From assembly GCA_964247055.1 (NCBI GenBank), contig OZ176056.1:3410001-3474000 (forward strand): 64,000 nucleotides of DNA, written 5' to 3'. The notes under the pieces are model-generated. The model did not search any database. It was not told the origin of the DNA and saw only the letters and a program-made list of their open reading frames with translations. The stretch's first letter is position 1, and each line of letters begins with the position of its first letter. This document shows, one piece after another, positions 1 to 64,000 of this stretch. This stretch comes from Paragordius varius (Eukaryota; Animalia; Nematomorpha). The translations under genes and the position numbers were made by a program.

Positions 1-513
1 AAAGTATAAATACGCAAATTTTATATTTTGATGTCAAACTCATGAATATTCATTGAACGTATATACCAGCACAAAAGCTGGCTTTTAAACTTTGTATTAA
101 AAAAACTTTACATATAATGAATGCATCAATAATTAGCCTATTAAAATGTTATAGGATATGTTAAATTATTGGTTATCATTGCTAAGTCGTGGCTAGATAA
201 TAGAAATTTTTAAATATATGTAAATTGGAACCCCAAAAATAACCCTAATTGTGGGCAAAAACTGAGGTTTCTGAAAAAGTAAAATTAAAATTTTTAAATA
301 TATATATTGAACTCAAATAATGTAAAATAAAATTTTTGGTCTTTTTTGAGGGTTTGTGGTAAGGTCTATTCAATTTAAAATAATAGCAAAGTGATTATTA
401 ACGTAGCTATAAAATATAAAGTCACTGTATTTTAAAAAGCTTAATATGACAGGGTATCAGTGTATAACAAATGTAATGCACAAAAGTTAAATTTTTTGTT
501 TATAGCAAAAAAC

Positions 514-858
514 CTCTCTAATATCATTTCCCCAGTAATCATGCTTCCAAATATCAATCCAAGGTTTTAGAGCTATTACCATAGATTTTGATGTCAAATT
601 TTTTTCATTGAAATGAATATTTAAATCTCCAATATTAAGAAGGGAAAAACTCAATGATTGGTATATGATTGTCAAAAATTTAAGAATATCCAAATTTTTC
701 CATCCAGCCGTAACGTCGGGATTGTTAAGAATAGCTGGAAAATCGTCGAAAACAAAATCACAATATATGGCATTGTGATAAACAATTGCAATTATCCCCG
801 CAATTAAGCATTTAGGGTATTTGAGGAGTATGATAGTTTTGAAAATATTTCTGTCCAT
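514..858 (-). CDS. Tmtc: TMTC-family protein O-mannosyltransferase, copy A, coding exon 1 (rest of gene lies off the left edge)
   Basis: FVFDDFPAILNNPDV..DIWKHDYWG motif; GT donor at 513; near-identical to 19497-19841. Confidence 0.88.
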
Positions 859-2114
859 ATTTTATGCCTTTTTAACACTAAAGTAATTGAATAGGAGATG
901 CATAATTGGAGTAATTTTATATTTTTTAATTATCCGATCAAGTATTTATTATTGTTATTAGATGATGTGGAAATTATGGAATTAGTGATCCCAGCACACT
1001 CACACACAAAAGGATTAAATTTCATACATCTACCATCCATATTTAGAATAACATAGCATTTGATCTAATAGTATAAACGTTTATTATATGATTGGAATTA
1101 TACGCTATAAAAATAGATTTATGATGTAGAATCATTTTCGCTTACTGTAAAATATAAATGTATAGATTAAGGATCAAAGGTTAAATTTATTTTGGACGAT
1201 TGGCGGCAAAATAATCTGGTAATATTGTTGGCATTTGTGCAATTTATATATTATTGTGATGTTGTTTAAATATCACATCATTGGAATTTTCTAATGGATG
1301 GATGGAAGAATGGTTTCAATTAAATTGAATTATGACAAATTGTGACAAAAATAATGTTGATATCTAGCAAACCAAATAATTTTGAGGCATATACTATCTG
1401 TATAATTTCTGGTATTTCCTTAAAAGCAATTATTGTACAATGATTAGTTCAATTAAATTACAATAATATTTTTTATGATATAAATATGAAATCTTGACGA
1501 TATTATACCAATACAGTATAAAAAACCCTTTCACACATACCACCAACAATACTTACTGATATTGTACGTTTTTTATTACATTTTTAGATATATTGACAAT
1601 TATGGAAAATTACCATTGTATATATACATATTATATACTAAATGGATAGGCATATACCCTTATTAAGAAACAGTAACAGATGGTAGAAAAAGCTTTTAAC
1701 AATAAAAATGACAACATTTATATTTTCCAGTGACATTTATTGGTTTTGCTTTTTATGTATATTTTATATGTCCCTTTTAGTCCCCATATTTTTTTGTTTA
1801 CAATAGATTTTAGGCATAAATGTAATAAAAATTATTTTATATTTGAATTTAAATTAGAGATATTATTGTTAATCTAATACAGTAGCGTATGGCATAAAAA
1901 ATTATTAGTCCATAATAGGATTAAAAAGTTTTTTTAAAAAAACAATTCTATTATATACACATATCCATAATATCCTTGTTTTTTGAACATTTTTTATTCT
2001 TTTATGGACTAATATTGTTTTATGCCATAAGCTACCGTATAATCAGTTAACCAATCTTGGTTTCTAAAATTATGTTCACTCAGTCAAAAAAAATAATTAG
2101 CCATTTATATTAAC

Positions 2115-3195
2115 TAGTAATCAGTAATAATAAGATATTTGTCATTGCCGGTTTAATTTATAGACGTCGAAAAGTGGGCAGACGATTAATTTGATAGGAG
2201 CCCATTTTGATCATCTGACAACACAGGTTGAGTGCACCAAATATTAATGTATTTTATCAATCAAGAATCATGTCGAATTTTGTGCTAGAAGAACAGAATT
2301 TATTACTAGCATTGCTTTTTTTCCATAAAAAAGAAACCTTACGTGGTGAAAAATGTTCCATAGAAAAACATGTGAAACGTGATTTTGATTTTAAAAGTCG
2401 CGATATTCAATTTAAAAAGAGTTGCCGCTTTGGTAAGTTAAACCGGTATTGTAAGGATAAAGAGCAAGAGTTATGAAATGATGATTTAACTCAAGACAAT
2501 CAGTACACGAGCAATGGGGAATAAACTTGATAGATGAGTCTAAAATTTGAATGAAAATCAAATATAAAAGACAAACTTTGCCTCAACGTCACGAAATGGA
2601 ATAATTTTTACTTGGAAGGAAATGAGGCTTTATTTTATATCAGAAGCGGAAAAATGCCGATCATCCCAACAAGGACAAATCGTTTTACGAAAATTGTGCT
2701 CTTTGTCTGGCAAAAGAGCCGTATTGTGCAATATGAACTTTTTAAGCTTGGTGAGAAACTGTTAATACACAATGATGATTCCAAGAAATCAAAAGGTTTT
2801 AAATCATAATCGAAAAACAGCAGGAATGTACCAGAATACACACAGTTTATTTAGCTACATGAATGCTCAGTCTTACACAACAAAACCAGGGAAAGTCACC
2901 TTAAAATTACTTGAAATTCTTCCGCATCCGCCGTACTCAGGCGCAATTTGACTATTTACTTATCAATGGCGAACACGACTGCAGAGCAGCACTTTGATAA
3001 TTAAGAAGAGGAAAATAACTTCAATGGTTTTCGGCAAAAAACAATAAATTTGACATGCCATTAAATAAAATACTTGTGAGATGGATGAAACGTGTAGAAA
3101 CCTATGTACAATATTATGAATAAAATAAATGATTGATTTTCTTTGAAAATTTGGTGTTTTTATCACATAGCCGGTAATGGCTCTTGGTTAATATA
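2115..3195 (+). mobile_element. Degenerate mariner (Mos1-like) transposon, copy A
   Basis: Frameshifted transposase fragments: MSNFV..LFFHKK (2270), GNE for GDE, KIVLFVW..IVQYELFKLGE, NAQS, ILPHPPYS (2919). Residual terminal inverted similarity: gtcattgccggt / gccggtaatggc. Confidence 0.88.
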
Positions 3196-3921
3196 AACTA
3201 AAACTATATATTTTATTTCATATGTGCAAATATATTTTTATAAAGTATAACAATTTTTGAATATATGAATAAATTAATTTGATTAGCAATAAATGTTCAG
3301 ATATTGTAAAATAGCCTTATACAAAGATATGCTTTATATTTTAAAGAAATATAAAGTACCACGGAGCAAATAAAGATTTATGACACATTGTCAAGCAGTA
3401 TTATAATTAAGATCCAGTATCATCTATATATTAAAACGTTTTTGCGGGGATTAAACTATTCTAATGTTTATTAAAAAATTTTTTTGCAAAAAGTTACGGG
3501 ATCGTTTTGGGAATTGAGATTAGTGAATAATTTTATTATATATTTTTTATTGTAGAGCATATTATTTTTACATAGCCATTTACAAAATATTTAAATTTTA
3601 CAATTTAATTATATTAGAAGGTGATCCGTCACCCTTAAGAGTTGCATTTAAGTGGGTAATTATTAAGCGAGATTCCTAAAAATTGTATAAATCAATCGTG
3701 AATCGAATAAATACATAAATACCCAATTAAATTTTAATTTGTATTTTCAAACACTTTTGGGTATGCAAATGTTTAATAAAATATTTTCACCAATTATTCT
3801 TAGCCTCGGGGTAGAGTAAGCATAATCGTCGAACCCATGTGCTCTAAGAAAAACTTAATTATAAATTTTTCGATAACCCTGTGTTACAGACATTTTACTT
3901 AATCGAAATGAAATTTTAAAA

Positions 3922-5051
3922 TCTATATATTTATAAAAATGGAAAATGCTGGCTTTGTGATCTGGTACAGGAAAACCGGTAGACCAATTCAAATCCAAAC
4001 TTCGAAAAAATATAATCATTAATGAATGCCCCTACAATAGCCTGGCCCTTTTTTTGAAATAGGCCCCCAGTTCGGGCCCACCCCGTGTGAAAAACGGGCT
4101 GGAATAATTTTCCGGAGAACGTGTTGGACCATTCAATTTCAAATATGATTTTTGTTTACTTATTTTTGATCGCGCCGAACATAGTCGACTCACTTTTTTG
4201 ATTTCGGCCAAAAATAATTTTTGATTGTATTTTTTTCGCAAGGTATGAGACTCTAAAAATTCAATAAGGATTCCACGTATTCCCTGTTAAAAGGCAAAAA
4301 TTTTAGTCAATCGTTTCTTTGATGATAGCTGCTGAGTAAGGAGTATCTATCATATGCATAGGATGTTAAAAAATATATGGATAATAAAACATTATTGGTA
4401 AAATATATATTTATAAAAATGGAAAATGCTGGCTTTGTGATCTGGTACAAGAAAACCGGTAGACCCAATCAAATCCAAATATCGAAAAAATATAATCATT
4501 AATTAATGTCCCGACAATAGCTTCGCCCTTTTTTTAAAATAGGCCCCCAGTTCGGGCCCACCCCGTGTGAAAAACGGTTTTTTTTGAAAACAGAAGTCCA
4601 CAATGATCGTGTCCTTTGAGACAATTTTCTGGAGAACGTGTTGGTCCATTCTATTTCAAATATAATTTTTGTTTACTTATTTTCGATTGCGCCGAACATA
4701 GTCGAGTCACTTTTTTGATTTAGGCCCTCTTTTTACCCGCTCCCCCCGTAAAATGCCATTTTTTCAAAAAACAAAGTCCACAAAAATAATTTTTTAAATC
4801 TATTTTTCGCCCTAGGTATGAGACCGTAAAAATTCAATATGGATTCCACGTATTACCTGTTAAAAGGCAAAAATTTTAGTCAGGCGTTTATTTAATGATA
4901 GCTGCTGGGTATGGAGCTACCCGCTAAAACTGATTCCTGATGCAACTTTGTGATCTGTTTCCGGAAAACCGGTGAACCCATTCACCCCCCCCCCCCTCCA
5001 GAAGTCCGAAGGACTTCCTCGGGCTGCTTAGCAGCACGAGATTTAGGCTGG
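3922..5051 (+). mobile_element. Non-autonomous Helitron-like element with internal head-to-tail ~0.5 kb repeats
   Basis: 5' A|TCTATATATTTATAAAAATGG; 3' hairpins (gaagtcc-gaa-ggacttc; ctcgggctgc-tta-gcagcacgag) then CTGG|T; no TSD; absent from copy B. Confidence 0.72.
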
Positions 5052-6991
5052 TATAATTATAAATTTTTAATAGATATAAAATAATTGTCCACCATTTCTG
5101 GTACTTATTTTCATATGTACAATTAATTTGATGCATTATACAAATGATAAAATAAATTTAATAATTTATATTGGGCTTCACGTTTTCCAAAAAAATATTT
5201 TACAGAATACATAATAAATATAAAGAATGTAATAAACATATAGGGAAATTTTTAAGTTTAAATATAATTTTTAAATTTTTCCTACCTTAAACTGTATTTT
5301 TTAGCAACTTTTGCATATGATCCGATTTTACATGGATTGGAATAAACATAGAAGTCTAAAAGTCATCCGCTACACTGCCTCTGAAAATGGAGGCATATAA
5401 AAATTATCCTAATTAACATATATTTCTATAGAAAAATGTATCAGGATTATCATGGTGCTTTTGGTTTTGCCATAAGAATATTATTACTTTAGTGGTAACT
5501 CTCCATATCAGAAAATGGCTTGGGCATTTTTTTGTGTTTTTTGTTAAAAGTTAAGTGCCTTACTTTAAAAACTATCACTAAAATTATAAACTGCATATAA
5601 AAAGAAAGATATTATTTTTATAAACTTTTAATTTTTAAATGTGGCCTCAACGCAAAAATGGCGATATTTTTCGATAACGATTTTTAATATATAGTAGGTT
5701 ATAGTATCAAAAAACATTTTCTGAAAAAATGCATGCTTTTTTTAAACATATTATTTTTTGTTGAAGCGTACTTCATATTATTTTGAAGCAGGATGGCAAA
5801 GTTATAAAAAAAACGCTTTAAAATATTATAAAAACACTTTTTTATTCAATCATGCCGAAATCTCCTTAGAATTACGATTAAATTAATCGCTTGTTGTAAT
5901 ACCTTTGTTAAATATTAATTAATTTTTTTACGAAAATTCGCCGAATTTAAAAGCAAACGAACAAATTAAAATCTAAGGTGATAGAAATGATTAGCATTAA
6001 CTTATTTGGAAAAGGTGCTGTATAATAGCTAATAAAATTTAATACCGAACATCCAAAATACCATACAAATCGCCTCAAATTTCGCTAATATATATTTTAA
6101 AATCCATTTTTATAAAAAAACAATTTGCTAAAATTTAATTTTTAATTTCCTTAGTTTACCAAAAAACTTTATGATGTCAAAATTTACTCCAAATCGAAAA
6201 TTTCGCCCTAAAAAAATTAAAATTTTATAAAAAAAACTTTTATATGCAGTTTATGACATATTTTAATAATATTTTTTTGGTATAGAATATATATTTTATC
6301 AGAATATTTTTTTGTAGACACTGTGTTATGATCGGTGCAATATTAGACATGATTTATTTGAATCTGAATTGCTTAGAGGCGCATTTAAAGGATGACGCAC
6401 TATCCAATATAATTTTACTCATCTCCATAAGACATATGCTAGGATATTCAAATTTCATTTTTATATATTTTATAAAATAGCATTAAATTTTTAAAGACTA
6501 AATTTTTTCATAAAACGTTATTTTTAATTTTACAACTAACTGCAGGGACTAATTAGAAGATCTTTAAATTATTTTTCTAAAAATTTGCATTTTATATGAT
6601 ACTGGTATCTAAATTTTATGACTGTTTGACAGTATGTCATTTTTTACATTTATTAGGTCTGAGATGCTATTTTAATCAAAAAAATAAATATAGAGATTTG
6701 TGGCAAAACGTCATTTGAAAATCAAAATAATTTATTCATATATTCCAATATTTAATATAATTCAGTTTTATAAAACTAATATTCTCTCAAAAATATATAA
6801 GATGATTTTATATCAATGTATTCGTTTAGACCAAGATGGATACCCAAACCAATTATTTTTGAAGAGTGCAAAAACGAAATTCTCAAAAAGCTTAATTAAT
6901 AACAATAAATGTCACCAAAAATAAATGTTGTCGTTTTTATATATTTATTTAGATTTATTGCTGAAAGCTTTTATACTAGTCGTAAGAAGGG

Positions 6992-7024
<33 letters not shown>

Positions 7025-7592
7025 CCAGACATTTATTATTAATGGAAATGCATTATTGTCAAAAATGTATAATTAAATCATACTACAAAAATTAGAAGGC
7101 TTGGTATTATTATTATAAATATATCGAATTCTTTTTGAATAAAATATTAGGCGATGTTACATGGTTTATTTGAAAAATCTATATAGATATTTTCAATTTT
7201 ATAAATGCGACGGAATAGCTATAAATGGTAAGGTGATTTAAATTTGTGGTTGAATTGTAATAGATAACTTATAGTCTGATGTTTAGACTCTAATATTAGT
7301 TGTATACGGCTTACTAAAATACGGCTCCCTAGACTTTTGTGTTTGGGTAAAAAATCTTAGATTTAATATTCCAAACTATTATCAATTGATAAGTTTATTT
7401 ATCGAAAATATTGGGAATTTTAATATTTCTACCCCAAAAAATAAAAAACTACCTCAAGGTATTAACTCACCTTGAATGTGTTATCACATATACTGAGAAA
7501 TCATTATAGAGGTTGTTTTTGATAAAACTTTAGAAATTTATACAATTATTAAATTTTATATTAACCTTATTTTACCGTTTCATAACAGGTTT

Positions 7593-8440
7593 ATCCTGAT
7601 TTTGCAAAAAAGCAAATTGACCCATAATTTAACAGAAGTTATTTTAATTAATTTATATTCTTATATAGATAAAATAAATGATAACATACAGAAAAGTGGT
7701 GGATTTTTTGAAAAAGAGATTTATAAAAAAGACTTCAGACCAAATAGGGGTAGATTTTTATTTTATTGATAAGTACGGTCAATTAAAATGATATATAAAT
7801 TAATTTTCTTTTAAATCTCTGCAGCTCAAAATTAATAAATATATTTTTTCCATCCAGCTTTTTCTTATCTGGCAATGATCTTATACATACAGCTAAGATT
7901 TTTGGCCTTTGATACACCCAATTTATTAATTAAAAAATCGCCAGGAACCATTCCTCAGTGGCGTACGCATTTGCGGCGCCCGGGGCATAAAACTTTTATG
8001 GCGCGACGCGCCCCTTTTTTAAAATGCCAATAAAACAATTTAGTAAAAAAATACAAACGTTGTAACCTAAAACCATAGATAAGACAGCACAGTCATATAA
8101 ATTTTAAATCTATTAAATATATATATTTATATGATACTAAATTTATTCAATGGTACTAATTAGGTGAATAATAGAGTATATATTATAGGGATTATTACCT
8201 AAATTGCTGAAAAATCTCATTTGAAAGTTCTTATTTTTTTTGCATAATTATAATTTAATTTTAAAAAATCATTTAGGCGGCCCTAAAAAACGGAGCCAAG
8301 GGCATGATGCACCCCCTTGCCCCCCCCCCCTCGGTACGCCCCTGCCATTCCTAAAGAAATATAATCAAACCCCTGATTTGAACAACTTACTAAATCTAAA
8401 CCTAAATTACTAAACACATCTTTCTAATATAATAATAATA
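7593..8440 (+). pseudogene. Tmtc: Shorter copy-A counterpart of the inverted TMTC relic (exon 5 and 3' end of exon 6, MITE-interrupted)
   Basis: 7845-7925 resembles exon 5. 7930-7955 plus 8345-8440 align to 27150-27255. Confidence 0.7.
7956..8344. mobile_element. hAT-type MITE
   Basis: TIRs CAGTGGCGTAC / GTACGCCCCTG; 8-bp TSD CCATTCCT (7948-7955, 8345-8352); single empty site at 27164-27171. Confidence 0.9.
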
Positions 8441-8538
8441 ATTATTTAATTTATTTTAATAAGGCTATATAATTGTATTTTATTTAAAATATATTTACTA
8501 AAGTATTTCGATACAAGAACTATATGTAAAATGAAATA

Positions 8539-8751
8539 CAGTCAAGTATGCTTCATTTATTTTCTTTCGTTAAATGCGTATAAGTATTTGTTAAAGAATG
8601 GAAAAAACAAGAGTTCTATGGTATTAACAATATCATATTCACCAAAAAAGTATGATTACCATAGAGTTGTTTATTCCATTCTTTACCAATTATTTATACC
8701 CATTTAACGAAAAAAAAATAAATTTTTGATAAAATAAAGGATACATGACTG
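8539..8751. mobile_element. Palindromic Tc1/mariner-type MITE (CAGTCATGTAT-like termini, TA flanks)
   Basis: ta|CAGTCAAGTAT..ATACATGACTG|ta; long internal inverted repeat; relative at ~37371-37596. Confidence 0.75.
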
Positions 8752-10187
8752 TAGTTTTTGCACAACTTGACTTTATAATAACAGCCAGTTAAAACTTTTG
8801 AGTAAAATTGATTAATAAAAAATTTAATCTACACCAAATTTTTTTTATTTTCACTTCTCAAAGTAAAATGATATTTTCTGTAATTACGTTTAAAATTTTT
8901 ATTTTTTAAAATTTAATTTCAACTGCTAATAAAATATATAAATTATTTATTAGATAATTGGCTTTATCGTTATAATAACACTTAAACTGCTTAATAGAAA
9001 TCCAACAATTTTTACTTTAGTAGATTAAATAACAGTGTTTTTAGTTCACCACTGATGGTAATATTAGGTCGAAAAATTGAAAATTTTTTCCTTGATTAAA
9101 TTAATTTTTTCTGAAAATGTATAAAGTATTTGGCTTATAAAAGACAATCAAACTTCGTGGAGGCGGATGAGCCTGATTTGCAAAATTAATAAAGATTTAA
9201 AAAAGTAATTTAAAAAATCCCTACAGGACAAACCATCAATAAATTTAATTTTCTCATAAAATATTGAATTTTACAAGTTTGAGTTTAAAGAGTAACAAAA
9301 TATAACTTATTTATGGAAAAACATTATAAAAAAATCGTTGGCATTAGGTGGACGTCCCTCTTTTCATTTTAAAAGAACAGTATATTTAAGCGGATCCCGA
9401 TTGGCATAGTCATAATTTGTTATCAAAAGTTTTCACTCTGGACATGGGAGGTGAAATTGGTTTTGAATTTGATTGAATTTTACTTTTAACAATATAATGG
9501 GTAGGTAAACCCACCTATTGCTATATTGCTCAAAATATATGTTCTGCTTGTAAAATTTAATTTTTACTATTCATTGCATTTAAAATCGTGGGGTACACAT
9601 ACATGGTCTTAATGTATATTCAGATTTTATCAGTATGGCGCGGTTCTCTTTGTTGCGGTTTAATATCTTAAACCGCAGTTTAACTTGACAATTGTTGGCT
9701 TAGTAATCTCTCTATACTTCGAATTTTGTTCATGCATTAAATAATTGACAAATATTTTGAAAAAAATAATAAAGATTGCCCACGTTTATTAACATATTTT
9801 GTTGAATCAGGACCTTACATTTTGCATAAGATATGATACGATGCTCACATTTTCTATGACGATTTTAGGCTAAATAATTTATAAATATATTTCATTCAAC
9901 ATATTGTCTAAGTTCAATGTCATCAATGCGGAATCGGACTTATATTGGCTCATTTAGCCTACAACCTATTTAATTTTAATTGTTCAAGAATTTTTCGAAC
10001 CCAATCGTAAATCGAAAGAATAATATAAAAGAAGAAACGATGGTCAACAATTGTTATCTCCAAAACTTCGTAATCCATGTTAAATGGTTAAAATTTATAT
10101 AATTAGTCAATTTATGGGAAAATTTCCCCTAATAAATTTTGCATTTTATTTTCCCTATAATCTATTTGAATTGATTACAATTATACA

Positions 10188-10833
10188 TAGGGTTGTGCAT
10201 TTGACTGCTATTTCAAAAAAGTCCGGTCAGGCCCAGTCAGAGATGGTTATTACGGTAATGACCACTTTTTACTTAAGTAAATATATGCGATATTGAATTG
10301 TGAAAATAATGTTTGTACGACACTTGCGTGTCACTAATAATGCCATGTTTTCTTAATTAATATTATACATTTTTTGATATTTATTATTTACAAATATTTT
10401 CAAAAAATTTTAAGAATTTTTCATGTAAATCTTGTCACATGTTTGTGGACTGAATCTTCAAATACATAGCTTTTAATACTGTATATTTCAAATAAAATAC
10501 CTAATTTGTTAATCGAAATATCCAATTATAAAATGTTTTTACTTTATAGGTACACATATATGGAATAATTGCATATTTTGCAAAGTGCTTGATTGTATTG
10601 GTTTTTAAATAACCATGCATGTTTAACAATTTAGTATTGTTAAATAATATTTAAATTTTAATTTATATTTATATTAAAAAACAATAAAATTTTACTATTT
10701 CTCTTCCAAAAAAATACCAGCAATTTTTTAAAAACGGCTGTTTTTTAAATGACCATGGTCAAAAACAATTATTTACTGACCAAATCATGACCCGGTCAAT
10801 TGACCTGATCATGGCTTGGTCAGAACAACCCCA
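10188..10833. mobile_element. hAT-type MITE
   Basis: Ends TAGGGTTGT / ACAACCCCA; 8-bp TSD ATTATACA (10180-10187, 10834-10841); single empty site at 28662-28669. Confidence 0.85.
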
Positions 10834-13401
10834 ATTATACAATATTTAATAAATAGATGGCTTATATACCTTTTAGATCTTCATTTATTTACTATCAGAT
10901 ATTTTAAACCCTAACACAGTTTATAAAATTAAAACACATTTTGCCTATTTTTTATTCCAGACATTCTATACTTATATTGATATAAAAACGTAAAAACATA
11001 ATGGTATCTGTGTTTTAATTGTGTTGCATGGTTTTATAAATTTCTCTTTGATAATGCAATTGAATTTGTTGTAACGTTTCTAATTTTTTAATACACAAAG
11101 ACACCGATAATAAATTGAAAAATACGTAAAAATTATTTCTTCATGTCTAGTCTGTGTGCCAAAGTTAAAAATGTCTCAAGTTTGTTTAACAATTGATTCC
11201 CATTCTACATGATATGCCAGGCTTGTTTTAAATTAATTACTTAATAAATTAAAATCATGATAACAATAATGAAATATAAAAAAAATTATTCAAAAATACT
11301 TGATATTACTAATTTCAAGGTAAAAGCCAAAGGTAAAAATTTAGTTAACATGACATGTGTGCATTATCATTTATTTATAATGCATAATACTTTTTCTTTA
11401 TATCGATGTTAGATGAGTAAATAAAAAATAAGCTTTTATTTTAGCAGGAATATGAAATAAACACGAGATTTTGGGAAAATGTTGTAAAATAAAAATGGCC
11501 TTGATGCTTTATTTTCAAAACTAAATTTTATTTAGATATTTTGGCTTATATATATAATTTTTTTAGGATAGAATTATAAATTTAAATGGGACCGTTTTTT
11601 TTACTAGTTTTAAAATATCAACTTAAATATATTCTGGGGTATTTAGATACCCCCATTTGAATCAATATGTTAAGCTTATAGTTTTTTATACCGTTTCCAT
11701 CATTCAAAATTACTCGCTCTCCACCAATATTCTGGTATTCATTAAAATTGTGAGCAAAACCAATTTTTCCGGGAAAAACTTTATTTTGGTGTCAAAATTT
11801 AGCACAAATTTAAATTTCATTGAATATCAGAATTTAGGATTTTGATATAAGAAAATTAGCCCTTTATTCCAAGATATTCATCAAATATCATTGACTATAT
11901 TTTAAAAGCAAAACACTATTTTTATAAAACTTGTATTTTTAGATATAAGGTCCGAAAGTCTCAAATTTTTCTTTTCTTATCTGTGCTTTAAAATAAATTT
12001 TATATATGCTAAATTTTGGCATCACAAAAATATTATAAAATGCATATATTGTTCAAAAATTTAATTTTTAAATTTGGCGAGATAGCTATTTCAAAGTATG
12101 GTATAACTGTATGATAATTAAGATATTATCAGGTCACTTATATAAAATTCAATGATGTTGAGCGTTTTGATTACCCCAGAATTTCGACTGAAAATTTAGT
12201 TTATCTTGTATATGAAAACATTGTGTTTTTTACAAAAATCACCCAAATTTGTAATAGAAACCTAAAATTAAGAGGTGATACAAATGTTCCGACTCATCAA
12301 ATAAAGAAATGCCACTGTTTCCATCCTGCTTTTAACTAGTATGCATACAAATTATTCTAAAAATTAAATTTTTAAACAAAGTATGAATTTTTTAAAAATG
12401 TAGATTAAACAATTTTATTGTTTCTCGCCATTTTACCGTTTATTTTCGAAGAACCAGTCCATTTAAAGAGTAGGCAAAAATTTGTCAACCTTTTTTTTAA
12501 ATGGAAACTATGGGCTTTTTTAAAAAAAATCAATGCAAAAAAGCTGAGATTATGCGGGAACAGTTTTAATATGGCAGACTAAAAAATGCATAATTTATAA
12601 AATTTGATTTTTAGCAGAATTCAGAGTACCGTATTTTATGGTATTTCGGATAATGATGAAAACTCTAAAAAGAAATTTAGATATTATAATAACTGAGTTT
12701 TTTATAATTCGATGATGCTCAACATTTCTAATACCTCAAAATTTTGAATAAAGTCTTGTTCGTCATCCATTATTAAATATAATTATATTTTTACAAAAAA
12801 TGTATTTAATTACAAGACGCACAAATGTTTAAATGGATGATTTCGTGTAATTGGATTACTGTGTTCGTAATGGGAAGGTACCTGATAAATATATATTTTT
12901 ATAGGCAAAGGTATTCCTGGTGCTTTTGGTTTTAGCACTTACGTGTGATACAAGAAACTATTTAATACTTTTCTGCTCCATATAAGAAAATGGCAAAGTT
13001 TTCGCACATTTTTCATAATTCAATTTTCTCTTAGTGTAACCATTGAATTTTTAGTTTGTATACCCATTATAATTAGTCAAGTCATTTAATATATTATGAT
13101 ATATTAATTAAATGGCTACAAAATACTTTTAAACGATGCTTATTTCACGCTATAGTAGGGAATTTCGATACAAGGCGTGTAAAGAAAGGATATTTTATTT
13201 ATTCAATGTTTCTTGTTTTTTTGTGTTGCAAATTACCCAACTATAATGTGAAATAGCAACAATTAAAATGCATACTGTAAATTTTAATGATTACCAAAAT
13301 TTCTAGACACTATTTTCGCAATTTACGGCAAATTTAAAAACCGTAATAATAATTTATTTACATTTTGTTCAATATTTTATGTATATATCAAATGCTGATA
13401 A

Positions 13402-16400
13402 TTACATCACACTATCACCAATGAGTGTTGAGGTAAAATATTTGTTTTTGGAAAATGCGACTAGAGATTTGTATGGTTCAAATGGTCCAGATTTAACAAA
13501 ACTCTCATTGTATAGGACATTTATACAGGATTGAGCTTCGCTGAACAGAGTCATTTGAAGATACAGTAAACACACATTGTGCCTGATTACAAATAGTTGT
13601 CGAATATCCTCTGGTTTATTCTGTTTAATGTGGGGAGATATTAGTTTTTGGTATGTATGCAAAGCTTTCTCAAAATCCTTAAAATATTTTGTATAAATTT
13701 CCGCAACTAAGTATAATCCTTTATGGTTATTAGGATATTGCTTTAGCATAATATCCATTGTTTCAATAAGGGATTCCTCTAAATAGTTGGCAGTGTTATC
13801 ACTTTTCTTGATTCGCGTGAATTGAGTATATAAAAGTTTGTACAAATTATCGAAGGAGAGAGAAAACCGTTCTGTAAAACCTTTTAACGCTACAAATGAA
13901 GACATTTGAATGAGGTAATCCGTTATAAATCTTTTATATAGAGCGTTTTGATCATTATTTTGTATTGCATCTGGCGCGGAGCATAATTTATGGAGAAGTG
14001 ATATAACTGTTTTTATAACTTCCCCATTTTTTTGTTATCCAATAATTTCTTCAAAGGCGCTAACGGACAAACGTTGATTTTTGTAAAGGTTTCTAAAAAA
14101 TCAATCACAGAATTTGGCTCATTTTTATCCGTTATCAACAACATTATTTGAGCATATGTAAGAGCTTTGGAATTTGCACTAAATTGGTCCATATTTATGT
14201 TTTGGGCATGGCTAAATAGATAGATAAAAATAGTTTTATTACACATTCAATGTAAAATTAGTAGTTATTACCTTTTTCCAGAGTTGAGAAACATGTGAAA
14301 TAATTGGATCTGATAATCTTGCGGATATATCTTTAAATATTTATGGTACAAAATATCAGCACGAGCTAGCTGGTGATTGCGATGATACAATTTGGCTAAT
14401 ATGCTGTATGCTTTGGGCCAATGAAATGGTAAGACACCTTCGTTTTCTATTGCATTAAGATGTTTTTCTAATTCATAGACTGCTTTTTCGTAGGTCTCAA
14501 CGGATAACTAAGAAATATGAATAGTTAGAGAAAAACAATAATGTAATAAAACGGTAAAAACAATTTTTACCTTTAGTCTATCGCTCTTTGAGTATATCCT
14601 TGCAATATTCATTATGGTTCCAACATCATCAGATTGTAATCTCGATGCTTGATTATAACAACACAAGGCTTGTTTGAGGTCATTTTGTTCTTCGTAATAT
14701 AGGCCCAGGTTATTCCACGGTTTAGCGTTTAGAGGAACGACCCGAGTTGCTGATAGCATGAGACTTTGGTTATTTTTCCAATCTTGGTTACGGAAATAAC
14801 ATTTTGCTCCATAAATAAATGTGATGGAGGCAAGAATTATATGGACAATTGTCAATGATCTAAAAAGGTATTTAGCTAAATCTGTACAAAAATCAAGGCT
14901 GGTAAATTTTTGTAAGATTCTTTCGTGCCTAAATTATTTCATACAATGGGAGATTAACCCAGTACTTTTTCCTAAAAAGACTTATATTGCCTCTTAGATT
15001 TATTACTCAAATTAATTAAAATATGTTAAACTTAATAATGAACGCTATGAAATTATAATAAGATATTCCAATTGATTTTAAGAAATAATTATTTAATTTT
15101 TGATGTAAAAATATTATGAACAAAATTCAGCAATCAAATCGAACCTGTTATTATTGGGTATTTGTAAGAGTATCCATAATAACAGCATTGTAATTCCTAA
15201 ACTAGGGATGTATAAAACCCTTTCGGCCAAAACAAATCCAACCGAGAAAAATAGGTTTGAGGAGGGAATAAATGGAATGAAGGCTATGCCAAAACCCTAT
15301 AAATATAAATAATAAATCGGTATCTCAAATTTAGTGTGCTTTTTAACTTTTACAAATTTTTTAAACAGAGTGTGTTTTTAGCATCCGAAAAAAGTTACAT
15401 GGGCGGCAATATTTCAAAGGCAGAGTTTTGCGATAACTTTTTTGAAATACTGCGTTTTTAAACTTACATAACATATTTAACCAAAAAATATCTGTCAACA
15501 TAGTCAATATAATTTTAAAAATGTTGTTTAGGGTTTTCAAAATAGGTCTAATCGCGAAATAGTTACAACTATTCATAGAAATGTATCTTATTAATGGTTA
15601 ATGTGAAAGTATTAAAATTAAAACAATTTAAAATTTCAAACCTTGTGACAATCGAAAAATCTTTTAAAATATTATTTTTGGCAAGATGTTATTAGATTAA
15701 TTTAATTCTCTCTTGACAGATTTTAATACAATTAAAATTAAAAATCTATATAAAAACATTTTAAATTAGACTTCTCTCTAAATGCTTTAAAAAAATATGA
15801 TCAGAATATTATTAAATCAGCTGGGGCGCATTTCGGTTTATGCCCTCCATTAATTTTCAGATATAAAAACTATTAAATATCCTTCCAAAAGGGATACCTT
15901 TTAAGATCTTGTAGAAGCTAAATTAATATATCCTTAAACCCAGAAATTTTCTATTTAATATTATATAATTGACTCTCTATAATCAATTTTAAACTAAAAA
16001 ATTATCGGACCGTAAAAAAAAATTAAAACTTAAGTAATTACCATTGTAATAAATAAGATGTGTTTTATAATATAGTTGTTGGATTTAGTAATTTTTTCTA
16101 CAGATAGAGGTGGGATTAAATTTTTTCCTTTGTTAGGAATGGATGTTGGCATTTTTTTACCAAAATTAATCTCTATTAACTCTTTTTCATTGTTAATGCT
16201 GTTGTTTCTTTCGCTCGGATTATTTTTGCTGTAATTATAATTTTTATTATTGTTATAGTTAATGGAAGATGAGTTATTTTTTAATACTGTATAACATAGT
16301 GCTGCTGCTGGTTTTGAAAATAAAGGCAATCTCCTAACGACGAGTTTAGTTATAAGTTAAGCTTTAACCAAAATTAAAAGTAATATCATTAATGTTAATA

Positions 16401-19400
16401 GGTTTCTCGTATCTTTAATTCCGTAGATGAGTGGTATAGCATTCCCAGACCAGTCACAGCTTAATGCAAAAGGCCACACTATTTTCCAATAATTTAGTGC
16501 AAAAAGGTAGGAGTTGTGTAAAAGTTTGTTCTTCCAATTTCGTTTAAAACTGTTTGGATTATCATACCTAAATATAATGATAACACAAAGTAAAGAGTTA
16601 ATCTATAAATTATTTATATGTATGTATTATATCAATTGGATATTACTTGAAAAACTTGGGTGTTTGAAAGGCCATAATCCAAAATCTTAACAATAGGCAT
16701 GAGATCATTCCTAGAAAATAGCAAGTTTGATGGAGAAGAAGCGCTTTAAAATTTGATTTCGGGCATGTTAACTAATCAAGATATAAAAAAACAGAATGTT
16801 TAAAATACCATTTATAGATACCCCAAATTTTCAAAAAAATAAGTAATTACCCATTTGACAAAGCTGTAAATCGCCATGATAAGGATGACTGTGATTCCTT
16901 GTTCTTTGAAAAGCATGGCACACAAACCGAAAAACAAACTAGCGATTGAAAATCCTAGGTAGACAAAACTGTTAACTAACTGGTATATATTTTGTGAAAA
17001 GTTAGCAAAATATAATTCTATACCTCTGTTTTGTTGGACGCAACATATTAAAGCAATTAAAACACATATACAGGATAGGATCTCACTGCGTCCGACTATG
17101 CTTGTCACCTTTGATGTTAAGTAAGAAACATTAAATATAGATTTCATAAAATTATTATGAATAAAAAGTTATATTATTACAGCGTCACAGTGTATCGGAT
17201 TAACTGCAAATAGGATAGTTGTCCATATAGCAATATTTTCGTTTCGCTTTTTTTCGCAATTATCAACTGAGGAGGCCAAAAGCATATTGGTAAACCTAAT
17301 TTGGTAAATATAATTTTCCTTTTTTTAAAATGTTATATAAAAATATTAATGGTTAGTTACAGCTTCTCTTGTGAGATTAAAAAATGTGGAAAATAATTCT
17401 AAAAAACTTTTTACCAGCCAATATTTATAAATATACAGGTATTAAATTATAAGCCAAAATATTTTGGTTTTATAAACCAAAAGCAAACCACTAATTTTTG
17501 CTAAAAATTGCGGTCACCTTGTTTTAGGAAAATATCCCAAAACTTAATTGGCAAATTTTTTAATTAAGTTTCAACAAAAATAATTTCATACATGGTAGGT
17601 TACCAGGTTAGTTTTAAATTTTAAAAGGTACCGTACTTTTTATAATGAATCAGATGTTTTGTGCTCTTACTTTCCCAAGATATTTACAAAACAATTTAAA
17701 TGTTCCTTTCTCCTTATTTAAATATTTTAAATTAAAAATTTAATAAACAAAAGATAGTTGCCAATTTAAAATAAAACTGTATATCAAACTCATATATAAT
17801 TTCCTATAAATGCCTACCCGATATTTGTAGTTGTAATAAATTAATCTCATTAAAAAACTTCATGAAGAGATTCTTTTGGAACCAACATCTCTCAAATTTT
17901 CCTTGTAACCATTTATATCCCAAATTTTTAAAAGTTGAATTAAAAATAAAAAACTGCTAAAAATTAAGATTCTGATAAATGGTGTGCCCTACTCCCACCT
18001 ATTTATATAACATTTTCTTTGTCAAAACTGTTAATCCGTATTTAGATATTTAAGTTAAGTAGATAATAAATAGTTATTGGTAGATTTGAGTTCATTTTAC
18101 CATTCATGCCAATTCCCAAATGGCAAAGGCATCAAAACATTGTTGCCTATTAATTTTTGTGATAAAATCATTATATAAAATAGCTGCTTTGATAGATTTT
18201 GTCTCTCAATTTCGTTTCCAAAACTATTAGCAGCACAGTATTTGGTGAAAAAAATTAATTTTAAAGTTAAATATCATTTAGGGAATTTACATTTTGCAGA
18301 GAATGCTAAACGTGCGTGATCTCAATCCCGTTTTACCAATTTGCTGCAAATATAAATACATTTTTTCACGTTTTATTTTATATACTTAATTTTTTAGTAC
18401 TCTATGATACTAAAATTTAAGATAATCATACATATTGTGGTTTTACGACCTTTAATTCAATTTATATACACTTTTTACTTTAAAACTAATAAAAAAAGGC
18501 AAAAAAAATAACCTGTAAATTAAAATACAAGCGATCCCATGTAATACAATGTTGCAGAGATGAAAACTCCAAGCTTTTTGATTCAAAGCATAATTGAGTC
18601 TAAATGTTAGCGTTGTCAAAGGTCGATATGATTTATGACTCATTTCCTATAACACAGAAAAAAATTATTATCAATAAATTCAGCAAATATAAATTTTTAC
18701 AAAAATTTTTTTTCTAAAGATACAAAGTTAATATATATATTAGTGAAAGGTAAAGTATACACTTGACTTCATCTATTGTGCCTCAGAGTAATAAATTTAA
18801 CCATAAAATAGATATTGCCTACTAGTATACTTTGAATAAAAAATTTGAACAAAATTAAATGTTTATCATAAAATTATTTTCTCTGTGCGGATTTTATACT
18901 TTTGTAATCCCTAAAAAATGTGAACAAACTAAATATAAAAGAAAATCTGATGTTGTGACCATAAAACGTATGTTGCTTAAAATAAAGTATAAATACGCAA
19001 ATTTTATATTTTGATGTCAAACTCATGAATATTCATTGAACGTATATACCAGCACAAAAGCTGGCTTTTAAACTTTGTATTAAAAAAACTTTACATATAA
19101 TGAATGCATCAATAATTAGCCTATTAAAATGTTATAGGATATGTTAAATTATTGGTTATCATTGCTAAGTCGTGGCTAGATAATAGAAATTTTTAAATAT
19201 ATGTAAATTGGAACCCCAAAAATAACCCTAATTGTGGGCAAAAACTGAGGTTTCTGAAAAAGTAAAATTAAAATTTTTAAATATATATATTGAACTCAAA
19301 TAATGTAAAATAAAATTTTTGGTCTTTTTTGAGGGTTTGTGGTAAGGTCTATTCAATTTAAAATAATAGCAAAGTGATTATTAACGTAGCTATAAAATAT

Positions 19401-19841
19401 AAAGTCACTGTATTTTAAAAAGCTTAATATGACAGGGTATCAGTGTATAACAAATGTAATGCACAAAAGTTAAATTTTTTGTTTATAGCAAAAAACCTCT
19501 CTAATATCATTTCCCCAGTAATCATGCTTCCAAATATCAATCCAAGGTTTTAGAGCTATTACCATAGATTTTGATGTCAAATTTTTTTCATTGAAATGAA
19601 TATTTGAATCTCGAATATTAAGAAGGGAAAAACTCAATGATTGGTATATGATTGTCAAAAATTTAAGAATATCCAAATTTTTCCATCCAGCCGTAACGTC
19701 GGGATTGTTAAGAATAGCTGGAAAATCGTCGAAAACAAAATCACAATATATGGCATTGTGATAAACAATTGCAATTATCCCCGCAATTAAGCATTTAGGG
19801 TATTTGAGGAGTATGATAGTTTTGAAAATATTTCTGTCCAT
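13402..19841 (-). pseudogene. Tmtc: TMTC-family O-mannosyltransferase, copy B (TM/DUF1736 + TPR), 10 exons, apparently disrupted
   Basis: Exons 19497-19841, 18513-18646, 17181-17295, 16851-17108, 16647-16771, 16042-16567, 15145-15296, 14571-14859, 14272-14507, 13402-14211. Motifs: SHKSYRPLTTLTFRLNY, LFAVNPIHCDAVTSIVGRSE, AMLFKEQGIT, LSCDWSGNAIPLI, PFIPSSNLFFSVGFVLAERVLYIPS, RNQDW, NAKPWNNLG. In-frame TAA at 16357-16359 and frameshift at T7 run 14027-14033. Family call is strong; pseudogene status and TMTC1-4 subfamily are uncertain. Confidence 0.75.
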
Positions 19842-21099
19842 ATTTTATGCCTTTTTAACACTAAAGTAATTGAATAGGAGATGCATAATTGGAGTAATTT
19901 TATATTTTTTAATTATCCGATCAAGTATTTATTATTGTTATTAGATGATGTGGAAATTATGGAATTAGTGATCCCAGCACACTCACACACAAAAGGATTA
20001 AATTTCATACCTCTACCATCCATATTTAGAATAACATAGCATTTGATCTAATAGTATAAACGTTTATTATATGATTGGAATTATACGCTATAAAAATAGA
20101 TTTATGATGTAGAATCATTTTCGCTTACTGTAAAATATAAATGTATAGATTAAGGATCAAAGGTTAAATTTATTTTGGACGATTGGCGGCAAAATAATCT
20201 GGTAATATTGTTGGCATTTGTGCAATTTATATATTATTGTGATGTTGTTTAAATATCACATCATTGGAATTTTCTAATGGATGGATGGAAGAATGGTTTC
20301 AAATAAATTGAATTATGACAAATTGTGACAAAAATAATGTTGATATCTAGCAAACCAAATAATTTTGAGGCATATACTATCTGTATAATTTCTGGTATTT
20401 CCTTAAAAGCAATTATTGTACAATGATTAGTTCAATTAAATTACAATAATATTTTTTATGATATAAATATGAAATCTTGACGATATTATACCAATACAGT
20501 ATAAAAAACCCTTTCACACATACCACCAACAATACTTACTGATATTGTACGTTTTTTATTACATTTTTAGATATATTGACAATTATGGAAAATTACCATT
20601 GTATATATACATATTATATACTAAATGGATAGGCATATACCCTTATTAAGAAACAGTAACAGATGGTAGAAAAAGCTTTTAACAATAAAAATGACAACAT
20701 TTATATTTTCCAGTGACATTTATTGGTTTTGCTTTTTATGTATATTTTATATGTCCCTTTTAGTCCCCATATTTTTTTGTTTACAATAGATTTTAGGCAT
20801 AAATGTAATAAAAATTATTTTATATTTGAATTTAAATTAGAGATATTATTGTTAATCACACTAGCGTATGGTATAAAAACATTATTAGCCCATAATAGAA
20901 TAAAAAGATGTTTTTTTCTTAACCTAGCCTAGTTTTATATAGACATATATATAATAACCCCTTGTTTTAAAAAAAACCTTTTTTTATTCTTTTATGGACT
21001 AGTATTGTTTTATGCCATACGCTACCGTATAATCAGTTAGCCAACCTTGGTCTCTAAAATTATGTTCACTCAATCAAAAAAAAATAATTAGCCATTTAT

Positions 21100-22085
21100 A
21101 TTAACTATCAGTAATAATAAGATATTAGTCGTTACCGGTTTAATTTATAGACGTCAAAAAATGGGCAGACGATTAATTTAGGAGCCCATTTTGATCATCT
21201 GACATTAAACTACACATAAGTTGACTACACCAAATATTAATATTTTTTATCAATTGTTAATCTTAAATTTGTGCCAGAAAAACAGAATTTACTGCTAACA
21301 TTCTTATCACATAAAAAAGAAACCTTATAAATTATAAAAGTCGCGATATTCAATTTGGAAAGAGTGGCCGCTTTGATAAGAAACATCTATAACGATAAAG
21401 AGAAAGAGTTATGGAATGATGATTTAACTCAAAACAATCAGTATAACTGCAATAGAGAATAAACTTTAGATGGGTCTCACACAATTTGATTGAACGTCAA
21501 ATCGGAAGGTAATCTGCCTAAATGTCAAGAAATGGAATAACTTTTGATAAGGGAATGAAAGTGACTTTAGTTAAAATCCAAAGCGGAAATATGCTTATTG
21601 TATGGCAAAGGAGCCGTAGCAATATGAACTTTTGAAGCTTGGTGAGAAACTAATACACAATGATTCCAATAAATCAAAAGGTTAAGCCATGCATTAATCA
21701 AAAAACAGCCGGAATGTACTAGAATACACACAGTTATTTGGCTCATGACAATGCTCAGTCTTAGACAACAAAACCAGGGAAAGACACCTTAAAATCACTT
21801 AAAATTCTTCCGCATCCGCCGTACTCAGGCACCATCTGACTATTTACTTTTTTGCATCAATGGCCGACCGCAAAGCAGCACTTTAATAATTAAGAAGAGG
21901 AAAATAACTTTAACGGTTTTCCACAAAAGACAATGAATTTGACATGGCATTAATTAATAATACTGAGATGGATGAAATGTGTAGAAACCTATGTACAATA
22001 TTTTGAATAAAATAAATGATTGATTTTGTTAGAAACGTTGGCGTTTTTAACGCATAGCCGGTAACATATATCGCTTGGTATAAAA
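21100..22085 (+). mobile_element. Degenerate mariner (Mos1-like) transposon, copy B
   Basis: HDNAQS..ILPHPPYS..PSDYLLF(A)SMA..QHFN across frameshifts; orthologous to the copy A element. Confidence 0.88.
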
Positions 22086-24238
22086 CACATATTATATCAT
22101 ATGTCTGCATAAATATTTGTATAAAGTATATTTTAGAATATATGAATAAATTAATTTGATTAGCAATAAAATGTTCAGATATTAACCTTTTACTACAAAG
22201 ATATACTTTCTCAAAAAAACATAAAGCACCACGGAGCAAATAAATATTATAAAATGACATACTGTCAAGCAGTATTATAATTAAGATCCCAATATAATCC
22301 AACCGTTTTATGCGCGGACATCATGTTTTTTCGGATTTTTAAAATTTATGAGATCGTTTTGGCAATGAGGCTAATTATTACATTTAGCCATTTACAAAAT
22401 ATTTGAATCTCTCAATTTAATTTTATCCCCGAACCTAATCTGTCACCTTTAAGGCATTTAAGTAGGAATAATTGAATCAAGCAAGTTAATTTCTGATAAA
22501 AATTGTAAATCGGATATTGTGAATTGGATAAATACATAACTAAATAATATAATTTTAATTGTCATTTTTAATCAATTTTTAGGAAAATGTTTGATTACTT
22601 AAAATATTTTTGTCAATTATTACACTTAGCCTCATCACTAAAATTTATTATAAACTGTATATAAAAAGAAAGACATTATTTTTATAAAACTTTAAATATT
22701 TATGGGCTCCGAAAATCTTAAATTATTTGGCCCTCCTAAAATGGGCTAGTTCTCTTAAATAAAGACAAAAATGCCGATATTTCCCGATAAAAGTTTTTAA
22801 TATATATAGTGGATAATGGCATTAAAAATACATATTTTTTCAAAAAAAATGTATGCTTTGTTTAAAAATTTATTTTCTAGAAAATTTTTGCTGAAGCGTA
22901 CTTTATGTTATTTTACATGATGGCAACCTTATACAAAGGGTTTAGATTTAAAATATTCAAAAAAACACTCTTTCAAAATTCAATGATGCTGAACATTTAT
23001 ATCACCTTAGAATTTTAAAAATTCGTTTGTGTTTCTAAATTTAAATTCTGATATGATTAAAATATTCGAAATTACAGCATCGAATTCATAGTAAAAGTGT
23101 TTTATAATATCTTAAAATATTTACCGTTACCACACGTTCAAAATACCATAAAACTAGCTTCACCAAAAATTTGCTATAAATTAAATTATTTAATTTTTTG
23201 ATAAAAAAATTTTGTTGTCAAAATATATGATATTTTTAAATTTTTTGCAATCTCCCCTTTTTCGCGTTTCGGCTTTTGGAGCCCACATCTAAAAATTAAA
23301 ATTAATGAATACATTTTTTGCTTTTTATATGTTGATTAGTGATATTTTTGACATAAAGCAACTTTTATCAAATTTTATCAAAATGAGCGCGAATATTGCC
23401 TTTTTGACATGCAATAAGTTACCACAAAAGTGTAATTTATTTTTAAAAAACTCGTAAGGGCAAAAACAAACCATTTTAATCTGGATACATCCTATCAGAA
23501 TATATATGTATTTCATCATGTTTTTCTGTAGACACTGTCATATGATCGGTGTAATATTAAAGTGCATGAAGTATTTGAATCTGATTGGGCGAAAAATTGC
23601 TTAAATTTGTTTAAGGCGCATTTTAAGCCGGATGAGCACTATCCAATATGATTTTAATTACTATCCTAGGTTTATGAAAATAGGGTTTTATGTATTTTCT
23701 AAAATTGTATCAAAATTATTCTTGGAGACTTAATTTGCACAAAACGTATTTTCGATTGTGAAACTTTATATAGGACTTATTATAAGATCTTTTAAATTAT
23801 ATTTCTTTCGCGCAAAAAAGGCTCCTAGTATGATCCTGGTATCTTAATTTTGTGAATGTTTGACAGTATGTCATATTTTACATTTATTAGGTCTGAGATG
23901 CTATTTTAATGAAAATAAATATATAGAGATTTGTGGCAAAACGTCATTTGAAAATCAAAATAATTTATTCATATATTCCAATATTTAATATAATTCAGTT
24001 TTTATAACTATGACTAATATTCTCTCATAGCTATATGAGATGTTTTAAATTTTGTATTCGTTTAATATAATTTAAGATACCAAGATGGATACCCAAACCA
24101 ATTATTTTTGATGAGTGCAAAAACGAAATTCTCAAAAAGCTTAATTAATAACAATAAATGTCACCAAAAATAAATGTTGTCGTTTTTATATATTTATTTA
24201 GATTCATTGCTGAAAGCTTTTATACTAGTCGTAACAAG

Positions 24239-24310
<72 letters not shown>
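24239..24310. repeat. (TA)n microsatellite; shorter ortholog at ~6995-7024; others at ~32372, 34250, 42625, 63160
   Basis: Seen directly in the sequence. Confidence 0.95.
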
Positions 24311-24313
<3 letters not shown>

Positions 24314-25269
24314 AGACATTTATTATTAATGGAAATGCATTATTGTCAAAAATGTATAATATATATAAATCATACTACAAAAATTAGAAGGCTTGGTATT
24401 AATATTATAAATATATCGAATTCTTTTTGAAAAAAATATTAGGCGATGTTACATGGTTTATTTGAAAAATCTATATAGATATTTTCAATTTTATAAATGC
24501 GACGGAATAGCTATAAATGGTACGGTGATTTAAACTTGTGGTTGAATTGTAATAGATAACTTATAGTCTGATGTTTAGACTCTAATATTAGTTGTATACG
24601 GCTTACTAAAATACGGCTCCCTAGACTTTTGTGTTTGGGTAAAAAATCTTAGATTTAATATTCCAAACTATTATCAATTGATAAGTTTATTTATCGAAAA
24701 TATTGGGAATTTTAATATTTCTACCCCAAAAAATAAAAAACCACCTCAAGGTATTAACTCACCTTGAATGAGTTATCACATATACTGAGAAATCATTATA
24801 GAGGTTGTTTTTGATAAAACTTTAGAAATTTATACAATTATTAAATTTTATATTAACCTTATTTTACCGTTTCATAACAGGTTTTTATTAAAAACAAATC
24901 CTTTGTATCTATTTGCCTAAACTAGTCATATTGTATTTTTACCGCAATTTTGTATTGAACCTTAAATTCAGCAATGATTGTTTTTTATTTCGGATTATTA
25001 CTGGTAAAACTTTGTCAAAATTGTTTTCATATGAATAAAATTTCTCACCAACGTAAATTCTGTTATGTGGACATTGTAAAAATTAAAAGTCAACCATACT
25101 TTTCAATCTTCCCATATAAACTATTTAATTTCAATAAATTATAAAATTGATTAGATAAATTTACATCGCTATTCCCTTATTATGGGACGCCAAGATTATA
25201 TTTTAAGTGTATAAAAGTATGGGCGATATATAAAAAAAATTTTGTCTTTTTGTTTACATTTAATCTGTG

Positions 25270-27270
25270 TAATTTCATTTTTACTATATATTTAAATTCA
25301 AAGTTGAGAAAAATTTCTTGCATTATCAGTGAAATTTCGACAATTATTTTACATTTATCTTTACATTTTATGAAACAAAAACAACTTAATTTTTTAAATT
25401 ATACATTTAACAAAAGATTTTGCATTGATACGTTCAATGAATATTCATGAGTTTGACATCAAATTTTAATTTGCGAATTCATATTGGAACATAGAAAATA
25501 CGTTTTTATTATATCAGATTTTATACATATTAGTTCATTCGCATTTTTAAGGATTTGCAAAAGTTTAAAATCCGTACAGATATAACAAATTTATACAAAA
25601 TACCAAGCTGTAATTATATATTATGCATTATGGTTAAATTTTATTATTGACGACAAAAATGAAGTCAAGTGTGGAATCCTTTGACTTTTATTTTCTATTA
25701 TTTTTATAAATAATAAGATTGTATTTGACAAAAGGCTAATATTTAGTTTATTTATTATGATTTGAACAGACAAACTTGTAGTTTTTTAATCTTTGCAACT
25801 TGTATTATACGAATTGCTTATATTTTTATTTTAAGGTAAGGATACTACAAAAGCCATCTATTTAAAGTTTTATTATATATAATTGGACTGAAGGTCGTAA
25901 ATACCACATTATGTACACAGATCAGATATTAGTATTACAGAGCAATAAAAAAATAACTATAAAATAATCTTTAATTGAATGCATTTCGTATTCCAACAAA
26001 TTGGTAAAAGAGGATTGAGATCACGCACATTTATTTAGGTTCCTCTAAAATAAATTCCCTAAATGATTAAATTTAAAATCATTTTTTCACAAATATTGTG
26101 CTAAAGATTTGAATGAAATTCTGACACAATATATTAATATATTTTTATAAAGATTTTAGGACACAAATTAATAGGCATTGTTTTGATGCCTTTGCCATTT
26201 GGGAATTGGCATGGTAAAATGAACTCAAAACTACCAATAACTATTTATTATCTATTTAAGATATATATATATTTAAATGCATTTATCATAAAATTAAGGA
26301 CCGTTATATATATTTATAAAATTTCCGATATCATTAACTTTATCTAGCAGAGGTTAGAGCACCGAAAATAATTCATAGCAGTCAGCTCTTTTTATACTGA
26401 AATTTTGACTAAATTTTAAAGAACCAATGATTTTAACTTATCCTGAATTTCCAAAAAAGCAAATTGACCCATAATTTAATACAAGAAAATGATAACATAT
26501 AGAAAAGTGGTAGAGTTCAGTTTTAATATTTTCTTGAAAAAAATAATGCATGAAAAAAAAGGGGTATGATTTTTAGTTTAATTAAAAAAGACGGTTAATT
26601 AAAATGATATATAAATTTCTAATTTTCTTTTAAATCTCTGCAGCTAAACCACGATATAAAACTTAAATATCTCTTTTCCATCCAGTTCTTGCTAAGCTAA
26701 TTGCAGTTAATTTTGACCTTTTAAACACCCAATTTATTAAGTAATATGATTTTAAAACCTGTTTAATTAAAATAAAACAGTTTTGAAGGGTATTGGAAAC
26801 ACAAATTTCACAACACCTACCTTTTTGCACTAAATTATTGGAAAATTGTCTTTTGCATTAAGTTGTGACTGGTCTGGGAATGCTATACCTCTCATCCGTG
26901 GAATTAAAGATACAAGAAATCTATTAATTTTAATGATATTACTTTTGATTTTGGTTAATTACCTTATAACTAGACTCGTAGTTAGGAGATTGCCTTTATT
27001 TTTAACAGGATTATGTTATACAGTATTAAAAAATAACTCATCTTCCATCAACTATAACAATAATAAAATTTATAATTACACCAAAAATAATCCGAGCGAA
27101 AAAAACAGCATTAACAAAAAAAAGAGTTAATGGAGATTAATTTTGGTGAAAAAATGCCAACATCCATTCCTAACAAAGAAAATTTAATCCCACCTCTGCC
27201 TCCTGAACAAATTACTAAAGCCAAAAACTAAATTACTCACATCTTTCAAATATAATGGTGAATATTTTAA
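25270..27270 (+). pseudogene. Tmtc: Inverted, decayed TMTC relic (intron 1, exon 2, intron 2, end of exon 5, exon 6)
   Basis: 25428-25480 is the reverse complement of 19000-19045. 25720-25830 is a degenerate exon 2. 26170-26260 mirrors 18060-18150. 26670-26750 mirrors exon 5. ORF 26846-27130 reads SCDWSGNAIPLI..RRLPLF (exon 6). Confidence 0.85.
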
Positions 27271-30200
27271 TTTTATTAAGGCTTTATAATTGTATTTTCT
27301 TTAAAATAGATTTAAAAACTAATATTGTTATAAAATAATTAAGATACTTGTCTTTATAATAACGAGCGAGTTTAAATTACTATTTGAGTAAAATGATTTG
27401 AATATTTGTGTAATATAAAATCTAAATTTTACCACGTCTTAAAGTACTATTTTATGTAATTACATTTGTAATTTTATCATTAAAATTGAATTCTTACTCC
27501 TAATAAAATATATAAATTATTTATTAGATAATTGGCTTTATCATTATTATAATAACACTTAAACTGCTTAAAAGCTTTAATGACATTTCAAAAAAAGGCA
27601 TTTTAGAAATGCCACAATTTTTACTTTAGTAAATTGAATAACAGTGTTAGTTCACCACTGATGGTTATATTAGGTCAAAAGATTGATAATTTTTTCCTTG
27701 ATTAAATTAATATTTTTGAAAAATATATAAAGTATAATATGTTTCTATGTTTAACAACTGTTTATAAGTGTTCGCACAAGGTCCTCACAATATTTTGTGC
27801 GCCCGCGAAAGATTGGAATTATCTAAAAAGGAAAATCAATGAATATGCCTACGAAATCTAATCAAAAATTGATTCTTGCTTACCATTATATAATTTTTCT
27901 CTCATTTTTTTACATTTTCGAATAATTTTACAGCGAAATAAAACAGTTAATCACGAAAACATAAATTGGAGGATTCGTTAATTTAATGTGTGAAATTAAA
28001 AATCTATTTAACGTCAACATTGCTCATGACAGTTATAATTAATCCGAAAATCATTTTGAAAGAAAACATTGTTTTTGTCCTGAAAGACAAAGGTTTTTAA
28101 GAAATAAATTTATATTCCAAAAAAACTGGAGGGAAACAGAACAATTGTACACTAATCATTTGGTTTATGCAAGACTGTCAGTCGTTCGTGCGGCGGATAA
28201 GCCATGCTTCGTAAAATTAATAAAAACTTGAAAAATAAAATAGGACAAATCGCTTTGCCCTTAACAAATGCATGAATAAAAACTGTAAGAAATTTAGTCA
28301 GAGTGTCTGTGTTAATTGATATTATTTATATTTCGTGAATGTGGAATTTAGGTTATATTAATATCAAATGCTCTGTCCCTATTTGTCTCTAAGTTCAATG
28401 TCATCATTGCGGAATCAGACTTATATTGGCTCATTTGGCTTAAAACCTATTTATTTTTAATTTAAGATTCTTTAAATATTTTTTCCCACTCATAAATCGA
28501 AAGAATAATATAAAAAAAGAAGCGATGGTAAACAATCGTTATCTCCAAAACTTAAAAATCCATGTTAAATGAGAAAATATATAATATTTGTCAATTTATA
28601 TGGAAAATTCCCTTATGAATTATTTGCGTTTTATTTTCCGTATAATCATTTATTGATTATAATTATACATAATTAATAATAAATAGATGGCTTATATTCT
28701 ATATAAAGACACGTGTATAATCAGATATTAAAATTTATTATAACATTAAAAACACACTTTGCCTATTTTTACTCCAAATAAGCCTTATGAAAAATATATG
28801 AACGTTAAAATATAATGGTATGTGTGTTTTAGATGTGTTAAGAGTTAGAGGATGTATAAATAAATTTTGCCAAATGTTTCTGGCTAATTTCTTCTTGAAA
28901 ACAAAAATTTTTTATACTATTAAGAAATTAAATACTTAGCTTGCTTTCGATCATCACCTTCTGTCCGATAGGGTGGGGTAATGAAAAAGTCGCACTTGAC
29001 TTGTAAGTCAAGCGTGGTAAGTTGAGCAAGTTTACATAAGCCAGCAACTGTACACTTGAAGCTCGGTGATAAAAAACACTTAAGTCAAAACTATTATGAA
29101 TGAATCTTTTTGCCACACAATTTAAATTTTACGAAAATTATTTGATTATTTTCAGCCAAAATTTATGAAATAAATCACAAAAGATAAACAATTAATACAT
29201 TATGCATTTAAAGTTTTTCAAACTTATTACAAAGTTTCTAATTTTTAAATTGATAAAACCTATCGCCCTTAAAACACTCTCTATTATTTTACCACATTAC
29301 TCATTTTGTTTGGAGATCATAAGCAAATATAATGGGAATATGTTGATTCAATGTATATTATTATTTATTGATTATCAAAACATTGGAAATATATTTATAA
29401 TGAATAAATTATTTACATTATAGTGAAGTAACCTTTCGCGTTTATTAAGATTTGATATTTTACAAGATTAATTAATTATAAATATAAGAAATTTTCGACA
29501 ATCAAATTTTTTGCGGGTCCATGGAATCGATATATTAGCATCTTTTTATATGCCATGTTCTTAAATATTAGCATATTTTTTTTAATTTCGCTTTTGACCC
29601 AACGGAAAAGTTTGAAATGGTGATTTTATAATTTTTTTTATAATTTTAAGCATGCGTCTTAAAAGCCAAAGAATATTTTTTAATTCGGCTTAATACCTTA
29701 AATTTCAAGATATTCAAAAATTTCAATCAGTTTTGGGATATATAACTATCCCAAAAGGTCATGAAGTGTTAACCAAAATTAAATTTTCATTTTTATTTAC
29801 ATTAGATGAATAAATTAATATAGGAGAGGATTTTTTAAATTCCTAAGAATATCCTAAATGTATATTATCGACAAAAATATAAGATTTTTTCATGGGGTTA
29901 AAAGATTACATATTAAAGTAAAAAATGGCACTTTTGTCCTGAAATTTAAATAAAAAATTTAATACTTCGGTATATTTACTATACTTAAAAAGTTTACTCA
30001 ATAATCGTGTTTATAAAATGATTTATGCCCCATATAAAGAATTTTTTTGATTATTACAAAGGGAAAATAGCGCATTTTTATAAATTTCGACTATATACAT
30101 TTTTTCATTGATTCAATTAAATTATTATCACGATAAGATTTTGTTTCAAAAAGGGATTAATAGCCATAACGATACTAAATAGATCTCAATTTTGGGTACA

Positions 30201-30491
30201 AAATTCTCAAAATAAAATTTTCTACGTCGAATTTTTTAGAAAGGTATTGATGGTAGTATATTTAGATTTTATAAAATAATTCCTAGACAACAGCCATAGC
30301 TATCCTAACTGTTTGATACAAAAAAAATTTTTACATATAAGTAAACAATTTATAAAACACGAAATGGGAATTTATAGTCACAATAATATAGAAATTATCT
30401 TTAATTTATTTTATACATATCAATTACAAAATCACTAATTAAAAATTTTGTATTAAAATAATGTATGGCATATATAAAATAAATTTTTGAA

Positions 30492-30958
30492 TTATGCTTC
30501 ATAGCTTTCTTTAAGACCAAAACGAGATCCCTTCAATATATCGTCATATATGTATGGCGTATTTTTAGGACTTATTAACATTTGACGAGCTAAAAATGTA
30601 TTGGCTGGTATTTGATTTAAAAAATTTTGGAGAATGTAAAGTTTACCATTAATAATTTCCGTAGTTTTTGAGTTATTATTTTGAGATTGCAAGTTAATTT
30701 GATTCTTCAAATTACGGGACTCAATAAGAGAATAATATTTTAAAAACTTTTTTTGCAATCTTTGATCAATGCGTTTTTTACTTTTGTAATTAGGTGCAGT
30801 TTTATTATGTCTCCTATCAATATGTTTTTTCTTTACGGCCTTATTAATGGATCCTTGGACTAATATATCTTGCTGTATTGGAACCCATTGTTCCTCCAAA
30901 GAAAACCCTGATTCAGCAAATAAATTACTGGAAACATTAGATAAACCTTTATTATAAA
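30492..30958 (-). CDS. Candidate terminal exon of an unknown gene
   Basis: Open ~155 codons from an AG acceptor at ~30959; possible upstream exon at ~31028-31074 across a ~69-nt GT-AG intron; no recognisable domain. Confidence 0.35.
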
Positions 30959-31471
30959 CTAAATATTACTTATATTTTCTAAATTAATTTCTGAAGCGTC
31001 GGAAAAACATTGATTATATTTATTACATATTGGGTCTATTTTGGCAAATAATCTCTTTTCAAAGTTGGCGGGCATTGAAGTAAACCATATGAAACAAAGA
31101 AATATTAATCATAAATAATTCCAATTACCGAGGTAGATTTTAGGTAAAACATTGATTTTACATTTTAGATAAAGCTTATTTATATTTTTATAGCTTTTGC
31201 TTTATTTTGCTTGTATCTCAGAATTACAGATATTAGGTTAAACGAAAGGCGCATCATGGCATATTCGAATAAAGTCCACAGGTTGAGAATCAAAAATCTA
31301 CTAAAATTTGAACATCACGGTCCTTGAATTTCCGAAGGAAAAATTAGCGTATATTTAAATAATGCCAACGATGCGCGATAAAAAGTGCATATATACTTAA
31401 TGTCAAAAGAGTTTTTCCTAAAATTCATTAAATTAATTTCTATGGACGCAGTGATATATATTAAATTCTAA

Positions 31472-33543
31472 CACTTCCATATAAATTGGGGAGGGTATCT
31501 AAATACCCAAGACTGATTTTAATTTGGATTCTTAAACTACTGAAGGAAACGGTCCCAATTTAAATTTATGACTATCCTAATAAATATTATATAAATATGC
31601 CAAAATAGCTAAATAAAATTTTGTTTTGAAAAAGTTCCACGTCAAATTACTTCGATTTTAATTTTACAAATTTTTTGCAAAATACCTTTTTCATTTAATT
31701 TTAGGGTAAAATTTAGGCTAATTTCAATTAAATTACATCTAATATTGAATTAGAAAAAGCGGTTTATTTTGTATCACCCGGTTTTAGCTCAAAATAAATA
31801 ATATCAAGTATTTTTGAATAAATTTCTATATATTTCGGTTTATTAATGTTTATATAAGTGCTAATTGCCATGGTTTCGATTCCTTCCATATTTTTTAAAG
31901 AATTTAATTTTTAACAGGCCTGGGTTATCCAACTATCCCAATTTAAATCGAATGACTAAAATGATTGTGTTGGTTTAAGCGTTAATTGAGATCTTTAAGA
32001 TTGTAAACAGTTCTATGCTCATCAAAATTTTGCGATAAATTAATTTTTTTACAAAATAACATTTTTTCGGGAAAATTTTTTTTGATGTTATTATAATATT
32101 TTTATCGAGATTCTCGATTTTATGCGTTTATTTGCATTAGCTCATATTGGAGAAGGCGAAAAAACTTGAGACTTTGAAAGTCACATCTAAATAAAATTTA
32201 ACAAAAATAGTTTGCTTTCATTTAAATATATTTTGAAATAAGGCGTTTACCTTACTAAAAAATTTAGCCCTAATTTTGCCTTTTTTGATATTGATTATCA
32301 CAATTATGGGAATTCGCTTATAATAGCTAAAACAAAGAGCACCATGAGAATCCTAATATATTTTCTATTCAGATATATATATATATATAGAAATATATAT
32401 TTCAGGATATTTTTCGGGCGTGCGATATGGTAAATTACTGCAAACCGCGGTCCTAAATGTGTTTTTTTGTGTCCCATAATTATGTGATTTTGTAATCCAA
32501 TTATAGTAAGTATATTATTTGTGAATGTGTCAAACAACAAAATTTTCATCGGTATTATATTGTATGGTGCATGGCCCTTGAGAAAAATATTTGCAGCCCT
32601 TTATATTTTTTTGTGAGTATCACTGTGCTAGATTTTAATAAAATTATTTTTGATAATACATAAACTTTAAATAATTCATGAAGCTTTTTTGATAAAGTGC
32701 GCATGGTAAAAGCCAATGCTTTATTCCAAATATCCTTATTATAATTATAGACTAAAAAGCAAAAATATAAATAATTTTAATTGTTAGATGTTCGTTGCAA
32801 AAGCATCAAATCTAACTATATTTTTAACAGAGTATGGATTTTCTTTTCATTTTTTCGATGTCACAATATACATTATAAACCATTTAGACTTTAGACCATA
32901 AATTCAACCCTGATTCAAATTCACTTTAAAATAAGTTATCTTTGCTTAGATAATTACCCATATTTTTTATATTTTAAAAAATGATACATCGTTCGATACA
33001 CTTGGATACAACACATTCATTTTAGTTCTTTGATTTAAATTGGGTTAGTTAAATACCCCAGCCCTGTTTAATATTTAATTCTTTTAAAAATATGGAAGGA
33101 ATCGAAACCATGGCAAAATTTTGCACTTATATAACATTAAACCGAAATATATAAATTATATTCAACAATACTTGCTATCACTTATTTAAATAAAAAATCG
33201 AAAGGTTGCAATGGTAAAATTGAAAAATAAATTCAAAGCAAACCGCTTTTTCTATTTTTATTAATGTTAGATGTAATTTAAATAAAAAATTAACTTTAAT
33301 TTTACCCTTAAATTAAATGAAGACGATATTTTGCAAAAACTTTGTAAAATAAAAATGGCGTCGAAGTAGTTTGACATGGAACTTTTTCAAAACAAAATTT
33401 TATTCAGATATTTTGGCATATTTATATAATCTTTATTAGGATAGAAGCATAAATTATTGGGACCGTTTCCTTCAGTAGTATTTTAAAAATCCTAACTCAA
33501 ATTTTGTCTGGGGTATTTTGATCCCTTAATTTAAATTGAAGTG
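31472..33543. mobile_element. Long-TIR (foldback / piggyBac-like) non-autonomous element
   Basis: Arms ~31472-31985 and ~32995-33543 are diverged reverse complements; ends CTAA|CACTTC and GAAGTG|TTAA; arm fragment also at ~11460-11672. Confidence 0.8.
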
Positions 33544-34246
33544 TTAAAATACCGAAAAAATAATAAACTAAACCAAAATGATATAATTCAATAAATAATG
33601 AGTTATATTAGCCGAAAACACAATTAATTTTTAGGGTGAATTTTAATTGTTTGAGGGTGAATTGGAGTTTGTCAAGGATGAATTTGAATTGTATATAGTT
33701 TAAAAATTGCGTTGCAAACCTCGCCATTTTTGCGTTATGGAAACAGACCCATTTTATGAGGACCCAAAAGTATATTTGCCTTAATCTCAAAAAAAATACA
33801 TAATTTTGGTTAGCTTTTTTTAATGATATAAATTTATGGACATTGTGCTAAATATTTTTTGTAATGACGTTTTTTATTCATAAGGCCCAATACCCAAAGC
33901 ACCAGCCTGGTACATTAATCTTTTAGTAAAGATAATTTCAACAACCCTCGATTTTTGCACTGTCCTATGTTTTAAAGCAGAGCGGAAAAGGTATAAAAAC
34001 ACTTTAAGATATAGCACTTTTTCTACATTAAGGTTAATTTTAATTATGATTATAATGAGTGTGATCTTAAAGTAAATTTTTAAACCCATTTTATATTTAC
34101 AATCCATAAAAAATTTATTTTGAGATATCAGATAGGTTGATTTTCAATGATAAAAATAAATTTTGTACAAAAATGCTACTAAGTAATTAAGATAAAACAA
34201 CATATTCAATATAAATTATGATGGTAGAAGGGAAAAGTATAAATTT

Positions 34247-34281
<35 letters not shown>

Positions 34282-34287
34282 TTTTGG

Positions 34288-37200
34288 TTATATATAAATT
34301 GGTTTATTTGTATTGTTATTCATATTAATATTAGTGTTGTGATATTGGAGATTATTGTTATTAAAACCGCTGTGGCTTCGGAATTCACCCGATAAATCTG
34401 TATTATTGTTATGAGTGTGATAAAGGGATGGATCTATATTATTTGATAGTAAAAAGTTTTCTAATGCAGTCATATCGTCTTCCGACATCAAACCGTTCAA
34501 CGGGCCTTCATTAACCGAAGGTGAATTTGATAGTTGGTCTCTAAATAGTGAATCATACGGGCTATCGACCAAACTATTGTTATTCATGTAATTAGCATTC
34601 TTCTCTGTAAGTGTATTGGTTGAAACTGATGCATTTAAGTTTTGTGGGAAATTAAAGTTTTTATGAATGGTGGCGGCTTCCATGTGCCCATTATTCGTTG
34701 ATGCTGAGATCTGATTACATGAGAAATGGACTGCCTGACCGGTCCCCTGACCATCAGGCGGACTTTTCTCAGGTGTAAGCAGAGAGGGTGAATACTTGAT
34801 AGGTTCGCGACATGGTATAATATTTAATTGTTGTTGTTGTGATTGATTCTGAGCATTTTGATAAATATTCGCGTCCTGCGTCGTTTGATGATAATAGTAA
34901 TAATGAGAATTTGATGGGACAGGAGCCATGTTTGGATAATAATTGCCTTTATTAACATTGTAATTATTAGGTACTGAGGTTACTGAAGTTACGTTAAGGT
35001 GTGTTGGAGGTGGGGTAATTTCACCCAAAACCTCGGCGGCAGATTGCTGAGATAGCGGTTTATTACTGTTTGTCATTACAACTTTTTCCGTTGTTCCTTC
35101 GGATGGATTTAGTGGAGTGCTGCTAGCACAAGTTTTAGATTGGTTGGCTTTCTTAGACGATTTTGTTGTATTACCACTGCCTAAGGTGTTTTTGTTTGGG
35201 GGTGAGTTCTGTTGATTATTAGGTTTTGCAATTTCCAATATCGGGTAAAGTTTAGCTGTACAACGGGTTCCGTTCTGGACTTGAGTTGCAGATTTATTGC
35301 TATTTTGTGTACCTGTGCTGGAGGCGGGTGATACTGCAGTGATTGAACTACTATTATTCTTTTTATTAATATTCTTATTTATTTCTCGGAGTGGAATTAA
35401 ATCATGATGATGATGATGAGCTTTAGAATTTGGTATCATTGTTGGCGGGCTATTCGCCGTATTTTCATTTAATTTGGCCACTACCTGATAACCATTTTGT
35501 ATGGCTGGAGTAGCAGCAGTATTATTCGGTAAATGAGCCTCTAAAAGACTCAAAGAATTTTTCCATTTCGCATTATTGGTGCCGCCACCACCGTTATTAA
35601 GATCAGACGACGACCTAGATTCAATGAGTTGACAAATATCCATATGCATTCTTTCTCGTGCAATATCGCACGGGAGCATATCGACATTGTTCACAATTTC
35701 AGTGTTTGCTTTGTATTCTGAGGTGAGAATACGAGCAGATTCGAATGCCCCCTCCCGAGCGGCTAAAAACAATGGTGTTTCATCCTAACAAAAGAGATAA
35801 ATTTTTAAAATTAATATATATTGTAAAAAAACTATATTGTTGCTTGTAAAAATAATTTAATATGCATGAAATAAATATTTTCAAAATATTTACCTTGGCA
35901 TCTTGTACATCTGGACTGGCTCCATTTTTGAGAAGTAGCTCAACCATATGGTAATTATTGACCGCTGAAGCCCAATGTAAAGCAGTTCGACCTAATCATA
36001 ACACAAAAATAAATAATAAAGAGTAATCAATTATTTAGTATTTTAAGTTATGGGTTATTAATGTTATCGGAAATATATATATTTACTGATTAGAATAATA
36101 AGAAAAAAAAGAATAACTTTCTACATTTCTTATTTTCGACCCAAAAATAGGTTATATTTCATATTTCAAAAAATTAAGGTTAAAAGAATTTGTTTCATAA
36201 ATAAAGTATTGTCTTTAAAATTTGTTTGATTATCATTTTAATTTTTATTGAAACCTCTAGCCTAAAAAACACGTAAAAGGAAAAAAAATATTTTAGTAAA
36301 TGTCAGCAGGAAACATTAACATACCATTTTCATCTAGGAGGGTTAGATCGGCACCCGCTTCAATGAGTAGGGAAGGAATAGGTGAATCATTAGAACATAT
36401 GCGGGCAGCTAGCATAAGAGGTGTACTTCCATCCAAACTTTGTGCATCCAAATCTAAACCTATAGTTATTTGGGCGTAAGCATTATTATAAAAATCTCAT
36501 GTTGTTTATTTTGAATTGAGTAATACGTCGTAATTGATTCAATAATCTTATATAGTAAAAATGTGTTGCAAACGAAAAATGAAACAAAAAGAGAATAATT
36601 TATGTTTTAAGTGTGGCTAAAACATTCATTATATTTAATGTTTTATGAAGCAAAATTCGTGATAGAATTTTTAAAATAAAAAAATCACAGCTGTACAACA
36701 CAAATGGCTTTTGAGCGCATTTTCTAATCAAAACAATCCGACGGCCCGCCTCTGCAAAATAGGCATCAAAAAATATTTAATTAGATTTTATATATCAGAC
36801 TGTAAAAAGTACTATTTATTTTAAAATTTTTTGCCAGTTAATTGCCAAAATTCGGAAAGATTTTTGCAGAAATTTTGTTATGACAATCAATTTAACTTAG
36901 ATTATATTTTGTATGTGAAATTTCTCGCGGGCTGCACAAATATTTTGGATGCGTGCTGGACACCCCAGGCTTAAATCATCATTGTACAAATGATATTTGA
37001 CCTGATATAATGAAAATAAAAACTAACCAAAATATATATAAATTAACTACCAATTTTTGGTTGTTTTTGGTGATGAGATTCTTTAACGGACTCAGGACCG
37101 TTGAGTAGAGATTTATTATTATTAGTAGCTGTTGTTAGACCTTTATTATTAAGGCTAGGGGATGATGAGTTAACATAACGCAAAAGTAAATGAATAACTC

Positions 37201-40200
37201 CAATGGCATCACAAGCTATAGCGGTGTGAAGTGGCGTCCTACCCATATAATCTGTGGCATTTAGATCGGCGCCTAAATCGATCGATTGAAATGAAATGAT
37301 ATAAAATGTCATAAAAAATTATAGGTAAAGAAAATGAAATTAGGCAAATATATGGTTTTTAATATACTTTAAAATCATATATTCTTTATTTTATCAAAAA
37401 TTTATTTTTTTTCCGTTAAATGGATATAAATATTTGGAAAAGAATGGAAAATATAAGATCTCTATGGTAATTCTTATACCTTTTTGACAAAAATGATATT
37501 GATAATACCATAGAGCTCTTGTTTTTTCCATTCTTTACCAAATATTAATACCCATTTAATAAAAAAAACTTTTGCAAAATAAAGTATACATGACTGTAAA
37601 GTATCATTTACCGATATAAGATTATAAAAAGTTGGTACATCAAAAACATTTATAAGGTTAAAGTCAGATTCAAAATCTGCCTAGAAAGCTTTGCAGATAT
37701 AATAATCAATATAACATTATTTTTCAACGACTAAACATTCAATATTCCAAATAAAAAAGTAACATTTATAACGCTTTTAGTTTTATATCACACATAGACA
37801 CGTAAAAAAGTGATAACTATATAACTCTTTTATAATCAGATCATCAAAAGGATTTGGTACCAATCTTTTCAAATGTGATAAAATCATACCAGCTTCAAGC
37901 AGGTATCTAGCCGAATCTGCGCGCGCAAAACGTGCTGCTAAATGCAAAGGAGTTTCTAGGGTGTCTTCCGTTTTGTGTTCAACATTCGCGCCTTGTTTTA
38001 TAAGCGTATGGATTGCTACATTAGTTGTCGACGATAGCTCATTCTCATTATTTATCTTTCCATCCTGACCGGTGTTTACAGCAGTAGCTGAAACCATTAA
38101 AGGTGTTATGCCACGTGGGCCTAGGGCATCGATTTGTTCTGGAGTCATAAGATTCGTATTTGAATTTAAATTAAAATGCGGGGCTTGCCATGGTTTACTA
38201 TCAAGTTCCAAGCTAACCCAAGCAGGGGGATGCTGGCCATTAGTACTATGCTGTAATACTTCAGGAATGTAAGAATATTCTGCAATGGGAAGTGTTCTAC
38301 ATGTTTCGCCAGTATCGATATTATTATTGGTATGTATGTTACTATATGCAGGTTGTTGCATATTTCTAAAATGATAAATGATAAAGTAAAATTTACGAAT
38401 ATTAAATCTTAAACATATTTGTGTATTTGATAATTTTAGCCAATTTAATTAACTTTTTACCTCAGATCCTTTTATGGTTGTCAGGAAATATAAAATTTTA
38501 TTATAATGCAAATTAACCACCCTGTCCTAATATTAGATTTAATTTAAAGAAATATAAACTTAGTATGATTCACATTCAAATAAAATTTAGCCTATACTAA
38601 AAAGATCATGGAATCGCTGCATAAAAAAATACTAAAACAATGAAACAATGTGATAAATCCGGGTGATGATCCATATAAAAAAGTTAAAAGAAAATCTAAA
38701 TTTTATCATTTAACCAAAACATACACAAAACAGAAATTAAAAAGGCAAAGCATGCCCACCTTTCATTTGCGTTTGGGTGCGGTGAGGAAGTTACAAATTT
38801 TTTGGTGCCATCCGATTTTTCATCATAATTATAGTAAGGATACTGTTGTCGCTTATCCGTCGTCATGTTATTCTCGTCACCTTTGCAGTAATAATAATTA
38901 TTCTGGCAATTGGAATTGGAATTATTATCACTAATCATATGAATCAGGGCTGGGTTATCAATCGAAACAATGTTTGAAGGTGTCTTTCCAGACAAATAAT
39001 CATTAGGCCGCCCAATTTCACTCAGGCCCAGAAGAGTTTCTACATTAGCGGTAATGCCCATGGGTGAAGCCGAATATACATTAGGGTTAGCTAGCGTTTT
39101 ACGTTTAGCTTTTAGCATAAATCTTTCATTCATTGAAGGATTTATTGCAGGTGGGACAAAAAAATCTAATCTGCACTCTTTTCCGATGGCGCCAGCTGTA
39201 GTATACATTATAGGATCGTTTTCTTCATTCTCCTCGTCATTTAATATGTTGTCCCACGAATTATTGGGTTGTTTATTTGCGTGCCCTTGATTTCCCCCTT
39301 GTTTCATATCATTTCTTGGGGCTGTTGACATACTTATTGCTAAAATAGAAACGAATCAATGGTTAGACGTTTTTAAAGTAAAAAGTTATTTTTTTGTGTC
39401 TGCATGTTTTAAAAAATAACTTTTTTGTTATGATGTTATAGTATACTACACTATATAATAAAATTAACAATTTTTTTTCCACAGTTATATCTTTAAAAAT
39501 ATGCCCGAAAACCAATTCGCCTTCAACATATTCAATCATAAATCATAACTTGAAATGGTTTCAAATATTTATGTACACAGATTTTAATTTTTAATATTTA
39601 TATTTAATGAAAAAAACCATTCATACCTGTTCCCGTTAACGTTGAAGCGCTATCATCAAAATAACCATTTTCCTCCCCATAATAATCCAATCTGGGTGTT
39701 TGACCGGCATCAAATCTGTTGTAAAGTTGATCTTTGTAATAAAAATCTGGATATTTTTGCTGTTGATGTTTTAGGTTTTGAAAATTTTGATTTGGATAAT
39801 GATGAAATTGTTTTCCTGTCCCTATTCCTGCTTTTTGTCGTTTAGCACCCATGACAGGCATAAAATCTTCGGTATCATGCATAGGTTCAACAAATGATGT
39901 ATCCTTCATTGATTTATTCGTCCCATTATTGGTATCTCCGTATGCGCGATGATCAAATTTAACGATGTTTTTAAAGCCTTCCGGGAACCAAGTTATACCT
40001 CGACTTAAGCGTTTTCGTTTAGTGTTGGTCCCTTTAACAGTGGGTGTTTGATGATGATGGAAACTGGTGTACATTACCCCAACGATGAGTGTAAGCAAAA
40101 GTAGTATAATACAAGCTATAAAGGTTGCGGTCAGCTTTCCAGTTGAACCAAATATACTACTACTGGTCTTATCATTGTTAATGCCGTTTATATCGTCCCC

Positions 40201-42631
40201 ATCATTTGTATAGCTGTAATCTTTGCTGCCTATATAGATGCCAAGAACACAATATATATGTAATTATGCATTCGACAAATCAAAAAATAAACCGTTCACA
40301 ACGCTTATGTATAATTACGGACAAAAAGCAGTAACCATGGTAACAAATGTAAAAAATATGTGTGCGTACACATTAAAACAAATGAAGTTGACCGATATTT
40401 TTTAGTTTTTAAAATATATATTAATAAAAATTTAAATGTTGTAAATTTTACCACTTATTATTTGAAATCAGTTCCTAACTGCTTATTTTTATAAACATAT
40501 CTACAGTCACGATGATATATGTTATAATTAATTAAAAAAGGCGTTTAGATAAAATCTAAGAAAATCATTTAATTTTCGATTGTAATTCCAATTATAGCCA
40601 CATAATTTTACCAGAAAAAAACTCTGCCTCCTAAAATTAATGCCGAGCTTATTGAGTATATAGTATGTATATCAAAATTTAAATTATAAAACAAACCTTA
40701 ACTACTAATAGACAAATGTTTTTTATAAAGATAAACATTGTTTTAAAACCTAAATGTCATTAATAAAAGCCTATAGTTATGAACTGAAAGAGGATGAATA
40801 GAGATGTAAATTGGTAATATCTCACAAATGTGGCCATAAATTTTATGGTAAAGAAATCAAGCTAAAAACAGTTTGGCTGTTTTCACAAAAATCTGTCTTT
40901 CTACGATTTGTTTTATATAAATCAATCCAAAATACATACCTTGAACAGATATTAGAGCAGCTAATTGGGGTGGCAACTTTTGTGTAACCGCTCGGGCGGC
41001 AATTAAACGGGCCGCCTCATTCACATCTATATTACAGGAGGCGGGAAATGCTGATTGTTCAGAAACCAAACTTTTGCCCACAAAATTTCGGCGATTAAAA
41101 ATGCTGTATGAGGAGGAGGATTTATCATCTTGATGACATCGGGAATCGGGTGTAAGTTTGAGAAAAACCTATAAAACAAATTATTTAATAATATATGCTT
41201 ATTGTTTAAATTGGCTATCATTACCAACTGTTTCAGTCCTGGGGTGAATTACATATTAGGAGTATTTGATAAAACTTAAGTACTTAATAAAAAATGTAAA
41301 ATTATATGATTCTAATTTTTTATATTAGTCATGTTTCCTTAGCAGAAAAATGGGACAAAATATATCGCCTATGTTTGATGTGATATATGAAGGTTATATG
41401 GATCGTTTATATTTTTGAGTTTAATTAACAAGTATAGGAGACTACTTTTAATTATATTTAATTTTCCTTTATCGTATCTTACGGATTTTAACAACTTTTA
41501 TCACAAAACATAACCAATCCGTTATTTACCATTACTTTTAATTATATTTATCCAAGCCCACACATCATTAATTTATTAACGAAATTTGTATAAAATCATC
41601 GCGTGTTCCATTAAACTCACTTATTTATATACATTCATTTACCTTAGATCCAATTATGATATCTTCTTCAGTGTCACGATTGTCATTATTTGTTGGGGTA
41701 GGCGTATCTGGTTTTAGCGGTGAAATATGGCCCTTTTCTAGGATGGTTGGAAAAATCATAGGGTTACCCCATCGATCCACTTGAAACGAAACATTAACCC
41801 GCAATAATTCAGATAGGCTTCGAAGAATTTTGACTCGGTTTGCATATTCTTCCGCATCTAAATGGGCATAATTTTATTAAAAGGTTACTCTTTCATAATA
41901 AATTCAACATCCTTAAACAAACTTCTTAAAAATCTCAGACAAAACCTTATTTTATTAGCACAATATGTGGAGAGCGAATCGAAAACCATTCATTTTTCTC
42001 GGTTACAATTCAACATTCAAAATTTAATTAATGGGTTTGTTTCATACATTTAAGTAACTTAATAATACCTGGAACAGTATCGAGAGAAAAACCATCATCA
42101 TCATCATTTGATTGGGCATCTTTATTATCAGTGGGTCGTTCTTCGAGCGCATTTAAGTCCTCTTTTAAAACTATGACAAGACTCCCCTCTTGGAAAGTTG
42201 GTTGAGATTCCGGTTTTTTATTGCTATCCTCATTGTTGCTGGGTAAAATATTTGTATTGTTTCGAACATTTGGTATTGATTGGCAATCGAAACCGTCAAA
42301 AAGACAACCCCGATTATTGCATTGGGGATCACACCTGTCATCACCATACAATTTCCAGCACGGTTCAAATCGTAACGGTAAACCTGGATCTATTTAATAT
42401 TAGATTTATAAATACCATTATACTGTAAAATTAAAACATATATTTTGTAATTAAATGTTCTTTCATATCCCAAAAAAAGTTTACATATAGTTTGAAACAA
42501 ACCATTACATACAAAATTTCTGTTGTTCGACATTTTTCTTCAAAGAGAAAAACAATTATAGCAAAAAGCTTGTAAAACAATGATCATTTTTACTTAATAT
42601 CTTGTTTAAAGTCTTCAATACCAACTAAATA

Positions 42632-42668
<37 letters not shown>

Positions 42669-45600
42669 TGACAAATAATCCAAAGTTTTATTTGCAAAAA
42701 ATAAAATTAATTTTACCGTAAAGCGATAAAGTAAAATCAGGGACACATTTATCCCAAGGATCAACTCCGAAAGAACAATCCTTCCCGTCCCAATTACAGG
42801 CGGCAACATTACATTCGGGTTCACAAACGCCGTTAGCAAGCATAGTTTCTGGCCTGGGGCATCCGGCTTTGCGACAAACCTAATATAGTTTGAAAAAAAT
42901 ATTTAATTTTTGCATTCAAATTGAAGAAAAAATATATTATATCTATTTGTTGGTGGACATAAATTCAGGGTGATTTTGTAAAAAATTAATATATTTTTAA
43001 TTACAAAGAAATACATATTTATGGGAAATATAGTTATTAAAGAATTTTAAAGGTATAATGAGTGTAATTAATAACAAATATTTAAATGAAATACTTTTTA
43101 AAAACTAATGGACAAAAGTCTTATTATTCTATTCATGCCCGCTTTTTAACTGTGTTTATAAAATTAATTATTCGAAAAGTGTAAAAAACTTACCAATAAT
43201 TTGTGTTGTTTTTCAAGCTCTTCATACGTTGTATGTGCCTTAGATTTGTAATAACTAATCAAATTTTCAACTATATCCGTATTATCAGTTATATTATTAT
43301 CAATAAAATTTTGTGACATTTTATGGCATCGAGAAGCATTATTATCGTTTTCCTCCGGTTGTTTAGAAGAATGGACTTCTATCGTGTAATCAGAATCACA
43401 AAAACATCTACGATCTCCCATGTTTTTGCTATTTTTTGATGATAAGTGCAAAGGATCCAAGCAGTATTCATCCGTGCGGCAAGGATGTGTTTGACATGTC
43501 CGAACAATTGTGTCACAATATTCACCAGACCATGGTTTTTCACATTGACATCTAAAAAATAATGAAACACATTGCAAAAAATTATTTTGATATACCATTT
43601 ACAGTTCAATTAATATTTGAAAAATTCAAATTCACCCTTGAACAATTCAAATTGATCATTGAACAATTCAAATTCATCCTTGAACAATTTATGTGTTTTC
43701 GAACTAATCAAACTCTTTATTAAATATAAATATATCTTTATAGCATAATTCATATTTTTTTCAGTATTATTTTAATTTAAAACAAAATTATAATTTGTAA
43801 AAAAAATATAAAAACATAAGTAATTTTTAATCTTAACATATAATTTATTTAAGGGTATATTTGAATTGTTCAAGAATGAATTTGAAATGATTTAGGGTGA
43901 ATTTGAATTGTAAATGGTATAATAACGAGGAAAGAGAATGAAAGATTTAATACCTATATTCTAAATACAATCATAATGCTTTTGCAAAAATATCTATATA
44001 AATTAGTAAAATGCTTATTTATTCACATATGCTGTAGTTAAAAGAAATGAAGGTACAAGTATTTTCCATATCGGAAAAGAATATTTTTGCTATGTATCTT
44101 CCTTATTTTAAAATTTACTGTTATAAAACTAAACTGCGGTCTTGTGTAGATTTTTTCAAACTTTTAGAGTTTAGAAGGCTATATTTTTACATTTTGTCTA
44201 TATAATTTCATTTTTTACCGTATTTTTGCAAACTTACCTAAATCCCTTGTAGGAGCGTGGATCAATTAAACATTTTGCATTATTTGCACATTTATTTTGT
44301 CGGGCATGACAAACATCTGTTTTAGTGTCACACAATTTCCCCGAGAATCCTGGCTGGCAAACGCATTGGAAATCATTGTCAAGTTGAATGCAATCCCTCG
44401 TTCCCACCGCATTACATGGGTGAGCTAAACATTCATTTACATCACCTTCACAACTAAATAGGTTTGAAAAATGAAAAAATTTTAAAAAAAATTATATTAT
44501 AAATATAAAAAAGATACAAATTCAAAGAAGAATCGGTATAATGAAATGGAAAAATTTAAAAAAATATCATTATTAATATAATTATATATAAAAAATCTAT
44601 TATCCCAAAAACGGTAAAATTTTATTATCAAATTGTATTTTTATGGCAAACACATATTTTTCCTATCACTATTCATGTTTTAGAAAATATATTATTATTC
44701 ATCTAACGCTACAGTTGTAAAATTTAACATACTCTCATAAACCATTGTGATAATTAGCAATCTTTTAATCGATAAAATTGGTATTTATAATATTTTTTTC
44801 AATATTAAGATTTAACATATTATATCATCATATTATAAATTTTACATCAATCTACTCAAAAAACTAAAAAAAAAACGGTAGAGAAATTACGTTTTTCCAA
44901 CGAAACCAGGTGGACAAATGCATTGAAAACCACCAATTTTATCGATACATGTTCCCCCATGATGACACATAACGTTTGAGCATTCATTAATATTTGTTTC
45001 ACATAAAAATCCCAGAGTTCCTGGCGGGCAGGTACATCTAAGGCAAAAAATTAAAATTTAAAAAAAATACCTAGAAAGATATATATTTTTTTTATAATTG
45101 GGTAAAATATACTTTATTAAACTGCTCGAATTTGCCTAAAACTTTTTTTATTTTGCAACCAAAAACAATGAGTTATATTTAAAAAAGCAAGGTTTGAAAA
45201 ATATGGTTGTCTTAAATATTAATATATGTTGATGAATTTATAAATAATAATTGCAGAATATCAAATGAGAACGTTAGAACGTTTTTTAAATTGCAAATTA
45301 ATTTTTACCATTAAAGGTTAATGGTTTATATATTGTCCATATAATTAGTTAGTTAACTACCATTAATATTTTCCTTTATGTTTCTTCATATTCCACTTTA
45401 AAATAATGATATTTTAGAAAATTTCAAACTATATTACCGAAAATCATTTATTAGATCATGACAAATTCCACCGTTTTTGCATGGGTTCCCTTTGCAATCA
45501 TCTATATTTCTTTCACAGTTAACACCTATATAAATTATGGAAACAAACAAAATTTTAAATAAGTCCAAATAAATTTAGAAAAAGATTGAAAAATTAATAA

Positions 45601-48600
45601 TATACCATCGAAACCAGAAGGACATTCACATAAATAATTTTGAGCCTTGGGTATTTGTAACTTTGTATTACTTTGTTCAAAAATACTGGAAGCAAATATG
45701 TGAGCGGTTGATGAACGAATTAGGCGTGTATTAATACACGTAGCTCCATTCAAACAAGGATTTCTAACATTATTTTCAAGAATATAGAAACTAAAAGTAT
45801 GGCCTGAAAAAAGAAATTTTCAGTTTATAAATACTTTTAAATGAAAATTTTACAAGAAACGGTAATCCAATAAGTCTCTAACTTAAAGTCGAGTATATAC
45901 CGATTCTAAGTATGAGTAACAAGGCTATAAACCACATTTATATCTCTTTTCTTAAATAGATTTAAGGTTTAAACTTTTGTATATATACTTTATCTGACAC
46001 TCATCATCCATAATTTCACAATGGGCCCCAGAATAACCCGGTGAGCATTGACACTTGTAGTAATTAAATTGTTCCGATGATGATCCCAAAGATAAGGAGA
46101 TGGCAGCATTTGTCGGAATAACGATATCAATACATTTCCCGCCATTGGCACAAACTGATTGACCCTTTTTAGCTTGTCGCATGGTTTGACATGAGACCAT
46201 ACGGATTTCACATGTCTCACCTAAAAATTATTAAATAAATAGTATAAAGGTGATATAAAACTAAAAAAATATAATTCAAAAAAGGCGTAAAAAATTTATG
46301 TTAAAAGATATAACCAATTATTAATAAAAAAACAAGACGATCTAAACTATTTTTATTATTGGTATTATAAAAACCAGTTTTACACTCAAATAATATTTCC
46401 AAAAAAAATTAAATAAAACTAAATAATGTTGACACAAAAACGAGGTACGATCAAAAAATATACCTATCCACCCCTCGGCACATTTACATTCAAAAAGATT
46501 TTGATTATGATCTTCGGGATTCCTGCGATTATCAGCATGATTGTCATTGAGTGGGGTACATATACCACCGTTTGCACATGGGTTCCTTGAGTTACCACTT
46601 TTTTGTTTCGTTGCAGTTAAGTCACCAAAAAATTGCAATTGATGATGAGAATCTATGGAACCGTCATCATAGTGTGGATTACAAGGATTGATCCATTTTT
46701 CACAATACATCCCATAAAAACCCGGTGGACACACGCAACTAAAATCACTTCCGGTCACCGGATTCTTAGCTACATAAGAACTTGCCTTTGAAGTATAGTT
46801 TTCATTTAATTTTTCTAGGCCAATATTAAAACTACCACCAACACCACCATATGATCGGCAGTATCCACCATTTTGGCAGACGATTTTGCTGGGCACGTGA
46901 CACGGGTCAACACGTGACTCACAATGTTTTCCTTGGAACCCAATTGGACATAAACAACTATAATCGGCAATCCCATCAATACATGTACCTCCATTCAAAC
47001 AAGACGTAGCACTGCAATCAGCTGAATTAATGTGGCATCTCTGTCCTTCCCACCCAGCTGAACATTCGCAAACCCAGGATGCCACGTAATCTAAGCATCT
47101 TCCATTATGTAGGCATGGACCTTTGCCATACTTGCCCAGGGGCGTAGTTATAACGGTCTTAGGGTCAGACGATTCATAAAGGTGATAATGGTTATGTTTG
47201 GAAATGTTGCTGACTAAAGCCGCATTGTTTTGTAAAACATTTTTATTATTATATGTGTCATAAAGTTGATGAAGTTCAAGCAATGTTAAACCTGTAAAAT
47301 GGAAAAAAAGGTTTTATTAAATATGTTAAGTTTTGGTTTTTTACCGCAAATCTTAAAAAATGAACATTCGGGTTATTCACAGATAATACCCAGTCAAGCA
47401 AATAATTTTAACTATAAAACAATTAAATTAGTTATCATAATCACAATTTTTCCATTTTTTGCATTCAATTATCTACACGACTATTATGTTATACACATGT
47501 TTAAATATTTTTTACTGTATACACAAATTCTATTGCTGTCTTAAATGCATATATAACCGGTCAGACATGTTTAAATATTTTTTACTGTATACACAAATTC
47601 TATTGCTGTCTTAAATGCATATATAACCGGTCAGAATCAACCGTAAAAACACGTATAAATACAGATGCTTGAAAAATAAATTGTAACTAGTAAGGTTTGG
47701 AATCTAAAACCACTATATAACTCAAATCAAAATTTGTTTTATGCAATAATCGATAAAAAGCAATATATATCTTTACCTTTTACAAGATTATTTCTTGCCA
47801 ACCCAATGTATTGAGACTTTTCTGGATTTTGCTCATCATTAGTTTCTACTAGTGGGTAATAGAGTTGACATTCATCAATTTCTTGTTCACACTTTTGCCC
47901 AGTGAAACCGGGTTTACATTCACATTTCCAATCTCGCCCGATAATAAAGGTGCCATCTATATCAGCTGATCTGGACGTCGTCGATGTTTCAATACATGTA
48001 CCACCATTGTTACATGGTCCAGCCATCATAGGCATAACGAGATTAGAATTGGCAAAAATTTGGTTTATTTCATACTCTGGCATATCTTGAAGAGAAAGTC
48101 CATTTTCTAACAAAGTTACTTTCATACAAATCGTTAAATTTCTCGATTGTTCTTCTTGTTTGCCATTTATATGGGGCGGCAAAAAATTCTTTGGAAACAA
48201 CGAAGCATAAGAAGAAGAATCGTTTTTATGCCTAGTTGATGTTGTTGTAAGGAGGTGTGTGGAATTGATTTCACAAAAAACCCCCGTAAACCCGGGTTGA
48301 CATTGGCAAACATAACGGTATGCGTGGTATCGATACATTGAATACTGCAAAATTTATGAATAAAATAACATAATTATATATATTTTTTATAAATTGAAAG
48401 CAACACAATTTAACATTGAATAATATGTAAACTCTAAAAAATGGCCTTTGGATTATTTATTAAGTATTGTCTTTAAATAAAATTGTACTGAATGAAAAAG
48501 GGCTTTTATTATATTTGCTTAAATTTACAAAATATTATGTATACGAGTAATTATCATATTTATTATATAGCTTTTTTTTGCATTCAAAAGCAAATATTAA

Positions 48601-51600
48601 CATTAAAAAATGTAAACTCTAATAATGAATCCTTGTTAACAAAAAGTCTCCTTAAATTTAAAATATTGTTAAATATCGTTTCCAAAACAAATTTAGAATA
48701 AATTGTAAATAGCCCTAAAAAATAAGTATAAAACTTACCTTTATGGATAAATCAATGCATTTGGCATTATTGAGGCAAGGATTTTGCCTCGGTTCACATT
48801 GCATTCCATCCAATATTTTATGGAAAGTAGAACTCGCCATTTCTCTATTTGTATTCTCATTTGTTGAAGTGTTACTACGGTCAAAATTTTGTTTACGAAT
48901 TTCTTCGAATTCACATCGTGGACCATAGTATGGCCACGTGCAATTACATTTGAATCGCATAGATCGATTTTTCACGTCAAAATTCGTTAAAATATTTATG
49001 ACATTTTCATCATACACCTCATCATTATCATTGTAATACGACATATTTTGATCGGTTTCAGAATCGTAGGAGCTTAGGGATTTTAAATTCTTACTACTGC
49101 TGTTATTATTTTTGTTTGTTAAAAGTATTTCAGTGCAAATTCCACCATTGAAACATGGTTTCGACATACTGTTTGATCTGTCATCATAATTGTAATTGTT
49201 AAAATGTTTGTTCATGCCCACGAAATTTTGGGGTATACAGGGATTAATCTCCAAATCTTTCGTATCAAGTTGATATTTTTGTTCACAAATGTCTCCATAA
49301 TAACCTAAAAGTTAAAAACAATCGAAATTATTTGTAAATTTAAATTTAAATATTTAATTATAATAAAAATTACTTTTAAATTAAGGCTGTTTAAAAATGA
49401 CTCTATTTTAAAAAAAGTAATGTTTATAAGGACAAAAGATTGATAAAATTAGTGAATCGTGGGCAAAACGAATTCAAACCAAAAAATTACAAAATTTTCA
49501 GACTTATATGTTTAGTAATAAAATTATATAAAATTATTGTTAATAGTATTAATTATTTTATCAAGAAAAAATTAGTAAAAAAACCTGCCGGACATCGACA
49601 AATAAAATTATCAATCCCATCAATACATAACCCATTATTGTGACAAGGGTTGGGTTGACATTCATTTATATTGACTTCACAACGATCCCCCGTGTATCCA
49701 GGCATACAGACACAGGTATATTTATCTAAAAAATATCAGTTAATTTTATGTTTTAAAATAAAAGATTTAAAAAAAAGTTTAAATATAGTTAAAGTCGCAA
49801 AAAATAAGAATATAGTAAAAGTTTAAAAAATACTTTTGTATGATATAAAGATCAAAATCAAAAATAAGTGTAAATTATATATATGTTTTAAGATGAAAAA
49901 TTTTAATATGTAAATTCAAAAAATACTTTTTTATAATATAAAGATTAAAGAAGAACAATATTAAAATTAAAAATAACTGTAAATTATATGTTTTAAGCTG
50001 ATATAAGATTTTTGATAAAAGTTTAGAAAAAAAATATAAAAGTTTAAAAATTATGAATATTAAATTCAAAACTTTTTTATAATTAAAAGATTAAAGGGGA
50101 AAAATATTTAAATCCAAAAATAACTGTAAATTATATATATATGTTTTAAGTTTAAAATTTTAATTATAAATTTAAAAAATATAGTACAAGTTTAAAAACA
50201 ACCTTTTTTTAATATAAATAAAGGTTAAAAATATTTAAATCCTAAAATAACTGTAAATTATATATATGTTTTAAGTTGATATAAAATTTTAAATATGAGT
50301 TAAAATAATAATATTAAAAGTTTATTAAATTGAAATTAAATTCAAAACATATTTTTTTATCATATAAAAATCCGAGATGAACATTTAAATCAAAAATAAC
50401 TCTAATTTTCGAACAAACATTATATAAGATAGTGTTAATAATATAACTCTACTTTTTTAAATGATAGAACTTACTTTTCATTACATAATATATATAAAAA
50501 CACAATTTTTCCAAAATTTAATTACAATCATGTATGTTTAGAATTGTTAAACATACGCTTTTAATTGATTATACTTTGTATTTAATTATTTACAATAAAT
50601 AGCCTCTTATTATTTTAAGGTTCAAAAATGTGCATGTAGAAAGTTGACATATCAAACACCATATCATAACAATTAAAAACAAAGTATAAAATCAATTAAA
50701 AACGTATGTTTGACAATTCTAAACATACATGACTGTAATATAACTCTACTTTTTGTGAATCATAAAACTTACTTTTCATTAAACACATTTTTTCCAAAAA
50801 ATCCAAATTACAATCATGTATGTTTAAAATTGTCAAACATACGTTTTTAATTGATTTTGCTTTGTATTTAATTGTATAAATAGGCTATTATTATTTTAAG
50901 GCATAAAAATGTGCATGTTGAAAGTTGACATATCAAACATCATATCATAACAATTAAAAATAAAGTAAAATCAATTAAAATCTAAACATACATGACTGTA
51001 GATTATAACTCTACTTTTTTGAATCATAAAACTTACTTTTCATTACATAATATTTATATAAACACCATTTTTTCCAAATAAAAATCAAATCAAATCAAAT
51101 TATAAAATTAATAAGTTGAAAAACCATACTTATTTCATCTAAACAGGTGCCATCATTCAAGCAAGGGTGTACGGCGCATTCATCATTATTAATTTCACAC
51201 CGCGGTCCGCTAAAACCGGGTTCACAAGCGCATTCAAATGCTCCGCGGGTATTAACACACGTACCTCCATGTTCACATGGTAACAAACCTTTTTTTTGCG
51301 GTTAAGACAAAATAAAAATCAAAAAATGTTATTATCAAATAAATTGGAAATGTATTTTGAATATTTTTTGATCTTATTATTATTGAATTTTGTATAATTT
51401 TATGTGCAAAGCGTATAATAAAACCTTTTTTTTACTGAATTTTTTAAAGGATATGTATCAAATGAAAATCAAACTCCATTAATATATAATCAAATTTATT
51501 AACATACATTCTAAATCCTATTTATTGTATAATATCCCATTTATAATTCTTTAGGTTAAATCTCTAAAAAGTGAGGAAAGGTATTTCTTCCATGTATGTT

Positions 51601-54600
51601 TATGGATTGTAGGATATTAAACATTATATTTAAAATTCCAATTTTTATTATATCCCGTAATTCTATTTAAGAAATTATTACAAAAATTTTACATTAATCG
51701 CTTCCAAAAAATTATTTTTGTTTTAGCCTATTTACGGTTAAATTACACGCTAAAGCCCTATAACTCGCATACTTAAATAAAATTCAAACAAAATATCTCA
51801 AGTTATTTTTGAGGTAAATGTCACATTTGTTCACTAATACTATGATCTAAAAAACAATTCCCTATAACATATTAATTTTTTACAGGTGTAAAAAATCGAA
51901 AAAATCAAGTTTAAAATTTACCTAGCTGACATTCATCAATATCAATGTCACACAGGGGGCCCTCCATCCCAGCTCGACAAGTGCATTGAAAATCTCCGTT
52001 TATGTAATTCGTTTCACACAAACTTCCAGGTCCACAGGGGTTAGCGGTCTCACAAACATCCTCGAGGTGACATAAAAGACCGGTTTTTCCGGCCGGACAT
52101 TCACAGTAATAGGAACCGATTCGGTCATGACATATACCTCCATTCATACAAACCTGACATATAATGATTGGTAAAAATTAATTCCTTAACGATTTTGGTA
52201 CCAAGTGATTATTTAGATTAAAGCAACTCATATTTTAGTAGAGAACTAAAAGTTGTGAAAAAAAATTATACATTCTATTAAATAAATTTTCAAAATATCC
52301 TATTGATACTTTAGTCAAGTTGAACTTTAAAGGTTTAAAAATAATCAAAATTACGAAATTGACAAGGTTTTGGAGTGCCGCTTGTTGCCTAGATTTAGAT
52401 TAAAGAATATCTTTGGCCCACACAAAAATTATGAGTATTTATCAAAAAAATGTTTAAGCAATAACTTTTACCGATATTTGAAGAATCCCTTTACTTTAAG
52501 GGTTTAAAAATAATCATATGCATATATTAAATTACCACATATATTTTCAAAAAGATAGATTACCGATGTTTGATTAGATCCGTCGGGGACTGCGCAGTCA
52601 TCGATATTTATGCTACAATCCTGACCGGTCCAACCATTAACACATGCACAGTAATGGGAACCGTGGGTATTAACACAGGTGCCTCCATTTTTGCACAGAT
52701 AATCTGTTCCTAAGATGGCACATTCATCCACGTCTTGTTCACAAAAGTTACCTTTGGTTTTACAAACGCAAAGTATAAAAAATAATCTACTTGTTTTAGG
52801 ACAAAAAAATGGGTATAAAATCTAATAAAATTAAATGATATTTAATTAATATAAAGAAAAACCTTGATTTATTGTGAATAAACATTTTTTGCGGTTATTT
52901 TGACATAAATTTATTTTTTACGGACAATTACAAAATATATTACTTTATGTGCCAGTTAAGTAAAAACAAATTTGAACAATTTTCATTGAATTTACTTTGT
53001 TGAAGGAAAAATACTGAAAAAAATTTAACAAAATAATCAATTTTTGAAAAACAACTTTTTATTTAGAATAATATACCTTTATATTGTGTTGGACATTGAC
53101 AAGTATAACTATTGACTCGATCTAGACATGTACCTCCATTTTCGCAACGGTGTCCAAGGGCACATTCATTAATATTAATTTCACAATCATTTCCAGAAAA
53201 CCCTAATATATTATTGTCACTTGTCAGTTTATTTACTAATGCTTAGAAAAATGCAAGTATTAAATATATGGTTCTTTTATTGGACACAATATTACTTAAA
53301 AAAGGGGAATCTTACCTAAAAAAATTTGATCGCCTTTGAAAATCAAAATTTAAATTTCTATCCATTCTATATTAGATTAAACATTATCAATCATAAATTT
53401 TGGGTAGCGAAATAAGTATTAATGATGTGTAAATTGGTACCATACTTAATTGTTTATTACACTAATATGTAGTTTATAAAAAAAAAGTCTTTTATCTTTT
53501 ACTTAGGTTTTTTTCCTTGAATTTTTTATTTATCAGAAAATTATTTACAAGTTTTGGATAAAAGTTAAAAAAGTATATCTTTGCATATAAGAATACTACA
53601 AAATACGTCATAATCAAATTTAAACATATTTTTCTTATAAATTAATTTTTTACCTGGTGGACATTGACAGGTGTATTGATAATCACCTGTGATGACACAA
53701 ATCCCATTATGTTGACAGGGGGATGGATTACATGGGTAGTACGGTTTTTCACAATGTTCCCCCGTAAATGCAATCGGGCACAAACACCTTTTTATTTATA
53801 TGGCATAAATTTTATAAAAAAATTATCAAAATTACAGTAAAAATTGGTAAAATAATTATAAAATTAAGACATATTTAAAAAAACATTTTTTTTAGATGTG
53901 TACTAACGTAAAATAAAATAATATGTATTGGTAACATACCCAACTAAAATTTCACAAATGTATTAATTTAAAGGTTATTAATAAACTATCAATGTTTTAA
54001 CTAATATGGTTGCTTTTATATGTAAAAAGCATGCTTGTCTTTAGTTTTTACGTTATGTCATTTAAATTATTTTGTTTTTACTGTAAATCATACTTATAAG
54101 ATCCAGGAATATTTAGACAAGTACCATGATTAAAACATGGTGGTTGACTAAATTCGTTTTGTACGTCGCATTCATCTACATCTGATTCACATCGTCTGCC
54201 AGTAAAACCAGACGGACATTCACATGTGATTAATTCTTCTGAATTTAAATTTTCTAGAATAGTTTTTTCGGTTAATTTAACGATGGCAGTGCGATTCAAA
54301 AGACATTTTCCATTGTTTTGACAGGCAGCGGCATTTGTGTTGTGATGACAGGGGTTAGGTATCTCACAGTTTTTGCCTTTGTGTTAAATTATATTTAATA
54401 TTAGAATATTGAGATACTACTATGAGATTATTATTAATTTAATCTTACTCAAACCAAAAGTCACAATAAAGTCCTAATATCAACTAACTTTCCAATAATT
54501 TGAGAGACTCCATATATTCTTATAAGAAACAAGTTTAAAAAACCAATAAGTAACCAGAACTTAGTTGGAAAAACCATAAAACAATGACTTAAGACTTCAA

Positions 54601-57600
54601 TATGGGAAGCTGTGCAAATATTTATGTGATATTAAGACAATTTTTTATCGTTATTTGTCGAATAATATCCAATTACCTATATGACTCTCCGGACATTCGC
54701 ATTTATAGTTCTGTGGATTTTCATCTATGATAAGGCACTTTCCATGATTGCGACACGGTCCTTGAGTAATTTGTCTAATCTGTTCGGTATTATCATTTAC
54801 GGCAAAAGCTTGGTGACAAATATTATCGTTCGTTGGTATGTCGCAATATGTTCCCGAATACCCTGGACTACAGTGGCATTTAAAAAAGGGCGGGATCTTA
54901 TTTAAATTTGAGTTTGAATCAAATATGATTTGACAATTTGAGTCATGTTTACATTTTTGAGCAAATTTTATTCTTTTAGCAGTGTTGTGAAAAAGATTTT
55001 TGCGACGCAAATTTTTAACCCTGTTGTAGTTGCCAGTATGATTGATATGAAGGCAAGGATTTAGAAATTGACATCTTTCACCTACTGCCCAATCTGGACA
55101 TCTATATTTCAAATTTAATATTAAAATAAATTTAATAATTATATTGTTAATTTGCAGCATGATTTAAAGAAATTTCTAGATTAAGTTGTCATATAAATTT
55201 TATTAGCAGAAACATTTTATGTGTAATTTTCGGTTGATTCGAAAAATGAATGCCTCATGTTCGGTTTTAGCGGATTTTTAACCGTTAAAAACCTAACAAA
55301 TGAATTTTTGATTAATATTCATGTCGGCTTCTTGTTAATATATAGTCTTGAAATATGACGTTCTAAAATGGAAATTAATTGTGCCCTAAAAAATAATCAA
55401 AAATAATTAATTAATTTTAAAATTGAACAATTTTAAAGTACACGATTATCCCCATTTATTCCTAAAATTTTGACATTCTTGATCGATTAATTTTATTAAA
55501 CTCTAAAATTTATTTAAAAGACCTATTAGAAAAAAAAAAGATTTATTTATTAAATTTATTTGACAGTTTGGTTCAGTTCGTCGACTTGGTTTTATTTTAT
55601 GATCTCTTTTATGTTTCAAAATCCTTTACGTATTCATTTTTATAACTTTGGGCAAAATTAAAATTACAAAAAAAATATGTTTAAAATGTATAGTAATGAA
55701 ATGTACTATAGAGTTCATAAATTTCAAGTAGGGTGTTCACGTTATAAATTAAAGTAGTACTTTTAAAATAAAAAATTGTATCCCTCGATTGTCAAAATTC
55801 TGGGATTTAAAATTTTGTTTGTCCTTAAAATTTTGGTTATAATTTACTAAAAACTATATAAAATTTGTACTTTGTTTGTTAAATAAACAACTAAGAAATA
55901 TTAAATAATAACTGTTAATTAGAGTAAAATTTTCTCTTTCCCACGTCCAAATAATATAGGAAGAAAGAAAGAAAATATAATTGTTTTACAAAAAAATAAT
56001 TAAAAGTTAAATATTTTAAACAAAAAAATATACAATAATAATTACACAACTTTCTTTGTTTATGTGCGCATTAAAATTACTTATTTTAAAAACAAGTTTT
56101 TTTTGTTTAAATTAATTATATTGAGTTCAATATTATTGAAAGGCTATTTAGGATTTAACAAAGAATAATAATGATATTTAAAGTTAAAGTTAGTTTTAGA
56201 ATATTTTAAGCACAGAAAAAAATTTGAGGTAAAGCAAAAAATAATAAATAACACTTTTGTGGCAAAAAGGATTTCATATAATAAGTTATATTGATGAGAA
56301 TTTCACAAGTTTCTCTGAAGCATTATTTAAAATGGCTTTCGTGTTTGAGAAAATGCTAAAATTTTCTCAGCAATGAATCTTATTATATATGATAATAAAT
56401 ATGAACAATCACCTTTGTAATGTTAACAACTTTGTGTTGGAAAGGGAATAAATAATTTTATTTTCTAGCGTTATTAAGAGTAAAATATCCTATTATTGAT
56501 TTAAGGAAACTTATCAATAAAGTAATGATTGATATAATATATGCATATAATTTTAAATAAATTTATGCATATTGACCAGTTGTCGTAAAACAAACAAAAA
56601 AGTTTAAAACTTAGGACATTATTTCCTTTAAATTATGTTAATTTATTTCTTCCGCTAAACAATGTAAATTTAATTATCAAATACTACATTAATTTTTTGT
56701 GCGAAAAAAACCATATTGGTAGCAAGCACAGACTAATGAAAATGTGTGTATGGTTTCACACTTAAAGATCTTAATAAAACTTCTTTTTTTATCAAATTTA
56801 ATTTATTATATATAAACAATGTGGTGAAATATTATGGTTATCTTTGAGTTAAAGAAACGGATTTGTAATCGAAAATTCCAAAAAAATACTAAACCAAAAA
56901 CGCTAGTGAACTTTAGAGTTTAAAATTTTTAGCCAATTCCCATATGTTTGCTTAATGCTTATATCTATAAAACCACAAATCCTATATATGCATAAAATAC
57001 TTTTGCATAACCCGATTATCACTAATTATTACTAATTGTATATTAGGGTTGATTTGTTTCCATAAAAGTTCTGATACCTTTGCTTAAAAGTTTTTTTTAC
57101 TAAAGAAAGAAAAAAATGAACAGGTGTGTTAATTTATAATACGTAAAACAAAAAAAAGACTTTACTGTAGTATTAAAATATTTTTATTTATTTTTTAAAA
57201 AAAACGAGGGTAGGATAACACTAGAAAGTTTATAAAAAAGGGGGAGAGATATAGACATAACATTATAAGAAAACAAAAGATGCTATCTAGATAAGGACAA
57301 TAGTATTCGTCACTTAGGTAAAAAATGATCTAAAAAAGCCAGGTGACAAATGTTAAGATACCAAAAAAAAAAATTGTAGGACCTATTTTTTTAATAAATA
57401 AAAAAATTTAGCCAAATATGATACGATATGTTTTATTAGGTTTTAGCTTGTAAAATGCTTAACTTTTGGTTTGAATTTCGGAAAAAAACATATGTTTAAA
57501 AATAAAATGCGGGATTTTCGAAATTATACGTCATTTTGATCAAATAAAACGGCGTAAATTGGTTTGAATTAAAAGTCAATCATCTATTTTATTTTAAAAT

Positions 57601-57849
57601 ATACTTGCAAATGTTTTGATTAAGTGTAGAATTTGTAATACAGCGTCCGTTATTTAGGCATGGAGTATCATTATCACAGTGATTTGAGTTTCCCGGTAAA
57701 TTTTGAATACCTAGCCAAAACATAAAGGTTTATATTCAAAAGTTAAACTAATATTGAAATTTAAACTGACGGAATTAACTTAATAAGCAAAGGAAATTAC
57801 CTGAAGCACTGATGAGTATTAGAAGTATGGCTAATAAAAGTTGTTTCAT
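34288..57849 (-). CDS. Notch: Notch receptor, complete gene, 30 coding exons, ~3189 aa
   Basis: Exons (all GT-AG, cumulative phases consistent, 9570 nt): 57801-57849, 57605-57710, 54677-55101, 54094-54376, 53654-53787, 53077-53202, 52564-52751, 51922-52153, 51130-51288, 49585-49725, 48739-49304, 47777-48344, 46464-47291, 45989-46220, 45606-45790, 45438-45525, 44891-45037, 44238-44453, 43194-43551, 42717-42879, 42069-42389, 41643-41857, 40940-41168, 39627-40229, 38760-39339, 37890-38365, 37051-37272, 36325-36459, 35894-35991, 34288-35784. Domain order: signal peptide, EGF array, LNR, HD, TM, RAM (WFP), ankyrin repeats, PEST. Confidence 0.97.
35600..38130 (-). CDS. Notch: Notch ankyrin repeat domain
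   Basis: [87 protein letters not shown]. Confidence 0.95.
37371..37596. mobile_element. Second copy of the palindromic MITE, in Notch intron 26
   Basis: Shares agaatggaaaa..tctatggta / taccatagag..ccattctttacc arms and the ATACATGACTGTA end with 8539-8751. Confidence 0.72.
39627..40229 (-). CDS. Notch: Notch transmembrane helix and RAM motif exon
   Basis: [22 protein letters not shown] then [16 protein letters not shown] (CSL-binding WFP motif). Confidence 0.93.
40940..42879 (-). CDS. Notch: Notch negative regulatory region: LNR-A, LNR-B, HD-N, HD-C
   Basis: [21 protein letters not shown] (LNR-A); [27 protein letters not shown] (LNR-B); GSLVIVL and [27 protein letters not shown] (HD-N); [23 protein letters not shown] (HD-C). 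Confidence 0.9.
43194..57710 (-). CDS. Notch: Notch EGF-like repeat region (27 repeats)
   Basis: Six-Cys repeats read across spliced exons. EGF11-12 ([39 protein letters not shown] / [38 protein letters not shown]) closely match canonical EGF11-12. Confidence 0.92.
43593..43919. mobile_element. MITE with TA flanks and 21-bp subterminal repeats, Notch intron 18
   Basis: ta|TACCATTTACA..TGTAAATGGTA|ta; repeated ttcaaattcacccttgaacaa; partial relative at ~33585-33700. Confidence 0.85.
47495..47634. repeat. Perfect 70-bp tandem duplication, Notch intron 12
   Basis: 47495-47564 is identical to 47565-47634. Confidence 0.95.
49860..50370. repeat. Degenerate AT-rich tandem repeat (~110-145 bp period), Notch intron 9
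   Basis: aaaataa(g/c)tgtaaattatat..gttttaag recurs near 49865, 49972, 50120, 50245. Confidence 0.75.
50432..51080. repeat. ~300 bp tandem repeat (2.3 units), each unit holding a palindromic MITE (50525-50735, 50811-50998), Notch intron 9
   Basis: Unit start atataactctactttt recurs three times; TIRs tacaatcatgtatgttt / aaacatacatgactgta. Confidence 0.85.
55938..55945 (-). promoter_or_regulatory. Candidate CSL/Su(H) site CGTGGGAA in Notch intron 2
   Basis: Exact high-affinity consensus (plus strand ttcccacg); motif match only. Confidence 0.35.
57605..57849 (-). CDS. Notch: Notch exons 1-2: signal peptide and first part of EGF1 (not in ORF track)
   Basis: [17 protein letters not shown]|[35 protein letters not shown], joining in phase 2 to [11 protein letters not shown] at 55101; 90-nt intron 1. 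Confidence 0.88.
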
Positions 57850-58907
57850 CCTTTGAAAATCTTGGTGTCGAAACGAATAGTTATTTCTTTATAAATATTT
57901 TATAAGGGGTTCAATTTGTCGGAAACCCATGAATAGCTACATAGGTTTATTGATTTATGGATTCCGATATATGCAAAAAAATCAGATAACGGTTTTACCG
58001 TCAGAATTGAGAATGTTGTCAAAATGTTTGAGGTATCAAATTTAGATGATTGAATATACCATAGATAAAATTTTTCAAACTTTAACGTATTGGTGAGTAA
58101 AATTTCCACTCTTATGGATGGGAAAGATAAATAAATAAATTATTAAAATTAAAATACCACCTCCTTTGTGTTAAAAATGTATTATAAAATATTAAGTTTC
58201 AAACAACAGTAAAGAGTGGTGAGTTAGTATATATATGTGTAAGTATAAAACAAACTGTTATATCCCTCTTTATTGTTAAACTTTTTTCTTATGCATCCAC
58301 ATTTTTATGAAAGATATAAAAGTGGATAGATATATGATTTGAGGTTAAGTATAAATAGAAGACTAGAGATTGATTTAACATATTTTTTACTAATGACAAA
58401 GTTGCCAAGATTGATAAAACATACACAAAAAGGGGATAAAAATATTTTGACGTAAAAAATGGTATAAAAATATTAAAGTTAGAAATCGTACTACTTCCTA
58501 TGTCTCTCCATCTTGCTTACCGTAGTTTGCATTATGATAATCAAAAAATGTATTAAGGAAAGGCATATTTTATGATATTATCTGGTCAAATATATGTGAT
58601 ACTATATATGTAATTCTCTATTGTTTTATTTAATGACATAAGCTTAGGTATTTTTATATTTATGCATGAAAATATCATAAAAATAAAATACCTATTAAAA
58701 CGCGGCTAATATTTATATACCACAAGGTACTGTTGTGTTTATCTATTTATGAAATAATTTTGCTTGAAAAATGGATGCGCAGATAAAAGTGTGTTTTGCA
58801 GCTAATATCATTTTTTAAAAATTTTACGGTTATAGGGAATATATATTATAACAGTCCAAAAGGAGATAACCAATGGTATGGGTGTTAACTGAATTTACTC
58901 AGAATAA

Positions 58908-60883
58908 TCTATATACTAATAAAAATGGAAAATGCTGGCTTTGGGATCTGTTTCCGGACCGGTAGACCCATTCAAATTTAAATGTCGAAAAAAGATAATC
59001 ATTAATGAATACCTCAACAATATCGCCCTTTTTTTGAATAAGACCCCCGATTATCCTGAACGGTTTTTTCAAAACATAAGTCTACTAAACTCGTGTCTTT
59101 GAGACAATTTTCCGAAAAACGTGTTGGACCATTTGATTTCAATATGATTTTTTTACTTTTTTTCAATTGCCCCGAACATAGTCGGCTCGCTTTTTTGATT
59201 TAAGCCCCTTTTTACCCCCCCCCCCCGTGAAATGCCATTTTTTCAAAAAACCAAGTCCAAAAAAATAATTTTTTAATCTATTTTTCGCCCAAGGTATGAG
59301 ATCGTAAAAATTTAATGAGGATTTTAGGTATTCCCTGTTAGTCGTGCGTTTTTTTATTGGCTGGATAAGGAGATATCCGCTAAAAACTGCCCTGTCATAT
59401 CGAAATAGCGTGCCTTTGGGGCTAAATTTCAGAAAACCTATCAGGCCATATGAGTTAAATAGGTGCTTAAAAAATTACCCTTAACAATGCAAAAATTTTG
59501 GCGGTGCAGTTTTTTAAAATTATCCGTTAATTAGTGCCTTCACGCCCTGAAAAATGTGCCACCATAGAATGATTTTTTATTTTTAGGGCAATTTTTCCAA
59601 AAACCAATGAGAGCATATCAAATCAATCATGATTCCAGGTATTCTCCTTAAAAAAGTTTAATCAAGCGCCTTTTTGTGTCAGCCTCTGGGTAGGGAGCTA
59701 TTCGCCAACGATTGCGCCACCATATCGATACAAGTGACTTTGGAGGCAAATTTTAGAAAATTTATCAGGCCTAAGTGTCCAATGCTTGAAATATTACTCG
59801 TAAAAAGGTAAAAAGGAGCGGTTTTATCAAATTATTCCTTAATTAGGCCCTTGCCCTGAAAAATGCGCCACAATAGAATGAGTTTTTGATTTTGAGGCAA
59901 TTTTTTGAAAATCCCACGATAGCATATGGAATCAATAATGACTCTAGGTATTACCCGATTTAAGGCAAAAATTTTAATCGATCGTTTTGTTTCACCCCTG
60001 GTTAGGGTACCCGCGTATAACTGCGCCACCGTATCGAAGCAGCCTGCCACTGGAGCCAAATTTCAAAACCATGAGACTGATAAGACCATATGGAATCCAT
60101 GATAATTCCAGATATTCCCCATATAAACACAAATTTTCCCAACGCTTTTTTATACCTGTTCCTGGGTAAGGAGCTACTCGCTAAAAACTGAGCCACTATA
60201 TAGAAATTCCGTAGTTTTAAATTTTACAGAAAATTTATGTAACCATATGAGCTTTTTAATAGCTTGAAATATTACCCGTTACTAGGTAAAAATTAAGGTC
60301 AGGCTTTTTTTTAGCCGCTAATTTGGGGCTTTAGTGTTAAGGTATTTTTTGAATAACCCATAAGACGATGGTATCAAAGATGATTCCAAATATTTGGCCT
60401 ATAAAGGCAAAAAATTTAACTCAGCGCTTTTTTCATATAGGTCTATGGATAGGGCTCTACCGGTTTAAAACTGAGACGCCATACAAAAATGGCGTGGTTT
60501 AGAGCTAATTTTCAAAAAACTTAAGAAGCCATACGAGTTCAGTTAAACACATTTCTGGGGAATTGGTATAATATCATTCTTTCCTTTCAAAAGGAATCGC
60601 AAATGATTTACATTTTGGTTATCCCATAATCCCAGCTATGAAAAGCTTAAAATAAATCCAATAATAGTTAAATATTAACTTTAGTAAGGGACAGTTTAAA
60701 TATGGCAATTTCGAGTCAATATTTGAGCCTATGCAAAAACCCGTAAAAGAATAATAATTTAAGACATTCTTTTTATTTAATTCGTTTTTTATTATTTTTT
60801 TCTATTACCTCTATTTATTGCAAATTATTAAGAATAATTATTTGTGAGACTACGTCACAGCGAAGCGTGACAGGGCCAGCTAG
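58908..60883 (+). mobile_element. Helitron-like element of the same family, ~1 kb upstream of the Notch ATG
   Basis: 5' A|TCTATATACTAATAAAAATGGAAAATGCTGG shared with 3922; diverged ~155-310 bp internal repeats (59300-60550); 3' gtcac-agcgaagc-gtgac hairpin then CTAG|T at 60880-60884. That both ends belong to one element is inferred. Confidence 0.65.
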
Positions 60884-63800
60884 TAATATATATAAAACTT
60901 TTTCAATCAAACTCAACAATTTTCCCATCACATTAGCATCTTTCAACTCAACACTTTTTCAGTTAATTTATCTAATTTAACTTTAAAATTTTCCAAAACT
61001 CAAATCTTTCCCAAAATAAAACTAAAACATTTCCATTATTATAATTAACACTCTGAATTAAAACAAATTTCACCGAATGTTGGAAATATTATAGAGTAGT
61101 TTATTTAAAGAATTATTAGAATTCCACATGCCTATTAAACGATTAAAATTATTAAAAATTATTTTTAATTTAATATATATAATGTTTGGCTTTTTAGAAT
61201 CGTGCCTAGTTGGCTTAAAAAAGGTTGAGTTTGGTTTGTCATGAGTCTGATTGAAAATGAGTTAAGAAAAAAATTTATATCTATTAACAAGGACCATTAT
61301 TAATTTTTTCAATGCATGGAATCTAATGGGCACTCTTCCCTTTTACCTCTAAAATGATATTTTACACAAAAAAACAATTATTTGCCAATATAAAAGTAGA
61401 AGCAATATTAAATTAAGAGCTTCCCTCTGTACTGCTACCCTCTGTAACTCTGCCGTTTAAAAACGTAATGAAGCAGCTTATGGATTATCTGTATTGCATG
61501 GATTTAATCATGGATTTTTTCCAAGTCAAAAATTATTAGCCCCTATTTACCCCTAAAAGGGTATTTTATGTTTTATACAAAATAAAAAAATATGTTTAAA
61601 GTCAATTTTGGAGACCTGTAATATCTATTATGATTTAGATATGTCACATACGAACCCGGAACCATCGCGTTTGAACGGTTTCGGCTGTATAGTATGTTTG
61701 CAATAAAAAATATGTTTTATTAAAACTTTTTTATAAGGGTAGAAATCATTTCTAAGAGGAATAATTCAAGGTTTGTCTATCTAAACAACTCCTTTTCTTG
61801 CCTAAATACATTTTTGAAGCCAACATAACAATGCTTACATTGAGTAAGTTTATTTATGGTGATATAAAAATATTTCAGTTTTGACAACAAGTCTATATAA
61901 AAAAGTTTGGTCACCTGTATTTGCTTGAAATTAAAAATCACAAATTTAGTTCTGGACATAAGAAATTTTATTTATCAAAATTATTTGTAATGAATAATTA
62001 TAATATAATTGTTAGAGCTCCGAAAGTTATCCACTTTTTAACCCCTTATGACTTATGGAATATGCAAAAAGCATGAAAACGACTATAATTAAAAATTATA
62101 AAAAAATATCCAATGCTTTAATAAATGTATTCGTCATTTTGTGAACGGCATTAAAATTTTGTAGCACATAAATATTATAATATTTAAAATTCAAAAATCA
62201 ACAATATTATTTCCCTTCCAAAAAAGTAAAATTCGGTATCAAACCAATATATTCTAAAATAATATAAGCGACATGCGATCAAGCTAAAAAGTGTTTAAAT
62301 AATATTTTTCAGTTTTAAAATTTTAGATGATTTTAAGTACCAATTATGCTTCAACAAATTAAATAAATTTTTAAAACAACGATGTTTAAATTTTAAATGC
62401 GAATAACTAGCTCTATTAAATATCGCTTTTTTATTTATATTAAAAACACTAGATCATCTCAACGAATATCACAAATGAGTTGAGTCTCAACTTTAATATA
62501 ATAACTGGATATACCCGACACATATGGGTGTGACTTAGTCAAAAAATAATTTTAAGTAATCTACAAAATGGAAAATTTGACAAATAAAATGATTAGAAGT
62601 CGATGAAACCATTACCGTGCTTAATTTTTTCGTCCAATTAACATCCGTTTGCGTTTTTTGATAAATTATAAAAAAACACTATTTATAAGACATAAAAATG
62701 AAGTTATAGGAATATTTTAATAAATATGATAGTAATGTTCAGCATCACCGACTTATATGGATAAAAGTTTTTATATATATTATTACGCTTTAATAAATTT
62801 TTGCTAAAAATTAAATTTTTATAAAAAATATGTGTGTTTAAACAGCTAATATTAAACTCTAGCCTATATTATCTCGCAATCTCAGCATCTTTGTGTTAAT
62901 ATTAAAAGAACTGGCCCATTTCACAGTGTCCACAAAATATAATTTGCTGAAATTATATATTATATATTGATAGGAAAATGTATCAGGATTATCATTCGCT
63001 CTTGGTTTTGGCTCAAACCAGCGATATAAGCTAATATTCATATGCCATATAAAAAGCGAAACAATATTATTAATTTTATTTAAATGCGGGTGGCGAAAGT
63101 CCCAAATTTTTTACTTTTCTAAAATGATCCAGTTCTAGCCGAGATTTGATAAAAATTTCTAATATATATATATATATATATATTTATTTTTTGTAAAATA
63201 CATTTTTAACAAAATTCTGTTGAAGTGTACTTAACACTTTATTATCTTTACATATTGGAAGTTTTATATGCTAGAATTTATTTTGTAAATAATTTACAGT
63301 TTTGTAAGTTTATTTAAATTAAAATTCAAATATCAAATTGGGACAGCCTCAAAACACGATTGAAACGAACATACTGATATAAAAATCAAGTATATGAAAT
63401 TTTGCTGGAATGTAGCCTGAAAGCTTTTTAAAGTGAATTATTTATATTTTATAACCATAGTATACTTTTATTTGCTTGTTGCATTATTAATAAATTATAG
63501 AAAAAATGGCGGCAAAAAGTTTTAGTAAAGGTTTTTTCTGAAATTCAAAAATTTTGAGCCCCCTAAAAGACTTATGAAACCATATTTTTTTAATTGGCCT
63601 AACCTTAAATACTTTTGAGGTATAAAACTTTAAATCTCTATGTGATATAAAACTAACCCAAAATTAATGAAGTGTTAACAATATTTTTAGTTATGAGGAA
63701 AATGATATATAAACTTCTTTATAAATAATAATGCTGGACATTTCTATTACCTCAAATTTAATTAAATATTTATTTGTCTTCAAATTTATGTTAAAAATAA

Positions 63801-64000
63801 AAAGTGATTCTTTACAAGTCACCAAAATTAGAAGATAAACCCAATTCTAAATAAATTCTGAAGCTATATAAATCAGCATTATCGAATTATAAAAAAATAT
63901 TTTTATCATATCAAAAGCGTTTTTATACTGTTCTTATTATTCCTAAAAATAAAAGGGAATACGCTTCAAAAAATTTTGCTAAAATATTAATTATATTGTC

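Follow-up and report, generated by a model that had tools for sequence, protein, structure and literature searches.

A Notch gene in the Paragordius varius window

The window (the whole 64-kb stretch of Paragordius varius DNA that was analysed) carries a Notch gene on the minus strand at about 34.3-57.7 kb (Table 1). Exon junctions were predicted from GT-AG sites and reading frame alone, and all exons of the gene are open. The host genome is very AT-rich. The EGF-repeat region, modelled up to 57729 without its N-terminal exon, contains at least 15 complete EGF C-terminal signatures (strict regular expression), and its EGF10-12 equivalent (51131-52153) showed 54-58% identity to fish Notch1 in tblastn. 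The RAM motif follows a hydrophobic helix and was matched by the RAM of mite Notch in tblastn. Downstream of the transmembrane helix and RAM lies a complete seven-repeat ANK domain, the exons of which are collinear with residues 1674-1957 of fish Notch1 (tblastn), and the C-terminal IYI end is the same as in other Notch proteins.

LNR, EGF, and ANK form the diagnostic set of Notch receptors (Gazave 2009, PMC2770060), and the gene encodes tandem EGF repeats, LNR modules before the membrane, and the transmembrane helix, RAM, and ANK. On its predicted translation, the gene is a genuine animal Notch, with its parts in the same order as in Notch1. An earlier reading of the DNA (the sequence-only reading) had described the receptor as intact outside its LNR region, which is supported by tblastn, the ANK frames, the NRR alignment, and the comparison of last exons. 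Lineage-specific insertions are many, comprising the LNR-B loop, an acidic insert in HD, a 33-residue Cys-Cys loop, and N-rich tails.

Table 1 Predicted features of the Notch gene in the 64-kb window
Feature	Positions	Strand	Basis
EGF-repeat region, many exons	43194..57729	-	ORF scan; tblastn, collinear with Notch1 (P0100) residues 24-1181
Exon with LNR-A (six Cys), A:B linker, and first Cys of LNR-B	42717..42879	-	PF00066, E 4.5e-10
Intron, 327 nt	42390..42716	-	Stops in all frames; GT..AG ends
LNR-B Cys 2-6, ending CLFDGFDCQ	42280..42389	-	PF00066, E 8.1e-11
Spacer, 31 codons, in the place of LNR-C	42187..42279	-	Translation; MAFFT alignment
HD-N start: beta-1 GSLVIVL and acidic insertion	42069..42186	-	Same open exon; aligned with nine Notch proteins
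HD-N exon: helix alpha-1, beta-2, GNPMIFP, loop	41643..41857	-	PF06816; alignment; splice sites and frame
HD-C exon: beta-4 GSKVFLKL, Cys pair, alpha-3, beta-5	40940..41168	-	PF07684; alignment; exon model
Juxtamembrane stretch, transmembrane helix, RAM motif WFPEGF	39627..40229	-	Translation; alignment
Intracellular exons	34291..38364	-	Pfam Ank matches; tblastn
ANK repeats	37888-38364, about 37178-37282, about 36270-36440, about 35894-36000	-	
Last exon, C-terminal ...PIYI	34291-35784	-	Compared with other Notch last exons

The NRR contains LNR-A and LNR-B and lacks LNR-C

Two matches to PF00066, both exceeding the Pfam cutoff, were found before the membrane. The best PDB match of the first, whose exon is bordered by AG/GT splice sites, was LNR-A plus linker of NOTCH1 (26.4 bits versus 13.5 for B and 17.0 for C). 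The second was closest to LNR-B, both against the NOTCH1 modules (B, 36.5 bits; A, 10.9; C, 14.3) and against position-specific profiles (B, 44.1 bits; A, 22.5; C, 26.0). These scores indicate that the two predicted modules are LNR-A, with the A:B linker, and LNR-B. The linker contains a hydrophobic gatekeeper triad, F-G-V followed by DPW, and C-S-F-G-V-D-P-W aligns with C-S-L-G-I-N-P-W of the fly and C-S-L-N-F-N-D-P-W of fish. When the two exons are joined, the Cys1-Cys2 loop of LNR-B is 19 residues long versus about 5 in other Notch proteins. The intron between these exons holds a (TA)n microsatellite near 42640-42665, and sequencing contigs break at 42620-42673.

Of the canonical modules A, B, and C, only A and B are present. 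The remainder of LNR-B, the spacer, GSLVIVL, and the acidic stretch share one frame in the 321-nt exon 42389-42069, which is open and bordered by AG..GT; LNR-B and HD beta-1 are separated by 93 nt, leaving no space for a spliced-in module. The spacer has no Cys and is rich in N, S, P, E, and K. In a MAFFT alignment with nine Notch NRRs, the LNR-C columns were empty and the other NRR elements aligned. Pfam searches of all ORFs of the NRR region found no third LNR, the exon 42389-42069 giving a single PF00066 stretch, and none was detected at E<=10 when the A, B, and C profiles were run on the spliced NRR. An LNR profile built from 34 modules was also searched against all six frames of the 64 kb (hmmsearch, filters off) and returned only two LNR matches (1e-11 and 5e-10), the next best having an E value of 0.86. 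We also considered micro-introns of 20-33 nt within the exon; none of the six GT..AG candidates would add sequence, and the three in-frame ones would delete the second Cys of LNR-B, beta-1, or the last eight codons.

These results confirmed a two-LNR architecture from which LNR-C is absent. The sequence-only reading had proposed that only two LNRs are present and that no third could be spliced into the open exon, and both statements held in the Pfam searches, the matches to NOTCH1 structures, the position-specific profiles, and the six-frame search; a third LNR found by HMMs, which it had named as a refutation, did not appear. The uninterrupted Cys-free spacer leading into GSLVIVL was also found as described, with a length of 31 codons instead of 30. 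Its wording that LNR-C is deleted goes further than the absence itself, since a spacer of 31 residues, compared with about 50 in other Notch proteins, makes deletion indistinguishable from decay in situ.

Sequencing contigs and polymorphism at the spacer

An artefactual origin, in which LNR-C was lost by collapse during assembly or is encoded by an overlooked exon, was evaluated by placing Logan contigs from four public sequencing runs, carrying three organism labels, on positions 39500-45000. A contig of 220 letters was identical to the assembly over 42181-42384. Two further runs supplied contigs that span at least about 42166-42354 and differ only by SNPs and a 6-nt in-frame insertion located at 42235-42237, and no large insertion at the spacer was present among the contigs listed for the four runs. 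Three spacer haplotypes were recognised, one of them two codons longer; all are in-frame and Cys-free, and an N-x-T sequon is kept in each. Since the spacer is covered without a large insertion and its three haplotypes are in-frame and Cys-free, the absence of LNR-C is not an assembly deletion, and the refuting observation envisaged by the sequence-only reading was not encountered. The contigs are short (150-700 nt) and those listed are only some of them, which lends the artefact a little room. Against it stand the contig matches, the 93-nt distance in one open frame, the lack of an LNR-like ORF in any frame of the 64 kb, and the cost of the in-frame micro-introns in conserved Cys or beta-1 residues; we therefore regard it as scarcely tenable.

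Among the best-supported SNPs, a listed subset and not a full census, 19 were synonymous and 7 non-synonymous outside the spacer, versus 1 and 8, respectively, inside it (Fisher p 0.0019). Four of the five SNPs listed for the HD-N exon (41643-41857) were synonymous and one was non-synonymous. These counts show that the flanking exons are under purifying selection, and the overall pattern is consistent with a gene under selection in which the linker is relaxed.

The polymorphism data also bear on whether the window copy is a divergent or decaying paralog, that is, an incipient pseudogene or a specialised receptor accompanied by a canonical three-LNR Notch elsewhere. The protein has many lineage-specific insertions, planarians and some nematodes possess several Notch genes (PMC10970066, PMC6956190), and our search for Notch was confined to this 64-kb window, all of which leave such a paralog conceivable. 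However, the exons are all open, the SNPs outside the spacer are mostly synonymous, the EGF10-12 equivalent remains close to that of vertebrate Notch1, RAM and ANK are canonical, as is the C-terminal end, and most protostomes have a single Notch (PMC6956190). A paralog thus appears distinctly improbable.

The HD domain and the S1 and S2 regions

The elements of HD all aligned with the nine Notch NRRs. The match to Pfam NOD (PF06816, E 0.006) and the weak match to NODP (PF07684, E 0.12) were both below the curated cutoff. The acidic insertion after beta-1 consists of about 29 residues and is missing from other Notch proteins. The HD-N exon contains the motif ...ILRSLSELL...GNPMIFP, in which the L-R pair of alpha-1, a contact of LNR-C in human Notch, is kept. 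In the HD-C exon, the Cys pair is spaced by 33 residues, and beta-5 carries the S2-equivalent ...LISVQG. A sequence motif search found no furin S1 site (R-x-[KR]-R) between GNPMIFP and beta-4. Drosophila Notch is likewise without an evident furin S1 site; S1 cleavage is not essential in the fly receptor, which, without this cleavage, tolerates mutations of the HD core (PMC13436963).

Probable autoinhibition without LNR-C

In the textbook view, Notch is autoinhibited by three LNRs wrapped around HD; lesions of LNR-C are oncogenic or cause gain of function in humans and flies. Masking of S2 has been attributed to the LNR-A:B gatekeeper together with LNR-B (PMC4537882, PMC13436963), the gatekeeper role lying in the A:B linker, and both the gatekeeper mutant LGI-AAA and LNR-C mutants are gain of function (PMC13436963). 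The sequence-only reading had predicted an altered autoinhibition mechanism. This prediction was only inferential, and the published S2-masking elements are all retained in the hairworm protein; therefore, the gate itself is probably conserved, and any change would concern stability, threshold, or turnover. Judged from the retained residues, S2 is most likely still gated by the A-B cap, with an altered stability or threshold. Taken together, we think it rather probable that this gene is a selected Notch whose NRR has a flexible linker instead of LNR-C and retains autoinhibition with changed properties.

In such a receptor, LNR-A, the A:B gatekeeper (F-G-V, corresponding to L-G-I in the fly), and LNR-B would cover helix alpha-3 as well as the S2 strand, and LNR-B would be tethered to the first HD strand by a flexible linker of 31-33 residues that is probably N-glycosylated. 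If gating is canonical, endocytosis of the ligand would pull the A-B cap off S2. The brace between LNR-C and HD alpha-1 and the conserved surface of LNR-C, disruption of which raises basal signalling in fly and human, would be lost. It can be speculated that the 19-residue hydrophobic loop of LNR-B, the acidic insertion after beta-1, and the missing furin S1 site, by which HD would remain a single chain, compensate for this loss. The expected outcome would be a functional switch that differs in its mechanical threshold, basal activity, or turnover.

Total loss of LNR-C might abolish autoinhibition rather than tune it, because point mutations in LNR-C activate fly and human Notch constitutively. 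The NRR would then be leaky, with high and partly ligand-independent basal signalling, or the receptor would be restrained by other controls such as endocytic routing and turnover. Mutations of the HD contacts or Ca2+ site of LNR-C (fly l1N-B and 414; human D1546G) and of the LNR-C surface raise basal signalling (PMC13436963), and a salt bridge between LNR-C and alpha-1 adds mechanical stability (PMC4537882), the alpha-1 Arg being without a partner here. On the other hand, conservation extends to the gatekeeper triad, LNR-B, alpha-3, and the S2 strand, which were found sufficient for masking in vitro (PMC4537882), and the exons encoding LNR-A, LNR-B, and HD are under purifying selection, which suggests continued function. 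Weakened autoinhibition is thus considered unlikely, and gating by the A-B cap remains the preferred reading.

Comparison with other Notch receptors

Searches for close relatives yielded nothing by word search with the NRR exon, no usable match in the ESM Atlas, and no confirmed match in a metagenome scan. An exhaustive HMMER search with an ANK exon retrieved generic ankyrin proteins for the most part, along with 13 Notch proteins, all of them distant; the last exon retrieved only ANK7 of distant animals; and a word search with the fish Notch1 NRR, a poor query, gave almost only vertebrates. The literature searched contained no description of a naturally occurring Notch that lacks LNR-C.

The hairworm NRR shares with the canonical one (human NOTCH1-3 structures 3ETO, 3I08, 2OO4, and 4ZLP; Drosophila) LNR-A, the gatekeeper linker, LNR-B, and HD beta-1, alpha-1, beta-4, Cys pair, alpha-3, and S2 strand, followed by the transmembrane helix, RAM, and ANK. 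It differs in having a Cys-free, polymorphic linker of 31-33 residues in place of LNR-C, a six-Cys module of about 35 residues that has a Ca2+ site, in the longer LNR-B loop, and in two HD insertions, one of about 29 residues and the other of about 33. The LNR-C/HD contacts absent here are also perturbed by LNR lesions of engineered or mutant origin (fly l1N-B, 414, and LGI-AAA; human T-ALL LNR-C/HD mutations; LNR deletions; PMC13436963, PMC4537882). While these lesions arose by point mutation or by deletion in the laboratory and cause constitutive activity, the hairworm loss is natural and fixed in all read sets seen, and the gene is under purifying selection.

Two LNR modules only, as judged by Pfam and profiles, were also found in Notch of the dust mites Dermatophagoides pteronyssinus and Euroglyphus maynei (D. 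pteronyssinus KAH9425807.1 (P0152), E. maynei OTF72967.1; P0113, P0053). The mite receptors lack LNR-A and keep B and C, whereas the hairworm gene lacks C and keeps A and B. In the mite ORF, which is continuous, the last EGF leads directly into an LNR-B-like module; this is a fast-evolving lineage in which EGF, HD-C, the transmembrane helix, RAM, and ANK are intact. No paper describing mite Notch without LNR-A was found. The statement in the sequence-only reading that three LNRs are near-universal was thus overstated.

A tentative proposal is that the hairworm receptor is a two-module clamp, in which LNR-C is dispensable for a ligand-gated NRR that lacks furin cleavage and is braced by lineage-specific loops. 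If so, it would represent a mechanosensor minimised by nature, in which the force threshold or turnover is shifted, and together with the LNR-A-less mite receptor it would imply that three LNRs are not a strict requirement. A receptor that is under selection and otherwise complete but has no LNR-C would be evidence that parts of the lock can be dropped, and a natural test of what the lock requires. It would also offer a ready-made construct for assessing whether LNR-C contributes to the mechanical threshold, to HD stability, or to a degradation-linked surface (reported 2026), with relevance to minimal NRR designs and synthetic receptors. The canonical Notch architecture has been defined with 'three LNR repeats', and surveys that accept only proteins with three LNRs (as in PMC8166818) would overlook genes of this kind.

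A 'Notch-like' protein of Monosiga shares two LNRs with EGF, a transmembrane segment, and ANK; it has 1 EGF and 3 ANK, and its resemblance to Notch is only very weak (Gazave et al. 2009, PMC2770060).

Gene layout and number of LNR modules

The G+C content of the window (27.3%) agrees with that published for Gordionus montsenyensis (26.93%; bioRxiv 10.1101/2023.06.26.546503). Two exons of its Notch gene matched PF00066 in Pfam (E values of 4.5e-10 for the first and 8.1e-11, as a single stretch, for the second). The sequence-only reading had described a receptor with two LNR repeats, lacking LNR-C, whose LNR-B exon runs uninterrupted through a 30-aa Cys-free spacer into the HD-N strand GSLVIVL. 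The Pfam count was indeed two, and the LNR-B exon was open throughout. Since 93 nt in one continuous frame separate LNR-B from the first HD strand, nothing can be spliced between them. The spacer contained no Cys, as claimed, but its translation gave 31 codons rather than 30 residues.

Features of the window (window positions)
Feature	Position	Strand	Description
Notch receptor gene	about 57.7 kb down to 34.3 kb	minus	
LNR exon 1	42879-42717	minus	six-Cys LNR, linker C-S-F-G-V-D-P-W, one further Cys
Intron between LNR exons		minus	327 nt, GT..AG, with a (TA)n run
LNR exon 2	42389-42069	minus	321 nt; five more Cys ending CLFDGFDCQ, then spacer, GSLVIVL and acidic stretch
Spacer	42279-42187	minus	between CLFDGFDCQ module and GSLVIVL
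Acidic insertion	within 42069-42186	minus	ca. 29 residues after beta-1, lineage-specific
Further NRR exons	41857-41643, 41168-40940, 40229-39627	minus	joinable by AG..GT sites, phases consistent
HD cysteine pair	within 40940-41168	minus	33 residues apart, lineage-specific insertion
Last exon	34291-35784	minus	498 codons, mainly low-complexity, N, S, Q and T-rich, yet with conserved Notch C-terminal I-Y-I
Repeats in Notch introns	43548-44283, 41340-41707		
Duplication	57-1803, 19040-20786		near-identical, offset 18,983 nt
TMTC-like ORF in duplication	490-861, 19473-19844		exon-like, two residue differences between copies

An LNR profile built from 34 modules was run, with all filters off, against all stop-to-stop segments of at least 12 residues in six frames of the 64 kb. 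No third LNR was found by this search, which recovered the two exons only (1e-11 and 5e-10), the next match having an E value of 0.86; the HMM check proposed for a third module thus left the count at two. Three in-frame micro-intron candidates within the LNR-B exon were rejected: their excision would cost the protein the second Cys of LNR-B, beta-1, or the last eight codons, and would in no case add sequence.

An assembly deletion near the LNR-C position was checked by comparing 39500-45000 with Logan contigs from four public runs that carry three organism labels; the data consist of short contigs, not raw reads, and the best-matching runs may include the source sample. One contig was identical to the window over 42181-42384, the contigs of two other runs carried six substitutions and a net 6-nt insertion at 42235-42237, and those of the fourth carried three substitutions. 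No large insertion was listed among the contigs of the four runs over this region, and depth was even across the LNR-B exon. On translation, the three spacer haplotypes were all in frame and Cys-free, one being two residues longer, and they show the contigs to derive from more than one molecule. These observations argue against an assembly deletion, and the two-LNR architecture is confirmed. An N-x-T glycosylation sequon occupied the same place in all three haplotypes (NNT, NTT and NST) despite many residue differences.

Identity of the modules and intactness of the receptor

Against solved structures, the second module matched NOTCH1 LNR-B (36.5 bits; A, 10.9; C, 14.3), and the first module with its linker matched NOTCH1 LNR-A plus the A:B linker (26.4 bits; others, 13.5 and 17.0). 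Position-specific A, B and C profiles were built from 124 three-LNR Notch proteins and called the three modules of a control protein correctly; with these, the second module scored as B (44.1 bits; A, 22.5; C, 26.0), while the first was ambiguous by score alone (A, 25.7 over its full length; C, 28.9 over part only). Taken together, the profile and structure matches give A and B, and by these sequence comparisons the absent LNR is C.

The spliced negative regulatory region (NRR) was aligned with nine Notch proteins (fish, arthropod-like, mite and metagenomic). The LNR-C columns were empty and every other element lined up: LNR-A, the gatekeeper, LNR-B, beta-1, alpha-1 with its L-R pair, GNPMIFP, beta-4 (GSKVFLKL), the HD cysteine pair, alpha-3, the S2-equivalent strand (...LISVQG), the membrane helix and WFPEGF. 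The ANK domain was complete, the EGF10-12 equivalent shared 54-58% identity with fish Notch1, and the final exon terminated in ...PIYI, as in other Notch proteins. The receptor looks otherwise intact, as had been proposed.

Among the best-supported differences listed, SNPs outside the spacer in the modelled exon frames comprised 19 synonymous and 7 non-synonymous changes, versus 1 and 8 inside it (Fisher p 0.0019), consistent with purifying selection on the gene and relaxed constraint on the linker. Two non-synonymous SNPs sit in the insertion between the HD cysteines. The LNR-B Cys1-Cys2 loop, another lineage-specific trait, has 19 residues, across the inferred splice junction. No furin-type S1 motif (R-x-[KR]-R) was found in the loop of 41643-41857, where vertebrate Notch is S1-cleaved, and the protein probably remains one uncleaved chain, like that of Drosophila.

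Comparison with other Notch receptors and proposed mechanism

Standard descriptions of Notch have three LNRs (PMC2770060, PMC8166818, PMC13436963), and a search of the literature turned up no account of a natural Notch that lacks LNR-C. The number three had been regarded as near-universal, but it is not invariant: dust-mite Notch has LNR-B and LNR-C only (Dermatophagoides pteronyssinus KAH9425807.1, here P0152; Euroglyphus maynei OTF72967.1; related metagenomic ORFs). In these proteins a continuous ORF leads from the last EGF directly to an LNR-B-like module, and LNR-A is missing (P0152 residues about 900-1030; also the dust-mite-type proteins P0113, P0151 and P0053). Their HD-N looks shortened. 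The dust-mite proteins lack A and keep B and C, whereas the window gene lacks C and keeps A and B. The number of LNRs is therefore not fixed in fast-evolving lineages, which makes the present case more credible and somewhat less singular. The gene has the diagnostic LNR/EGF/ANK set, i.e. it is a Notch, and falls outside a 'three LNR' definition. Searches of the queried databases recovered no protein from P. varius or any close relative.

The S2 mask has been assigned to the A:B linker 'plug' and LNR-B; in vitro, cleavage required the removal of LNR-A, linker and LNR-B, and this removal was enough for it (PMC4537882). In the fly, the gatekeeper mutation LGI-AAA makes the receptor constitutively active (PMC13436963). 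Because F-G-V stands at the gatekeeper position, LNR-B, alpha-3 and the S2 strand are kept, and the mask has this published location, we infer that the S2 gate is retained. LNR-C normally braces the HD domain through a salt bridge to an alpha-1 Arg (PMC4537882), mutation of its conserved surface raises basal signalling and receptor stability, and LNR-C lesions cause gain of function (fly l1N-B and 414; human D1546G) (PMC13436963). Without compensation by the new loops and the single, uncleaved HD chain, its loss should therefore alter the mechanical threshold, basal activity or turnover. Since S1 cleavage is not essential in the fly and HD-core mutations do not activate the receptor there (PMC13436963), a single-chain HD would, by analogy, be a plausible buffer against LNR-C loss. 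The interpretation is supported on architecture and is a proposal on mechanism. With this natural construct, the role of LNR-C, which has long been discussed, can be tested directly.

Other features of the window

The two intronic repeat regions had contig depths of 1e5 to 2.5e6, versus about 600 in their neighbours, and many rearranged joints; they are therefore extremely abundant repeats, satellite or transposon. The duplication listed in the table includes an ORF that resembles an exon of a TMTC-like gene.
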